64,000 nucleotides of DNA from Candidatus Multivoradales bacterium (GCA_965248925.1 CBDFLE010000006.1:768001-832000); one strand, 5' to 3'. Shown: positions 1-64,000, numbered from the stretch's first letter. Made by a program: numbers and translations. The notes: a model not told the origin generated them from the sequence alone.

Positions 1-1246
1 TGATCAGCCGTGTCGGTGTCCACTCCAGGTACGCCTGGTGCGCTTTGGGCATGTGCTCGCTCTGGGTCGTGTGCCGACCCCGACACCGATTGCGACGATG
101 AGCAGCCACACGCTTGCCGCGATCGAGCACCTCCACCAGTTGCGCCGTCGCCCGCAGATCGAGCTGCTTCTTGATCAGCTGGTACGGCACACTGTAATAG
201 TGGCCCTCGAACTCGACGTGGTAGTCCGGGGCAACGCGTACCTTCTTCCATTCGGCAAGCTCGTAGGGCTGGAGCGGCAAAGCACCCAGAGCAGGACGAT
301 CGACCTGCTCGAACAGCGCTCGGCGCGAGACGCCCAACACCTTCAGCGGACGGTCGTTAAGCTCGACCAGAAGCTTCGCGATGCTCTCGTTGAGCTCTCG
401 CAGGCTGAAGAACTGCTGGTTACGCAGCCGGGCCAGAATCCAGCGCTCCACTTGCAATACACCGTTTTCGACCTTCGCCTTGTCTTGGGGCTTCCTCACC
501 CGCGCCGGCACCACCGCCACGCCGTAGTGCTCGGCCAACTCCGCGTAGGTGCGATTGATCTCCGGCTCGTAGCGGCACGGGCTGGTCACGCCGCTCTTCA
601 GATTGTCCGGCACCACCAGCTCGCTCACCCCGCCCAGAGCCGCGAAGGTCCGCACATGAGAGCCGATCCAGTCCTCCAGGCCCTGGCTCCACGTTGATTC
701 GGCATAGGTGTAGTTGCTCGCCCCCAGCACCGCCACGAAGATCTGCGCTTCGCGCTCTTTGCCAGTCGCCGGGTCGATCACCCTCACGGTCTGTCCGGCA
801 TAGTCGACGAACAGCTTCTCGCCCGCCCGGTAGGCTTGGCGCAGGCACACATCCAGGCGCCCTTCCCAGATCCGGTACAGCTGACAGAAGCGGCTGAGAC
901 CGTAGCCGTCAGGATGGTCCTCCCGGTACTCCTGCCACAGCAGCGACAGGGTTACGCACTTCTTCTTCAGCTCGCCATGCACCTTGGTCCAGTCGGGCAA
1001 GGCTCGCTGACCACCCCTCCGAAGCGGCTGCGGCCGAGGGTACAGGCGTTGCTCCAGCTCAGCGTCGCTCAAAGCTGCTACTTGCTCCCAGCTCAGGCCT
1101 TCAACCTTGGCTCGCAGCAGGTAGCTGCACACCGTCCCGTGGCCCAGCCGAACCGACCGTCCGATCTGGCGGTGCGACAGGCCATGCTGCCATTTCAGTC
1201 TCAGTACCTCGCGTATCTTGCGCATCGATGTCCTCACTCTCGGCAT
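1..1246 (-). CDS. istA: IS21-family transposase IstA (5' part, runs off window edge)
   Basis: Manual translation from ATG 1246 (RBS AGGAGG) gives MPRVRTSMRKIREVLRL... with LFVDYAG, LGASNYTYAE, VPDNLKS and KPRDKAKVE motifs. It is absent from the ORF track, probably because no stop falls inside the window. Confidence 0.9.
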   Translation of the reverse strand, partial: MPRVRTSMRKIREVLRLKWQHGLSHRQIGRSVRLGHGTVCSYLLRAKVEGLSWEQVAALSDAELEQRLYPRPQPLRRGGQRALPDWTKVHGELKKKCVTLSLLWQEYREDHPDGYGLSRFCQLYRIWEGRLDVCLRQAYRAGEKLFVDYAGQTVRVIDPATGKEREAQIFVAVLGASNYTYAESTWSQGLEDWIGSHVRTFAALGGVSELVVPDNLKSGVTSPCRYEPEINRTYAELAEHYGVAVVPARVRKPQDKAKVENGVLQVERWILARLRNQQFFSLRELNESIAKLLVELNDRPLKVLGVSRRALFEQVDRPALGALPLQPYELAEWKKVRVAPDYHVEFEGHYYSVPYQLIKKQLDLRATAQLVEVLDRGKRVAAHRRNRCRGRHTTQSEHMPKAHQAYLEWTPTRLI

Positions 1247-1456
1247 CCAATCCTCCTTTCAAGGAGGCTGGAATACCCCAATTGTGAGGAGCGCGCTACC
1301 GTCGAACTCCGCCGTGGCCAGGATTCCGATCCAATCTGACCACCCATTCCGATCGACCCGGAAAAGTGGTCACTTTCGATCGGAATCGATGGTCAGATTC
1401 CGTTGGAATCACTGGTCACTTTCAATCGGAATCGGTGGTCGGTTTCCGTCGGTGCA
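1..1456 (-). mobile_element. IS21-family insertion sequence, left end
   Basis: Terminal 5'-TG at 1456 on the minus strand. Multiple internal repeats (GAAAGTGACCA, AATCTGACCA, AAACCGACCA) at about 1322-1456 are typical of IS21 ends. Confidence 0.8.
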
Positions 1457-1945
1457 GGCAGACGTGAGCATGAGCGATCGGTGAGATCCGGGCCAGGTGT
1501 TCGGGTCGTGGGTGGTGGCCGGTGCTACGCAGTTGCTCGAGGATCTCGGTCATGCGCACGGTGTTCCAGACGAGCACTGCGTTGGAGAGCAGGGACAAAG
1601 CGCTGACCTTGTTCATGATCTCTTCGTAGTCGCGGCTGCGAAAGGCGCCTTGGTTGGCGAAGAAGAGGCGTCGAGCAAGTTGGTGGCGGGCCTCACCGCG
1701 GTTGAGCTGGAGCTGAACCCTATGGCGCAAATCCTCATCCTGGAGGTATCGCAGTACGTACCGGGTCTTGGCCAGCCGGGCCAAGGCGGTCAAGGCTTTG
1801 GCCAGTCGGTCGGATCTGGAGCTGGCGGCCAGGCGCTGGAGCACGACATGGGCTGGTGCCGTGCGGTGCTGCAGCGAGGCCGCGAGGCGCACGAGCGGGT
1901 CCCACTGCTCAAGTGCTTGCGCCTGCGAGTGGTGGATGGACCCTC
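1457..1945 (-). pseudogene. Tn3-family transposase C-terminal remnant, cut by IS21
   Basis: EQWDPLVRLAASL...QLNRGEARHQLAR...LLSNAVLVWNT...ARISPIAHAHV matches the Tn3 TnpA C-terminus. There is no N-terminal part. Confidence 0.85.
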
Positions 1946-1969
1946 AAGAAGGACGCCGCTCTTCATATT

Positions 1970-2365
1970 TCAGTGAGGCAATAGTGCGCTCTCGCCGAAC
2001 CCCAATCGATCGAAGTAGACAGCCGTGATCGGCGCTCCTTCGAGACCGCTGTTGACACGGTCTAGGACCAATCTGGCGAACTCCTCTTGTCTTGCAATAG
2101 CCATGAATAGAAGGCGGTATTCAATTGCGAGATCGGCAATAGCTTCGGCTATTCGCCTGTGATCGTCGTCGTCAAGCACTTCTAGCGCTTCACGACAACC
2201 CACCAAGACCGTACCAATTTCGATAAGATAGCCATCTGTCTGAACTTCAAGAGGCGATTCTGTAAGTTTGACGTAGCCCGGCGTGCATTTGACGACCGGG
2301 TCTGCGACACAACTGGATAGCGCCAATCCCAGAGCAACAGCGGTCAGAATCGCCCTGTTGATCAT
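1970..2365 (-). CDS. Small lipoprotein, FliL-like C-terminus; candidate orphan immunity protein
   Basis: Lipobox LSSC; C-terminal RVNSGLEGAPITAVYF; lower GC; downstream of a toxin fragment. Confidence 0.55.
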   Translation of the reverse strand: MINRAILTAVALGLALSSCVADPVVKCTPGYVKLTESPLEVQTDGYLIEIGTVLVGCREALEVLDDDDHRRIAEAIADLAIEYRLLFMAIARQEEFARLVLDRVNSGLEGAPITAVYFDRLGFGESALLPH

Positions 2366-2410
2366 CAGGTGAGCCCCTTCAGATACTGAAACTGGCGGCC
2401 ACCTCTGCCT

Positions 2411-2863
2411 TCAATCCCCAATGTCGATGGGCGACGGGGCCGCGTACTCGATCAATTGAAGCTGAGGGGAGTCCCAGCTGACTTGGTACACTTGGACACG
2501 ATTAACAACGGCCTCACCAAGCCAGGCGTTGAGCAGACTCGCCAGTTCTACTTGAAACTCGCCTCTTATCTCGCTGTCCAAGATCCGCAAACCATAGATC
2601 TTGGTTTTGCCTACAACGATTTCTCTCGCAATTGCTAAATCTTCTTCCGTAAGTTCAAGGAGAGTCTCTTTCTCTCCAAATAACGTTACCTTGAAGACCA
2701 GCCCCAAATGGTCCCCTAGGCTCGCTTCGAGAAGCCTAGGAGAGAGTTCTAAAGCAAAGTGGCCGTCATCCATCTTCTCAAAGGAGCCGCCTTGTTCAGT
2801 AGATTGCTCACCACATCCGTTGAGGACAATCAAGAGCGCAGCAATGACCAAGAGGTTTCGCAT
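2411..2863 (-). CDS. Small lipoprotein; candidate immunity protein
   Basis: Lipobox LNGC; start overlaps the stop of the upstream toxin-like ORF; C-terminus resembles that of 1970-2365. Confidence 0.55.
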   Translation of the reverse strand: MRNLLVIAALLIVLNGCGEQSTEQGGSFEKMDDGHFALELSPRLLEASLGDHLGLVFKVTLFGEKETLLELTEEDLAIAREIVVGKTKIYGLRILDSEIRGEFQVELASLLNAWLGEAVVNRVQVYQVSWDSPQLQLIEYAAPSPIDIGD

Positions 2864-3186
2864 TAGAATGGGCTATAAAGAAATGTTTCTGAGAATAGGT
2901 CTCCTAGGCAGTCGCTACCGACACCGTATGCTTCGCACTCAAGGAGGTTCCTAATTTGGGATAGCGGTACGTTGGCGCCCACTAGGGACAGAATACGAGG
3001 CTCCATTAGCTGGAGTTTGTGTTTTCTTTCGTGCTGACAGACACAAAAATCGACGCAATCGTCGCCAGATGGCACATACCGTGGACCATTCTTTACATTT
3101 CCGACCTGGCACCTGCTGAGGCACTTAGGTCGGCAGAAAGCCCTCTCGCCACCCAAATCCAAAGCATATTGCTCGGTTCTTGGCAT
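2863..3186 (-). CDS. Orphan Rhs C-terminal toxin fragment, HExxH metallopeptidase-like
   Basis: CQHERKHKLQ...ECEAY motif; Cys-rich; lies in a toxin/immunity array downstream of Rhs. Confidence 0.6.
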   Translation of the reverse strand: MPRTEQYALDLGGERAFCRPKCLSRCQVGNVKNGPRYVPSGDDCVDFCVCQHERKHKLQLMEPRILSLVGANVPLSQIRNLLECEAYGVGSDCLGDLFSETFLYSPF

Positions 3187-3194
3187 CGATCAAA

Positions 3195-3719
3195 TCAGTT
3201 AGTGTCGCTTTCGTCGATGCCAATCTGACCTCGCCTAGAAGACTTCAGGTAGACTCGGGGTTTCATTGACAAAAAGCGAGTCAGAATTCCGCAGAAGAAT
3301 CCGCAGACCCCTCCGACCAGCCAACCCAAGAGAGGAAACAGCGAGGCACAACTTATCACGACAATCTGCAAGGTTCTCAACCTGAAACCGGGCGCGGAGA
3401 TTGTTTCAACTGAACTAAACATCGCGGCTATGAGAGCAGCAGCAAGAGAGGATAGTGCGCCAAGTATCACCCCTGCCAGAAAGTACTCTACTACTCCAGC
3501 GCTGGGTCGGAACAACAAGTACCCAGCAAGCGCGACCGCAAGAGCGCAGAAAAATACTCTGTCGTAAAGTTGTAGATGCCAGTTAGTGACAAAGATGTTT
3601 ACGAAGTCTCTAAGTCCAATGGCTCTCAATATGGAGAACCCCGAGAAGGTGCCGAGTGTCGAGACGAGGCAAGCCTTGGCGACGATAAGCGATCTGCTCA
3701 CTTGCTCGCTCCGGGACAT
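3195..3719 (-). CDS. Multi-TM membrane protein; probable cognate immunity for the Rhs toxin
   Basis: About four hydrophobic helices. ATG 3719 overlaps the end of the reconstructed Rhs CT (stop at 3698). Confidence 0.6.
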   Translation of the reverse strand: MSRSEQVSRSLIVAKACLVSTLGTFSGFSILRAIGLRDFVNIFVTNWHLQLYDRVFFCALAVALAGYLLFRPSAGVVEYFLAGVILGALSSLAAALIAAMFSSVETISAPGFRLRTLQIVVISCASLFPLLGWLVGGVCGFFCGILTRFLSMKPRVYLKSSRRGQIGIDESDTN

Positions 3720-3865
3720 TGAAGCCGCCGTACTAGCCCTCGATTGCTCCGTCGAATCGCACGATTCAGGGCTCGGCGCAAGAGAGCGGGCGTCGCTCCG
3801 CTGCCCATCCGTCCAAACGGCCCGACTGTGCTCAGTGCCCCTGTTGTCATAATAGCGCACCCTAG

Positions 3866-5362
3866 CAGCCCGTGGTGAAAGTCCCGATTACGGCCGTCTT
3901 GGCGATCTTCCCTGGTAGAATCTTTCCACCCGAGGGAGGTAGCGACCATGGCGATGGGCAGGCGAAGCAATCGAAGACAGCGGCAGCTCTGGGTGGAAAC
4001 CCAGGCGCTGGCCAAGTCCCCAGGACATCCTTTCTACGAGCGTCTGTCCAAGATTCTCGACAAGCACGGTTTCGATCGCTTTATCGAGGAGCAGTGCGCG
4101 AGGTTTTACGCTACGAGGATGGGACGGCCTTCGCTGGCGCCCGCGGTGTATTTTCGGTTGCTGTTGATCGGCTTCTTCGAGGGTATCGACTCTGAGCGAG
4201 GTATCGCATGGCGGCTTGCGGATTCGATGACTCTGCGCGACTTTCTGGGCTTCGAACTCTCGGACCAGACCCCGGACCATTCGACGCTCTCTCGGACCCG
4301 TCGCCTGATCGATCTCGAGACCCATGAGGCGGTGTTTGCTTGGGTTTTGCAAGTACTGGCGAAGGCTGGCTTGCTCCGGGGAAAGACGCTGGGCATCGAT
4401 GCGACGACCCTCGAGGCGAACGCGGCGATGCGCAGCATCGTGCGTCGAGACTCGGGCGAGAGCTACGAAGAGTTTCTCACGCGCCTGGCCGAGGCTTCGG
4501 GTGTGGAGACCCCGACGCGAGCGGATCTGGCGCGTTTTGACCGCCAAAGGAAGAACAAAAAGACGTCGAACGGCGACTGGAAGAACCCCCACGATCCCGA
4601 CGCCAAAGTCACGCGAATGAAGGATGGGCGGACGCATCTGGCGCACAAAGCCGAGCATGCGGTGGATATGGAGACGGGTGCGGTTGTGGCGGTGACGGTG
4701 CAACCTGCAGACCGAGGGGACACGTCGAGCCTAGAGCGGACGTTGGATGAAGTCGCTGCGGTGCTGGAAGATGTCGTTGAGAATTCGGAGGCTGGCGATC
4801 ACTTGAGCGAGAAAGTCCGTTCAGAGCTGGTGGCTGACAAGGGCTATCACAGTAACGCGGTCATGAAGGCACAGCGTCAAGGGAAGATTCGAACCTATAT
4901 TTCGGAACCGGATCGAGGCCGACGCAACTGGTACGGCAAAGAGGCGGAGAAGCAAGCGGTGTATGCCAACCGTCGACGGATCAAGGGTCGTCGAGGCCGC
5001 GAGCTGTCGCGGCGTCGAGGAGAGAAAGTAGAACGCACCTTTGCCCATTGCTACGAGACTGGCGGTATGAGAAGGACCCACCTTCGAGGTCACGACAACA
5101 TCCGCAAAAGGTTGCTGATTCACATCGCGGGATTCAATCTTGGGCTGCTGCTTCGTCAAATGTATGGAGCCGGCACTCCACGGGCCCTTCAGGGCTTTCT
5201 TTCGGCTCTCGAACAGGGCTTTCGCGCCGTATGTAGCTTGCTGAGCTGGCTTCTGCCGCACGAGAGCGGATATTGGCCACTAAGATCTTCGATCAGACCA
5301 CCTGCGCCGGCTGGCCTCAATTTAGGCCACATTTTGTAGAAACGGACTTCTGCCACGGGCTG
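3866..5362 (+). mobile_element. IS1182/IS5-like insertion sequence, copy 1 (1497 bp)
   Basis: 19-bp imperfect terminal IRs (CAGCCCGTGGTGAAAGTCC / GGACTTCTGCCACGGGCTG), flanked by CTAG direct repeats at 3862-3865 and 5363-5366. Confidence 0.92.
3948..5339 (+). CDS. DDE transposase, IS1182-like
   Basis: SERGIA, PDHSTLSR, IDATTLEANA, ADKGY and VERTF motifs. Confidence 0.92.
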   Translation: MAMGRRSNRRQRQLWVETQALAKSPGHPFYERLSKILDKHGFDRFIEEQCARFYATRMGRPSLAPAVYFRLLLIGFFEGIDSERGIAWRLADSMTLRDFLGFELSDQTPDHSTLSRTRRLIDLETHEAVFAWVLQVLAKAGLLRGKTLGIDATTLEANAAMRSIVRRDSGESYEEFLTRLAEASGVETPTRADLARFDRQRKNKKTSNGDWKNPHDPDAKVTRMKDGRTHLAHKAEHAVDMETGAVVAVTVQPADRGDTSSLERTLDEVAAVLEDVVENSEAGDHLSEKVRSELVADKGYHSNAVMKAQRQGKIRTYISEPDRGRRNWYGKEAEKQAVYANRRRIKGRRGRELSRRRGEKVERTFAHCYETGGMRRTHLRGHDNIRKRLLIHIAGFNLGLLLRQMYGAGTPRALQGFLSALEQGFRAVCSLLSWLLPHESGYWPLRSSIRPPAPAGLNLGHIL

Positions 5363-8300
5363 CTAGTAGCACAGAGCCTCCAGAGCCAGCCCTGCCTTTG
5401 ATCTGCTCTTCCTCGCAACAAGTAGTGTTGAAGCAGAATAGTTCAACGAGGTCAGCGCCAGCGTCACACTGATAGTCAAAGTAATCACCAAGGCTCCAAT
5501 TCTCTATAGAGCTGTCCAAGATGTTACTATTGCCAGATCCTGGAAACCCTATGGAGTATCCGCCGTTTGGGTCGTAGAGATAAGGGGCTGGTGAGTTGCA
5601 CTGAGGGTCGCTCCCGCCGCCGCATCCGCCAGCAATAAAAAGCGCGGAATGGGAGCCTGCATAGATATTGGTCCCGCCAATTCCTGCCACTTTCACTCCA
5701 GAAATCAATACGCAGGTTAGAAGACCTAGCGGATCTGATAAGACTGTTGGAGATTGTCTGCCGTATGAGAATCCATTGGACCCTGAAAGCAGAATGCTGA
5801 CAGGGTCTTGTCGTTTGAAGGTGCCGCCTATTGCGTCATACCATCGGTGGACATTGTAGTGAAGACCGCTGGCCGTCTCCCAGGCTGCGTCTTCCCACTG
5901 CCCAGGGAAGCGCAAGAACACCTCATTGCTTCCAGCGGCCGCATAGTCCTGCCCAAACGGCTCGAACCCTCCGGTCCATGCTGGTGAACCCGCTCCGGTT
6001 GAAACGAGAACAGGTGTCCCAAGATGGTTGGCGGTTAGGTTGCTAAGGCCGCTGCCGTCAGTTTGAGCCACAGGTCTACGATCGAAGGAGAACACAGCGT
6101 TCGCACCGCTGGTACCGATGCGCCCTAGCAACATTCCGCCGGAGTTGTAGGATGCTTGGGTTGAGATCTGGGCCATGCAGCTACTCGCTCCCGGATCACC
6201 CCAAGCGCTGATGTCGCCGCTTTCAAAGCCATCGCAGAAGAGAGCGTTGCCCGAAGTGTCGGGCTCGCGGCCGACCGCTTGGCGTAGGTAGCTGCGACCG
6301 TCGTACAGCATTTCCGAGCTGGTCTGTGCCGAAGGGTGATCGATGGCTGACAGGCGGCCTGCATCATCGAAGGTGTAGGTCACGGGGTCGCCGTTCTCGT
6401 CGACGCCGATTTGGTTGCCGGCTGCATCGAAGGTGTAGACGCGACTGCCACCCGCACCGAGTGCAATCTGATCGAGTTTCGCGGTGTTGCCGCTCGCGGC
6501 AGCGTTGGCGAGGTATTGATAGCTGTCGGTGGCGCCGTCCCGCGTTTCGCTGAGACGGTTGCCGATTTTGTCGTAGGCCCAGGTCAGAGCGCCCCAAGGG
6601 CCATCGCCCTGGGTAAGGAAATACTGGTAATCCTGGTGGGCGTAAATGCGGTTGTTCAGCGGGTCGAGCAGATCACCGATGGCGGTGATGTTGCCGACCC
6701 CATCGGTGGTGTAGTCCCAGTCGAGCAGGGTGCCGCCGGGGCCAACGGCTGTGATGCTGGCGGGCCGGTAACGGCTGTCGTGCTGGCGGCTTTCGGTGAC
6801 GCCATTGCCGCGTGTCAGCTGGCGCAGTGGGCCAATCGGTTGGTAGAGGGCTCCCGTGACGATCGATTGGATGCCCTGGCCTGGCACCTCGGCGTCGAGG
6901 GTCAGGTGACGGTCAGCGTGATCGAATGTGTAGATTGCCCTCACTCCACCAGGATACAGGATCTCGCTCTTGTTGCCGTTGGCGTCGAAGGCGTAGGCCA
7001 GCTCGCCGTCTTGAGTCATGCGCCCGAAGCGATCGAATTTGTAGTCGATCGGCTGGCCATCTCGTTCGATCTGGGTGAGTCGGCCGAGGCTGAAGGGCAC
7101 CTGCGGATCATCGTAGGTGTAGGTCACGTCGAGGGTGTCGTCGGGGCAGTCGACCAGGGTGACCCGATCTAGCTCATCGAGAGTGCGCTGAGTGGCAATG
7201 CTGCGATCGTCGATGGTCTGGGTGAGTCGGCCGTGCTCATTGTACAAATGGCTTGTCACGCCAGATACCTCGGAGGTCTCGCCGGTCAGCAGATCTCGAT
7301 CGCTGTAAACGTAGCTGGTCACTGTGCCTTCGGCATCAGTGACCGCGGTCAGATGATCCTGAACGTCAAAGCCGTAGGCCGTTACGGCTTGGCCACCTGC
7401 TGCGCCGCCGAATGGCTGGCTGACGGTGATCAATCGGTCGAGTGGGTCATAGGCGTAGAGCGTACTGGCTGGCGCAGATTGACCCGCCGATGGATGGTTG
7501 GCGTCCCAGAGGCGTTCGATGTCACCATCGCAGTTGTAGGCGTACTCGGTGATCGCCTGCTCGGGGCTGCCCGCGCCTTCGATCATCTGGTCGAGATGAC
7601 AGCGGGTCGAGTACAGGTAATCGGTAGTCGACGCACTCGTCCAGCTCGCGCCGTCCCAGCTTTGTAGCTCTTCGCGAACCCGGTGACCGAAGCTATCGAG
7701 GGTGTAGAAGGTGCGCTCGATGTGGCTGCCGGGCAGGTCATCGGGCTTGCGTTCGATCGAGGCAAGTCGGCCTGCGGAATCGTAGGAATATTCGAGCACG
7801 TTGCCGCGCGGAAGGACGGTTTGGAAGAGATCGCCAAAGACCGTGTAGCGCTGCTCAGTGATCAGGTCTTCGGCCAGTTCCGTGCCTTTCTGGATGCTGA
7901 ACAGAACACGATTGAGCGGGTCGTACTGCGTTTCGCTGGCTACCCCGTTGGGGTCGGTGACTGAAGTTCGGCGGTTGAAAGGGTCATAGCCGAAGAGAGT
8001 GCTACCGATTAGCGGATCGGTGCGACTGGCCAGCACCAGGCCGCCACGGGCAGCGTCCCAGGCGCTGGTGGTGACATCGGCGGTGCCATAGCCGGGTGAA
8101 TCGCGGTCTTCTGGCTGGCCCTCGGCGGTGTAGGTGGTCGTGGTGGTGTAGCTGAAGACCTGGCCGTCTTCTACCCCTTCGTCGATCCGGTCGGTGGCGT
8201 TGCCCTGGCCGCTGAGGGTGAAGGTAGTGCGGCGGAAATCGAGGGGGTTGCCGGTGGTCGAGGGACGCTCGATCTCGGTGATCAGCGCCGGGTAGGTGAG

Positions 8301-10444
8301 GTCGCGCTGCCAAGTGGTCTCGCGCTCCTCCGCCGTGCCCAGAGCTTCGACACGGGAGATTGCTTGGCCGTTGGCGTCGTAGGTGGTCAGGGTCGTGGTG
8401 CCGCCGCCATCGATCTGGCGAGTGGGGCGCAGGGGGTGCGCCGGATCTTCATAGAACAGCCGGCTGTTGGGGCCAGTGCCGCAGCTCGGGCAAGAGCCTT
8501 CGAGCTGCTCCAGGCGAGGCTTGCGGCTCTCGGAGTCGCGACCCAGGGTGTAGGTGGAGATCTCGCCCATCGGGTCGGTGACCGTGGTGACCATGGGCAG
8601 CTGGGGATCGTCGAAGCTCATCGACCAGCGATCGACGGCGCCAGCGTCGTTGAAGTTAGCGGCGCCTTTCCACATTTGCACTACATTGCCAAATGGGTCA
8701 TAGGCCCAGGAGCCCGCGATCCGCTCGCTAGCGTTTGTACCCGCCAGGCTCATTCGGGTCATGTAGCCCGGCAAGGTTGGGTCATCGTAGAGGAAAACCC
8801 AGGCGGTGCCGTCGGGTCGGTCGATGCGGGTGAGGTCTTGGCCGGTGTAGGTGTAGCCCCAAGTGCGGCTGGTGGTGCTGTCGATGCCGGGTGGTCGAGG
8901 ACCATAGGCCGGTGTCGTCGAATTGCATCAGGGTGCCGTCTAGATCGAGCAGGGTCCAGCCGGTCGGGGTCTTGGTCAGGGTGCGGTACTCATCGCTGGG
9001 AATCGTGCGGTCGTAGTCCCCATCCATGTCCAAGTCCGTAAAGCGACGGAAAGTAGCGTAGCGAGTGAGCAGCCAGACGTTGCTGTCGTCGGGGTCGCGA
9101 GCGATTCTCTCGGCGTAATCGTGGCTCCAATAGCGCCCCAACTCGGCGGTGATGCCGGCTGAGCCGGGGTAGGTCGGATGGCCAACGCCTCCCGCGTGGT
9201 AGCGCAGTAGGGCGCCGGGGCCGCTCTGCGGCGGCGAGGCGCCTCCGCCTCCACCACCGGCGCTACCGCCTATTCCGCTGCCACCACCGACGCAAGAGGA
9301 GCATTCTTCATCTTCCGGGCAGCCGCTAGGCGGGGGCGGGGGTGGACAGAGGGGCGACAGGCTGAAGTCGACTACTTGGGTGGTTTCTTTCGGGCAATGG
9401 GGACAGAGGCCGAAGGCACAGGGACAGGCGGTGGCGGTGATCGTGTAGCTGGCCATCAGGTCGCTGCAAGAGCTGGTGATGCCCCAGCTCAAGGTACCGT
9501 GATCTTCCTCGATCACCGCGCCCGAGAGACCGCAGGTGCCCAGGGTACCGCCGCCGCTGGGGGTCACCGTGACGGTGGCGAAGCTGTACAGGAAGCCCGA
9601 GGCGCTGGGATCGTTCTGGTGGTTTCCGGCGAAGTCGATCGGCACTTCGATGGTGATGGCACAGGATTCGATAGCCGGGTCGCAGCCAGCCTCGGGGGTG
9701 AAGGTGGCGCCGGAGATGACCGGCGTGTAGCAGCGGGAGCCGGTGGAGCAGTTCGAGGGTTGGTCAGCGAAGAGTCCTTGTTCGAGGTAAGTGAGGACGC
9801 CGCTGCAGGAGGTGCCGGCTTGGGCGTTGAAAGCGATGACGGCGATAGCGATGTTCACGATCGGACTCCTGAGCTGCATCTGGATACTCTCCTCGCTGGT
9901 TTGGCTCTCCTCGCAGATTTTTAGCTAGCTTCCATTCTCAGTTTCTGTGCCTTTCTCTTTTCTTGGCGATCTTCGCCAGATTCGCTGCTGGATGACGGCG
10001 TTAGCTCTTTGGTTCACGGCGGGGGGCCGATCCCGTGACTAAGAGTTGTCCAGAGAATACACTAAATACAGAGATTAATCTCTTTGGGGTGGTGATTCTC
10101 TAATCTGTACTTCGGCAAGTTGAGTTCAATGCCTCCTCGCGGTTTGGCGCTTGATGGTGTCTGACCACGGCCAGCGGACGGTTTCGCGCCGCGCATCTGA
10201 ACTGCGATTGCCTGACCCCGGCCCTGCCGTAGGCTGAGGCCACGATCCCCCTTCCAAGAAGGCCGGGAGGATCGCCCAACACCCCGCTGCTGGCGTCGCT
10301 ACGCTGGCGGCCAGCACCTCATGGAGCGCTGGGCGCTCCGGTGGGGGAAGGAGTACCAGATGAGTGCAACTAGAACAGAGATCTCAGGACTCTTGGATAG
10401 GTCGCCGCAGCACGGCATGATCATTACTCCGAGCGGCTAGCGCC

Positions 10445-12055
10445 TCAAACCGGCCGCGCTCCGCAGGGAGGCAGACCTAAACACTGGCCCCGTCGGAGTT
10501 CGGACTGGGCGGTTTCGATCGCTGCTATCGTCAGGCCCGCGGCGGAGTGTTGGATGGCGCTCAGCTGCTGCAACGCTGCGGCGGCGATGCGGTTGCTCTT
10601 GCGCGGTTCCAGCAGGCGGCCTACATGATTTGCAGCCTCGTGGGCTGCCACTACTTTGCCGCGCTCCAGCAACACGGATAGCAGGTCGAGGGTCACCAGA
10701 GACCAGTCGAAGACGTTGATCGGCCAAAGCAGTTCCTGAGCCTGACGCAAGAGGGTCTCGGCTGGAGCAAGATTGCCCAGCTTGCGCCCGATAACGCCAC
10801 GAAACCAACACATGGTGCCACGACTGAAAAGATCAGAGGCTGTGATGAAAGCCTCAGCTTCAGCGAGCTGATCCAGAGCTTCCTCTGGGCGTTCTTGAGA
10901 TAGCGCCACATGTGCAAACCCCTGGCGAGCGGCGGCGTGATGTCGATGGTCGGAGGGGCAAAGCAGTCCTACACCAATTTGGAAGTTCGACCTAGCCTTG
11001 TCCAGATCTCCCACCAGAACCAGAGCGACACCCCGGTCGATGTGGGCCTGACCTAGCTTGTGTGGGTCAGCCTCTTCCTGGAAGACTCGCAGCGCTTCGG
11101 CGTTAACACTTAGAGTTTCTGGATAGCGAGCGTACGACTGGAGCAGGGTTGCCATCCGCTGCAGGAGGTCACCCCGCACAGCTGGCGAGGCTGTGTCGCA
11201 GACTAACGCCATGGCTCTGGCCGCTTCCTCATGGCTGGCAGCCAGTCGACGAGCGGAAGCGAAGACGCCTGTAGCGCTGGCGAAGGCGTCGCGGGCTTCA
11301 GCTGCGGGCAGCTTGGGGCATACTGATAGCGCCAGCTCGTGTGCCAAAGAAGCGGCGTTTTGGGGTTTAGAGTAGCGTAGGTCATCAAGCACTTTGGCGG
11401 CGAGACTGACGAATTCGGTGCATTCGCAATAGGGATGATGGAAGTAGTCGCGCCGCTGGTCGAGTGAGACCGCCAACATCTCTGCGAAGAGTCTCTCACG
11501 GGTGAAGTGGCGAATCGCGGGGCTGGCAACCGGCGGCGAGGCCAGACTTCCCACGCCGTGCAAGTTCTCAGCGACCTCGCGCAGTTGCTGGATCGCTGGC
11601 GGTTCGTGTCGCGGGTCCAGATGCAGGGTTTCGAGTAGCCAGCGGCCAGAGCCGACAGCTGGTGGCTCCGGCGGTGGCGGTTGTTCCAGGCCAAAGGCTT
11701 GGCCGAAGAAGTCTTCAGGTGACTCGCCAGCTTCAATAAGTATTCTCTCCAGACTCTCGACTGACATCTTTCGCTTACCCTTGATCATCCGGGAAATCTT
11801 GCCACCAGCGCCTAGGCCGGCCGCTCGTTCGATCTCTCGGATTCTGCCTCGATTCTTGTTCTTCAGCAGCGATAGCTGTCGGTAGATCGGCCCTGTAGTA
11901 GCGCCTCGCTCGATCACGGCATGGTCCGCCTGAGACTTTTCATAATGCCAAAGAGTATAGGCCATTTTCCTCGCGCTCTCTACTTGAGCGACCCCGCGAA
12001 CCCAAGGGGGTTCACCCGCTCGTTCTGGCTTGGCCGTGAGACTCGTTTTGCTCAT
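10445..12055 (-). CDS. XRE-like HTH plus TPR protein
   Basis: IREIERAAGLGAGGKISRMIKGKRKMSVESLERIL HTH; C-terminal TPR-like helical repeats. Confidence 0.65.
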   Translation of the reverse strand: MSKTSLTAKPERAGEPPWVRGVAQVESARKMAYTLWHYEKSQADHAVIERGATTGPIYRQLSLLKNKNRGRIREIERAAGLGAGGKISRMIKGKRKMSVESLERILIEAGESPEDFFGQAFGLEQPPPPEPPAVGSGRWLLETLHLDPRHEPPAIQQLREVAENLHGVGSLASPPVASPAIRHFTRERLFAEMLAVSLDQRRDYFHHPYCECTEFVSLAAKVLDDLRYSKPQNAASLAHELALSVCPKLPAAEARDAFASATGVFASARRLAASHEEAARAMALVCDTASPAVRGDLLQRMATLLQSYARYPETLSVNAEALRVFQEEADPHKLGQAHIDRGVALVLVGDLDKARSNFQIGVGLLCPSDHRHHAAARQGFAHVALSQERPEEALDQLAEAEAFITASDLFSRGTMCWFRGVIGRKLGNLAPAETLLRQAQELLWPINVFDWSLVTLDLLSVLLERGKVVAAHEAANHVGRLLEPRKSNRIAAAALQQLSAIQHSAAGLTIAAIETAQSELRRGQCLGLPPCGARPV

Positions 12056-12152
12056 TTGGGGAGCTTTTCCAACGATCTTGCCGCGCCACTTGCGACTCCG
12101 GCCAGGATTCGCCGACCCTGCGGTCTACAACGCAGGTCAAGAGGAGGCCAAC

Positions 12153-12500
12153 ATGTCCGACGAAACCAAAACCAAGAGCAAACCCCCACCTTTCGAAGAC
12201 ACCTTCTGGCGTGACCTGTTGGAGGCTAGCTTCAGAATCAAAAGAGAGCACCGGCGACTTGGCAAATTGCTCGGCATCGCTTTCGATAACAACAGCCAAC
12301 GATTGGCTGGCGGGGTCGCCAACCCCACCGATATCCCCACAGCGAAGGATCCCTGCCAGGTGTTGGTGCATTCCATGATCGTGCTCGAATTCGTGGCCAA
12401 GATCCTGCGCGACTCGGCGCGAGAGACCGGGAATGGCGGCCAAGGACCCGCTAGCCAAGCGGCAGCAGCAGCTCCGCCCAGCGACGGAGACTCGCCGTGA
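12153..12500 (+). CDS. Hypothetical protein
   Basis: RBS GAGGAGG before ATG 12153; stop overlaps the next start. Confidence 0.5.
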   Translation: MSDETKTKSKPPPFEDTFWRDLLEASFRIKREHRRLGKLLGIAFDNNSQRLAGGVANPTDIPTAKDPCQVLVHSMIVLEFVAKILRDSARETGNGGQGPASQAAAAAPPSDGDSP

Positions 12501-13489
12501 GCCACCAGTCCCCAATCCAACTAGCGGATCTGCGCCGCGCCGGCCTGCTGGCCGCCAAGCACCAAATCCTCGCCGAACGGGCTTTGATGGAACCCTGGCC
12601 CAGCGCCCTGCTGGCGCCAATCCCACCCGGTGCCCGCTGGCAAGGCGACGAAGATCCGGCGCCGCAGTTCTACCCGCTGGGCAGATGGGGCAACCTGATC
12701 GCCGACCTACGCCAAGACAGCGATGCCTTGTTGGGCTACATGGCCGCGTCGGATGCGGATTTGTGGGAGCAGTGGGATGCCCACGCCGCCGACAGCCAAT
12801 GTCTGCCCAATTGGCGCAGAAAGAGCGGAGCTGAGGTGTGGTTGGCGACCCGTGAGCACGACCTGCGGCGGCAAACTTCCCTCGGTGCCGCCGCCCAGCT
12901 GATCAAAACCTGGCGGCTGATGCTGAGTGCTCGCGACGGCTCAGCGCCCGCCGAACTACTGGCCAGCGTGCGGGATCTGATTACCGAGTTGCTGCTCTTT
13001 GCCCGCGCACCCCAAGAACCCATTTCAATCAGCGCCCTGAGCGACTGCACCGGCGTTACGAGCCTTGGCGATAGCGCCGCACCCCGCGGCGCTGCGCCCT
13101 CCAAACCCGGTTCGGGGGTTGCCACCATGGCCCCCGAACCGGGTCCTTTTTCAACCGCTTGTAGGCAGGACTCAACAATGAAACCAGAGCGCATTCAACT
13201 CGGCATGAAAGACCTTTCTCATTGGCGGCAGCAGGGCGACTCAGCAACGTTTGTTTGCTCGCTGCAATTTGACGATCAGCAGGCGGCGCAAGATTTCTTG
13301 AAGACTATGCTGAAGATGGCGCGGAACTTGAGCGTCGACCTCGATGTCAACCTGCGCGGCCTTAGTCTCACACTGATTCTGCCAACAACCCGCGAGAAGC
13401 TCAGGGAAGGCCATCTGCTACTGGCCCGAGGGGTCGAAAGCCTGGCCGCCTTGTCCGACCAGGGCACGCGGTCTGAGGAGACGCCTTGA
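12497..13489 (+). CDS. Hypothetical protein with a C-terminal pterin-4a-carbinolamine dehydratase (PCD)-like domain, possibly a separate gene from ATG 13178
   Basis: MKPERIQ...WRQQGDS...FDDQQAAQDF...LLARGVE fits the PCD fold pattern; AGGA precedes ATG 13178. Confidence 0.5.
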   Translation: MSHQSPIQLADLRRAGLLAAKHQILAERALMEPWPSALLAPIPPGARWQGDEDPAPQFYPLGRWGNLIADLRQDSDALLGYMAASDADLWEQWDAHAADSQCLPNWRRKSGAEVWLATREHDLRRQTSLGAAAQLIKTWRLMLSARDGSAPAELLASVRDLITELLLFARAPQEPISISALSDCTGVTSLGDSAAPRGAAPSKPGSGVATMAPEPGPFSTACRQDSTMKPERIQLGMKDLSHWRQQGDSATFVCSLQFDDQQAAQDFLKTMLKMARNLSVDLDVNLRGLSLTLILPTTREKLREGHLLLARGVESLAALSDQGTRSEETP

Positions 13490-14211
13490 ACGACTTGGCA
13501 ATATTTCCTTGTGCCGTGAGCAAGGGCGGGATGGTGGGCACCGCCGCCGACCGCTCCGCGCAGCGGTCGACGGCCAAGCTGAAGCCAAAGGACCGCTTGC
13601 TGCGGCACGGAGCGGCTGGGTTGACGGATACCGAACTGCTAGCAGTCTTGCTGCGTTACCGCTCGGCCGAGGAAGTGGCGGCGGGCCTACTGCCAACCGC
13701 TGGCGGGCTGTGGGAGCTGTTTCGCGCCCAGCGCGAGGCATTGGTTCGCAGTGGCGCCAGCGAGGGGCGAGTGGCTGTTCTGATGGCGGCGGGAGAGCTG
13801 ATGCGGCGGCTGGCTAAGGCCAAGATCAGCCATCGCCGGCTGCTCGATGAGCCCTCCGTTGTTGCTGAGTTCCTGGCCCTGGATGGCAACTACGATCAAG
13901 AGGTTCTCGGTGTGCTTCTGCTCGATGGGAAACTCAGACTGATCGCCAAGTGTGAGATTTTTCGCGGCACAGCGCACCAATCGCCGGCCACGCCAGCACC
14001 GATTCTTCGGGCCGCGATACGGCACAACGCCACTTCATTGATCGCATTTCACAACCACCCTAGTGGCGACCCTGCGCCCAGCGATCACGATCTGCTGTTC
14101 ACTCGCCAGTTGGCCGAGGCGGGTAAGTTGTTGGCAATACCCTTGGTCGATCACCTAATTCTCGGCGAATGTGGAAGTTGGGTTTCGCTGGCGCGGCGCA
14201 ATGCTTATTAG
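13486..14211 (+). CDS. radC: RadC/UPF0758 JAB-domain protein
   Basis: PKDRLLRHGAAGLTDTELLAVLL; HNHPSGDPAPSDHD; VDHLILG. Confidence 0.92.
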   Translation: MNDLAIFPCAVSKGGMVGTAADRSAQRSTAKLKPKDRLLRHGAAGLTDTELLAVLLRYRSAEEVAAGLLPTAGGLWELFRAQREALVRSGASEGRVAVLMAAGELMRRLAKAKISHRRLLDEPSVVAEFLALDGNYDQEVLGVLLLDGKLRLIAKCEIFRGTAHQSPATPAPILRAAIRHNATSLIAFHNHPSGDPAPSDHDLLFTRQLAEAGKLLAIPLVDHLILGECGSWVSLARRNAY

Positions 14212-14238
14212 GCGGACAATTCGGCCTCTGCTGGCCAC

Positions 14239-16014
14239 TCAGCCGGCATAGATCGAGTCGATCACCACTGCCCAATTCTCTTCCACCACCCGACGTTTTA
14301 CTTTCAAGGTCGGGGTCAGCTCGCCAGCCTCCAGCGACAAGGACCGGGGTAGTACCCGAATCACTTTGACTTGTTCGACCTTGGCCAAGTGGCTGTTGAC
14401 CTCGGCCAATCCGGCGGCCAACTGGCGTTCGACTTCGACATGGGTAGGCAATTCCTCGACCTCGACACCGAGCTTGGTCGCCAGATCCGCGGCTCGGTCT
14501 GGGTCGAGGGTCAGCAAGGCGGAGATGAACTTGCGCCCATCGGCGATCAACACGGCGTCGCCCACCAGCTCGATCTGCTTGAGTGCCGACTCGATGTTGT
14601 TGGGGGCGATATTCTTGCCGCCAGAGGTGATCATGATCTCCTTCTTGCGCCCGGTGATGCTCAAGAAACCGTCTGCGAAGACCCCCAGGTCTCCAGAGTG
14701 CAACCAGCCATCCGCATCGAGCACTTCGGCGGTGGCGGCTTCTTCTTTGAGGTAGCCCAGGAACACATTCGGCCCTCGCACCCACACCTCTCCGTCTGCC
14801 GCCAGCCGCACCTCGACTTCGGGCAGTGGGGGGCCGACGGTACCAAAGCGGGTCTTCCCCGGCCGATTCCAGGTGGTCGGCCCGCAACCTTCGGACTGGC
14901 CGTAGACCTCATGGATGACAATCCCCAGACCGGCGAGGAAATGCAGCACTTCAGCGGCGATGGGCGCCGCCCCGGACGCACAAATCCTTGCCTGATCAAG
15001 CCCTAAAGCCCGCTTCACCTTGCGTTGTACCAGGCGCTCGGCAAGGCGTTCTCGGAGCCCTAGCCAAGCGCCCGGATCGAGGCCGCGGTTACGCGCCTCG
15101 GCGGACCGCTGCGCCACCCACATCGCCCAGCTGACCAGCCGGGCCTTGATCCCCCGAGTTCCTGCCATGCGCTCACTCAAGGCGGTTTGCATTCGCTCCC
15201 ACACCCGTGGCACGCCGAATACCACCGTCGGTCGCACCTCTTTCAAGTTGTCCAACATCCGCTCGATCGACTCGGCGTAGTACACCGGATAGCCAGCGTA
15301 GGTCGGTACATGGATCGACAACATCTGCTCGGCGATGTGAGCCAGAGGTAGGTACGACAACGCCCGATCTGTCGCTCTGGCGGCCAGCAAGCCGGCACAA
15401 ATGCGCGAAGTATCGAGCAAATTCGCATGCGAAAGCATCACCCCTTTGGGCGGGCCCGTGGTGCCAGAGGTGTAGATCAGGCTGGCTAGCTGGTCGGGGT
15501 CGAGGGCCGCGCGCCGGGCCTGGAGAAGCTCTTCGGACAACGAGCCCCCATGCTCTAGTAGCTGGCGCCAGGAGATCGCCAGTGGATCGTCGGGAGTCTC
15601 GTCCTCCTCCATCACCACTACCCGACGCAACGCCGGCAGCTGATCTAGGACCTGCTCGACCTTGCGCCATTGCTCGCCGTTCTCGACCACCACCACAGCC
15701 GCCTCGGCGTGGGCTAGAACGTAAGCCACCTGGCTCGGCGCATTGGTGGTGTAGACCCCGGCCGCCGCGCCCCCGGTGGCCATCGCCGCCAAAGCGCCCA
15801 GGGTCCATGGCGGACGATTGAAGCCCAACAAGCCGACACTGGAACCGGGGCCGACGCCAAAGTCGGCGAAGGCTCGTGCCGCCAGCTGCACCTCAGCCTG
15901 GCAACGACGCCAGGATGTCGGCTGCCAGATGCCGCCTTGTTTAACGAAATAGGCAGGATCATCAGGTCGCCGGGCAGCGTGATGGTCTAGGCGGTCAAGG
16001 ATCGTCGTGGTCAT
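14239..16014 (-). CDS. Long-chain fatty acid-CoA ligase (AMP-dependent synthetase)
   Basis: YTSGTTGPPKG, YGQSE, GWLHSGDLG, GGKNIAP, ELTPTLKVKR; start taken at MTTTILD. Confidence 0.92.
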   Translation of the reverse strand: MTTTILDRLDHHAARRPDDPAYFVKQGGIWQPTSWRRCQAEVQLAARAFADFGVGPGSSVGLLGFNRPPWTLGALAAMATGGAAAGVYTTNAPSQVAYVLAHAEAAVVVVENGEQWRKVEQVLDQLPALRRVVVMEEDETPDDPLAISWRQLLEHGGSLSEELLQARRAALDPDQLASLIYTSGTTGPPKGVMLSHANLLDTSRICAGLLAARATDRALSYLPLAHIAEQMLSIHVPTYAGYPVYYAESIERMLDNLKEVRPTVVFGVPRVWERMQTALSERMAGTRGIKARLVSWAMWVAQRSAEARNRGLDPGAWLGLRERLAERLVQRKVKRALGLDQARICASGAAPIAAEVLHFLAGLGIVIHEVYGQSEGCGPTTWNRPGKTRFGTVGPPLPEVEVRLAADGEVWVRGPNVFLGYLKEEAATAEVLDADGWLHSGDLGVFADGFLSITGRKKEIMITSGGKNIAPNNIESALKQIELVGDAVLIADGRKFISALLTLDPDRAADLATKLGVEVEELPTHVEVERQLAAGLAEVNSHLAKVEQVKVIRVLPRSLSLEAGELTPTLKVKRRVVEENWAVVIDSIYAG

Positions 16015-16087
16015 CGGCAAGTCCTCCAGTCTGGCCTCTGGTTGGATAGGCAAACCCGGCGGTAGCCGCGGCACCCGACCCACCAGC

Positions 16088-17221
16088 TCAGCCATACAGT
16101 TCGGAGTAGGTCCGTACTTGGTCGAGAATCTCCTCTTCGCTAGCAAATCGTCGGGGGAATGCCGCGCCAACGGCAGCGGCAATATCACTCAAGTCGTGCT
16201 CACCATTCATTCGCTGCAACACCAGAGCGAGCACCTGGGCATCTGGGGAAAGACGCGGCTGGTACTCGGGGGTGCGCTTTCGCAGCCGCTGCGGCGACAG
16301 GGGCCGGCTCCAAAAGCCGCTTTGATCGAACTTCCGCCGCAGTCCTGTCTCACTCTGCAGCTGGGTCTGCCAGCGCCAAATATAGTCACCCGCGCCGGGC
16401 ACCGCTTGCAAGTCGACCCGCAGCTGGTCGCCGGGGGATAGCGCGACCGGTTCGGGGAAGGGAAAGAAACCCTGGCCGTAGAGTCGCTCCGAGCCCGGCG
16501 CCGAGCTGTAGCCCACGCCTTTGACCAGAGAAGTCTCAAACCACAACGCCAGGCCATGGGCTAGCGCGGCTTGCTCGATCCGCCATTCGAGACTGCCGGC
16601 ACAACCCTGGTGGCGTAGCTGGTAGTAGTCCAGAGTCGCCCAACAAAGCGGCTCAGTGAGGCAAGCCGAAGCGGGCAAATGTACCCGTGTCCAGCTGTTC
16701 AACGCCATCTGCCGGGCAGCGGCCAATTCGAGATCGAACGCCGAGTCGTCCCAGCCAGCGAGCAACTTCGCGAACGGCTCCGGTGCTGACACCACCGACC
16801 CCCAGAGGCGGTCTTGCGCCGGGATCAACACTCCATCCGGGCGCAGGAAACGCTCTTGCGCATCGCTAATCGTCGCCAAATGGCGGCCAAAGCAAGGTAG
16901 CGTGCCGCGCAAGTCGGACAGCACTACGTCCACCTGCTCGCTGGCTTTGAGTGCGGTGGAGAGCCCCTGGATCAGCTCGACCCGATCTGCCAAGCCATTG
17001 CGCGCCACCAGCTGCCGCGCCAACCCGATGATGTCGTTGGGCTCGACCGCAATCACTTTGGCGGCACCGAGACGCGCCGCCACCATGGCGAAGACTCCCG
17101 GACCAGTGCCGATCTCGAGAACCACCGACCCCGGCCGCACCGTTCGCCGCAATGCCTCGATATAGGCTTCCCGGCGAACTTCGTCAGTCAACATATGACC
17201 GAAGTCGCGTAAGTTGTACAT
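16088..17221 (-). CDS. PRMT-like class I SAM methyltransferase with C-terminal winged-helix/RRE-like domain
   Basis: MLTDEVRREAY, VLEIGTGPG, VDVVLSD, FLRPDGVLIP, HGLALWF; tail LQRMNGEHDLSDIAAAV. Confidence 0.8.
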   Translation of the reverse strand: MYNLRDFGHMLTDEVRREAYIEALRRTVRPGSVVLEIGTGPGVFAMVAARLGAAKVIAVEPNDIIGLARQLVARNGLADRVELIQGLSTALKASEQVDVVLSDLRGTLPCFGRHLATISDAQERFLRPDGVLIPAQDRLWGSVVSAPEPFAKLLAGWDDSAFDLELAAARQMALNSWTRVHLPASACLTEPLCWATLDYYQLRHQGCAGSLEWRIEQAALAHGLALWFETSLVKGVGYSSAPGSERLYGQGFFPFPEPVALSPGDQLRVDLQAVPGAGDYIWRWQTQLQSETGLRRKFDQSGFWSRPLSPQRLRKRTPEYQPRLSPDAQVLALVLQRMNGEHDLSDIAAAVGAAFPRRFASEEEILDQVRTYSELYG

Positions 17222-17222
17222 A

Positions 17223-17264
17223 TTCAGTGCATCTCGTTCAATGCATCTCGTTCAGTGCATTTCG
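17223..17264. repeat. Three tandem 14-bp repeats
   Basis: TTCAGTGCATCTCG / TTCAATGCATCTCG / TTCAGTGCATTTCG, directly upstream of the methyltransferase start. Confidence 0.85.
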
Positions 17265-17282
17265 CAGGTTTCGCTCGCCATC

Positions 17283-18254
17283 TTAACGCGACTCCAAATC
17301 GCTCTCGATCGCCACCGCGGCCGCCGCCAAACGGTCGAAACCACTGGGGTAGATCAACCGACGACAGAGGACCTGCCGCACCAAGTGCGACAGTCGCAGC
17401 AAGCGCTGCCGGCCCAGGCCCACCGCTTCGACTACGTAGGGGGTAAAGGAGTGGCGCAGCAGCTCGCGTAGCGCCGCCGCCGGCCGCAAGGTTTCGATCC
17501 GCGGTAGGTCGAGATCGGCCGAGGAACGCCGGTCGACAATGTAAAGAGCGTCGAGGACCGCGGAGTCGGCCGCGAAAAGACCCAGATCGTCGGCGGAGCC
17601 CACATCGACCCGGCGCTTGTCGTGCAGGGAGTGGACACTCGGTAGATGCCGCCAGGCGCCGCAGAAATGGGCCGCTTGATCAGGCCACATGCGCATCTGA
17701 GGGTAACCGGCGTGCCCCAGGAAGCTGCCCCGCAACTCCTCCACCGCCAGGATGTCGTCGCTCATCAGGCGGTGCCCTCGGAGCAGAAGGGCTGCTGCCA
17801 AACCAGTCTTACCCCCCGCGTTGCCCGACAAGAACCCCACAACCCGGTCGCCGATCCGCACCGCCGAGGCGTGCAGGGCCAAGACCCCGCGACGCTCAAG
17901 GACATAGCTCAAGACCGCGCCGAGAAAGTGAATCTCGAGTTCCGCCACCTCCCCTTCGGGATGCGGCAGGCACTCGATGAGTTTGTCCTCGACGCGAAAG
18001 TCAGCGACCCGCGGAATGCGCATCCACTGCACCTGGCCAGCAGCGAATAGCTGGCACCAAGGCTGACCATCTCGACGCTGGTAGGGGCTCGAATAGAGTA
18101 GCTCGCCAAGGTCAGCAGAATCTGGCGCAACCCCCTTTAGGACAGTGAATTGAAGGTCAGCCCGTAGGCCCCCGCATTCCGTCAAGCGGTTGGCAAATGG
18201 GAATTCGGTTTGAACCCGCAAGCCGTAAACGCGATAGGTCGGCACAGCGATCAA
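17283..18254 (-). CDS. HPr kinase-like protein (lasso-cluster kinase family)
   Basis: YRVYGLRV, LALHASAV, P-loop GNAGGKTG, LMSDDI. Confidence 0.85.
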   Translation of the reverse strand: MIAVPTYRVYGLRVQTEFPFANRLTECGGLRADLQFTVLKGVAPDSADLGELLYSSPYQRRDGQPWCQLFAAGQVQWMRIPRVADFRVEDKLIECLPHPEGEVAELEIHFLGAVLSYVLERRGVLALHASAVRIGDRVVGFLSGNAGGKTGLAAALLLRGHRLMSDDILAVEELRGSFLGHAGYPQMRMWPDQAAHFCGAWRHLPSVHSLHDKRRVDVGSADDLGLFAADSAVLDALYIVDRRSSADLDLPRIETLRPAAALRELLRHSFTPYVVEAVGLGRQRLLRLSHLVRQVLCRRLIYPSGFDRLAAAAVAIESDLESR

Positions 18255-19465
18255 CCAGTAACCGGCGATTCGACCAAAAGCGCTCGCCTAAGCAGGTCGT
18301 CGACCAAGGCGCCGCAGTCATCCTCCAAGCTCTTTCGATCCACCTCGAAGTCTGCCGCCAGCTGGTCTAGAGCCACTTCGAACCGACCATGCTCCAAGAT
18401 CCCGGCCCATAGACTGGCCGCCACTCCTCGCAGCTCATAGCAGCAGCCATCTCCAGCGGCGACAATTGTGGTCTCGCTATCGGGGGACACCGCGAGGACC
18501 TTGGCGGCAGGCCGTAGGGGACCCGCGGCACATCCCGACGATCGGTGAATCCGCGGTCGGCGTCCAGCAGCCGGCCAGCAGCCGTTTTTCGAACAAAACC
18601 GTGGCGGCGCCATCCGCCAAGCGTTCTCAGTCACTTTCCGTACCGAGTTCCACAGCTGACGCTCGGGTTCGTTCCAGGGAAAGCAAAAAGGCACCGGGCT
18701 GCCCAGCCAATAACGCCCCGCGCTATCTCGCGCCTGCCAATGTTGATGCCAGGCCAGGGCCTCACCACCGAGGTCGACCAGCGGCAGATCTCGCGCCGCC
18801 AGGCAAGCGGCAACCCGCGGCTCCGCCTCCCGGCAGGCAGTCCGGAAGTCGGGGTGGGATACCAGATGGGCAAAGATCACCTGCGGTGCCGCCAGAGTGG
18901 CCAGGAAACTGTTGAAACAAGCGCCACTGATCGCGCAATCGTCGACCACCACGCAGGGGCCTTCACCGTCGAGCTCTGAGGCCGCCACCAATTGATCAGC
19001 CCGCAATCCCAGAGCACTGGCCAACAAACCGGTCACCACCAGACCGCCACGGGGTACGGCAACAAATCTGGCCCGCGCCAGCTGATCGCCGAGACGAATT
19101 CTGAGCTGCTCGGCAAGACGTTGGCAGTCGTTCAGAACGTCCGCGAAATCGAAGTAGAGAAAGTGCCGGCAAGCCGAGTCCAATTGCCCGGCTTGAGCTT
19201 CGATACCAGCTAGCGCGGCCCTATCAAAGCGGCCAAATGCAGCGATTCTCGGCGTTGGAGTCAGCTTGGCGGCCCAGTGGGTTGCCGGCAACAACGCCCA
19301 CTCGGGACTGTGGGCAATCGCCTCTAACAGACCATCCAAAGCAGCCGCCGGCGCGCCTAGGCCCAAGGTACCACCGTAGGCGGTCAACGCCTCAGCCGAT
19401 AGCTCCAGGGCAACACAGGTCCAACCGGCCGATGAAGCCGGTGAAGCGGTACCAGACTGGATCAT
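18251..19465 (-). CDS. Type I phosphoribosyltransferase domain fused to a C-terminal PqqD/RRE
   Basis: FVAVPRGGL and PRPP-binding loop VVVDDCAISG; C-terminal YELRGVAASLW...LAADFEVDRKSLEDDCGALVDDLLRRALL. Confidence 0.8.
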   Translation of the reverse strand: MIQSGTASPASSAGWTCVALELSAEALTAYGGTLGLGAPAAALDGLLEAIAHSPEWALLPATHWAAKLTPTPRIAAFGRFDRAALAGIEAQAGQLDSACRHFLYFDFADVLNDCQRLAEQLRIRLGDQLARARFVAVPRGGLVVTGLLASALGLRADQLVAASELDGEGPCVVVDDCAISGACFNSFLATLAAPQVIFAHLVSHPDFRTACREAEPRVAACLAARDLPLVDLGGEALAWHQHWQARDSAGRYWLGSPVPFCFPWNEPERQLWNSVRKVTENAWRMAPPRFCSKNGCWPAAGRRPRIHRSSGCAAGPLRPAAKVLAVSPDSETTIVAAGDGCCYELRGVAASLWAGILEHGRFEVALDQLAADFEVDRKSLEDDCGALVDDLLRRALLVESPVTG

Positions 19466-19497
19466 CTCGGTACTCGATCCGGCGCCACGACGCGGAC

Positions 19498-19665
19498 TCA
19501 AACTCCCATCGTACCGCCGAGCGGGAAGTCCTCGATGCCACCCATCGGCCCCTGGGTGATCTCGGTGATCGCGCCCCACTCGACGAGTTCTGGCGCGCGA
19601 TATTGGCGCTTCTTGCGTACCGATTCTCCACCATCTAGGCGCTTCGGTGTTTTCTCACAAGTCAT
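19498..19665 (-). CDS. Lasso peptide precursor (55 aa); predicted core GPMGGIEDFPLGGTMGV
   Basis: RBS AAGGAG; leader motif YRAPELVEWGAITEIT (YxxPxLxxxGxxxxxT); Thr at -2, Gly1, Glu7/Asp8. Confidence 0.92.
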   Translation of the reverse strand: MTCEKTPKRLDGGESVRKKRQYRAPELVEWGAITEITQGPMGGIEDFPLGGTMGV

Positions 19666-19683
19666 CGGACTCTCCTTCAATTG

Positions 19684-21651
19684 TCAAGCCGCCTCAGCAC
19701 TGCCAGAGGAGTTCTCACTCGCGACTGGCGCAAGTCCACTCCTCAGCCGGCGAGGCTCAGCTGTTTGTCCAGTCAAGAGCGAATCGTAGTGGCTGCGCAG
19801 CCACAGCTCGAAGAGGATCGGGTTGACCACCGCCCGCAGGGCCGCCGAAGGCCATTGTTTGCGGTACTGCTCGTAGGATACCCGCAGCCGCGCGCCGTCG
19901 ATGTAGCCCAGCTCCTCCGCCAAGGGGGCCTGCAGCAGGCTGCGAACCTGCATGGCCTCCATATCGCGCAGGCCTAGATCGACGAACCTGCCGAGCCGGG
20001 TCTTGTGAGCACGCTGGCGAACGCTCTCCGGTAGATAGCCAAGCATGGCGTTGCGCAACAGAGGTTTGGTCGCGGCCACGGAAATCAACTCGCGAGACGG
20101 AATCGAGAGCACGAACTCGACCAAGCGCCGATCCAGATAGGGATGGCGAACATCGAGCGGTTGCCGCCGCGGCCGTCGTTCATACCACTGAGTGGCGTAG
20201 GGGTGAGCGCCAAATCCGACCGCAGTGTCGTAAACGTCTTGCCGCCCGTGCTCGAGAAATCGCAGCCCACTAGGCGTTCCTTCGAGACGCTGCTCGAGGT
20301 TGGTGCGGCGAGCAAAATCAGGAGCTATCCAGGCTGGTAGCGAGCCGCCGTCGGAGCGACCGGCCAGCCGCCGCAGGAAACGATCTAGAGTTGGCGGCAG
20401 CAAAGGCCGCAGCATCCAGCCGTAGAACGCTCGCGACAGCGGCAGTTTCACCCGCCGGGCATGTTGAGCCAGCTCCCGGCCAGCCGACCCATCGCGTCGC
20501 CGCAAGCGATCGGCGTAGACTCGCGGACTACCACAGAGCAACTCATCACCACCATGGCCGGTCAGGAGGATATCGATACCCCGCTCGCGGAGACGATCGG
20601 TCAGCTCCTCGTAGCATCCTTCCCAAACCGGCAAGAAAGGACTCTCGAGGCTGGGCGAGAAGGCACTGTCACCAGCCGCCAAGTACCAACGTCGCTCAGC
20701 CTGAATCTCGACACTCTGCAGACCAAGATCACTGGTCATGGTACGGATGTAGGGACTCTCATCACAATCGAGCCGTGTGCCGAAAACGAACGAGCCAGCA
20801 ACTAACCCTGGGCTGCCGTCAACTCCCACCACCCGCCGAGCAACGGCCGCCACTGAGCAGGAATCCAGCCCACCACTCATGGCGATTCCGACTTGCCCGG
20901 CTGAGCCCACCAAGCGAGCGGCCACTGACTGTTCCAGCAGGCTGGCGAAATGTTCGGCGTACTCCTCGCTCTTCTGGTAGGTGACGCGATGCTCGGGATC
21001 GATATCCCAATAGCGCTCAACCCGCACCCCTTCGTGGCTGGCGATCAGGCGATGTCCCGGGGGAAGGGCGCGGACCTGGCGAAAGAAGGTGCGGTCTTTG
21101 GCCGGCATGTGGCCGCAGAGGAAGTCCGCCACCGCAAGATCATCAAGGTCATTCGAGACCGCCGGATGGCTGAGCAGCTGCTGCGCCTCGGAAGCGAAAC
21201 AAATCAGCGGCCCGAGATGGGTGAAACAAAGCCCGCGGACCCCAAGCTGATCCCGAGCCGCGAAGAGCCGCTGCTGCTCTCCATCCCAAATAGCAAAAAC
21301 AAAATCGCCCAGCAACACCTCGACACAGTCGATACCCCAGCGGCGATAGGCCGCCAGAATGAGTTCGGCATGGGTTGCCTCTCTCCCACCGAGTTCTTCC
21401 GCGAGTGCCCGGCAAAGTTCTTCGCCATTGTCGATTCGCGCATCGGCCACCAGATGCAGGTCACCACGCCGCAACGGCTTGAGAGGCTGCTGGTGGCCTG
21501 AAGTTGCACTGATCGCGAAACCTCCGCGCTCGAAAGAGCAGTAGCCGATTCCACCCACCGAGCGGTTGGGGACGGACTCGGCCATCACCTGCAAGTAGTC
21601 ATCACCCTCGGGCAGACCAGCAAAGTCCACCAGACCAGCCAGCGCTCCCAT
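19684..21651 (-). CDS. Lasso cyclase (asparagine synthetase-like, C protein)
   Basis: No N-terminal Cys; RDQLGVR, SGGLDS, TGHGGDE, HPYLDRRLVEF; TGATG-coupled to B2. Confidence 0.92.
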   Translation of the reverse strand: MGALAGLVDFAGLPEGDDYLQVMAESVPNRSVGGIGYCSFERGGFAISATSGHQQPLKPLRRGDLHLVADARIDNGEELCRALAEELGGREATHAELILAAYRRWGIDCVEVLLGDFVFAIWDGEQQRLFAARDQLGVRGLCFTHLGPLICFASEAQQLLSHPAVSNDLDDLAVADFLCGHMPAKDRTFFRQVRALPPGHRLIASHEGVRVERYWDIDPEHRVTYQKSEEYAEHFASLLEQSVAARLVGSAGQVGIAMSGGLDSCSVAAVARRVVGVDGSPGLVAGSFVFGTRLDCDESPYIRTMTSDLGLQSVEIQAERRWYLAAGDSAFSPSLESPFLPVWEGCYEELTDRLRERGIDILLTGHGGDELLCGSPRVYADRLRRRDGSAGRELAQHARRVKLPLSRAFYGWMLRPLLPPTLDRFLRRLAGRSDGGSLPAWIAPDFARRTNLEQRLEGTPSGLRFLEHGRQDVYDTAVGFGAHPYATQWYERRPRRQPLDVRHPYLDRRLVEFVLSIPSRELISVAATKPLLRNAMLGYLPESVRQRAHKTRLGRFVDLGLRDMEAMQVRSLLQAPLAEELGYIDGARLRVSYEQYRKQWPSAALRAVVNPILFELWLRSHYDSLLTGQTAEPRRLRSGLAPVASENSSGSAEAA

Positions 21652-22088
21652 CAGGCATTCGCCTCCCGAACGGCGGCATTCTCCAGCGGCGGATAATCTC
21701 GCTCGACAGTGCCAGACTCGGCAACGGGCCGACCTTCGACCTCCACCCAGGCGTGCGCCTCGAGCTGCTGTCCAACGGTGCGAGCGCCGATCCGCAACAC
21801 CGAGTCGACACCACGGCGAGCCAACAAGTAGCGCAGAGTCACCGAGCGTTCCAGACAACGCGCCGGCAGTAGATGATGCCGGCTGGCGACGCCCACGGCC
21901 CAAGCTGTCAGGGGGATAGGTGCCGCGGGGCCTATCCCCGAGGCGCCGCGCACCACGGGCTCCAGTCGCGCCAGCGAAACACCGCAACGCAATGCCACGC
22001 TAAACACTCCCAAGCCAATCCATGCCGAAGCGAGAGACCGCAGCTCGCGACGACCGAGCGAGGAAAGTTTGTAGAGATTAGTCAGCAT
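21651..22088 (-). CDS. Lasso leader peptidase B2 (transglutaminase-like)
   Basis: CLERS...LRIG...AHAWVE catalytic motifs. Confidence 0.92.
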   Translation of the reverse strand: MLTNLYKLSSLGRRELRSLASAWIGLGVFSVALRCGVSLARLEPVVRGASGIGPAAPIPLTAWAVGVASRHHLLPARCLERSVTLRYLLARRGVDSVLRIGARTVGQQLEAHAWVEVEGRPVAESGTVERDYPPLENAAVREANA

Positions 22089-22458
22089 CGAGGGTCACCA
22101 GGCTCTGGCCCGCGAGTCGGTCGACAAAAATCATCAAATCGTGCTTCAAGCGTTCAGGTTCGACCTCGAACTCATCGAGTAAACTTCTATAGGTTGCTTC
22201 TAGCTCTCCGTTATCCGCCAACAACTGCCACATCCTGGTGCCAACATCGTCGAGCCCGAAATAACGGCCGGTCTCGAGCTGCAAGAGCACCGCCTCACCT
22301 CCCAGGTCACGGAAGAGCACTTGCTCGGAAATCCTCACGCAACCCGCCAGTTTGCCTGACAACCCTGCCGCGGAAGACCCGCTTTCTGAATATGCAAAAC
22401 CCACACCAGACCCCCGTCTGAGATTTTCCGCCCGTATCGCGGATCCTCCGCCCTTCAC
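22078..22458 (-). CDS. Lasso RRE B1 (PqqD family); start uncertain
   Basis: EAVLLQLETGRYFGLDDVGTRMWQLL...EFEVEPERLKHDL. Confidence 0.9.
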   Translation of the reverse strand: MKGGGSAIRAENLRRGSGVGFAYSESGSSAAGLSGKLAGCVRISEQVLFRDLGGEAVLLQLETGRYFGLDDVGTRMWQLLADNGELEATYRSLLDEFEVEPERLKHDLMIFVDRLAGQSLVTLDAD

Positions 22459-22562
22459 AACATACTATTACTTGGATTCTGATAGATAGCTTACCACTTA
22501 CCCAGAGATCTCTACCACGGCAAATCTCCCCTGCCGGAAGTCCTTCCCCTGCCGACCAACGA

Positions 22563-22603
22563 AAGAAAGCCCACCCAGCCGAGATGGCAGAGCGGGCTTT
22601 CTT
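22563..22603 (-). terminator. Probable intrinsic terminator of the SdrD-like gene
   Basis: AAGAAAGCCC...GGGCTTTCTT inverted repeat with a T-rich run on the minus strand. Confidence 0.65.
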
Positions 22604-22661
22604 GGCTATTCAAGAGAGTCAGTTTCTACTTCGCTCTCCGCAACAGAGATCATCGACTGGC

Positions 22662-25600
22662 TTACGGAATAACCAGCCAAACGTCGTAGTTGCCGCTACC
22701 GTCGTAGGACTTCACCAACCAAGCGTAGTAGCCCTCGGCACCGTTGTAGGTCACGGTCTCGTTCGAGCTGTAGCTGGTCCCCGAGGCGACCACTTGCCAG
22801 CTGGAGCCATTCCAGCGATGCAGGTAGAGGTCTAAGTCCGCCGAACCCGGGCCTTCGAGCACTCCTTGATGACTGCCGGCGACCGAGTAGTAGTAGTTGC
22901 CGTCCGGCTGCCAATGGTACTCGCCAGTGCTACCCAGGTAGCCAGCGTAGTGATCGCCGGTGTGGCCATCGCCACCACCGCCACCACTACCGGTGTCGTC
23001 ACAGCTCCACAGCACCTTCACCCACCGCAGGCAGAAGGCCTCATTGGAGCCGCCGTAGTTGTTCGACACCCGGAAGCGCACCTGAGTGTTGGCCGAGATA
23101 TGCCCGCTGATGTCGAGAGTGTGGATCTCGGTCACCGAGCCGGAGATGCCGGTGATGACCTCCAAGACTGTCCACGTAGCTCCACCGTTGTCCGACACCT
23201 CGACGGTGACCGCGTCGTCAGAATCGACCCCGGCGAAGGTGTCGAACTTGAACTCCAAAGTCGCGACCAGAGCGCCCGAAAGGTCGACCTCACGGGCCGC
23301 CGATGGCTCGGTGCCGGTATCCGGGGCATCCTTGAGGAACATGAAGCCGTTGTCGACCCAGACGTTGCCGGTCGCCGGACCAGAACCCGCGACATCGTTC
23401 TCGATCCACGGACCGGTCCAGTCATTGCCACCGATGTTGCCGCTGAAGTCGTTCGAATCGAACGAATCCTTGACATCACCCGGTTCGCAATCACCCGACG
23501 GCGGCTCGGAGCCACCGTCGCCCGGGCAGACCACCAAGGAGGAGATTGCCCCTGAGCCGGTCAGCTTCACCTTCAGTGTGCTCACCCCGTTGGTGCCCAG
23601 CACCAGCTTCTGCACGCTATTGTTGCCCAGGGTCTGCGCCGCCGCGCCACCGATCAGGCCACCATCCGCGTCGAAAGCCTCGAGGGTGCAGTTGGTTTGC
23701 TCATCGATATCCACCAGGCTCACCGACTCGATCAGCACCGGGTCGTCGAAGGTGAAGATGAACTCACCGCCCGAGGCGTTGTCGTCTGGATCGCTACCAT
23801 CGTTGCCATCCTCAGACAGGATCAGCAGGTTACCTAGGCCAATGGCGTTCTCCCCCGCCTGGCCAGCCTCGCCACCGGCGCCGATACCCGGACCACCGAA
23901 GGTTTGGTTGGGAGTGCCGAGATCGAAGTCGCCTCCAGTCGGGTCCGAAGAATCGAAGATCATCGCCGGCGTCGAAGCGTTGTCAGTGGTGACGTGGATG
24001 CCCATTGCGGCGAGCTCGTCGTCGATCACCTGCCCCGCGGAGAACTGCGCGAAGTCAATGGTCAGGCACTCGGCGGATTCGCAATCGACAATATCGATGT
24101 TGATGTCACCATCACCCGAAGAAGGCAACGAGGCCCCCGTCGGCTGGCTGCTAACAATGTAATCGAGCCAACCGGAGCCACCAAAGCGAGCGTTCTTGCC
24201 GTTGGCACCTTCGCCTACCTGGAAGGCTACGCCGCGACGCTCGATATGCACAATCGCTCCAGCCAAATCACCGGTGCCGGTGAGGGTGCCAACGAAATCG
24301 GTGTAGAACACCCAAGTCGAGGGATCGACTGGACCACCGTTGGCGACGTAGGCTGCCGAGTCGAGTTCCAGCTTCGGACTACCCGCCGGTGCCACCGAGG
24401 TTAGACCGTTGAAGAGAACATCGACGACGAAGCCAGCGCTCGGATTCGACGCCGAGCGTACTGTGCCGCTCAACCTCGCCGTGCGCATGCCATCGTCGAA
24501 CATCCAGCTACCCTGATCGGGCTCGAAGACGAAGTCGGTGCCGATCCCGGGCAGCGAAATGGCGTGGCCATTGCTGGAACCAAACTCGTCAGCCACCGCC
24601 CCCTCGGCACAGATCTCGGTCGGATCGACCGGGCCCTGATCCTCGGGGCAGAGCGGACCGCCCTGTTTGCTGGCTCCGGCGAGCACCTCGAAATCACCGC
24701 TGATCAGCCCCGGGAAAATGGGCTCCGAGCAACTGGTATGGATCGAGGTGTGTAGCACGCCGTCAACGAAGATCCTTATCTCGGTGCCAACCGTACCGGA
24801 GAAGCCCGGCGTACCTGATCCAGGACCGGTGATCTCGAAAGTGCCACCCGGTTGGACGGTACCTACGAATAGGTCGTCATCGTCAGGACCGCGCTTGCCC
24901 TCGACTCGGATCTCGGCAGAAGCCGAGCCGTTGTACTGGAAGGTCAAGCGGCTGACCTTACCCGAGCAGGGTCCACACACCGCATATCCAAAATCGACAT
25001 CGGTGCGATCCTCACCCGTGCCCAGCACCAAGCTGGCCGAGTTGATCGTCGTCAAGCCGTCGAGGTCGAAGGTCGGCTCATAACCCGCAGGCAAAGTCGA
25101 AGCATCGACCTGCGCTGTGTAGGCACCGCCCAACAAACCGCCGAAGGTGTAGCCGCCATCACCCGAAGTGGTGGCCGTGGCAATGACCACTCCGCCGCCG
25201 TCAAGCACGTTAACGGTGACACCGTTCAAGCCGACTTCACCGGCATCCTGCACACCGTCATTGTCGACGTCGTCCCACACTCGATCACCGATGGAACCCA
25301 ACTGGACATAGCCAAAATCGACATCGTCACGGTCTTGCGACACAGCCAAGGTGACGGTAGCGATGTTGGCGCTACCGAGGCCGTCGAGATCGAAGGTCTG
25401 AGTGTGATCCGCCGGCAGGGTCGAAGCATCGACCTCCACCATGTAGGTACCGGTAAGTAGGTCGCCGAAAGAGTAGCCGCCATCACCGGCGGTGACCGTC
25501 GAGGTGATCAACGCGCCACCCGAGTCGCGCAGGTTGACGGTGACACCGTTCAAACCCGGTTCAACGAGATCCTGCACCCCGTTGCCATTGGTGTCGAACC

Positions 25601-28370
25601 AGACCCGGTCGCCCAACGAGCCCAGGCGGACGTAGCCAAAGTCGACATCGTCGCGCACCTCGCTCGCGGCCAAGGCGGCGTCGGCGGTGTTGGCGGTGGC
25701 CGCCCCGTCGAGATCGAAGGTCTGACTGTAGCCCGCTGGCAGGGTCGAAGGATCGACATCCACCTTGAAGGTATCGGCACCCAGGAACTCGAAGAGGTAC
25801 ATGCCGTCACCAGCCGTGGTGGTGGTACCGATCACGTTGCCGCCTGAGTCGCGCAGGGTCACGGTGACGCCGTTCAGACCTGGCTCACCCGAATCCTGCA
25901 CCCCGTCGCCGTTGAAGTCGTCCCACACTCGGTCGCCGAGCTGGCCGTCGCCCCGATAGCCGAAGTCCACCAGATCGTTCTCCTCTTCCTCTGCCAACGT
26001 CAGCGTCGCCACATTGGGAGTGCTGATGTCGTCGAAATCGAAGGTCGGATCGTCGATGCCCGGCGGCAGCGTGCCGTCATCCACCGTCACCACGTAGGCA
26101 CAGTCGACTGTCGGCTCGCGCAGCTGGATCAGCCCCGCGGGAATGGTGTCCGGCGCACCCACCGGACCACCGCCACCGCCGTCTGCCTCGCAGTTCGCCG
26201 CCGGCAGATTGGCGAAGAGAAAGAAGCCGTCGACTCCCATTACCGTCGCCGTCACCGTCGTCCGCACCACCTCGGCGATGCCATCGCCATCGATGTCGCC
26301 TTCGAGGGTCACGGTCACTCCGTTCAAGCCCGCTTCGCCTGACTCTTGGATCCCGCTCGCGTCACGGTCCTCCCACACCAAGTCGCCGATCGAGCCCAGG
26401 AATTCGGCAACGTAGCCAAAATCAGCATCGACAAAAGCGTCGCCAGAGGCCAGAGTCACGTCCAGGGGCTGGTTAGCCGTGGTCAGGATCAGACCGTCGG
26501 GCAAGGTGCTGGCGTCCACCTCGACCCGATACAAGCCCGCCAGCAGGCCGCTGAACTCGTAGAAACCATCATCGTCGGTGGTCTCGGAGGCGAAGAAGAC
26601 GTCGTCCAAGGTGCCGAACATAGCGTCCGGGCCGGCCTCGGTAAGGTTGACTTCGACTCCCTCCAAGCCTGCGTCCGGGTTCTCGTTCTGCAAGCCGTCG
26701 GCACTGTCGTCATACCAGACGTAGTCACCGATCGACGCCGTGCCGGCGTAACCAAAATCGTAGGTCAGCACATTGGCGTTGACCACTGTGTCGGTGATCG
26801 CGTCGCCAGTAGTGCTCACCAGGCCGTCCAGAGGCTCGCCCAGATCGAAGTTCGAAGGGTCGACTTCGACCTCGAAAGTACCGGCATCCACCTCAAAGGA
26901 GTAGTTGCCGTTGATGTCCGTGGTGGTGGTGGCCAGCGCACTGCCAAGAGCGCCCAGCAAGTTGACCTGCACGCCCTCGATCCCCGGCTCGCCAGGGTCC
27001 TGAGTGCCGCTACCGTCGATGTCGGCGAACACCGTGTCGCCGACCAGGAAGAGGCGCAGAATCGGGCCACACGGATCGCCCATCTCATCGACACAGATCA
27101 CCCGGTTAAAGATCCGCAGCGCGTTCAAGTTCTGCAGGTCGACGCCGTTGATCGCGATGGCGTAGGTGCCAGCCGGGATGCTGCCGGTCATGTGGTCTTC
27201 TGCGGCCGACACCGTCGATACCACGAAGCGCTCCCACTCCTGGTTGCCCGAGGGGTTCTCGTTGGCGAATATCGGGCCATTGGGGAACATCAGGTCGTAA
27301 CGCACCGAGGGAGGACGCACCAAGAAGATGCCGTTGCCAGCCCCATCGTTGTCGTCCGGTGGATCACCGGTCGCTCCGCCAAAGCCAATCGCTACCCCTT
27401 CTGCCATGGTATCGATGGTCGCGAACGGCGGCACGAACGGAGCGTTAGGGGTGTTTGGATCGTCAGTGTCCTGGTTGTTGATGCCATCGAAATCGCCGCG
27501 GTCGAAGTCACCGTCGAAAAGCTCCAACTCGGGCAGCGCCGCCGGCATCTCGAAGTAGAAGATGAACGAGCCGTCATAGGTCGTCGGTGTGGCCGCCGGG
27601 AAGCCCGGGTATACGGTCTGCACATCGGTCAGCGACGGGCCAAAGTTAGCGATATAGGAGAAAGGCTGCGCCGTGGGAGAGATCAGCGTCTGACCATCGG
27701 TGCGAATCTTGAAGGCGTTGACCACCGGCACCGACGGCATCAGGTTGACGATCCGCAGCCGGTAGAAGAAGTTGCCACTCGGCGACTGCGCCACCGCGGT
27801 GGTGTTGATTGCGAAGTTGGCCCAATCGTCGTTCGGCAACAGCGAAGAAGCGATCGAAGGCTGACCCGGCAACAACTCGATGATGGTCGCGCCACTGCCA
27901 TCGCCGAGCGGATCGGCGAGTAGGGTGTACTCAAAGGGAGTCGGTACCGCGCCGCTGTCCCAACGGCTCTCGCCAGTCGACGCCTGGATCTCACCCGCAT
28001 CACCATCGAAAATACCGATGGAAAAAGTCGTGGTCCCAGCCGGCACTGCCAATTGCAGCTCCAAGTCCGGGTCGCTCAGGGTTACGAAGTCCGAAGCTAC
28101 CGCCAGGAAACGGCCATCGGTCGGATCACAGGTCGGCAGGCAGGTGAAACCAGGCATCCGGGTTGGCAGCCTGAAGGCCGGTGCGTCCGCAGGTTCCATC
28201 TGCTCAATTTTGAGGCTGTCGAGGAACGCCAGTGATTCTGCCTGCATCTGTCCTTCGAGGCTACGTGGACCTCCGGCGCGCTGCCCCAGAACGAATCCTG
28301 GAAGCAGCAGCGTAACCATCAGACCGACGACCAAGAAGATCTTCGAGCGGGTTGCTGCCTTCGTAATCAT
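22662..28370 (-). CDS. Giant secreted/surface protein with about six SdrD B-like repeats and a C-terminal PPC-like domain
   Basis: Signal peptide; repeats IGDxVWxDxxxDGxQDxGExGLNGVTV...DFGY; IHTSCSEPI module; C-terminal QPDGNYY...DLDLYLHRWNG. Confidence 0.85.
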   Translation of the reverse strand: MITKAATRSKIFLVVGLMVTLLLPGFVLGQRAGGPRSLEGQMQAESLAFLDSLKIEQMEPADAPAFRLPTRMPGFTCLPTCDPTDGRFLAVASDFVTLSDPDLELQLAVPAGTTTFSIGIFDGDAGEIQASTGESRWDSGAVPTPFEYTLLADPLGDGSGATIIELLPGQPSIASSLLPNDDWANFAINTTAVAQSPSGNFFYRLRIVNLMPSVPVVNAFKIRTDGQTLISPTAQPFSYIANFGPSLTDVQTVYPGFPAATPTTYDGSFIFYFEMPAALPELELFDGDFDRGDFDGINNQDTDDPNTPNAPFVPPFATIDTMAEGVAIGFGGATGDPPDDNDGAGNGIFLVRPPSVRYDLMFPNGPIFANENPSGNQEWERFVVSTVSAAEDHMTGSIPAGTYAIAINGVDLQNLNALRIFNRVICVDEMGDPCGPILRLFLVGDTVFADIDGSGTQDPGEPGIEGVQVNLLGALGSALATTTTDINGNYSFEVDAGTFEVEVDPSNFDLGEPLDGLVSTTGDAITDTVVNANVLTYDFGYAGTASIGDYVWYDDSADGLQNENPDAGLEGVEVNLTEAGPDAMFGTLDDVFFASETTDDDGFYEFSGLLAGLYRVEVDASTLPDGLILTTANQPLDVTLASGDAFVDADFGYVAEFLGSIGDLVWEDRDASGIQESGEAGLNGVTVTLEGDIDGDGIAEVVRTTVTATVMGVDGFFLFANLPAANCEADGGGGGPVGAPDTIPAGLIQLREPTVDCAYVVTVDDGTLPPGIDDPTFDFDDISTPNVATLTLAEEEENDLVDFGYRGDGQLGDRVWDDFNGDGVQDSGEPGLNGVTVTLRDSGGNVIGTTTTAGDGMYLFEFLGADTFKVDVDPSTLPAGYSQTFDLDGAATANTADAALAASEVRDDVDFGYVRLGSLGDRVWFDTNGNGVQDLVEPGLNGVTVNLRDSGGALITSTVTAGDGGYSFGDLLTGTYMVEVDASTLPADHTQTFDLDGLGSANIATVTLAVSQDRDDVDFGYVQLGSIGDRVWDDVDNDGVQDAGEVGLNGVTVNVLDGGGVVIATATTSGDGGYTFGGLLGGAYTAQVDASTLPAGYEPTFDLDGLTTINSASLVLGTGEDRTDVDFGYAVCGPCSGKVSRLTFQYNGSASAEIRVEGKRGPDDDDLFVGTVQPGGTFEITGPGSGTPGFSGTVGTEIRIFVDGVLHTSIHTSCSEPIFPGLISGDFEVLAGASKQGGPLCPEDQGPVDPTEICAEGAVADEFGSSNGHAISLPGIGTDFVFEPDQGSWMFDDGMRTARLSGTVRSASNPSAGFVVDVLFNGLTSVAPAGSPKLELDSAAYVANGGPVDPSTWVFYTDFVGTLTGTGDLAGAIVHIERRGVAFQVGEGANGKNARFGGSGWLDYIVSSQPTGASLPSSGDGDINIDIVDCESAECLTIDFAQFSAGQVIDDELAAMGIHVTTDNASTPAMIFDSSDPTGGDFDLGTPNQTFGGPGIGAGGEAGQAGENAIGLGNLLILSEDGNDGSDPDDNASGGEFIFTFDDPVLIESVSLVDIDEQTNCTLEAFDADGGLIGGAAAQTLGNNSVQKLVLGTNGVSTLKVKLTGSGAISSLVVCPGDGGSEPPSGDCEPGDVKDSFDSNDFSGNIGGNDWTGPWIENDVAGSGPATGNVWVDNGFMFLKDAPDTGTEPSAAREVDLSGALVATLEFKFDTFAGVDSDDAVTVEVSDNGGATWTVLEVITGISGSVTEIHTLDISGHISANTQVRFRVSNNYGGSNEAFCLRWVKVLWSCDDTGSGGGGGDGHTGDHYAGYLGSTGEYHWQPDGNYYYSVAGSHQGVLEGPGSADLDLYLHRWNGSSWQVVASGTSYSSNETVTYNGAEGYYAWLVKSYDGSGNYDVWLVIP

Positions 28371-28873
28371 GAATCTCTCTCCTAAGGCTCTAGACGGAAA
28401 ACTGACCCTATGGGTCAGCAAAGCAACGTAAACAATTGAAAATAAAGACGGTTGCTGCAGCCGGCCTAAACAAGCCCCCCAGCTCCTCAAGAGCCGGCCG
28501 CGTTGGGTTCCCCCCAATTCCTCGCAAGGATCTCGCGCCGGCGTCAGGAAAGCGTCAGGAGAACAACTTCTCGCGATAACGAGTTTTCTTGCAGACAGCA
28601 GAAGGGGAGGCTCAAAGGTGAATCAGCTAGTCAACAAATCTGGAATGCCACCAGCTTGTGCGCGGTAACGCGCCATCCGCAGCGCGCCCAGGGCATGCGG
28701 ACCGTGGCGACGAATGCTAACGAGCAGCGGGTAGGGAACTGAACAAACCCTTGCGGCGTGACCGGCCGAGGAATTCCTGGCGAAAAGGTCTCTTCTATCT
28801 GCTACTTGGCAGCCGGTTGTAGGGACGCTAGCATTAGCGGCAAGTCGCCGCCTCGAGTAGATCGCCAAAGAGC

Positions 28874-31279
28874 TTGATGAAGGGATCCTCGAGGCAAGCA
28901 CTACTATTTCACCCCGAAGTATCCAGTACCGAGGTCTGTGGGGGCCGGTATCAGAGACTGGGTGGGGAGAGAACTTTGAATCGGCTCACGGTTCGCTGCT
29001 TTGGAGAGTTCGACGTGCGGCTTGGCGACCGGCGGGTTACCGGCTTCGAATCGCAGAAGGTGCGAGCTTTGCTGGCTTATCTGGCGGCCCGTCGCGAGCG
29101 CGCCTTCAGCCGCGATCATCTGGCCGGCATGTTGTGGCCAGAGAAGAGCGAAGAGGCTGCCCGACGCAACCTGCGCCAAGCGCTCTACAACCTCAAGTCT
29201 GTGCTCGGTGCTGGCGACCCGGATTCGCAGCCTATCCTCTCGACTCACCGTCAAGTACAGCTCAGCACCGACGCTGACTTCTGGGTCGATGTCGAAGCCT
29301 TCGAAGTCGCTCTGCGGCTGAGCGCCTTCGAGACCCGGCCGGCACCCCATCGATTAGCCGAAGCCGTGGCGCTCTATCGCGGCGACTTCCTCGGCGATTT
29401 CCTGCTCAAGGACAGCCCTGCCTACGAAGTCTGGCTGGTCGCTGAACAGGAGCGGCACCGGGAACGAGTGTTCGAAGCCATGCGCCAGCTGATCGAGAGC
29501 TACATGACTCGCGGCGAATATCGGCTCGGAACCCAATATGCCCTGCGCTTGGTGGGACTGGATCCGCTTTCAGAGAGAGCCCATCGCTATCTGATCCAGC
29601 TCTACACCTTGGCCGGTCGCCGCAGTCGCGCCATGGCGCAATACGAAGACTTGTGCAAGCTGCTCGACCATGAACTCGGCGTTGAGCCAATGGACGAAAC
29701 CCGCGACCTGTACCAGGCTGCGTTGTCGAGAAAAGAAGCCAGGCGAGAAGTGGAGACGGGGCGCGAGGCCAACGGACCGATCATTCCCTTGGTGGGCCGC
29801 GCAGATTCCTACGCCGCCTTGCAGAAAGCGTGGCAGGAAGCGCAACAGGGGCAGGCGCAGCTCACTCTGATGACCGGCAAGCCTGGCGTCGGCAAGACGC
29901 GATTGGTGAAGACCTTTCTCGATGTCGCCAGCTCCGAGGAGGGCAACACCATCTTGCAAGGTCGTGCCAACGACCAGATACCGACTCCTTTCCAGCCATT
30001 CTCCCAGGTGCTGCGCAATGCCGTCGCCACCGACTCCCTTTTGGTCGAGCAAACCTTAGCCAGCACTCCGGTCGAGATCCTGGCCCAGATTGCTCGACTA
30101 GTGCCCGAACTACACGCTCTGCGCCCCGCACTCCCAAAGTTCGACAGCATCGAGTTCGCCTACCAAGGAGAGCAGCTATTCGCCGCTGTTGCCGACTTCT
30201 TTGGCCGCCTCACCAACGATGGCGACTCGCCCCGCACTCTGATCTTGATGCTCGACGATCTTCACTACGCGCTGCCCGAATCCTTCGAGCTGTTGCGCAA
30301 AATCATCACCAGCAATGCTGAGCGGCCACTGTGGGTCATCGCCATCTTTCGCCAGTCAGAGGCCGCTGGCAGCGGCATAACGGAGATGGTTGAGCGGCTA
30401 CAAGACGTTCCCTGCTCAACTATCGAGCTCGGCCGCCTAGCCGACTCCGGAGTAGCCGATCTGGCGGCGGCGTTGGTCGGCGCTGACCAAGCGGCAGAGC
30501 TGGCGGAATTCTTGGCCAAAAACGCCGAAGGGTTGCCGATCAAGCTGGCGGAGTGGGTCAACTTCCTCTGGGATGAGGGAGTGATGGTACCGGCGGAAAG
30601 TCAGTGGCGACTGCTCAAACCGCTGGCCAAGCTCAATATTCCAGCCAAATGTGAACTCCCCGAACTGCTGGTCAGAAGGCTGTTGCGGCTACCCAATTCC
30701 ACCCGCCGGCTAGCGGTACTGGCAGCAGTGATGGGCAAGCTGTTCGACGCCGAGATGCTGCGGGCCGCGGCCGACGAACATCCAGCGGTGATCGAGGTGG
30801 GCCTGGAAGTGCTGCTCGAACGCTGGCTAGCACGCAAGCTGGCCGAAGCCTGGACCACCAGCCACCGCGAGAAAGACCTGGTGATGTGGCAGCGGGGAGT
30901 GCGCAAAGGCAGCTTCGAGTTCAGTCATGAGGCGATTTGGCATGCCTTCTACCATTCGGTGAACATCCAGCGCCGGCGGGCGATGCACGGCGAATTGGCG
31001 GTGGCTCTAGAAGAGTCGCAACCCAACGCGAACGAAATCTACCCTGAGTTGATCGGCAGTCACTACTGGTGGGCCGGGCAACAGGACAAGGCCGCAGAGC
31101 CGCTGCTAGAAGCAGGCCGCAGAGCACAGGACTTGCAGGCCAACGACACCGCCAAGTATTACTTCAACCTCGCCCTCGACGCCCTCGACGAACTGCTCGA
31201 GAGTGGCCGCAAAGGGCCCTGGCTAGGCCAGCGCAATCAAGCAACCCGAGGACTCGAAGAGCTCAATCAACGTTCGTAG
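28874..31279 (+). CDS. SARP/BTAD (AfsR-like) transcriptional activator with AAA ATPase domain
   Basis: ALLAYLA, RNLRQAL, LYRGDFL, DPLSERAHR; Walker A GKPGVGKT; Walker B LMLDDLH. Confidence 0.9.
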   Translation: MMKGSSRQALLFHPEVSSTEVCGGRYQRLGGERTLNRLTVRCFGEFDVRLGDRRVTGFESQKVRALLAYLAARRERAFSRDHLAGMLWPEKSEEAARRNLRQALYNLKSVLGAGDPDSQPILSTHRQVQLSTDADFWVDVEAFEVALRLSAFETRPAPHRLAEAVALYRGDFLGDFLLKDSPAYEVWLVAEQERHRERVFEAMRQLIESYMTRGEYRLGTQYALRLVGLDPLSERAHRYLIQLYTLAGRRSRAMAQYEDLCKLLDHELGVEPMDETRDLYQAALSRKEARREVETGREANGPIIPLVGRADSYAALQKAWQEAQQGQAQLTLMTGKPGVGKTRLVKTFLDVASSEEGNTILQGRANDQIPTPFQPFSQVLRNAVATDSLLVEQTLASTPVEILAQIARLVPELHALRPALPKFDSIEFAYQGEQLFAAVADFFGRLTNDGDSPRTLILMLDDLHYALPESFELLRKIITSNAERPLWVIAIFRQSEAAGSGITEMVERLQDVPCSTIELGRLADSGVADLAAALVGADQAAELAEFLAKNAEGLPIKLAEWVNFLWDEGVMVPAESQWRLLKPLAKLNIPAKCELPELLVRRLLRLPNSTRRLAVLAAVMGKLFDAEMLRAAADEHPAVIEVGLEVLLERWLARKLAEAWTTSHREKDLVMWQRGVRKGSFEFSHEAIWHAFYHSVNIQRRRAMHGELAVALEESQPNANEIYPELIGSHYWWAGQQDKAAEPLLEAGRRAQDLQANDTAKYYFNLALDALDELLESGRKGPWLGQRNQATRGLEELNQRS

Positions 31280-32028
31280 GCGGTTCTCAACCAACCCTGG
31301 CGATGGGCCAGTGCCACCGCCGCCCGACGATTCGGCACCTTGAGCTTGGCCAGTATGTTGTGTACATGGTTTTTCACCGTATGCACCGAGAGGAACAACC
31401 GTTGGCCAATCTCTTTGTTGCGCAGACCGCCGGAGATCAGCTTCAGAACCTCGACTTCGCGCGACGACAGCAGTTCACAAAAGCCGGTCTGCTGCGCTCT
31501 TTGACGGCGTGCCAACTGGCTCAACCGCGACAGGGCGATCCGGGTCAACCGACTCGACAACAACGCCTCTCCCGCGGCCACTCGGCGAATCCCTCGAGCC
31601 AACTCGTCGCTGGCACAACCTTCGGTCACAAAGCCCGTCACTCCGGCTTCGACCAACGCCAGGCTCTGCAGGTCGCCGACATCACCCTGAATCAAGATTG
31701 GCAGAGCCGGATCGATGGCCGCGAGATCGCTCACCAAAGTCAAGGTCAGCTCAGCATGGCCGGTGGCGCTCAGCAGCACCAGATCTGGCCGCTCGGACGC
31801 CAACGTCGCAACAAGATTAACTGCCGAAGGGTCCATTGCCTGCGAAATCAGGCGTTGGTCGGCCGCGAACAGACGGTTGAGCCACTGACGAACGAAGCTG
31901 CGCGAATCGAAGATCAAAACCCGAAGAGGCAACGGCGCAGATTGCCACAGCTGCTCAACATCAGGATTGCGAAGCATTGAGTCTGGGGGGGTAAGGGAGG
32001 AAAAGCTGACGGAATCGGCGATCGGCAT
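31267..32028 (-). CDS. NarL/LuxR-family response regulator with atypical receiver
   Basis: LSSREVEVL...NKEIG...TVKNHVHNILAKL HTH; PDLVLLS has Ser at the phosphoacceptor position. Confidence 0.88.
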   Translation of the reverse strand: MPIADSVSFSSLTPPDSMLRNPDVEQLWQSAPLPLRVLIFDSRSFVRQWLNRLFAADQRLISQAMDPSAVNLVATLASERPDLVLLSATGHAELTLTLVSDLAAIDPALPILIQGDVGDLQSLALVEAGVTGFVTEGCASDELARGIRRVAAGEALLSSRLTRIALSRLSQLARRQRAQQTGFCELLSSREVEVLKLISGGLRNKEIGQRLFLSVHTVKNHVHNILAKLKVPNRRAAVALAHRQGWLRTAYER

Positions 32029-32101
32029 GTTAACTCTCCTTAACGGGTCGGCGGCGACCCAAATCGGCCGATCAACAAAACGGCCGGCGGTGCGCTCAAT
32101 G

Positions 32102-32131
32102 TCTACAGAGATCTACTGAGATCTATAGAGA
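32102..32131. repeat. Three 10-bp direct repeats, possible operator
   Basis: TCTACAGAGA TCTACTGAGA TCTATAGAGA between the divergent LuxR-family and mbtH genes. Confidence 0.7.
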
Positions 32132-32449
32132 GCATTTTTCATGCCACCCCCCAACACAGCGAGCCACACCGGTTCGATCCTGGCACCGCCCACTAAGTTG
32201 GCGCACTCACTCTTCTCCAATGCCAACTCCGGGTTCACCTGCCAACCATCTGGACAATCGCCTCACGGATTTTGACGGACTGAGAAATCTCCTTTTGCAG
32301 AGGATTTTTCCCCAGCTTTTGTAGCCTGCCAGCAACCGTTCGGCACAGTGGTAATCTGCACCGAGAGAACATGCCTGCAAGGCAGCACTAGCCAACCTGA
32401 TGGTCCAGCGAGCTCTGCGAGGCTCAGCGACCGCGACGAGGAGCCCAAC

Positions 32450-32686
32450 ATGAGCTGGGACGAGGAAGACGATAAGACTGTATACAAGGTAGTCATCAAC
32501 CACGAAGAGCAGTACTCCATCTGGCCCGTCGATCGGGAAAACGCCCTCGGCTGGAACGATGTCGGCAAAGAAGGCACCAAGAAAGAGTGCCTGGATCACA
32601 TCGAAGAGGTGTGGACCGACATGCGCCCATTGAGCTTGCGCAAGAAGATGGAAGAGATGGAGAGAGAGGCCGCCAAAAGCGAGTGA
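32450..32686 (+). CDS. mbtH: MbtH-like protein
   Basis: [13 protein letters not shown]...GW...[18 protein letters not shown] signature. Confidence 0.95.
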
Positions 32687-32812
32687 GCCACGGCAGACTC
32701 GCCAAATTCAGCACACTTGGATCCGCGAGCAGTGACCTAGTACCGTGATCTAGCACTGAAATCTAGCGTACTGCTCAAACACTCTGCTCAAACACCGTGA
32801 GGAGGACGACCC

Positions 32813-33151
32813 ATGGCCGAAATGGGTGCCTACTGCAAAGCCTACTACGCCAAAGACTTCCGCCAGTTCGACGACTGGAAGGAGAATATCGAGGCGCTAC
32901 GTCCAGAAAGCCGGGAAGAGAACGGCCAGGAGATCGAGGAACCGCGCTCCGAACTCAAGGACGACGACATCCTCTACCTGCAAGAAGACTACGTCGTCAC
33001 CGACGGCATCATGAAGGACGAGAACATCATCTTCGACCAGGTCACCGATCTGTGGAAGACCTTCTGCGCCGAGACCTTGAGCTTTGAGATCCCGGTCTAT
33101 GAACCGATCGAGATCAAGACCAGCGAAGAACCGGCCGACGCCGAAGCCTGA
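32813..33151 (+). CDS. Conserved acidic hypothetical protein
   Basis: Strong RBS and codon bias; MGAYCKAY...YLQEDYVVTDGI...IIFD...W..FC pattern, recalled from NRPS-associated hypotheticals. Confidence 0.75.
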   Translation: MAEMGAYCKAYYAKDFRQFDDWKENIEALRPESREENGQEIEEPRSELKDDDILYLQEDYVVTDGIMKDENIIFDQVTDLWKTFCAETLSFEIPVYEPIEIKTSEEPADAEA

Positions 33152-33160
33152 CCCCACTAG

Positions 33161-33184
33161 CCCGGCCGGGAACGCCCGACCGGG
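33161..33184. terminator. GC-rich hairpin between convergent genes
   Basis: CCCGGCCGGG-AACG-CCCGACCGGG; no U-tract. Confidence 0.4.
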
Positions 33185-33248
33185 TACTAACCCCAACATC
33201 ATCGACCGCAGCTACCTGCCCGCCCCCACCGAGGGAGGCGCCGCAGAG

Positions 33249-34010
33249 TCAGAGCATCTGCGCCGGAACCACCTTCCAACCCGTCGCCCGCAGACCATGG
33301 CGTTCGACGCACAACGCACCGGCGTAGCCCGAGGCCGGACGCAAATCCACCAGGGCCCAAGCTGCGGCGCTTTCGGCACTTCCATCCAAGCGCAGCATTC
33401 GCGCCTTCTCTCCCGGAGCCAGGGTCAGGTCGAAGCGATCCAGGGGTGCCGAAAGCCCGTCTCCAGTCGCTTTCAGATAAGCCTCTTTTCGCGTCCAGCA
33501 GTTGAAGAATCCCACGGTCCGCTGGCTGCTTGGCAAGGCGCGAAAGACCGCCGCCTCGGTGCTCGAAAAAAAGCGTTCAGCAATGCTGCCGGCGTCGGGT
33601 AGGGGACGCAGGTGCTCGATATCCACGCCCAGAGGCAGGGCTCGAGTAAAGCCGATCAACACCCGCTCCTCGGAGTGAGAGACGTTGAAAAACAGCAGCT
33701 CTTGATCGCCGGTCGCCAGCGAAGGCTTACCCTTGGCACCGTAGACGAAACGGTGGCTGGCCGGCGGCCGGCGCAAATAGGCGCTCAACAAATGACGCAG
33801 CATTCCCCGGGCAACGATAAATCGCCGCCGGTCGCGGTCAAAGTGAAAGCGGGCCGCGCGCTCGAGTTCGTCGACCGACAAGACCGCACGCATCCGACCC
33901 TGATCCGCCGCACCAGGGTCGAGAGCCGCCGAGTAGAGGTGTACCTCGTCTTGCTCGAGTTCTGGTTGACCGAGCACCCCACCGTAGACAATGAACCGCA
34001 GACCGCTCAC
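33249..34010 (-). CDS. Sfp/HetI-type 4'-phosphopantetheinyl transferase
   Basis: GKP, FNVSHS, LGVDIE, WTRKEAYLKATG. Confidence 0.93.
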   Translation of the reverse strand: MSGLRFIVYGGVLGQPELEQDEVHLYSAALDPGAADQGRMRAVLSVDELERAARFHFDRDRRRFIVARGMLRHLLSAYLRRPPASHRFVYGAKGKPSLATGDQELLFFNVSHSEERVLIGFTRALPLGVDIEHLRPLPDAGSIAERFFSSTEAAVFRALPSSQRTVGFFNCWTRKEAYLKATGDGLSAPLDRFDLTLAPGEKARMLRLDGSAESAAAWALVDLRPASGYAGALCVERHGLRATGWKVVPAQML

Positions 34011-34774
34011 TGGGCGGGCATCACCTGAGCCAGGTCAGCGGCCACCGCCGCCAGCAAACGGTCCATCTGCGGATGTAGAAAGAAGTGATCGCCAGGAAAC
34101 ATCCGCAGCCGGAAGCGCGCCTGGCTAACAACCTGCCAGGCCTCCAGGTGCTGGCGCTCGACTTCGGGATCCTCGAGCCCCCCATAGGCGAACATCGGCA
34201 CCGCCAACGGCGGCCGTTCGCCCGGCGTGTAGGTTTCGATCAGTTCGAAATCAGCCCGCAGCAAAGGCAACATCAAAGCCATCAACTCCGGATTCTCAAG
34301 CACCGCCTCGGGGGTGCCGTCGAGTTCTCGCAGCTTGGCCTTGAACTCGGCCTCGGGCAAGCCGTACATCGGCGGATCATCGTCGGGAAGGTGCGGCGCC
34401 CGACGGCCCGAAACCAACAGAGCGAGAGGCTCTTGACGACCCTCGAGGCGCAACTGATGCGCCAGCTCGAAAACGATCGCCGCCCCCAAGCTGTGACCAA
34501 AGAACGCGAAGGGCTGATCCATGAAGGGAGATAGAGCCGGGATCAGAGAATCGATCAGCGGCTCAAAGCTAACAAAGGGCCTCTCCATCAGGCGCGATTC
34601 GCGACCGGGAAGCTGCACTGGCAGGACTTCGATTTCGGCGGCCGCGAGTGACTTCCCCCATTGCCGATAGATCGAAGCTCCGCCGCCGGCGTAGGGGAAG
34701 CAAAATAGCCGCAAGCGGGCCCGCGGGTTAGGTTGACGAAAAAATATCCAAGGCTTGTCCTGAGCGACGGGCAC
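34007..34774 (-). CDS. Type II thioesterase (GrsT-like)
   Basis: FPYAGGGAS, QLPGRE, GHSLG, LRADF, GDHFF. Confidence 0.93.
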   Translation of the reverse strand: MPVAQDKPWIFFRQPNPRARLRLFCFPYAGGGASIYRQWGKSLAAAEIEVLPVQLPGRESRLMERPFVSFEPLIDSLIPALSPFMDQPFAFFGHSLGAAIVFELAHQLRLEGRQEPLALLVSGRRAPHLPDDDPPMYGLPEAEFKAKLRELDGTPEAVLENPELMALMLPLLRADFELIETYTPGERPPLAVPMFAYGGLEDPEVERQHLEAWQVVSQARFRLRMFPGDHFFLHPQMDRLLAAVAADLAQVMPAQ

Positions 34775-34882
34775 GATCTCTACCTCCTGGTGGGGTCGTC
34801 AAGCCTGGAGAGGCGCGGTAGCTGGAAGGTGAATTTACACCAGCCGCGAGAGGCGATCCAGCCTTAGTAGCTCCGCAGAGAA

Positions 34883-36382
34883 TCATTCACCAAAGGCATC
34901 ACGGTCGAGCAACTGCTCAGCGACCTGGTGCCGCAGCTCGACCAACTCTGGCCGTTCGCCACAGCGCATCAACGCTTCTTGCAGCGTTGCCATAGCTCGC
35001 TCTGGCCAGCGGTTGGCCAGCAACCGACGAATCTCCGCGGTCATCTGCTCCAGCTCTTCGGCGCTGACCTCTCGCCGCTGACCCACGGCGGTCCGCTGGT
35101 CGCCTTCGGCCAGGGTCGAATTCGAGCTTTGCCGAGCGGCCCGCTCCGCCAGTTGGTGTTCAATTTCTACCGCCAGTCTGCGGCCCTCGGGATTGGACAG
35201 GGAAATATCGAGCGCTGCTCGCGCCTTGCCGAGCGCATCCTCGAGCTGGCCCTGAGCACGTAGCTCATTCGCTTGCCGGCAAAGCTGAGCAAAGCTCTGC
35301 CGCCGCTGCTGACACTGACGTTCCCGAGCTGACGGCGACGGACTGGCTAGCGTCGGCGCAGCGGACGGTAGGGAGTCCTCGGGCCGCCCCACTGCAACCG
35401 CGGGTCGCGCAACGACGACGGTGGGAGCATCGACCCACTGCACCCTAGCCGGCCGCGGTGTCGCCACCGTGGTTTGTTCGGCTGGCGGCGTGGGACGCCG
35501 CAAGCCTATTTCGAGATCCTCGGCGGCGCAGGGATGAGCCGCGCCGAGAAACTCCACCGAGCGCAACATGCCGGCCGCATCTCGGGGTCTCGCGGCGGCA
35601 TCCTTGGCCAAGGCGGCGAGCACCAGCCGGCGCAGCTCATTGGGCACCCGCCGCTGCGGGTCACTGCGAGCGAACTCCAGCGGTGATCCGCTGAGGTGGC
35701 CGGTGATCAGCTGTTCGACACTGCTGCCGGCGATCGGATGCTGGCCGGTGAAGAGCTGGTAGAAAACCACCCCCAGTGAGTAGAGATCGCTCTGCGGCAC
35801 CAGTAAGCCTTCGGACAACATCTCTGGCGCGGCATACCGCAACCAGTCCAGCGGCCAAGAGCGCGGCGGCGCGGTCGCATCATCGAGCTGCGGCACCAGC
35901 CCAGGTTCCACCAGCTTGACCTCCGGGCCACCCTCAACATGCCGCGCCAGCATCAGGTTGTCAGCCGACAAGTGGCGGTGTACTACCTGGTGGCGATGCA
36001 GATGGCCCACCGCGCGCAACACCTGACGGGCGATCGCCAAGCCCAATCCCAAAGGCGGCGGAGTGCCGCTAGAGACCAGTTCCTCAAGGCTGATTCCGGC
36101 GACATATTCCAGCACCACATGGGCCAAGCCTTGGTTGTCGATCGAGAAATCGTAGAGCCGGGCAATATTGGGATGGCTCAAACGGCTGACCGCCTGTGCC
36201 CGGGCAACAAATGCGTCGCGCAATGCCGGATTATCGAGCCGCGGCTGCAGCACCTTGGCGACCCGCAAGTCACCGAGCAAGCGGTGGCGAACCTGGTACA
36301 AGCTACCGCTGGATCCTTGATGGATCCGCTTGACGATCTCGTAAGCCTCGGTGAGTTCCGCGGGGATGCGACTCATCGCCAC
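34883..36382 (-). CDS. Hanks-type Ser/Thr kinase-fold protein, likely a pseudokinase
   Basis: VAK, HPNI, YAAPE and SDLYSLG present; HRD replaced by HRH and DFG by EPG. Confidence 0.85.
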   Translation of the reverse strand: MAMSRIPAELTEAYEIVKRIHQGSSGSLYQVRHRLLGDLRVAKVLQPRLDNPALRDAFVARAQAVSRLSHPNIARLYDFSIDNQGLAHVVLEYVAGISLEELVSSGTPPPLGLGLAIARQVLRAVGHLHRHQVVHRHLSADNLMLARHVEGGPEVKLVEPGLVPQLDDATAPPRSWPLDWLRYAAPEMLSEGLLVPQSDLYSLGVVFYQLFTGQHPIAGSSVEQLITGHLSGSPLEFARSDPQRRVPNELRRLVLAALAKDAAARPRDAAGMLRSVEFLGAAHPCAAEDLEIGLRRPTPPAEQTTVATPRPARVQWVDAPTVVVARPAVAVGRPEDSLPSAAPTLASPSPSARERQCQQRRQSFAQLCRQANELRAQGQLEDALGKARAALDISLSNPEGRRLAVEIEHQLAERAARQSSNSTLAEGDQRTAVGQRREVSAEELEQMTAEIRRLLANRWPERAMATLQEALMRCGERPELVELRHQVAEQLLDRDAFGE

Positions 36383-36434
36383 ACCTCGGCCCGCGAGGCG
36401 GCAGGTCTAGAGTTCATGAACAGCTTTCGCCAGG

Positions 36435-37730
36435 CTAGAAATAGCTCAGTATCTCGCGCGCCGAGGCGGCTTCCGGATGCCCCGGCGCCAACTCCAAGAA
36501 GCGTTCTAGATGACGTCGCGCCGGGCCGGTCTCGCCGGCTGAGGAGTGGCACAAGCCCAGGGTGTAGTGGGCATCGGCCATCTCCGGCCGCAGTTCGAGC
36601 AAGTGGCTCAGTGCCGCTTTCGCCGGCTCCAGGGCACCGGAGCGAAAGTCCATCTCCGCCCGGCGGTACAGCATGCCGATGGCGGCTTCTGGGGCAACTG
36701 CCAGGTAATCGTCAAAGGCCTCCAGGGTGGCGGCATCCTGGCGCGCATCTCGCGCCAAATAGCGAATGCGGAAACCGGGCTCACTCTGGGGCGCCTGCAG
36801 GACCAGGCGCTCGGCCATGGCCAGGGCTTGGTCATACTGCCCCCGATTGAACAGCAGAGTGGCGAGTGTTTCGAGCGGTTGCGCTAGGGTTGGGTCGAGT
36901 TCGCTGGACTCACGCAGCAGTAGGATAGCTCGGTCGATATCGTCGGCCTGCACCGCCGCGACCCCTTGGTTGTAGGCATCGGCCGCCAAGCCGGCGGTAG
37001 CTTCGAGAGCCGTGAGGCGTTCGATCAGCTGAGTCCTCTCTGCTGTCCCCTCCCGCCGCAACGCCAAGCGATAGGCCAGCCGCAAGCCTTGGGGATGGTC
37101 TGGACGAACCGCCAACAAAGCCGTGATCGCTTCATCGGCGGCAGCGTTCTCGCCATCGTGAAAGTAGATGTCGGCAAGCCCAAGGAGAGCTTCCGGCATC
37201 TTCGGTTGCTTGGACCGAGCGAGTAGGAACTTGGCTTTCGCCGTAGCCATGTCCTCGGCTTGAAATGCTTGCACTCCCTCGTTGTAAGCCAGCGCCGCCT
37301 CTCGCCGCGCCGCCGCCTGGTCGTCCACCAAGCGGAACTCGAGCTGTTGCCGCATCCCTGACTCGATCAACAGCGAGGTGCGATAGGGGCCATAGCCCTC
37401 CTTGGTCAAGGCAAACTGATAGTTGCCGCCTTCCGGCAGCTCGACTTCGAACCTGCCCTGCTCGTCGCTGCGCGTTTGCCGCTGCACCGCCGCATCGCCC
37501 GCCGCATCGATCAGCACTTCGACACCACTCAGCCGCGCGCCAGCCTGGTCGATCACCTGCCCTTCGATCTGGCAAGCTTTCTGGCGCGATTTCTTACCCT
37601 TCTTGGCCACCGCCGGTGCCGCCACTCCAAGCAGCAGGGCTGCGGCGAGCGTCCCAGCCAAGGCCGACGAGGCAATTCGAGTCCTCATGCCACTGATCTC
37701 CAGTTCAGGTTCCGTGAATCGCTCATTCAC
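36435..37730 (-). CDS. Secreted carboxypeptidase-regulatory-like domain plus TPR protein
   Basis: Signal peptide; IEGQVIDQAG...SDEQGRF...KEGY; multiple TPR repeats. Confidence 0.85.
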   Translation of the reverse strand: MNERFTEPELEISGMRTRIASSALAGTLAAALLLGVAAPAVAKKGKKSRQKACQIEGQVIDQAGARLSGVEVLIDAAGDAAVQRQTRSDEQGRFEVELPEGGNYQFALTKEGYGPYRTSLLIESGMRQQLEFRLVDDQAAARREAALAYNEGVQAFQAEDMATAKAKFLLARSKQPKMPEALLGLADIYFHDGENAAADEAITALLAVRPDHPQGLRLAYRLALRREGTAERTQLIERLTALEATAGLAADAYNQGVAAVQADDIDRAILLLRESSELDPTLAQPLETLATLLFNRGQYDQALAMAERLVLQAPQSEPGFRIRYLARDARQDAATLEAFDDYLAVAPEAAIGMLYRRAEMDFRSGALEPAKAALSHLLELRPEMADAHYTLGLCHSSAGETGPARRHLERFLELAPGHPEAASAREILSYF

Positions 37731-38409
37731 TCGCCGAGGTCACTGCGGCGGCATCCACCCACAGCTTTCCTGCCGCTTCACTACCGATCGTCACGTCCAC
37801 GCCGTCGCCAGCCCGCAGGGTCACCGAATCCGCAATTCGATCGCGACCTCGCACCGCCACCTGCGCCCCCGGCTTGAGCCCATGCCGTTCGGCAAACTTG
37901 AGAAACGCCTCGTCTTGATCACTGACCCGGACGATCTGCGCCGACCGGCCGGCTGGACACTCCGCCAGGCTGATCACCTCAGTGGCATGCAAAGCGCCGC
38001 TCAGATCGGGAATTGGGTCGCCGTGGGGATCGGTGCGAGGGAAACCGAGCAGCGCGTCGATGCGGTCCACCAGCTTGTCCGACATGGCATGTTCGAGGCG
38101 TTCAGCCTCCTCGTGCACCTCCGACCAATCGAGCCCGAGCGTCTCGACCAGGAAGAGTTCGATCAAGCGATGCCGGCGCAGCACAAACAACGCCTGACGG
38201 CGCCCCTTCTCGGTCAGGCGCACCCCGCTGTAGGGCTCATAAACCAGATCCGCGCTGCGCTCCAACGCCTTGACCATCGCCGTCACCGTACCCGGAGCAA
38301 CCTCTTGAGCGACCGCGATCTGGCCCATGTTGACCAGCTCACCCTCGCCCAGACGCTCCTCCAGCATCAAGATGGTCTTGAGATAGTCCTCAACAGTGCT
38401 GGTCGCCAT
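37723..38409 (-). CDS. DtxR/MntR-family metal-dependent repressor with FeoA domain
   Basis: VEDYLK, RRHRLIELFL, VHEEAERLEH, DPHGDPIP. Confidence 0.93.
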   Translation of the reverse strand: MATSTVEDYLKTILMLEERLGEGELVNMGQIAVAQEVAPGTVTAMVKALERSADLVYEPYSGVRLTEKGRRQALFVLRRHRLIELFLVETLGLDWSEVHEEAERLEHAMSDKLVDRIDALLGFPRTDPHGDPIPDLSGALHATEVISLAECPAGRSAQIVRVSDQDEAFLKFAERHGLKPGAQVAVRGRDRIADSVTLRAGDGVDVTIGSEAAGKLWVDAAAVTSASE

Positions 38410-38556
38410 GACCCGAGGATACCGCAGGCCGGCATACCAATGCACCCACCACGGCATGCTGCCGGCTGGGGGAGTCGATCGGGTTCTTGAGTGCCCCTGC
38501 TCCCCAATCAACTGGACCGCCTAAGTGGCTAAATAGACTCCCAGCGAATGCCGCTA

Positions 38557-39762
38557 CTAGAAAAGGAGATCTGTGTCGAACAAGACGATCTCTGACCGGC
38601 GGCCGGATCTGACACTGTACGCCAGCACCGCGTGTCGGCCACTGCGATATGGCCGCGGAAAAGTCCCATCTTTGGCTACTTGCTGAGGAAGGCTCCATTG
38701 CTCATCGGTCGGCTTCTTGAACCGGGCGAGAATTCGTTGTCCGGCAGCGCCTGAGGCCTCGAACAAGACCGCCAAACGGCCGTCAGGCAACATGCCGATC
38801 TCTGGCCTGGAAACAAAGCCTGTTGCGGCGTCCGGGATAGCAATAGCCATGCGAGAAGCAAAAGTCCTGCCGCCATCGTTGGAGAAAGCGACATAGATCC
38901 CGGGTTCTGCGCCGGTGAACCAGACCGCCCACAGCACCCTCTCCCCGTCCAGCACCATCCGGGGTCCGGCGTGGGGGCAGCCGTTTAGCCGCCAGTCATC
39001 GCGGGAAACCCATCCCAAACGAGCGAAGCTCCGCCCACCGTCCTGGCTACGAGCCACCGCGATGTCGCGCAGCTCGCCCACTTCGCGATCGCGGTAGGCC
39101 AGCCAAACACCAGCGCTGGAGTCGACGGCTAGCGCCGCCGTGCAACACTCACAAACCACCTTATCAACGGTCAAGTTCTTGCCAATCTTCCCTGCCGGTT
39201 CAATCCGGGCAATACGCACTCCTTGCTCACCTTCGCGCTCATCGAGCCAGCTCAACAACATCTCACCAGACTCGATCCGTAGGCCATCGAGGAAAGACCG
39301 CGAGCCGACCTTGCCATCGTCGTGTATCGCTTGCGGTTCGCTCCAGGAGCGACCACCATCGCTCGAATGTTGCAGATGGATATCAGCATCCCATTGGCCC
39401 GGCGGCGAAGCAACGTAGACCACTGTCAACTCGCCTCCCCGGTGCCAGACCAAGACCGCTGGGCTATCACCCGATGTCTGCACTCGGTACTTCAACGGCG
39501 AGATTGGAATCGGTCCCATTGAATCAGCGCCAAATCGCCGATACTGAAGCCTTGAGTCCTTATCCTCATAGGCGACGTGAAGCCCACCGTCGTCACTCCA
39601 CGCGAGACCGGGGAAACGGCCCGCAAAACGCTCTTCGATGGATCGAGCTTCGACCTGGGGCAGCGCTTGCGCGAACCCAAGAATCGGCAACAGACAGAAA
39701 ACTCCGGCACAACACAACAGAACCCGTAACTCAGCCGGAATCAACCAACCCAGGAATGGCAA
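38557..39762 (-). CDS. BNR-repeat (sialidase-like) beta-propeller with VCECC and GCPH motifs
   Basis: Three SxDGGRxW/F Asp-boxes; VCECC; WRLNGCPHAGP. Confidence 0.8.
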   Translation of the reverse strand: MPFLGWLIPAELRVLLCCAGVFCLLPILGFAQALPQVEARSIEERFAGRFPGLAWSDDGGLHVAYEDKDSRLQYRRFGADSMGPIPISPLKYRVQTSGDSPAVLVWHRGGELTVVYVASPPGQWDADIHLQHSSDGGRSWSEPQAIHDDGKVGSRSFLDGLRIESGEMLLSWLDEREGEQGVRIARIEPAGKIGKNLTVDKVVCECCTAALAVDSSAGVWLAYRDREVGELRDIAVARSQDGGRSFARLGWVSRDDWRLNGCPHAGPRMVLDGERVLWAVWFTGAEPGIYVAFSNDGGRTFASRMAIAIPDAATGFVSRPEIGMLPDGRLAVLFEASGAAGQRILARFKKPTDEQWSLPQQVAKDGTFPRPYRSGRHAVLAYSVRSGRRSEIVLFDTDLLF

Positions 39763-39882
39763 AATGACTCACCTCCGAACACCCACCGATTAAGAAACTA
39801 GTGACCACGGCGAAGAGGGTAGCGATCTAGACACCGCCCTCCGCACCGAGTTCAACAGTCGCGGCAACCGCTCTATTCTACC

Positions 39883-40584
39883 TCACTTCAGGCGAAACAC
39901 CAGAGCACTGCGCAACGCAGACTCGAATCCATCTGAACCCACGCCGACGCCAACGCCAATGTTGAAAGTAAAGCGTTCTGACGGCTCGGAATAGAGCCCG
40001 AGGAGAATCTCATGCTCATCTTCCTCGAAGCTACCTTGCACCTCCAAACCAAGAGCCCAGTCTTCGCCAAACAAGCGCCGGAGGCCAGCCGCGTAGCCCC
40101 ACTCAACCTCGGCCCCGCCGCCCTGATCTTCGCTAGCAATCAAATTGGCGCCGAACAGCCATAAGTCTCCGGCTTGCGATATAGCCAGGCGCAATTCGGC
40201 ACGGTCCTCATGATCGTCGAGGTGCGCGATCTCGTACTCAAAAGAAAGAGAGAGGCCGAAAAGCGACTCCTCCGAATTCAACCGATAGTGCAAGGCTGGG
40301 GACGTCGATTCGTATTCGAAAGACTCGCTTCCCTCCTTGGCGATGTGGGCATGAACCTCGACCGAGAAACGGTTCGTAAGAGCAAAGAGTAAGGTCGGCT
40401 CGACCTCAATCTCTTCCTCCTCGCCCTCGTCGATGTAGCTCGCGGAGGGGATGAAATAGAACTCGCCACCGTGGGGTGTCTCTGAGGTTTGTACCAGCAG
40501 AAAATCGCGACCGTGGTGCGCCGCCAGAGGGGCGGCTACCAGAAAAGTAAGAAGAAGAAGGCGCAGAGTTCGGACAGTAACCAT
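39883..40584 (-). CDS. Putative outer-membrane beta-barrel with N-terminal HH
   Basis: Signal peptide then HHGRDF; alternating amphipathic strands; near-terminal aromatic residue (VFRLK). Confidence 0.7.
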   Translation of the reverse strand: MVTVRTLRLLLLTFLVAAPLAAHHGRDFLLVQTSETPHGGEFYFIPSASYIDEGEEEEIEVEPTLLFALTNRFSVEVHAHIAKEGSESFEYESTSPALHYRLNSEESLFGLSLSFEYEIAHLDDHEDRAELRLAISQAGDLWLFGANLIASEDQGGGAEVEWGYAAGLRRLFGEDWALGLEVQGSFEEDEHEILLGLYSEPSERFTFNIGVGVGVGSDGFESALRSALVFRLK

Positions 40585-40873
40585 TGAAGTCTCCTTGAAA
40601 CGTTAGCCAAATCATCAGTCAGCGCGCAGATCCCTGGGAATCTGCGGATTCATTGTCGGTTCGTCCGGTCCCATGTTGGAAGGGCACCAGGCAAACTGTC
40701 AGACGATGGTGGGAACGCGAGGAGAGTCTATGATGGCGGCTTAGGCGGATCATTCGGCACAAGTGAAAGAGGTAGGAAACAGTACCAAAGGGAAAAACCC
40801 GCCACCACCAAAGGCTCGATCGCTGCCAGCCTGGTCCCGACACCCTTGACTGAATTGCTAGACGTCAGGCTAG

Positions 40874-42370
40874 CAGCCCGTGGTGAAAGTCCCGATTACG
40901 GCCGTCTTGGCGATCTTCCCTGGTAGAATCTTTCCACCCGAGGGAGGTAGCGACCATGGCGATGGGCAGGCGAAGCAATCGAAGACAGCGGCAGCTCTGG
41001 GTGGAAACCCAGGCGCTGGCCAAGTCCCCAGGACATCCTTTCTACGAGCGTCTGTCCAAGATTCTCGACAAGCACGGTTTCGATCGCTTTATCGAGGAGC
41101 AGTGCGCGAGGTTTTACGCTACGAGGATGGGACGGCCTTCGCTGGCGCCCGCGGTGTATTTTCGGTTGCTGTTGATCGGCTTCTTCGAGGGTATCGACTC
41201 TGAGCGAGGTATCGCATGGCGGCTTGCGGATTCGATGACTCTGCGCGACTTTCTGGGCTTCGAACTCTCGGACCAGACCCCGGACCATTCGACGCTCTCT
41301 CGGACCCGTCGCCTGATCGATCTCGAGACCCATGAGGCGGTGTTTGCTTGGGTTTTGCAAGTACTGGCGAAGGCTGGCTTGCTCCGGGGAAAGACGCTGG
41401 GCATCGATGCGACGACCCTCGAGGCGAACGCGGCGATGCGCAGCATCGTGCGTCGAGACTCGGGCGAGAGCTACGAAGAGTTTCTCACGCGCCTGGCCGA
41501 GGCTTCGGGTGTGGAGACCCCGACGCGAGCGGATCTGGCGCGTTTTGACCGCCAAAGGAAGAACAAAAAGACGTCGAACGGCGACTGGAAGAACCCCCAC
41601 GATCCCGACGCCAAAGTCACGCGAATGAAGGATGGGCGGACGCATCTGGCGCACAAAGCCGAGCATGCGGTGGATATGGAGACGGGTGCGGTTGTGGCGG
41701 TGACGGTGCAACCTGCAGACCGAGGGGACACGTCGAGCCTAGAGCGGACGTTGGATGAAGTCGCTGCGGTGCTGGAAGATGTCGTTGAGAATTCGGAGGC
41801 TGGCGATCACTTGAGCGAGAAAGTCCGTTCAGAGCTGGTGGCTGACAAGGGCTATCACAGTAACGCGGTCATGAAGGCACAGCGTCAAGGGAAGATTCGA
41901 ACCTATATTTCGGAACCGGATCGAGGCCGACGCAACTGGTACGGCAAAGAGGCGGAGAAGCAAGCGGTGTATGCCAACCGTCGACGGATCAAGGGTCGTC
42001 GAGGCCGCGAGCTGTCGCGGCGTCGAGGAGAGAAAGTAGAACGCACCTTTGCCCATTGCTACGAGACTGGCGGTATGAGAAGGACCCACCTTCGAGGTCA
42101 CGACAACATCCGCAAAAGGTTGCTGATTCACATCGCGGGATTCAATCTTGGGCTGCTGCTTCGTCAAATGTATGGAGCCGGCACTCCACGGGCCCTTCAG
42201 GGCTTTCTTTCGGCTCTCGAACAGGGCTTTCGCGCCGTATGTAGCTTGCTGAGCTGGCTTCTGCCGCACGAGAGCGGATATTGGCCACTAAGATCTTCGA
42301 TCAGACCACCTGCGCCGGCTGGCCTCAATTTAGGCCACATTTTGTAGAAACGGACTTCTGCCACGGGCTG
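40874..42370 (+). mobile_element. IS1182/IS5-like insertion sequence, copy 2
   Basis: Same IRs and length as copy 1; CTAG duplications at 40870-40873 and 42371-42374. Confidence 0.92.
40956..42347 (+). CDS. DDE transposase, same protein as 3948-5339
   Basis: Identical 463-aa translation. Confidence 0.92.
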   Translation: MAMGRRSNRRQRQLWVETQALAKSPGHPFYERLSKILDKHGFDRFIEEQCARFYATRMGRPSLAPAVYFRLLLIGFFEGIDSERGIAWRLADSMTLRDFLGFELSDQTPDHSTLSRTRRLIDLETHEAVFAWVLQVLAKAGLLRGKTLGIDATTLEANAAMRSIVRRDSGESYEEFLTRLAEASGVETPTRADLARFDRQRKNKKTSNGDWKNPHDPDAKVTRMKDGRTHLAHKAEHAVDMETGAVVAVTVQPADRGDTSSLERTLDEVAAVLEDVVENSEAGDHLSEKVRSELVADKGYHSNAVMKAQRQGKIRTYISEPDRGRRNWYGKEAEKQAVYANRRRIKGRRGRELSRRRGEKVERTFAHCYETGGMRRTHLRGHDNIRKRLLIHIAGFNLGLLLRQMYGAGTPRALQGFLSALEQGFRAVCSLLSWLLPHESGYWPLRSSIRPPAPAGLNLGHIL

Positions 42371-43320
42371 CTAGGGCCGGCCGCCCCCCCTCGCTCGTTA
42401 CAGTTCCAGCCTGCCTGGCGCTCACCCTGGTGGTCGCAGTCCATGAAGTCGTGCCCTTTCAGTCGACAGAGCACACAACATCCATCGCTAATCTCGCAAG
42501 CAGCGGAGCTGCCATCGCGGACCGCGGAGGCAATCTGCACGACATTGCTCCACAACATCAGCACCACTACCAGGACGCAGTGAGCCCTACGAACACAGGA
42601 CCCTTTATCAGCCAGAGATATCATGTCTTCCCAGATCGAGCCTCCTACCAGCGACTAACCCTGGGCCGCCAGCTGCTCAAAGCTGGCCATGCCGAGTTAA
42701 CGATCGCCCATCGAGGTTTTGCGTTGTCGATGATCGCGGCGATTCGGCCATGCCCCGCTTTATTCTCGGAATCTGCGGAAAGCCGATTCTCAAACAGAAC
42801 ATTTGGTCGTGAACTCCGTGGTGAAAAAACGGCTAGGACCTGGGAGCTATCCTGAGGTGTTCGTATCAGATCCCTTCATGACCCTCTCTGTTTGAGGCAA
42901 ATTCCACTGAACTATCTGCTGACTTCTTTCTCGCAAGTCCTGGCCACTCGCGGACCACATTCACAAAAAGCCAAGTGTTCCATTACTTTAGCAGGCTCTA
43001 TATTTCTCGCTGGCCAGCCCGCTTTCCGAAGGGGTTCTGAACGAACTTCTCCCAGAGAAGATTTCAGCATGAACGGCTTTCATACTCATATCCGACCGAC
43101 ACCGAGAGCAACTCCCGCGCACCTACCAGCCAGGCGCGCCTGAACATCTCGACGTCGACAAGTTCGAGAGCGACGACAGGTACAGACTGCACATGGGCAG
43201 CCAAAATCAGGCCCGGCTAACGCTACCGAGAATCCCTGAGCTGGCGAACTCAAGCATCTAATATTGATCAGAAATGGACAGAATGCTCGGCCAATTGATC
43301 ATCGAAACCAGCTGTGTTAG

Positions 43321-44034
43321 TCAGTAAATACCACCAGGCTCGAGAGTCAACACTTCACAAGCTACACCACGCTCGCGGAGAGCTCGTTCGAACCCTGCCG
43401 GAGTACCAGTGAGCAGCGGAAAGGTGCCCCAGTGGATCGGGATCACTTGTCGTACTTCGAGGAATTCACAGGCTCGGGCAGCTAGCTCGACACCCATGGT
43501 GAAGCGGTCGCCGATGGGCAGGAAGGCGAGTTCTGGGCTGTAGATTTCGGCGATCAACTTCATGTCGGAGAACAGGCCGGTGTCGCCCGCGTGGTAAAAG
43601 GTGTAACCCCCCGGCAGGCGGACCACGTAGCCGGATGGATCGCCAGCGTAGATCATCTGCTCGCCCTCCATCAGGCTGGAGGTGTGTTGGGCATGGACCT
43701 GGGTGACGGTGGTGCCTAACACCTGCTGGCTGCCGCCGATGTTCATCGGTGAGCAACCCTCGACCCCTTTCGATTCCAGCCAGGTACATATTTCGAAAGT
43801 CGCCACGATGGTTCTTGGCCGGTAGCGCCGGGCGATCTCTACCGTGTCGCCCATGTGGTCGAAGTGGCCGTGGGTAATCAAAATGGCATCGACGCGCTCT
43901 AGCTGATCGATGTCTAGCGAGCAAGAGGGATTGCCGTTCACCCATGGCTCGATCAAGATGCGCTCGCCATTGGGCAAGTCGCACAAGACGGTGGAATGAC
44001 CGAGGTAGGTGAAGGTGGGGCGCTGTTCAGACAT
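43321..44034 (-). CDS. Metallo-beta-lactamase-fold hydrolase (UPF0173)
   Basis: YLGHS, THGHFDH, YHAGDT, LPIGDRFTMG, PIHWGTFP. Confidence 0.9.
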   Translation of the reverse strand: MSEQRPTFTYLGHSTVLCDLPNGERILIEPWVNGNPSCSLDIDQLERVDAILITHGHFDHMGDTVEIARRYRPRTIVATFEICTWLESKGVEGCSPMNIGGSQQVLGTTVTQVHAQHTSSLMEGEQMIYAGDPSGYVVRLPGGYTFYHAGDTGLFSDMKLIAEIYSPELAFLPIGDRFTMGVELAARACEFLEVRQVIPIHWGTFPLLTGTPAGFERALRERGVACEVLTLEPGGIY

Positions 44035-44063
44035 CAGTCTTCTCCGGATGAGTAATGAACCTT

Positions 44064-44897
44064 CTACGGTCGGGAGCGGTTCTCCGCGACGACAAAGCGA
44101 GTCGCAGGCACTGGCTCGCCACGCAAGGCCGCCAGCAGACGACCGGGCACTGAGCCGTCGAGGATCCAAGATTCGATTCCGAGCCGAGCCATGGCGCGGG
44201 CAGCCTCCAGACGGTGGGTCATGCCGCCGGTGACGTCGGTGCCAGCCGAGCCGCCGGTCGAGCGACGGACAGCGGCAAAACTATGGCGGTCGATCTTGGG
44301 GATCAGGCGGCCGTCGTCATCGAGCACACCTGCGGTCACGCCGGCCCACACCACCCGTCGCGGCCGCCGACCGACTCTTGCCAACCGGCGGGCCAAAGCC
44401 AGAAGCACGGACTCGGTGGAGCAAATCGAGGCGCCGCGCTGGCGATCGAGCACAATATCGCCCCTGACCACCGGCAGCAGCCCTAGATCAAGCGCCCGCC
44501 GCAGAGGTTCGAGAGCCACCGACACCGGCTGTCCGGAGCTGGCAACCAAGCTGCTGGATGGAGCCAGTGAGAATGGCTCAGCGCCAGCTTGGATCAAGGC
44601 CTCAATTAGCAGCCGGTGGAGCTCTGCCGCCTGCCACTGAGTCACGCTGACGCCGACCAACGGTTGGCGCTCGCCGGTCGGGCCCACAAGACCTTGACCG
44701 AGATCGTAGCGCTGTGCTGCAACATGGCCGAAAGAACCACTACCGTGGCCCAACACCAGCTGTTCGGGCAGTTCGGCGTGAGCCGTCGCCACCTCCTGTG
44801 CCAGGCGTGCGATGACCACCGAATGCGCTTGCGATTCACCTCTCTTGTCGGTCAGCAGGCTGCCACCGAGCTTGATCAGAATGGGGCCAGCGGCCAT
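44064..44897 (-). CDS. ipk: Isopentenyl phosphate kinase
   Basis: KLGGSLLT, HGSGSFGH and DVTGGM signatures; located in the MVA cluster. Confidence 0.88.
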   Translation of the reverse strand: MAAGPILIKLGGSLLTDKRGESQAHSVVIARLAQEVATAHAELPEQLVLGHGSGSFGHVAAQRYDLGQGLVGPTGERQPLVGVSVTQWQAAELHRLLIEALIQAGAEPFSLAPSSSLVASSGQPVSVALEPLRRALDLGLLPVVRGDIVLDRQRGASICSTESVLLALARRLARVGRRPRRVVWAGVTAGVLDDDGRLIPKIDRHSFAAVRRSTGGSAGTDVTGGMTHRLEAARAMARLGIESWILDGSVPGRLLAALRGEPVPATRFVVAENRSRP

Positions 44898-44905
44898 GGC
44901 ACGGT

Positions 44906-45907
44906 TCAGAATAGGTGCTCGCTCTCGCTGCGCGGACCGTGGCCGACCTGGTCTTCGATCACTTGGCTGACGCCAGCGGTCTCGGCCAAGCGACGAGCAA
45001 CTCGTGTCGCCGACTCCGGCCGGCAAATGACGTGGACGTTGGGACCGGCATCGAGAGTGCTGTAGGCCTCGACCCCGTCGCGACGTAGCTGGCGCACCGC
45101 CGACAACACCTCCAGAGTAGCTGGCTGCCAGTAGAAGATCGCCGGTAGCGAGGTCATCGCCACGCAGTGCAGATCGACGGCCTCGGCTTCGATGGTCTCG
45201 CCCAAAGCGGTCAAGTCGCGCTCTTCGAGGGCCCGTCGGACGATCTCCAGGCGGTCCGGCAATGCGCCTTGGCGGGCCCGCCAGTAGGGGCTTGAGCGGG
45301 CCCGCCTGTGCCCTTCGAGAGACGAGGTTCGCTTCGGTTCGGTGGCCACCAGGGCGATGACATCGGCCAGCTGCCAATGATCGGCCGAGTGAATCTGCTC
45401 CGCCCAGCCATCTTCAGCCGGGCCGAACGGCCATTCGACATAGCCACCACTGACCGAGCGCGAAGCGGAACCGGAGCCGCTCATCCGGGCCAAGCGCGAG
45501 GCCTCGAACTCACTCACCGAACGGCCTAGAGCAGCCACCGTCGCCAGGGTCAGAGCAGCAAAGCCGGAGGCCGAGGAGGCCAATCCGGCGGCGGCAGGAA
45601 ACGAATTCTCGGTGGCGACGCGGAAATGACCCTCGACCTCTGCCCAACGCCGCAGATTGCCCAACTGACCGAGGATGCGAGAAGCGAAATCCGGCGGCGC
45701 CTCCTCGAGCGCACCAGCACCACCGCGCCACCGCACTTGACCATCACCCGCGGCGGCGAGCCACTCCACCGTGGTGCGGCTACGACAATGCTCTAGGGTC
45801 ATCGAGATCGAGGGATTGGCCGGAATTGCCCGACCGAGATCTTTGGCCCCCCAATACTTGATGAAGGCGATGTTCGAAGGTGCGGAGATCGTTGCCTTGT
45901 GCGACAT
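44906..45907 (-). CDS. mvaD: Mevalonate (di)phosphate decarboxylase, probably monophosphate-specific
   Basis: NIAFIKYWG, GLASSASGFAAL, SGSASRS, DAGPNVH. Confidence 0.9.
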   Translation of the reverse strand: MSHKATISAPSNIAFIKYWGAKDLGRAIPANPSISMTLEHCRSRTTVEWLAAAGDGQVRWRGGAGALEEAPPDFASRILGQLGNLRRWAEVEGHFRVATENSFPAAAGLASSASGFAALTLATVAALGRSVSEFEASRLARMSGSGSASRSVSGGYVEWPFGPAEDGWAEQIHSADHWQLADVIALVATEPKRTSSLEGHRRARSSPYWRARQGALPDRLEIVRRALEERDLTALGETIEAEAVDLHCVAMTSLPAIFYWQPATLEVLSAVRQLRRDGVEAYSTLDAGPNVHVICRPESATRVARRLAETAGVSQVIEDQVGHGPRSESEHLF

Positions 45908-46187
45908 GGATTCCTTCCGATAAGTGAGACGATTGCGAGGATGATCATAGACCAGATTCAGCCCTCCTTGCAGCCCGGGAGGGGATCCCCTACCTGCCTC
46001 TTGGTTGACACTCCCAAAGGGCCGTGAGACCATCAATTCAACCCTTGAAACTGCTGCACCACCGGCGTCTGGCCCAGCACCCCGAGCCCTCTGGAGCAGC
46101 GCGGCTTTACCGCCAGCGTGGCGAGTTCACCACAATCGCTAGTGCATGGGTTCGCCGACTAGCACAGCCCACTGATCGACAGTCTTC

Positions 46188-47225
46188 ATGAGCCAGACCC
46201 CACCCTTACCTGACATTCCAACAGGCCCGCCACAGGCTCTCGTCGACGCCTACTCCAGTGCTGAGACCATCGCCGCCCGCGACCTCAACAACCTGTATTT
46301 GACCAGTTGCTATTTTGCCGACCGACAACGCTATTGGGCATTCTGCGCCATGTATTCGGTGATGCGGGTGGTCGATGATCGGATCGATGCGATCCCCTCG
46401 CGAAGTGATCTTGATACTGACCAGCGCCAGCGTGAACATGCCGTAGTGGATGCTTGGGCGGCAGCTCTCGAAGGAGCCCAGCGCGGCGCCCCGGCGAGCC
46501 GGCGGCAGATCGCTGCCTGCGAAGACCCCCAAGCCGCCGACCTGCTGCAAGTCTGTGCCGACGCCATGCACCGCTTTCCCGTGCCGCTGTCTCTTTGGCG
46601 CAATTTCTTCGCCGCCATGCACCTGGACCTCGACCAACCTCGTTTCGCCACTTACCAGGGCTTTCTCGACTACACCGAGGGAGCCAGCGTCGCGCCGACG
46701 ACGATCTACCTGTATCTGATCAGCGCCCAACAAGCAGCGCCGGGTGAGCCCTATCTGTTGCCCGCCGACTTCGACCTGATCGGCTGCGGGCGTCATCTCG
46801 GCACCTTCGCTTATCTCGGGCATATCGTCCGCGACTTGGCCGAGGATCTGGCCACCGGCGACGAGGGTTTGATCTATGTCGCGACCGACGATCTGACTCA
46901 CTTCGGACTCGACGAAGCGGCCCTTCGGCGCGACCTAGCGGCCAAAAAAGCGAGCCCTGCGCTACGCCAGCTAGTGGCCGAACTGCGCCTCCGTTCAGGC
47001 CGCCACTTGACAGCGGGTCGCCGTCTGCTAGCGCCGCTCAGCGGCAGCCTGGCCGCCGATTGCTCCTACATCTTGGAGTTGATCCTGACCATCTACCAGC
47101 GGGTCTTGGGGAAGATCGAGCAAGCAGGTGACGATCCGATGGCCGAGCGCCACCGTCTCAGCATGGAGGAGAAAGAAGAGATCGCTCTCGAAGTCGCCGA
47201 GCGGGTAGGATTCGCTCCGGAGTAG
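46188..47225 (+). CDS. Squalene/phytoene synthase-family protein
   Basis: RVVDDRID and IVRDLAED Asp-rich motifs. Confidence 0.82.
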   Translation: MSQTPPLPDIPTGPPQALVDAYSSAETIAARDLNNLYLTSCYFADRQRYWAFCAMYSVMRVVDDRIDAIPSRSDLDTDQRQREHAVVDAWAAALEGAQRGAPASRRQIAACEDPQAADLLQVCADAMHRFPVPLSLWRNFFAAMHLDLDQPRFATYQGFLDYTEGASVAPTTIYLYLISAQQAAPGEPYLLPADFDLIGCGRHLGTFAYLGHIVRDLAEDLATGDEGLIYVATDDLTHFGLDEAALRRDLAAKKASPALRQLVAELRLRSGRHLTAGRRLLAPLSGSLAADCSYILELILTIYQRVLGKIEQAGDDPMAERHRLSMEEKEEIALEVAERVGFAPE

Positions 47226-47267
47226 GCCCGAAGTGGGCTCTTGGCGAACCCGGCGGAGTCCGCAGGC

Positions 47268-48344
47268 TCAAGCGACCTCGCGTCGCAGCCCTTCGGCGCC
47301 GAGCCGCAGATCGAGCCGTTCCAAGGGTTTGAGGAACGGCCAACTCTCGACCCGCGCGCTGGGGTGATAAACCAACAGACTGCCAGCGCCAGAGCCGGTC
47401 AATGCGCCGGCTCCGGAGATCTTTGCCGCGCCACCCTTTTCTTCTATTAGGCGTACCAGCCGTCGCACCGCTGCTGGCACCACCCCGAGAGCTTCGAGTT
47501 CTCGCTCGAAGACGCGGATCAAGCGAATAACCCGGTGGCCGCTCTCAGACGGCCCTTCGAGTTCCAGTCGTAGTTCGGCGGTGGCCGCAGCCATCCGGTC
47601 GAGGCGCTCCTGGAATGCCTCTTGGTTGTTCTCACCCAATCGTCGCACCGCCGCCACCACCGCTCCAGTGGACTCATTGGGAGTGCCACTGTTGTAAATC
47701 CGGATGTTCTCCAGCAGCGCTGAGCGAGTGTGCAGCGATTCGACCCGCAAGGCTCCTGATTCTCGCCGACGAGTCTTCAGCAGCCCCCCTTGGATGACGG
47801 CGGCGTTGTCGACCCCGGACGGCAGGCCATGCTGCCGCCGCTCGACTTCGAGGGAGGTGTGGTGCAGAGCGCGCCGACCTACTTTGGCCCCGCGCAGGCA
47901 GAAGTAAGCGTGCTGAACCGCCACCGCCGCCGCTGCGGAACTGCCGAAGCCTGCCCCTTGCGGGATTCGCGAGTCGATTCGCAAGACGAGGGATGGGCCA
48001 CCATCTTCTTTCAGGAACTGCGCCGCCTCGCCCAACGCCACTTTGACGACATGGGCCGGATCGGTGCCGCGAACACTAGTGAAAATCGACGGATCGGGAT
48101 CGCGCCGGTAGGCCTCCCAGCGCAGCCGAGCTGCCCGTGAATAGTCGATCAACTCAGGCCAAGGGACTTGCTCGTCAACCCCCAATTGGGGCAGATCCAG
48201 CTGAACGCCCGAGAATCCGCCAGTGGCGGTCATCACCACCGTCAACCGTCGATCCACCGCGGCGACCAGAGCCGGCCGGCCGTAAACTGCGGCGTGCTCG
48301 CCCATCAGGATGGTCTTGCCCGGTGCCGATACTTTGACCTTCAA
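47268..48344 (-). CDS. mvk: Mevalonate kinase
   Basis: APGKTILMGEHAAVYG, GAGFGSSAA, HGLPSGVD, AKISGAG; TTG start after GGAG. Confidence 0.9.
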   Translation of the reverse strand: MKVKVSAPGKTILMGEHAAVYGRPALVAAVDRRLTVVMTATGGFSGVQLDLPQLGVDEQVPWPELIDYSRAARLRWEAYRRDPDPSIFTSVRGTDPAHVVKVALGEAAQFLKEDGGPSLVLRIDSRIPQGAGFGSSAAAAVAVQHAYFCLRGAKVGRRALHHTSLEVERRQHGLPSGVDNAAVIQGGLLKTRRRESGALRVESLHTRSALLENIRIYNSGTPNESTGAVVAAVRRLGENNQEAFQERLDRMAAATAELRLELEGPSESGHRVIRLIRVFERELEALGVVPAAVRRLVRLIEEKGGAAKISGAGALTGSGAGSLLVYHPSARVESWPFLKPLERLDLRLGAEGLRREVA

Positions 48345-48483
48345 GAGTTTCTCCAGAATTGGGCTATCCCGTGCATGGCCAGTCGGCCTGCGGTGCCCGT
48401 TAGTCATTTTCTGTGAGAACCCGCCCATTATGTCAGAAGGCGCAAGGGCGACAGAACTACCCTTTTTGCCAATCTCTACCGGC

Positions 48484-49761
48484 TCAACCTGGCGCTGGAT
48501 TGCCGCGGCCCAGAGTGGCGTGCGCCCGCGCCAAGTCACGCGATGAGAGGGCCGCCAGCAACGAAAGCTCACCGGCCAGCACGGTCGCCCCGACAATCTC
48601 AGCCAACCGCCCGACAGCAGCGCCAGGCCGGGCCGGATCTACCGCGATATGCAGCAAATCGAGAGCCTGGCGCTGGCAAGCTAAGCCGGTACCGCCACCG
48701 ATCGCCGCCAAGGGCAGGTCGGGCAAGTAGACCGAGGCCACCACACTCTCCGGGCCCCGCTGCTCGATACAAGTCACTCCGATCGCCGCTTCCGCCACCT
48801 GCGCCGGGTCTTGGCCAGTGGCCACAAATAGGGCCGCCAGAAGATTGGCATAGTGAGCGTTGTAACCCAGTGAGCCGGCCGCTACCGAACCGATCAGGTT
48901 CTTGCGGTACTGCACCTCGACCAGCGCCCGAGCAGTGGTCTTGAAGATCTTGCTGAGCACTTGCTGATCGAGTACCACCTCGGCGAAGACCCGCTTGCCG
49001 CGGCCCTCCTGAAAGTTGATCGCCGCCGGCTTCTTATCGGTGCAAAAATTGCCTGATAGTGAGACGCACTCGACTCCGGTACCGGGTTCGATCAGCTCTT
49101 TGATCACCTTGTCGCAGGCCAGGGTCACCATGTTCATACCCATCGCATCGCCGGTGTCGAAGCGGAAACGTAGGAATACAGTGGTACCGATGGCGCGCGC
49201 GTCAACCTCAAGCAGGCGCAGGTGCTTGCTGTCGCCTTCGGTGAGCTGGCAAATCTCCTGCCGGTGCTGGTCGACCCAGCGGACGAATTCTTGAGACTGG
49301 ACGATGCCGGAGGTGCGAAAAACCGGCGCCCGAGTCATGCCGACGTTGTCGACTCGCACGACCGCCCCGCCAGCCTCGGTCAGGGCGCGCGCGCCACGGT
49401 TGGCGCTGGCTACCAGTGCCCCTTCGGTGGTTGCCAGGGGAACGTGGATCTCTTCGTCGTCGATCCACTCGCCGCGAATGCGCAACGGCCCGATGACCCC
49501 CACTGGCACCTGGATGACCCCGATCATGTTCTCGCAGTGCTGACTAGAGGCACGTTCGTCGTCGAGCGAGTAGCGCCCCAGGTGGCCGAGATCAGCACCG
49601 GTCTTCTGCTCCAAGGCGCGGCGGCGCAACTCAATTTTTTCTCGCGCCGACAATTCGGCCGGCAAATCGTGGAAGCGGCGACTGCCGGAAGCCAACTCGG
49701 CAACCAGGCGGTCTTGGTCGTTGTTCACCACTGCTCTCTTTACCATCGTGGCAAGTTGCAT
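48484..49761 (-). CDS. hmgA: Class I HMG-CoA reductase (NADPH)
   Basis: CENMIG, PLATTEGALVAS, DAMGMNM, GELSLLAAL. Confidence 0.93.
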   Translation of the reverse strand: MQLATMVKRAVVNNDQDRLVAELASGSRRFHDLPAELSAREKIELRRRALEQKTGADLGHLGRYSLDDERASSQHCENMIGVIQVPVGVIGPLRIRGEWIDDEEIHVPLATTEGALVASANRGARALTEAGGAVVRVDNVGMTRAPVFRTSGIVQSQEFVRWVDQHRQEICQLTEGDSKHLRLLEVDARAIGTTVFLRFRFDTGDAMGMNMVTLACDKVIKELIEPGTGVECVSLSGNFCTDKKPAAINFQEGRGKRVFAEVVLDQQVLSKIFKTTARALVEVQYRKNLIGSVAAGSLGYNAHYANLLAALFVATGQDPAQVAEAAIGVTCIEQRGPESVVASVYLPDLPLAAIGGGTGLACQRQALDLLHIAVDPARPGAAVGRLAEIVGATVLAGELSLLAALSSRDLARAHATLGRGNPAPG

Positions 49762-49764
49762 GCT

Positions 49765-50877
49765 CTATCCTCCAGACCCGACCGGGGTCGTCATGGCCGA
49801 ATCAAACTTCGTCGCACCAGGAACCGCCGAAACCAGCGGTGAACGCCGTAGCGCCTCGAGATCGCCGGCCCCGACACAGAACATCGCGGTGCGAAGTTCC
49901 TCGGTTATCCGCTGTAGCCGCTCTTCTACCGCCACCGCCGACTCCAGGGCGGGAGCCAAGAAAGGCTGGGCCAGGCCGACCAAATCGGCACCTAGGGCGA
50001 TCGCCTTGGCCGCATCGACGCCGGAACGCACGCCGCCCGAGCCGATCACCTGCAGGCCGTCGATCGCCGCCAGCTGGCGAATGGACTCCGGAGTGGGTAC
50101 CCCCCAATCGGCAAACAACTCGCCGAGGTCCAGGTCGGCGGCCCGCGCCGCTTCGATCCGTGCCCAGCTGGTACCACCCAAGCCAGCGCTATCGATAATC
50201 CGCACACCCACGTCGCGCAGCGCCCGAGCGGTCTTTCCCGAGATACCGCAGCCAATCTCCTTGACTACCACCGGCACCTCGAGTTCATTCACCAATCGGC
50301 CGATCTTGGCCAGCAGGCCGCGGAAATCGCATTGGCCTTCCGGTTGGATCGCCTCCTGCAGTGGATTCAGATGTAGAGCCAGGGCATCGGCACCGACCAT
50401 CTCCACCGCTCGGCGGCATTCGTCGACACCGTAGCCGTAGTTCAGCTGCACGGCGCCGAGGTTGGCCAGCAGCGGCACCGTCGGCGCCAACTGCCGCACG
50501 GCGAAGGTTCCAGCGGTGCGGGGATCCTCGAGAGCCTTGCGCTGCGAGCCGACGCCGAGGGCCACTCCAGCTTGCTCGGCGGCCAGCGCCAGATGCCGAT
50601 TAATGTTCGAAGCGCTGTCGGTACCACCGGTCATGCAGGAGATCAGCAGCGGCGCGCGCAGCGGCTTGCCTAGAAAGCGAGTATTGAGATTGACCTGCTG
50701 GCGATCAATCTCCGGCAAGGCCTCGTGAACAAAGCGCAGCGAGTCGAAGAAGCGCACGTCGAGCTGGGTGTGGCGAGCCAATGCCAGCTCGATGTGCTCC
50801 AGCTTGCGATCGCGCTCGCCCAGCGCCGCCGGGCTGTTGGGGGAATCGGCCACCATGGTTATTGCCCTAGTCATCAA
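49765..50877 (-). CDS. fni: Type 2 isopentenyl-diphosphate isomerase
   Basis: RKLEHI, MTGG, GSQR, HLNPLQE, KEIGCG, GGTSW. Confidence 0.95.
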   Translation of the reverse strand: MMTRAITMVADSPNSPAALGERDRKLEHIELALARHTQLDVRFFDSLRFVHEALPEIDRQQVNLNTRFLGKPLRAPLLISCMTGGTDSASNINRHLALAAEQAGVALGVGSQRKALEDPRTAGTFAVRQLAPTVPLLANLGAVQLNYGYGVDECRRAVEMVGADALALHLNPLQEAIQPEGQCDFRGLLAKIGRLVNELEVPVVVKEIGCGISGKTARALRDVGVRIIDSAGLGGTSWARIEAARAADLDLGELFADWGVPTPESIRQLAAIDGLQVIGSGGVRSGVDAAKAIALGADLVGLAQPFLAPALESAVAVEERLQRITEELRTAMFCVGAGDLEALRRSPLVSAVPGATKFDSAMTTPVGSGG

Positions 50878-50890
50878 TCCTCGGCCGGGC

Positions 50891-51667
50891 TCAAATGCTG
50901 TGACCGATCAGCTCCTGCAAGCGCTCGCGGTAGCTGCGGCTCAAAGTCAGGCGCTGGCCTTCTTCCAACACCACCAGGTAGTCACCGTGAAACTGCTGTT
51001 GCAACTCTTGGATACGCTCCACATTGATGATCGTCGAGCGGTGAATGCGCAAGAACTTCTGTGGATCGAGGCGCCGCTCGAGACCGGCCATGGTCTCCCG
51101 CAGGAGATGGCTCTCGCCTCCGTGCAGGTTGAGCTTGACGTAGTTGCCCGCGGCATCGACCCAATCGATCTGCGCCACCTTGATGAACACCACCCGACCA
51201 CTGGATTTGACCACCAGACGTTCGGCAAAGACCGGCCGCTGTTGCCGCACCTCGTCGAGCAGACGCCGTAGCTGGTCTTCCATGCCGGTAGGGGCGGCGG
51301 GCTGGCCGAGGGTCTCCCGCACGCGGCTCATGGCAGCGGTGAAGCGCTGTTGATCGAATGGCTTGAGCAGGTAGTCGATGGCGTGGACATCGAAGGCGCG
51401 GATGGCGTATTGGTCGAAAGCGGTAACAAAAACGATGGCTGGCAACACCTCAGGATCGAGGCTCTCCAACACTTCGAAGCCGTCGAGTTCGGGCATCTGC
51501 ACGTCGAGAAAAACCAGGTCTGGCCGCAGCCGTTCAAGGGTCTCCAAGGCCTCCTTGCCGTCGCGGCACTCGGCGATGATCTCCACATCCGCTTCACGCT
51601 CCAAATAGCGGCGGATCTTGACCCGCGCTAAAGGCTCGTCATCGGCAATGATCGTTCTAATGTCCAC
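50891..51667 (-). CDS. LytTR-family response regulator
   Basis: DDEPLAR, FLDVQMP, DYLLKP, FLRIHRS. Confidence 0.93.
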
Positions 51668-51720
51668 AACGCTTTCAAGTATCTCTCCACCGGCTCGATT
51701 CCGCTGTCAGAAAAGGAGCG

Positions 51721-51742
51721 GAAGTGTCATAGAAGTGTCATG
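51721..51742 (+). promoter_or_regulatory. Pho-box-like OmpR/PhoB-family direct repeat
   Basis: GTGTCAT-AGAA-GTGTCAT with 11-bp period, upstream of the HK/RR operon. Confidence 0.55.
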
Positions 51743-51779
51743 CGCCTCTCCGCCTCACTTCTACGGTAGGATTTGCTCC

Positions 51780-52769
51780 ATGCTGCGTCGCAACTCAGCC
51801 CCCATCCTAGTGATCTGTTCGATCTACCTGATCGCCCTGTTGGTGACCACCGGCTTGTTAGTCTTCTGGGTCGCCGTGGTGCAGCGCTTCGAGGGTGAGA
51901 TCAACCAGATGATCGGCCGCCTGGGGCTGGAATCGAACTACTTCCACTGGTTCGTCGGCACCACCGGCTATGGCCTTTTCTTCCTGGTCATCTTGGCCCT
52001 GACTTACCTTTTGGCGGTGACCCTCTCCGAGCGACGTTACTCGCGTAAGCAGAACGACTTCCTGTCCAACGTCACGCACGAACTGAAATCCCCGGTGGCG
52101 GCGATCAAGCTGCACGCCCAGAGCCTGGAGCAGAGCGACGTGCCGCAGGACGAACGCCAACGCTCGGTGGGATACATCCTGCAAGAAGCTGAGCGCATCG
52201 GCGCTTTGGTCGACAATCTGCTGGAATCGAGCCGCTTGGAGGCCGCTGCCGGCGGGCGGCTTGAGGCGATCGACCTGCGAGCCTTCTTCGCCGACTATCA
52301 GAACGCGGTGCGCGGACGCTTCGACCTCGCCCAGATCGATCTGCGGTTCGAGGTCTCGAGCCGGTCGGCGGTGATGGCCACCGCCGAGGGTTTGCAGCGG
52401 ATCCTCGACAATCTGATCGGCAACGCGGTGCGCTTTACCCGCCGCGGCGGTCGCATCCTCTTGACGGTGCGCGACCGTGGCCGCGGTCGCGCCGAGATCG
52501 TCGTCACCGACGATGGCGTCGGCATTCCCAAGCGCGACTTGGAGCGCGTCTTCGACCGCTTCCACCAGCTCGGCCGCGGGCTCCGCGGCCACCACGGCAC
52601 CGGTCTCGGGCTATCGATCGTCCGCGGCCTGGTGGAAGAGTTGCGGGGCCGCATCCGTGCCGTCGCTCCCGAGGGCAATACCGGCGGCGCCCGCTTCGAA
52701 ATCGAACTGCCAACCTCCACTGAACCGCCCCTAAACTCGTGCGCCAGGGAGCCCGCGGATGGCGACTGA
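51780..52769 (+). CDS. Membrane sensor histidine kinase
   Basis: Two TMs; THELKSP; NAVRF; DDGVGI; GTGLGL. Confidence 0.93.
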   Translation: MLRRNSAPILVICSIYLIALLVTTGLLVFWVAVVQRFEGEINQMIGRLGLESNYFHWFVGTTGYGLFFLVILALTYLLAVTLSERRYSRKQNDFLSNVTHELKSPVAAIKLHAQSLEQSDVPQDERQRSVGYILQEAERIGALVDNLLESSRLEAAAGGRLEAIDLRAFFADYQNAVRGRFDLAQIDLRFEVSSRSAVMATAEGLQRILDNLIGNAVRFTRRGGRILLTVRDRGRGRAEIVVTDDGVGIPKRDLERVFDRFHQLGRGLRGHHGTGLGLSIVRGLVEELRGRIRAVAPEGNTGGARFEIELPTSTEPPLNSCAREPADGD

Positions 52770-53490
52770 GCCGCGCGCCAAGAACCGCATCCTGCTGGTC
52801 GAAGACGAAGAGGCTCTGGCTCAAGGCTTACTCGCCAACTTGCGTCGCAAAGGTCATCAAGTGCAGCTGGCCAAGGACGGTGAACGGGCCCTGGAATTGG
52901 CCGCGGCCCAGACCTTCGATCTGGTGATGCTCGACGTCATGCTGCCCGAGATAGATGGCTTCGAGGTCTGCCGCCGGCTGCGCGAGCGGCGCGATTTCAC
53001 CCCCGTGCTGATGCTCACCGCCCGCGACCAGGCCGACGATGTGGTCTACGGCTTGAAGAACGGCGCCGACGATTACATGGTCAAGCCCTTCGACCTGGCC
53101 GAGTTGCTGGCCAGAGTGGAGGGAATGCTGCGCCGGGCCGGCTGGACTCAGCGCCCAGCCGCCACCGACTCGGCGAACAACAGCGAGCCTCGCTTCGAGT
53201 TCGGCGATGGCTTCTGGATCGACTTTGCAACCTGGCGCGCCCAAACCCGCCACGGCGAAGTCGAGCTGTCGCGCAAGGAACTTGAGGTGATGCGCATCTT
53301 CGCCCAGCGGCCACAGCAAGTGATCACCCGCCGCGAGCTGCTCGAACAAGTCTGGGAACTGCCCAACCATCCCAACACCCGAGTGGTCGACAATGTCATC
53401 GTCGCATTGCGCAAGTCCTTCGAAGAAAACGCTTGGCGGCCGCGCCACATCCACAACGTGCGCGGCGTTGGCTACCGTTTCGAGCCCTAG
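52759..53490 (+). CDS. OmpR/PhoB-family response regulator
   Basis: LDVMLP, KPF, VRGVGYRF. Confidence 0.95.
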   Translation: MATEPRAKNRILLVEDEEALAQGLLANLRRKGHQVQLAKDGERALELAAAQTFDLVMLDVMLPEIDGFEVCRRLRERRDFTPVLMLTARDQADDVVYGLKNGADDYMVKPFDLAELLARVEGMLRRAGWTQRPAATDSANNSEPRFEFGDGFWIDFATWRAQTRHGEVELSRKELEVMRIFAQRPQQVITRRELLEQVWELPNHPNTRVVDNVIVALRKSFEENAWRPRHIHNVRGVGYRFEP

Positions 53491-53590
53491 CAGTCCTCTC
53501 TGGAGTGCTAGCACTGCCGTCCAGCCAGCGTGCAAGGCTGTCTGAACAATTGCCGAAAAGCCGTTGTAGCATAAAAACGCCCACGCTATA

Positions 53591-56116
53591 GTGACATCGA
53601 TGAGCGTTCCTCGGACCTTCCTCTTCCAAGAACCCCAGTATTCGCCCTCCGGCCCCTTGGCAAGATCGGGAAAGTCTGAGGCGACAAAACCAGGCAGCAG
53701 ACAGCGGCATCGTCAAAGCGTCGCGGCGGGAATCGCAGCTACCGATCGTTGGTGGCTCGCGGGCTTGTTCTGCCTGGTGATCTTTGGCGCCCTGGTCAAT
53801 TTTCAGACCTTTCGCGACTACGTCTTCGAAGACTCTTACATCACCTACAGCTACGCCCAGAGTCTCGCCGCCGGTGATGGGCTGGTATTTAACCAGGGCG
53901 AGCGGGTGCTGGGCACAACCACTCCCTTTTTCGCTCTGTTGCTCGGCCTGCTGGGCATGCTGGGCTGTAACATCCCGGCTGCCTCCGGTGCCCTTTTTGC
54001 CGCCAGCCTGGGTGGAATCGGCCTGATCGGCGCGCTTCTGCTAGGCCGTTTTGGCGCTTGGCGAGCGGGCTTGTTCTTCGCCTTGCTCACCGCTTGGGGG
54101 AGCGGAAACTGGCTGTGGTTGTGGGGCATGGAGACGCCATTCTTTACCGCGATCCTGCTCAGCGCGCTGTGGTTGCTGCTCGAAGAGCGCCCGCTAGGCG
54201 CCGGCATCTGCCTCGGCATTGCCTTTGTAACCCGCTACGACGCCGCCCTCTTCGTCATTTCATTGCTGCTGCTGGAAAGTGTAAGAAAGCGTCGCTTGCC
54301 CCTGCGCTGCGCTTGCGCCGCGGCTTGCGTGGCCTTGCCCTGGTTGGCCTTCGCACAGCTTTACTACGGCTCAGTGCTGCCCAACACGCTGGGCGCGAAA
54401 ATGGCCTCGACCACCATGCCCGAGTACCTCTGGGGCTCGCTGGTCAAGCAAGTCCGGAATTTCCTATCGCCTCTCCACCGCCTGGTCTCGGAGCGCCAGC
54501 TGGGGCCGGAGATCCACCAGCTCACCGGTGGACTGCTCTTGCTGCCGATCTTGGTCGCCAGCCGGGCTTTGCTGAGACGCGAGCTGCTCATCGCCCAGTT
54601 GTTGTTGTTTCCCCTGATGTCATGGGTCGGCTACGCCATCATCGGCCCCGGCACCGGCCATTCTTGGCATCTGCTGCCGGCGATGTGCTGTGCCGTACTG
54701 CTAAGCCTGCTGGCCTGGAGCCAGCTGCTCGCTAGGCTGCGGTTTCGCCCCTGGATGGATGGGTGCCTGTCACTGGCCTTGGCTGCGGCCCTGCTCGGAC
54801 TACCACTGGCAGCCGCCAACCAAAACCAGCAGCTGGTCGACAACGGCTTTTACCGCGGTCGTATCGGCGCCTACACGGATATTGCGCGATGGATCAATGA
54901 AAAAGGGCTGAACGATCTCAAGATCCTCATGCAAGAGCCCGGCTACCTGCATTTCCTGACCGGCAACCCGATAGTGGATGCCGTCGGCCTGATCACACCC
55001 AACGTGGTTGTCCACGACGGCGAGCGCCGCCGCGTCGAGGTCAATGAGCTGGTCGAAAAACACCGACCCGATCTCATCGTCACCCCCACCCGATACTGGG
55101 CGGGGCTCGACCTCAATGGCTTCTTGCCCCTCTTCCACGCCGTTCCCCTACGCACTGTCTACATCAGCAAGGCGGCGTACAAGAAACGTTTCGACGCCCT
55201 CGCCGACCGCTGGCTAACTCCCCCCGCGAGCACTCCGCCGGAGCTTGATCGAGCCAACTCCCTGCGGGTCGACTTCACGGCTGGCGACAGCAATGACTTC
55301 ATCACCACCGGCAGGCTCGGCGGTAACTTCATCACCAACGGGGTGGGGGCCCGGGCCGTCGCCGGGCTAGAACCCCCGTTCCTGTCGACCCAGGGTGATC
55401 GCTGGGGGGGGATCGTCACTCCTTCCTTCACCATCGACTTCGACGAGATCTCGTTCCAATTTGCCGCCACCAGCAGCTCAGTCACCATCGCCCGCCTGCT
55501 GATTGACCGCCAGGAGGTCTATCGCGCCACCGGCGGCCGGCGAAGCCCACCTCCGGTGCAGGAGGTGCGCTGGCCGGTAAGCCAATGGCGGGGCAAAGAA
55601 GCCGTCGTGCAGTTTCAGGATCTGGCCCGCGGCGGCAAATTCCTGGCCGCGGATCGGCTGCGCTCTTGCCGCCATCAGCGGGTCGAGCTGTTGGCCGACT
55701 TTGAAGACCCCGACTACGGCGACCTGTGGCAGACCACCTTCGGCGACCAGCCACAAGCGCTCCGTGGGCTAGCCATCGAGCGCGGGGTGCCCTTCCTGCA
55801 CGGGCGCTCGGCGGCCATGAGTATGGGCCTCGAAGGCCCGCGGCGAATGACCTCGCGTCCCTTCAAGACCGATCGTACACAGCTGTCCTTCGCCGCTCTC
55901 GACTTCGCTGGCCGCGAAAGCCAGATCGTGTTGTGGGCCGAGGATAAGATAGTGCGCCGTTGGCGGGGGCGCAACACTCGCCGCTCTCAGCCGGTGGTCT
56001 GGGAGCTATCGCGGTGGATCGGCAAGTCACTGGTGCTCGACATCATCGACCCCACTGAAGAGCCCGGACAGTGGATCGGAATCGATGAGCTGCGGCTGTT
56101 CGACAGCGGCTGCTGA
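53591..56116 (+). CDS. GT-C-type membrane glycosyltransferase (AftB-like) with C-terminal extracellular beta-sandwich domains, paralog 1
   Basis: EDSYITYSYA...GLVFNQGERVLGTTTP, GMET, TRYD, PNT; many TMs. Confidence 0.72.
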   Translation: MTSMSVPRTFLFQEPQYSPSGPLARSGKSEATKPGSRQRHRQSVAAGIAATDRWWLAGLFCLVIFGALVNFQTFRDYVFEDSYITYSYAQSLAAGDGLVFNQGERVLGTTTPFFALLLGLLGMLGCNIPAASGALFAASLGGIGLIGALLLGRFGAWRAGLFFALLTAWGSGNWLWLWGMETPFFTAILLSALWLLLEERPLGAGICLGIAFVTRYDAALFVISLLLLESVRKRRLPLRCACAAACVALPWLAFAQLYYGSVLPNTLGAKMASTTMPEYLWGSLVKQVRNFLSPLHRLVSERQLGPEIHQLTGGLLLLPILVASRALLRRELLIAQLLLFPLMSWVGYAIIGPGTGHSWHLLPAMCCAVLLSLLAWSQLLARLRFRPWMDGCLSLALAAALLGLPLAAANQNQQLVDNGFYRGRIGAYTDIARWINEKGLNDLKILMQEPGYLHFLTGNPIVDAVGLITPNVVVHDGERRRVEVNELVEKHRPDLIVTPTRYWAGLDLNGFLPLFHAVPLRTVYISKAAYKKRFDALADRWLTPPASTPPELDRANSLRVDFTAGDSNDFITTGRLGGNFITNGVGARAVAGLEPPFLSTQGDRWGGIVTPSFTIDFDEISFQFAATSSSVTIARLLIDRQEVYRATGGRRSPPPVQEVRWPVSQWRGKEAVVQFQDLARGGKFLAADRLRSCRHQRVELLADFEDPDYGDLWQTTFGDQPQALRGLAIERGVPFLHGRSAAMSMGLEGPRRMTSRPFKTDRTQLSFAALDFAGRESQIVLWAEDKIVRRWRGRNTRRSQPVVWELSRWIGKSLVLDIIDPTEEPGQWIGIDELRLFDSGC

Positions 56117-56150
56117 ATAGGCAGAGGCCGTCAAATCGAGGACCCAGAGC

Positions 56151-58598
56151 TTGCTCTTCAAGAATAATTTCGCTGTCAAGACATCTTCAGAGACTCACCG
56201 CTGCTCATCCCGGCACAGCGCCGACCGCAGGTGGCGGATCTGTCTCTGGGTCGTCGTCGGCTTCGCGGCACTAGTCAACTTCTCGACCTTCAAGGACTAT
56301 GTCTTCGAAGATGCCTACATTACCTACAGCTACGCCCAGAATCTGGCGGCCGGCAATGGGCTGGTGTTCAACCAGGGCGAGCGGGTGCTGGGCACGACGA
56401 CACCTTTCTATGCTCTGCTGCTCGGCCTGTTGGCGTGGCTGGGCGGCGACATTCCGCTTCTGTCCGGTGTCCTCTTTGCAGGCAGCATGGCTTGGATTGG
56501 CCTGCTCGGCGGCTCGTTACTCGGCCGCTGGGGTAGTTGGCGAGCGGGCTTACTCTTCGCCCTGCTGATCAGCTGGGGGGCCGGCAACTGGATCTGGTTG
56601 TGGGGCATGGAAACGGCGTTCTACACCGCGCTCCTCTTAACCGCTCTGTGGCTGACCCTTGAAGAGCGCTCGCTGGCGGCCGGAATCTGCCTCGGCATCG
56701 CCTTCGTAACCCGCTACGACGCTATCCTCTTTGCCCTGACTCTGTGGTTCCTCGACACCGTGAAGCAGCGCCGGCTGCCGCTGCGCAGCATCTTGGCCGC
56801 CACCGGAGTAGCCCTGCCCTGGCTGCTCTTCGCCCAGCTTTATTATGGTTCGGTGGTGCCCAACACCCTTGGCGCCAAGATGGCCAAGACCCCCATGGGC
56901 GAATACCTGTGGGCCTCCTGGATTCGTCAGCTGGACCAGCTGATTTCGCCGCTGCTGCGATTCTCCCCCCCGCGGCGACTGATCCCCGCTCTCCGCAACA
57001 TTGCCTCCTGGCTGCTGCTGCTACCGATCCTGGTCGCCGGATGGAGGGTTGTGCGGCGTGAGCTGCTGGCGACGCAACTCTTGCTCTTTCCCCTCGCCCT
57101 GTGGTTCGGCTATTCGCTGATCGGTCCGGGTACCGGTCATTCCTGGCATCTGCTGCCGGCGCTGTGCTGTATCTTGCTACTGAGTCTAATCGCCTGGAGC
57201 CGGCTGCTCACCCTGGTGAAAACCGCACCTTGGTTGAATTTCTGCCAGCTGTTGGTGCTGGTGGCGGCACTGATCTGGCTGCCCATATCGGCGGCAACCC
57301 ACGCTCGCCAGTTGACCGACAACGGCTTCTATCGCGGCCGGGTGGAGGCCTATGCCGACCTCGCGGGGTGGATCAACGATCAGCGGCTGAATGAGCTCAA
57401 GATCCTCACCCAAGAACCCGGCTATATACGTTTTCTGACCGGCAATCCGATGATCGATGCCGCGGGTCTGACCACCCGCGGAGTGGTCACTCATCAGGGT
57501 GAGCGGCAGAAAATGAGCTTCGCCTCGATGATTGAGCAGCACCAGCCAGAGCTGATCATGGCGCCAGGACCCTACCGCTCAGGACTCGATCTCTCGGACT
57601 TCATACCGCTGATCTACCCGCTGCCGATAGGTACCGTCTTCATCCGCAGGTCGACCCACCGAGAACACTTCAACCACTTGGCCGAGAGTTGGTTGACGAG
57701 CGGCCCACCCACTGCTCGGCAACTCGCCTTGCCGACCGAACTGCGGGTCGATTTCGCAGCCGGCGATAGCGTCGACTTCTCCACTAGCGGCAGACTGGGC
57801 GGTAGCTTCGTCCGTCAGAAGCGAGCGCGCAAAAAGGCGCCCGAGGGTCTCGACCCGCCCTATCTGTCGACCCATGGGGAGCGCTGGGGAAGCATGGTCA
57901 CGCCTCCTTTCCGCATTGAGTTCGACGAGCTCTCATTCCAATTCGCCGCCACCAACCCCTACGGCACCCTGGCCCGCCTGCTGATCGACCGCCAAGAGGT
58001 GTATCGCATCACTGGCGAAGCGAAAGACCCGCCGCCGGTACACACCGTGCGCTGGCCGGTGGGACACTGGCGCGGCAAGGAAGCGGTGATCCAGTTCCAA
58101 GATTTACTCCGCGACCCGCGGTATCTAGCCGCCGATCGCCTGCGGTCCTGCCGCCATCGGCGGGTCGAGCTGGTCGCCGATTTCGAGAGCCCCTCCTACG
58201 GCGGGATCTGGCAAACCACCTTTGGTGAGCGGCCTACTCCGTTGCGCGGCCTGGCGGTCGAACGCGGGGTGCCCTTCTTGGTCGGTCGCTCCGCCGCCAC
58301 CAGCATGGCGCGTCCCGGCCCACAGCGAATGACCAGCCGGCCCTTTGTCCTCGATCACGACCATTTCTCGTTGGTGGCCTTCGATTTCGCCGGCCCGGAG
58401 AGTCGCATTGAGCTACGACTCGCGGGCCGGGTCGTCCGCCTCTGGCGCGGCGGCAACACTCGCCGGCTGCAACCGGTGGTCTGGGACCTGGCGGATCTTC
58501 ACGGCAAGACCCTGGTGCTCGACATCATCGACCCCACTCCCCAAGCCGGACGGTGGATCGGCATCGATGAGCTGCGACTGTTTGACAGTGGTTGCTGA
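56151..58598 (+). CDS. GT-C-type membrane glycosyltransferase, paralog 2
   Basis: Collinear with 53591-56116; both end WIGIDELRLFDSGC. Confidence 0.72.
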   Translation: MLFKNNFAVKTSSETHRCSSRHSADRRWRICLWVVVGFAALVNFSTFKDYVFEDAYITYSYAQNLAAGNGLVFNQGERVLGTTTPFYALLLGLLAWLGGDIPLLSGVLFAGSMAWIGLLGGSLLGRWGSWRAGLLFALLISWGAGNWIWLWGMETAFYTALLLTALWLTLEERSLAAGICLGIAFVTRYDAILFALTLWFLDTVKQRRLPLRSILAATGVALPWLLFAQLYYGSVVPNTLGAKMAKTPMGEYLWASWIRQLDQLISPLLRFSPPRRLIPALRNIASWLLLLPILVAGWRVVRRELLATQLLLFPLALWFGYSLIGPGTGHSWHLLPALCCILLLSLIAWSRLLTLVKTAPWLNFCQLLVLVAALIWLPISAATHARQLTDNGFYRGRVEAYADLAGWINDQRLNELKILTQEPGYIRFLTGNPMIDAAGLTTRGVVTHQGERQKMSFASMIEQHQPELIMAPGPYRSGLDLSDFIPLIYPLPIGTVFIRRSTHREHFNHLAESWLTSGPPTARQLALPTELRVDFAAGDSVDFSTSGRLGGSFVRQKRARKKAPEGLDPPYLSTHGERWGSMVTPPFRIEFDELSFQFAATNPYGTLARLLIDRQEVYRITGEAKDPPPVHTVRWPVGHWRGKEAVIQFQDLLRDPRYLAADRLRSCRHRRVELVADFESPSYGGIWQTTFGERPTPLRGLAVERGVPFLVGRSAATSMARPGPQRMTSRPFVLDHDHFSLVAFDFAGPESRIELRLAGRVVRLWRGGNTRRLQPVVWDLADLHGKTLVLDIIDPTPQAGRWIGIDELRLFDSGC

Positions 58599-58661
58599 AC
58601 AGAGATTGCTGAACAGAGATTGCTGAACAGAGGTTGCCGAAGAGTGGTTGCCGAAGAGTGG
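58592..58661. repeat. Five tandem 14-bp repeats
   Basis: TTGCTGAACAGAGR x3 then TTGCCGAAGAGTGG x2. Confidence 0.85.
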
Positions 58662-58689
58662 CTGCTGAGGGAGGAATTGGGCGGCGAGC

Positions 58690-59607
58690 TTAGTGATCGG
58701 ACCCGGCGTACTTCTTCTCACCTGCCACGATCGCCACTTTCAGCTTGTTCTGCAACGGTGGCAAGGGGCAGGTGGCGAAGGGGGTGAAGGCGCAGGGAGG
58801 GTTGTAGGCGAGGTTGAAATCTACCGTGATGCGACCCTCGGCATCGGCCAAAGGCACATAGAGAAAACGGCCGCCGCCATAGGTCTCACCACCGTTGGTG
58901 CTATCGCCAAAAATCAGAAACAGCTCGGCGTCGCCACCGGGCAGAGCATCGAGATGGTAGCTCTTGCCACCATGTTCGAACACCACCGCGCCCGGCGATA
59001 GCTGCTCGCCGACCGTGCCCAGCACATTGGGCACCGGCACCGACTTCGGCGGATCGTAGGCTTCGAACCGGGCCGTCAACCGCCAGGAGGTATCGATCGG
59101 GAAGTAGTCGAGGCCCTGAAAATACGCCAATGCCGGATGGGCGCGATCCTTGACCCGCAGACCGATCCGGTCGCCGCGCTGGATGGCGTAGAAGAGCACG
59201 CTGCTGTACTCCACCACCGTCGGCGAGCCGGTGCTGTCAGGCGCCAGCACGGATTGCCGTTCGACCTTGCCATCGACGGTCGCTTCGACCCCCTCGGCGA
59301 GCTGCAGCCGCAGCTCACCTGCGTCCAGCTCGACGGTGGCGAAAAATGCCGGCACCGCCGCCGGTAGCCGCACCTCGTTATCGGCGCCGCTTCCCAGTTT
59401 GCTGCGACCCTCTTGCAGCCAGTGCAAGCCGGTCAAGCTGAGCCAGCCATCGTCGCGGGTCAGGCGCTCCAAGCGTTCCGCTCGCCACGCCTCGACCTCG
59501 CCTTGGTGAGCGCCGTCGGCACTCAACGACATCGCCCAGCAAGACCAGGCGCAGGCGCCAACGAAAATCAAAATCGGTACTTCAGTAGAACTTCCCAAGC
59601 GTTTCAT
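58690..59607 (-). CDS. DUF1684 family protein
   Basis: GWLSLTGLHWL, TYGGGRFL, DFNLAYNPPCAFTPFATCPLPP. Confidence 0.9.
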   Translation of the reverse strand: MKRLGSSTEVPILIFVGACAWSCWAMSLSADGAHQGEVEAWRAERLERLTRDDGWLSLTGLHWLQEGRSKLGSGADNEVRLPAAVPAFFATVELDAGELRLQLAEGVEATVDGKVERQSVLAPDSTGSPTVVEYSSVLFYAIQRGDRIGLRVKDRAHPALAYFQGLDYFPIDTSWRLTARFEAYDPPKSVPVPNVLGTVGEQLSPGAVVFEHGGKSYHLDALPGGDAELFLIFGDSTNGGETYGGGRFLYVPLADAEGRITVDFNLAYNPPCAFTPFATCPLPPLQNKLKVAIVAGEKKYAGSDH

Positions 59608-59786
59608 GGTCCGCTAGCTTAGCAGGTGCTCCCAGATGGTCGGCCCCGAGGCTGGTTTGAAGCGGCAACGGCGTGCTACCCTCCGGCTCCCCACGCTGCC
59701 GGCATCGTCGGCGCCGCGTCCAACTCCATCGAGCCAACCCAGGCCTTATTCCCCGGAGCAGTCCAGTGCCCGCTCAAAAACCGACC

Positions 59787-61595
59787 ATGACCCGCGACGA
59801 CCTGCGCAACCTGGCGATCATCGCCCACGTCGACCACGGCAAAACCACCCTGGTGGACGGCCTGCTGTGGCAGAGCGGTATTTTCCGCGACAATCAAGCG
59901 GTCGCCGAGCGGGTGATGGACTCGATCGATCTGGAGCGCGAGCGGGGCATCACCATCATGTCCAAGAACACCGCGATTAATTTTCGCGGTACCAAGATCA
60001 ACATCGTCGACACCCCCGGCCACGCCGATTTCGGCGGTGAAGTCGAGCGCATCTTGAAAATGGTCGACGGCGTGTTGCTGCTGGTGGATTCGAGCGAAGG
60101 ACCGATGCCGCAAACCCGCTTCGTGCTCAAGAAAGCCCTCGAAGCCGGCCTGCCGCCGATCTTGGTGATCAACAAGATCGACCGCCACGACGCCCGCATC
60201 CAAGGGGTGATGAACGAAGTCTACGACCTCTTCATCGAACTCGACGCGCCGGAAGAGCTGCTCGATTTCCCCGTGCTCTACACTAACGCCAAAGACGGCA
60301 TCTGCCGCCGCCAGCCAGACGGCGAAGACGAAACCCTGGTGCCCCTCTTCGAAGCCATCCTGGAGCACATCCCAGCACCGAGCTACGAGCCCGAGGCGCC
60401 TCTGCAACTGCAGGTCACCACCCTCGACTACGACGAGTACCTCGGCCGCCTGGCCATCGGCCGAGTCTACAACGGCAATGCGAAGCGCGGCCAGGCAATA
60501 GTGCGAGTCAGCGCCGAAGGTGAGCCCAAGCCGGCCAAGATCGCTGGTCTGCTGGGCTACGAAGGGCTTGCCCGCAAGCCGATCGAAGAGGTCGGGCCGG
60601 GCGACATCGTCGCCGTCGTCGGCCTCGACGAGGTGTCGATCGGCGACACCCTCTGCGAGCCCGACTTCCCCTTGCCGATGCCGCCGATCGTCGTCGATGA
60701 GCCCACTTTGGCGATGACCTTCAGCATCAACGACTCGCCCTTCGCCGGCCTCGACGGCAAGCATGTGACCTCCCGCAAGTTGCGCGAACGGCTGCACAAA
60801 GAAGCGCTCACCAACGTCTCCATCCGGATCACTAACACCGAAGCCGCCGACGCCTTCCAGGTCGCGGGTCGTGGCGAGCTCCAACTCGCCATCTTGATCG
60901 AGATGATGCGTCGTGAAGACTTCGAGTTGACCGTCGGCAAGCCCGAGGTGCTGACCCGCGAGATCGACGGCAAAAAGCACGAGCCGATGGAAATGCTGGT
61001 AATCGACACTCCCGAAGAGCACATCGGCGTGCTGACCCAGAAGCTCGGACCACGCAAAGGCAAGATGCTGAAAATGGCCAGCTATGGCTCGGGCCGAGTG
61101 CGGCTCGAATTCCGGGTACCATCGCGGGGCCTGATCGGCTTCCGCACCGAGTTCCTCACCGACACCCGCGGCACCGGCATCATGAACCACCGCTTCGACG
61201 GCTGGGAGCCCTGGCAGGGAGACATCCCCCACCGCTCCACCGGCTCGCTGGTCGCTGACCGCGCTGGCAAGACCACCTCCTACGCGATCGAAAACCTCCA
61301 GCCCCGCGGCACCCTGCTGGTCGGTCCCACCACCGAAGTCTACGAAGGCATGATCGTCGGCGAGCACTCCCGTTCCAACGACCTCGATGTCAACATCACC
61401 AAAGAAAAGCGGCTGAGCAACATGCGCTCCTCCACTTCCGACATCTACGAACGCCTGGTCCCCCACCGCCGCTTAAGCCTCGAACAGGCCCTGGAGATGA
61501 TCCGCCAAGACGAAGCGGTCGAGGTGACGCCGAAGAGCTTCCGCCTGCGCAAGAAGCTGCTGCGAGCGGTGGATCGCAAGCGCAAGAATCGCTAG
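59787..61595 (+). CDS. typA: Translational GTPase TypA/BipA
   Basis: [41 protein letters not shown]. Confidence 0.97.
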
Positions 61596-61692
61596 GGGGT
61601 GGAAAGGGCATCGGAGGGCTGGGCTGAGCAGAGGGGCGTGGTGCTAGTGCTTGGGCTTGCAAATCCCCGAATCTGACCGACCCAAATCAGTG

Positions 61693-64000
61693 TCACTCAT
61701 CACTGATCTCGACCATGCCTTCGATTCCGAGGTCTGCCAGTGCCTGATGTAGATCGGCGCACAAGCTCTTGACCACCGCCCCATCAACCGTGACGCGCAA
61801 GTCAATCCCAACCTTCAGATCGGCACCAGACCGCAACTTGGGAAGCAGTTTCGTGCCAAGCCGATTCCACAACTCAGCCGGAACCTCCCCGTGGATGCGA
61901 AGTGCTCGCTTGCTGGCACTTGGCTCCAGGTCCGGGTCAGGCCTTGGTTCCGGCGCGGGCTCTTGGCCCGGTACGGATTCTGGATCCGGTGCGGGCTCTG
62001 GATCCGTACCGAACTCTGGTGGGGCAACCAGGATCTTTGCCCTGTCTTTCAAGAGCAGGAACACATCGGATTCGAAGGTGACCTCGTCCGGTCCGACCGG
62101 CCCGCGGAACCACACGCGCTCGTAGGTGCCATCCGTCTTCTGGCCGGAGGCCAGGCCAAATTCCCCTTTGCCGACGAGCTCGACGACCTTCGACTTCAGC
62201 ACGGCGTCGGGATCGACCAGTCGGGTCAACGCACCATTGAGGAAACTCTGCCGCAGACTCACCAACGGCCAGGCACCTGATTCCTTCAATGCTGGCGGCC
62301 AGTTGCGCTCGAGGTAGCCGGCACCCACCGACTCGTTGAGTACCGCTCTAGACTTGAGCGCAGTGATAATACGCCCGCAGAGGCTCTCACCGCCGCTGGC
62401 GTGCCCGGCGCCGAGGTCGATGACCGCCAGCCCATCGACTTCGCTGTTATCGGCAAACACTACGTAGCGATAGTCGCCCCAGACCTCGTCGCGCGCAGTT
62501 TCTTCGGCATCGGCTACCCTAGTCTTGATCTCGGCACACTCGGCAGGCGCGAATTCGCCACCGAGCGTGCCCTCAGCAATCTCAGTGGCAACCCGCCGCC
62601 ACGCGAGCCAGAATTCCACCTTTGCTCGTAGATCACGGCCCGGCTTCTTGATCACCCATACAATGGCACCAGGATAGAGGCGGGGCGACTTGCCGCGATG
62701 CTTCGTCCATTCAGCCAGATCTTCTCGCACCCGGCCGCTCCCCGACCAGTTGCTGTTGGGGTCAACCACCACCAGCGTAAGCCTCGGCGAGTCCTGAATC
62801 GCAGCCCCATCAGCAGGAAAGTACTGCCGTGGAATACTCGCGCCTTTGTCGAACTCCTTCTGAATCAACGACCTCATGGCCGGCTGAATCTCTGACTGCT
62901 CATCCAACGAAGCCCGGCGGTCGCTAACCACTTTCTTCAAGGTCGGCTGATGGCTGATCTTGAACCCGTCCGAGCCAACTCGGCGAATGAAGTAGGCCCG
63001 ATCCTCGAGGGCCAAAGTAGCGGTGTCTACCGATGTCGTGTCCACATCGGGTTCACCTAGCGCAAAACGCAGCTCCGGCAGGTGGGCCACCTTGTCTACT
63101 TGTCCACCCGAAGACTCGAATAGAACTGCCATCCCCACACGCCGGTGAATATCGAGTAGGGGGGCCTTGGTATCCGCATCCAGCGCGCGGGCGTGCGATT
63201 GTGCTCCCGCAATATCGGTTTCGATAGCTGCCATGAGGCGTGGCTCGCCGAGTTGGCCGAGAACAACGCTCCGGAGCTCAGGCTGGTCGAGGGGTGCCGA
63301 GCCGAGTGTGATCAGGGGCTCGCGGCGCGCCTTGGCGAAGGCATCCTTCTGCGCCCAGGAGATCCACTGGGCCAGCATGGCGAGGGTGCCTCTGGTCTGC
63401 TGAAACTGAGGCAATGCCTGCCATTTGCGTTGAAAGACCGAGAGTGTCGCTGGGTGGAACGGGTAGCAAGACTCGAAGCGGGCGCGCAGGTGCTCGCGCG
63501 CTTTGGCTTCCGTAGCAGTGCTGTCCACCGCCGTCCACTCAGGCGGCAGCCGCGCCCGGCGTTCGAAGCACCAGTCGGCGTAGATCTTGGAAACCTTCTT
63601 GCGCTGGCGTTCGGGTCCAATATCGTCAAACAGGCGCCGACGCACGACTTCGCCGATCTCGGCTTCGTCGTTGGCGATCAGATCCTTGGCCACTCGCCTC
63701 ACGACCTTGGTGATCTTCTCCTGCCACTCGAGATCGAATTCGGTCATCTCGACCTGGCTGCGCGGCAGGCTGATCACCACCGCCCCCCGCGTGGTGGCGG
63801 TCATTGCCACGGTCAGGTTCTGGATGAATGCGTAGAAGGAGTCGGCGAGCTTGCGATGACGGTTGACGAAGTTCAATACCTCGTCAAAGAGCACCAGGAC
63901 CGGCGCGTTCGCAGCGGTAAAAATTCGCCCCAAGGCCTCTGTGCCGGGGGGCGTCGTCTTTGCTTCCGTGCCGAGTTCAGCTACGCCTCGATCGCCAGCG
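61693..64000 (-). CDS. DUF499-type AAA ATPase (3' part), defence-island associated
   Basis: LVLFDE, VVRRRLF, YPFHP, FQQTRGTL motifs; runs off the window edge. Confidence 0.8.
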   Translation of the reverse strand, partial: AGDRGVAELGTEAKTTPPGTEALGRIFTAANAPVLVLFDEVLNFVNRHRKLADSFYAFIQNLTVAMTATTRGAVVISLPRSQVEMTEFDLEWQEKITKVVRRVAKDLIANDEAEIGEVVRRRLFDDIGPERQRKKVSKIYADWCFERRARLPPEWTAVDSTATEAKAREHLRARFESCYPFHPATLSVFQRKWQALPQFQQTRGTLAMLAQWISWAQKDAFAKARREPLITLGSAPLDQPELRSVVLGQLGEPRLMAAIETDIAGAQSHARALDADTKAPLLDIHRRVGMAVLFESSGGQVDKVAHLPELRFALGEPDVDTTSVDTATLALEDRAYFIRRVGSDGFKISHQPTLKKVVSDRRASLDEQSEIQPAMRSLIQKEFDKGASIPRQYFPADGAAIQDSPRLTLVVVDPNSNWSGSGRVREDLAEWTKHRGKSPRLYPGAIVWVIKKPGRDLRAKVEFWLAWRRVATEIAEGTLGGEFAPAECAEIKTRVADAEETARDEVWGDYRYVVFADNSEVDGLAVIDLGAGHASGGESLCGRIITALKSRAVLNESVGAGYLERNWPPALKESGAWPLVSLRQSFLNGALTRLVDPDAVLKSKVVELVGKGEFGLASGQKTDGTYERVWFRGPVGPDEVTFESDVFLLLKDRAKILVAPPEFGTDPEPAPDPESVPGQEPAPEPRPDPDLEPSASKRALRIHGEVPAELWNRLGTKLLPKLRSGADLKVGIDLRVTVDGAVVKSLCADLHQALADLGIEGMVEISDE

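Follow-up and report, generated by a model that had tools for sequence, protein, structure and literature searches.

In lasso peptide systems of the paeninodin type, represented by PadeK, ThcoK and SyanK, the kinase acts on the linear precursor and phosphorylates its C-terminal Ser. The literature examined describes neither a PRTase-fold partner nor a PRMT-fold methyltransferase for these three kinases. An internal phosphosite, Ser3 in the ring, is described for BsfK of Bradymonas sediminis in PMC10368454, where the RRE protein BsfB1, a plain unfused B1, strongly accelerates the kinase, and the cluster encodes accessory enzymes, among them NTP_transf_5, together with an ABC exporter. In the pseudomycoidin system (PsmK and PsmN), the kinase works first, and then a second enzyme, an NTP_transf_5 nucleotidyltransferase homologue, places a sugar-type group, a hexose, on the phosphate. 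SAM-dependent methylation is a further lasso tailoring step, carried out by enzymes of the StspM/lassomycin type and by LihM (aspartimide); according to reviews, these are O-methyltransferases whose target is either a ring Asp or the carboxylate at the C-terminus, and the reviews examined mention neither a PRMT fold nor an obligatory kinase partner for them.

We analyzed a 64,000-nt stretch of DNA from Candidatus Multivoradales bacterium (GCA_965248925.1 CBDFLE010000006.1:768001-832000), hereafter the window. Its ORFs include seven lasso-cluster genes at positions 16088-22458, all on the minus strand and tightly packed, in the order B1, B2, C, precursor A, PRT-RRE, HprK-like kinase and PRMT-fold methyltransferase, which bears out the co-oriented B1-B2-C-precursor group followed by three tailoring genes that the initial annotation had proposed. 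The locus is a genuine lasso peptide gene cluster, and its product is probably a lasso peptide with decorations so far undescribed. The discrete RRE protein B1 (22078-22458) matches Pfam PqqD at 1.9e-14 over residues 55-121 and NCBIfam lasso_PqqD_Bac at 1.4e-14, and translation may in truth begin further downstream than the GTG at 22458. The transglutaminase-like leader peptidase B2 (21651-22088) overlaps B1 by 11 nt and matches Pfam Transglut_core3 at 2.5e-19 and NCBIfam lasso_biosyn_B2 with 71.5 bits (cut-off 33). The lasso cyclase C (19684-21651), an Asn-synthetase-like lactam synthetase, has an ATG at 21651-21649 that overlaps the B2 stop codon by one base (TGATG), and matches Asn_synthase at 5.5e-37, GATase_7 at 3.3e-21 and lass_lactam_cya at 1.1e-97 (328 bits, cut-off 525). 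All three proteins thus exceed the Pfam cut-offs, while of the NCBIfam lasso models only that of B2 is exceeded, B1 and C remaining under the strict cut-offs.

On the 5' side, a terminator-like hairpin on the minus strand (22571-22620), located 3' of the upstream SdrD_B-repeat gene and recognized by a consensus match only, is a putative terminator that may mark the limit of the lasso operon. On the other side, a FadD11-like acyl-CoA synthetase gene (14239-16014, minus strand; AMP-binding 3.9e-72) begins 74 nt downstream of the methyltransferase gene, and no terminator-like site was found between the two. Co-transcription is possible, but the gene probably lies outside the cluster, and a homologue occurs near PRT-RRE in 1 of 160 loci, there on the opposite strand. 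The absence of an exporter or isopeptidase gene nearby, noted earlier, holds for the neighboring ORFs scanned (5322-37730) and in a whole-genome tblastn search, in which the closest ABC homologue of the lasso type is over 1 Mb from the cluster. An exporter is encoded in 19 of 38 related loci that span 15 kb or more, and not in the window. The window also differs from the Bsf cluster (PMC10368454) in having neither an ABC exporter nor NTP_transf_5, the sole gene of the latter family being at 3.86 Mb on the contig.

The precursor gene A (19498-19665, minus strand) has an ATG preceded by GAAGGAG and encodes 55 residues, with a match to NCBIfam lasso_leader_L3 of 21.3 bits (cut-off 19). It consists of a 38-residue leader, with the recognition motif YRAPEL and Thr at position -2, and the 17-residue core GPMGGIEDFPLGGTMGV, which carries the acids Glu7 and Asp8, Thr14, Met15 and a C-terminal Val, and contains neither Arg nor Cys. 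A recognition motif, Thr(-2) and an acid at core position 7-9 are features of a lasso precursor, and homologous precursors occupy the same position in related loci; in Bsf, the leader residue at -2 is Ile according to PMC10368454, whereas it is Thr here. Of 86 unique precursors upstream of PRT-RRE, 36 have the ring acid at position 8 and 48 have it at position 9. The initial annotation had left the ring open between Gly1-Glu7 and Gly1-Asp8; the acid conserved in the family is Asp8, and a Gly1-Asp8 ring is therefore probable, Glu7 being less likely.

A second conserved position lies in the tail. A G-[S/T] pair with its Ser/Thr at positions 12-16 is present in 53 of the 86 unique precursors directly upstream of PRT-RRE, and in 45 of the 86 this residue falls exactly at position 14, which is Thr14 in the window; the G-[S/T] count in 500 shuffles averaged 17.9 and reached at most 32. 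The other 33 precursors have no G-[S/T] at 12-16, some having Thr14 without the Gly and some the motif further along. In clusters that bear the methyltransferase, the cores are rich in Met beside position 14, and the residue in the window is Met15. A tail Met occurs in 13 of 18 methyltransferase-linked cores (5 are without it) as against 14 of 103 other cores, a comparison of related, non-independent sequences in which a Fisher test overstates the significance.

PRT-RRE (18251-19465, minus strand; 404 residues) starts at an ATG 33 nt past the precursor stop, and a longer ORF from a GTG overlaps the precursor. It comprises a PRTase-fold domain (residues ~100-245) with N- and C-flanking subdomains, and a C-terminal lasso-type RRE (~324-399). 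The only Pfam match is the C-terminal PqqD domain (1.2e-6); PF00156 (Pribosyltran) gave no match at E<=0.01, and PF24390 (PRTase-CE) matched two homologues weakly, under its cut-off. The AF2 model (pLDDT 92) aligned in Foldseek with no fewer than 209 PDB chains (E<=0.001), nearly all of the best ones listed being PRTases, and residues ~100-245 matched XGPRT, HPRT and OPRT with E ~6e-6 and a target TM of ~0.6. As judged from this model, these residues have a type I PRT core fold. The RRE part finds its nearest solved counterparts in the lasso B1 proteins TbiB1 (1.1e-14) and TfuB1 (1.6e-8). The PRTase half of the earlier PRTase-RRE call is based on AF2 and Foldseek, with no Pfam PRTase match.

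Across 100 PRT-RRE homologues of ~35-40% identity, residues P138, G140, G141, D175, D176, G181, F262 and W264 are invariant. Full or near invariance also holds for the stretches P138-R139-G140-G141 and D175-D176-C-A-x-[S/T]-G181, and for an F-P-W-x-E-P motif that lies beyond the PRT core. Judging by eye, we take the first two stretches to be the canonical PPi loop, acidic pair and 5'-phosphate loop, and we presume that XGPRT, HPRT and OPRT share them, as P-R-G-G behind the first strand and as the ribose-5-phosphate motif D-D-x-x-x-[S/T]-G. PRT-RRE resembles these enzymes in core fold and motifs, but has no significant sequence match to them (solved PRTases are marginally similar, with OPRT at E 0.028) and has extra N-terminal and β-rich subdomains that bear the invariant F-P-W-x-E-P. 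Its ribose-5-phosphate/pyrophosphate ligand site is predicted to be intact. An intact site is no proof of catalysis, because PRT-fold proteins that only bind ligands exist, such as PyrR and PurR. The presumed acceptor is the peptide and not a base, because the PRT domain is fused to an RRE.

The HprK-like peptide kinase (17283-18254, minus strand) begins at a TTG that overlaps the PRT-RRE stop. It matches Pfam Hpr_kinase_C weakly (7e-4, under the cut-off) and HprK_rel_A at 1e-5. The catalytic set of the paeninodin-type kinases, comprising the His, the P-loop Gly/Lys/Ser-Thr and the Asp-Asp, is present: H128, G148, K149, D167 and K213 are invariant and D166 nearly so in 69 sequences, and T150 follows the Lys in the window. 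The likeness to PadeK, ThcoK and SyanK extends to the accompanying B1, B2 and C genes, and H128, G148, K149 and D166/D167 match the catalytic motif mutated in BsfK (PMC10368454). The C-terminal Ser acceptor of the paeninodin type is absent, however: the last residue of the core is Val, and the hydroxyl that is conserved lies inside it. Bsf likewise pairs an internal site with an assisting RRE protein; there the site is in the ring and B1 is unfused, while here the candidate is Thr14 and the RRE is fused to an enzyme domain. In a quick tree, 68 PRT-linked kinases together with that of the window split from 15 methyltransferase-linked kinases (SH-aLRT 96).

The SAM-dependent methyltransferase (16088-17221, minus strand) has a Rossmann and β-barrel fold with SAM-binding motif I and an N-terminal Arg. 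Its AF2 model (pLDDT 93.5) matched PRMT6, PRMT2, PRMT1 and CARM1 in Foldseek at E ~1e-27, with TM values of 0.67-0.85 over the whole domain including the β-barrel, and a profile comparison with PRMT2 gave 2.8e-44. It shares this fold with the type I PRMTs, but the substrate pocket is altered and residues 326-376 form an extra C-terminal three-helix unit, which did not resemble an RRE (hhalign probability 0.6%). Aligned to PRMT2 (5fub), the family does not conserve the double-E and THW loops that hold the arginine in PRMTs: S-E-W-M-G aligns to S-D-L-R-G, so that Asp takes the place of the first Glu and a conserved Arg comes after it, the second Glu falls in a non-conserved column (Gly in the window), and T-H-W aligns to I/L-Y-G. 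The label "PRMT-like" is thus apt for the fold and fails for the arginine-binding loops, in a cluster whose core has no Arg.

Homologues of all three tailoring enzymes do co-occur with lasso genes. PRT-RRE was found in 149 unique loci from many phyla and in 423 representative clusters (E<=1e-30). Where 1200 nt or more of downstream sequence is available, 93 of 106 unique loci have a kinase gene, which in 74 is directly downstream on the same strand; where 2600 nt or more of upstream sequence is available, 70 of 81 loci have C; among 33 unique loci of at least 15 kb, C occurs in 30, a kinase in 31 and a discrete B1 in at least 18. NTP_transf_5 is also present in 11 of 38 long loci. PRT-RRE and its own kinase clade are a widespread lasso-linked pair. 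Of 401 genomes in the phylum of the window, 43 encode a member of the methyltransferase family, and 16 of 20 fetched loci are lasso clusters with C and an HprK-like kinase, in the order B1-B2-C-A-K-M-ABC, while the remaining four lie at the ends of contigs or on a short one, or are partial; PRT-RRE was never found in these 20. The full triple is rare, occurring in the window and in 3 of the 149 PRT-RRE loci, with methyltransferases from different branches of the family: the cyanobacterium Nodosilinea (L010), which has the same order of PRT-RRE, kinase and methyltransferase and a 42% identical methyltransferase, and two Actinomycetota MAGs (L055 and L078). The three-enzyme set first described is a union of two separate recurrent modules, PRT-RRE with kinase and methyltransferase with kinase. 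Literature searches yielded no characterized cluster with this combination and no publication on PRT-RRE or on this methyltransferase family in lasso clusters, although PRT-RRE may be an unnamed ORF in a published figure.

With modest confidence, we read the locus as a class II-type lasso operon with three real tailoring enzymes whose targets would be in the peptide's short tail, near Thr14-Met15. We infer the chemical steps, their order and the acceptor atoms as follows. The leader, through its YxxPxL motif and Thr(-2), would be gripped by the RREs of B1 and PRT-RRE, and the kinase would phosphorylate Thr14, where Gly-Ser/Thr is conserved. PRT-RRE would then use PRPP, or a donor of that kind, to attach a further group to the same residue or its phosphate. 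The methyltransferase would act beside the phospho-site, on the phosphate or the neighboring Met; all 16 lasso clusters found around this enzyme elsewhere contain a kinase. Finally, B2 would cut the leader after Gln(-1) and C would close the Gly1-Asp8 isopeptide ring. Pseudomycoidin is the best analogy for how kinase and PRT-RRE may work, although its second enzyme is a nucleotidyltransferase homologue and the one here joins a type I PRTase fold to an RRE.

It is conceivable, if rather unlikely, that PRT-RRE transfers nothing and serves as a second, specialized adaptor, which binds the leader and hands the precursor to the kinase paired with it, the PRT domain only binding a nucleotide, PRPP or pyrophosphate as cofactor or regulator, with a product phosphorylated and methylated but free of ribose. 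RRE-assisted phosphorylation is documented for BsfK/BsfB1 in PMC10368454. The translational coupling of kinase and PRT-RRE genes and the partner-specific clade of the kinases would fit such a role, yet the window and at least 18 of the 33 long loci retain a discrete B1, so that a second plain RRE would be redundant. Likewise, the existence of PRT-fold regulators (PyrR and PurR) and the missing PF00156 match have to be set against the (near-)invariant ligand-site and F-P-W-x-E-P motifs, which point to a constraint beyond what an adaptor would seem to need. That the two enzymes convert Thr14 into dehydrobutyrine by phosphorylation and elimination, as in some lanthipeptide pathways, is highly improbable: the Ser/Thr is conserved at one position, and a dehydroalanine-containing lasso peptide is cited among the references of a 2026 review, but no lyase role is known for a PRTase fold whose ribose-phosphate site is intact, no motif resembling that of a lyase was found, and the core lacks a Cys that could make use of a dehydro residue.

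We also consider it improbable that the methyltransferase is a mere neighbor acting on a cellular protein or RNA, leaving the peptide to kinase and PRT-RRE. Relatives are publicly annotated as "L11 methyltransferase" or "PRMT1", and no RRE was detected in the enzyme; the loss of the PRMT Arg-binding loops speaks against this reading. Its absence from 143 of 149 unique PRT-RRE loci is countered by the placement of most fetched family members of the phylum inside kinase-type lasso clusters, by its position adjoining the kinase in the window, L010, L055 and L078, and by the enrichment of core Met that tracks its presence. The spacer between the kinase and methyltransferase genes holds three copies of a 14-nt unit (17223-17264; TRF score 70, 89% matches), which reads GAG-ATG-CAY-TGA on the coding strand, and the array stops 2 nt ahead of the methyltransferase ATG.

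The lasso genes and their tailoring genes form seven co-oriented genes on the minus strand (16088-22458), with B1, B2, C and the precursor followed by three extra genes, as the initial annotation had read them. The RRE protein B1 (22078-22458) carries a PqqD domain (Pfam, 1.9e-14), and its gene overlaps by 11 nt that of B2 (21651-22088), a transglutaminase-like lasso peptidase that scores 71.5 bits with NCBIfam lasso_biosyn_B2 against a cut-off of 33. One base is common to the B2 stop and the start of C (19684-21651), an Asn-synthetase-like protein (Asn_synthase, 5.5e-37) whose top NCBIfam model is lasso cyclase (1.1e-97, under that model's strict cut-off). The 55-aa precursor is read from the ATG at 19665, a start preferred because GAAGGAG precedes it; its leader contains a YRAPEL motif and Thr at -2 and exceeds the cut-off of the NCBIfam lasso leader model (21.3 bits against 19), and its core, GPMGGIEDFPLGGTMGV, is free of Arg. 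The stop codon of the PRT-RRE gene (18251-19465) overlaps the start of the kinase gene (17283-18254), and the methyltransferase gene (16088-17221) completes a compact cluster of 6.4 kb. A terminator-like hairpin (22571-22620) after the gene upstream of the operon, likewise on the minus strand, marks the 5' edge, while a sigma-70 promoter scan of 13500-23500 was uninformative, returning 0 sites. The region 16088-22458 is a real lasso cluster with a kinase and two uncharacterised, neighbourhood-validated tailoring families, for whose enzymes the chemistry proposed here is hypothetical. Additionally, the kinase-methyltransferase spacer (17223-17264) holds three copies of a 14-nt unit reading GAG-ATG-CAY-TGA on the coding strand, a start-His-stop mini-ORF; the final stop ends 2 nt ahead of the methyltransferase ATG, itself lacking an obvious Shine-Dalgarno.

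The PRT-RRE protein consists of 404 residues, in which Pfam recognizes the C-terminal PqqD domain only. In an AF2 model derived from 100 homologues (pLDDT 92), residues ~100-245 resemble type I phosphoribosyltransferases, with XGPRT chains as top matches (E ~6e-6, target TM ~0.6), and the last 80 residues form an RRE of three strands and three helices. Profile searches of the PDB placed the RRE part nearest the lasso B1 proteins TbiB1 (1.1e-14) and TfuB1 (1.6e-8), and gave a marginal sequence match of the PRT part to OPRT (0.028). Across 100 sequences of ~35-40% identity, residues P138, G140, G141, D175, D176, G181, F262 and W264 are invariant, and R139, C177, A178, R183, E266 and P267 nearly so; we take these to be the PPi loop, the acidic pair, the 5'-phosphate loop and a motif peculiar to the family. 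A Protein Atlas look-up returned the family's own clusters only, labelled 'PqqD family' at 0.85-0.86 (below the 0.9 mark), which shows that the PRT domain is missed by public labels. Complex prediction of PRT-RRE with the kinase scored 0.00 against a mark of 0.32 and has no bearing either way.

The PRT-RRE family had seemed rare in a word-indexed search (14 relatives), a false impression overturned by pattern scans, with 101 relatives from species-representative genomes plus 131 from metagenome contigs (80 retained per source), and by searching 1.84 billion representatives in full with an HMM. The HMM search gave 423 PRT-RRE proteins at E<=1e-30, ~390-420 aa almost throughout, each standing for a cluster at 50% identity. 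Record titles include Gemmatimonadota, Acidobacteriota, Cyanobacteria, Chloroflexota, Halomonadaceae, Opitutia, Spirochaetes, Actinomycetota, Rhodothermales and two methanogen MAGs. After removal of identical proteins, 149 loci remained. A kinase is present in 93 of the 106 loci with at least 1200 nt downstream (absent from 13), directly downstream on the same strand in 74. The initial annotation had named tailoring homologues lying apart from lasso genes as the outcome that would count against it; C occurs in 70 of the 81 loci with at least 2600 nt upstream, directly upstream in 54. In the 33 unique loci that span 15 kb or more, C was found in 30 and the kinase in 31, with a separate B1 in at least 18 and B2 in at least 13 (tblastn lower bounds). 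Homologues of an ABC exporter and of NTP_transf_5 accompany 19 and 11 of 38 long loci, respectively, a set that was not deduplicated. Pfam annotation of ten loci confirmed the architectures; Litchfieldella locus L053, for example, contains four precursors, B1, B2, NTP_transf_5, ABC, C, a further precursor, PRT-RRE and kinase. PRT-RRE with its own kinase is a widespread lasso module.

Some PRT-RRE relatives show other surroundings. In five mostly cyanobacterial loci (L005 at 9106-11167, L006, L021, L035 and L158), a kinase-like gene lies directly upstream of the PRT-like gene, and L005, L006 and L158 are without a lasso cyclase within 15-21 kb. Pfam shows no PqqD domain in L005, where a CHAT-domain protein adjoins, and loci of this type may represent a lasso-free variant of the PRT/kinase pair. 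Exopolysaccharide genes, including exosortase EpsH, Bac_transf sugar transferases and UDP-glucose dehydrogenase, often flank the PRT-RRE lasso loci (L010, 4689-5618; L001, 8363-9943; L053, 12259-15593; L071, 13313-14113).

The window's kinase gives weak HprK matches in Pfam and NCBIfam. Its residues H128, G148, K149, D167 and K213 are invariant among 69 homologues, and D166 is nearly invariant. These conserved residues agree with the His / P-loop / Asp-Asp set whose importance in BsfK was established by mutagenesis (PMC10368454). In a quick maximum-likelihood tree, from which HSPs shorter than 190 aa were excluded, 68 PRT-linked kinases and the window's kinase share one side of a branch (SH-aLRT 96%), while 15 kinases from methyltransferase-type clusters occupy the far side.

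The methyltransferase adopts a PRMT fold, since its AF2 model (pLDDT 93.5) matches PRMT6, PRMT2, PRMT1 and CARM1 (E ~1e-27, TM 0.67-0.85) and the family profile matches PRMT2 at 2.8e-44. Specifically, the S-E-W-M-G of PRMTs aligns with S-D-L-R-G, the column holding the second double-E Glu is not conserved, and T-H-W is replaced by I/L-Y-G. With these altered double-E and THW loops and an Arg-free core, the methyltransferase is a PRMT-fold enzyme and not a PRMT, so that the earlier label 'PRMT-like' holds for the fold and fails for the identity. The conserved residues R105, R122, R124 and H222 suggest that the substrate has an anionic feature. Residues 326-376 form three helices; a hidden RRE was considered for this unit and rejected, as an hhalign comparison with the RRE portion of the PRT-RRE alignment returned a probability of 0.6%.

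This family has 146 matches in the indexed database and occurs in 43 of 401 sampled Acidobacteriota genomes (E<=1e-30), about one in ten; PRT-RRE occurs in only 2 of the same 401, the window's among them. We took ~20 kb around 20 of the phylum's methyltransferase genes. The initial annotation's methyltransferase does keep company with lasso genes elsewhere, as 16 of the 20 loci hold C and an HprK-like kinase, mostly with B1/B2, and every cyclase-bearing locus includes the kinase (25-32% identity to the window's). In the four loci without lasso genes, the methyltransferase lies at a contig end or on a 3-kb contig, or is a partial relative. The Pfam order is B1-B2-C-A-kinase-methyltransferase-ABC, often with NTP_transf_5, and PRT-RRE was found in 0 of the 20. 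The methyltransferase belongs to a second module, distinct from PRT-RRE with its kinase. Close methyltransferases occur in only three of the 149 PRT-RRE loci, namely L010 from the cyanobacterium Nodosilinea (42% identity over the full length, gene order as in the window, then ABC and NTP_transf_5) and the Actinomycetota MAG loci L055 and L078 (39-40%), with distant ones in L027 (identical to L114) and L109. The methyltransferases of the four triple clusters are scattered through a quick family tree (four label changes for four rows), which makes it probable that the combination of all three enzymes arose more than once.

With a leader HMM, we retrieved 103 unique precursors that have Thr at -2 (four more matches without it were excluded), 86 of which stand directly upstream of PRT-RRE. 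The ring acid lies at position 8 in 36 of these 86 cores and at position 9 in 48, with none in 2. A Gly-Ser/Thr motif with its hydroxyl residue at positions 12-16 is found in 53 cores, 45 of them exactly at 14, compared with a mean of 17.9 and a maximum of 32 in 500 trials with shuffled cores; several of the remaining 33 have Thr14 minus the Gly, or a G-S motif beyond a longer loop. The conserved hydroxyl residue of the window's core is Thr14, and Thr14-Met15 is its predicted target. Of the two rings proposed initially, the core sequences favour Gly1-Asp8 over Gly1-Glu7, because the window-like subclass retains Asp at position 8. When the Thr(-2) rule is used to place the cleavage site, many of the 86 predicted cores upstream of PRT-RRE start with Thr (22 cores), Val (17 cores) or Asn (9 cores) in place of the usual Gly/Ala/Ser/Cys.

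Met follows the ring acid in 13 of 18 cores of methyltransferase-bearing clusters versus 14 of 103 from PRT-RRE loci without a close methyltransferase, and makes up 6.4% versus 0.8% of residues; the Fisher value of 9e-7 overstates the significance, as relatives are non-independent. L027 and L109 were scored methyltransferase-negative. In the four triple clusters, Met comes directly after the conserved hydroxyl residue or at most two residues on (T-M-G, S-M-A, S-M-G and S-M-G). This pattern, together with the kinase in all 16 cyclase-bearing loci, suggests that the methyltransferase reads phospho-Ser/Thr and methylates the phosphate or a nearby Met. A joint reading of the three enzymes, which we offer tentatively and consider rather unlikely in its entirety, is that PRT-RRE acts as a leader-guided peptide phosphoribosyltransferase, placing 5-phosphoribosyl onto Thr14 or its kinase-installed phosphate. 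The PRMT-fold enzyme would afterwards methylate the phosphate or convert the adjacent Met to a sulfonium, and the large charged group at position 14 could serve as a steric plug holding the lasso threaded, the Gly-rich tails being poor in bulky side chains. Peptide phosphoribosylation, if true, would be a modification not known so far from ribosomal natural products.

In full-text searches, we found nothing relevant on lasso peptides combined with phosphoribosyl(transferase) or with PRMT/PrmA, on RREs combined with phosphoribosyltransferase, or on the kinase and methyltransferase combinations queried; no characterised cluster with this set emerged from these searches, in line with the initial annotation, which knew of none. 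Passages of two reviews (PMC8498205, PMC9266682) and of the BsfK paper (PMC10368454) describe the known lasso kinases as acting on a C-terminal Ser or Ser3 and name no PRT partner. A 2026 JACS review gives phosphorylation, glycosylation, acetylation, acylation, citrullination, methylation/aspartimide, prenylation, halogenation and cross-links as lasso decorations, and a term search of it gave no 'ribosyl' (PMC13352647); 'phosphoribosyl' is likewise absent from a 2026 Nat Commun paper on linear polyphosphorylated peptides. Lasso peptides are valued as scaffolds, and few decorations of them are known. Two uncharacterised families are defined here, PRT-RRE and the PRMT-fold methyltransferase, both linked through their genomic surroundings to lasso clusters and a peptide kinase, and the predicted target residue makes both directly testable by mass spectrometry. 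As one of few clusters with all three enzymes, the window's cluster is a convenient single construct for learning the function of both families, and could likewise show whether a post-translational group is able to act as a lasso plug.

Several other genes were also noted. A FadD11-like acyl-CoA synthetase (14239-16014) starts 74 nt past the methyltransferase stop on the same strand, with no terminator-like site predicted in between; it was set aside as a fourth tailoring enzyme, since just one of 160 related loci has a homologue, and there on the opposite strand. Directly upstream of the operon lies the gene for a secreted protein of 1951 aa that contains six SdrD_B repeats (22662-28517). Another Asn-synthetase-like gene (28% identity to C) is located ~61 kb ahead of the window start (G000:C6:705339-707027), and the genome's sole NTP_transf_5 gene lies ~3 Mb away (G000:C6:3860690-3861379). 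Further features are an RHS-repeat protein (5322-8774) and a row of 4'-phosphopantetheinyl transferase, type II thioesterase and Ser/Thr protein kinase (33249-36382). ORFs of 271 aa and 463 aa overlap on opposite strands in two pairs of identical lengths, at 3888-5339 and 40896-42347; exactly 37008 nt apart, the pairs probably represent two copies of a single mobile element.
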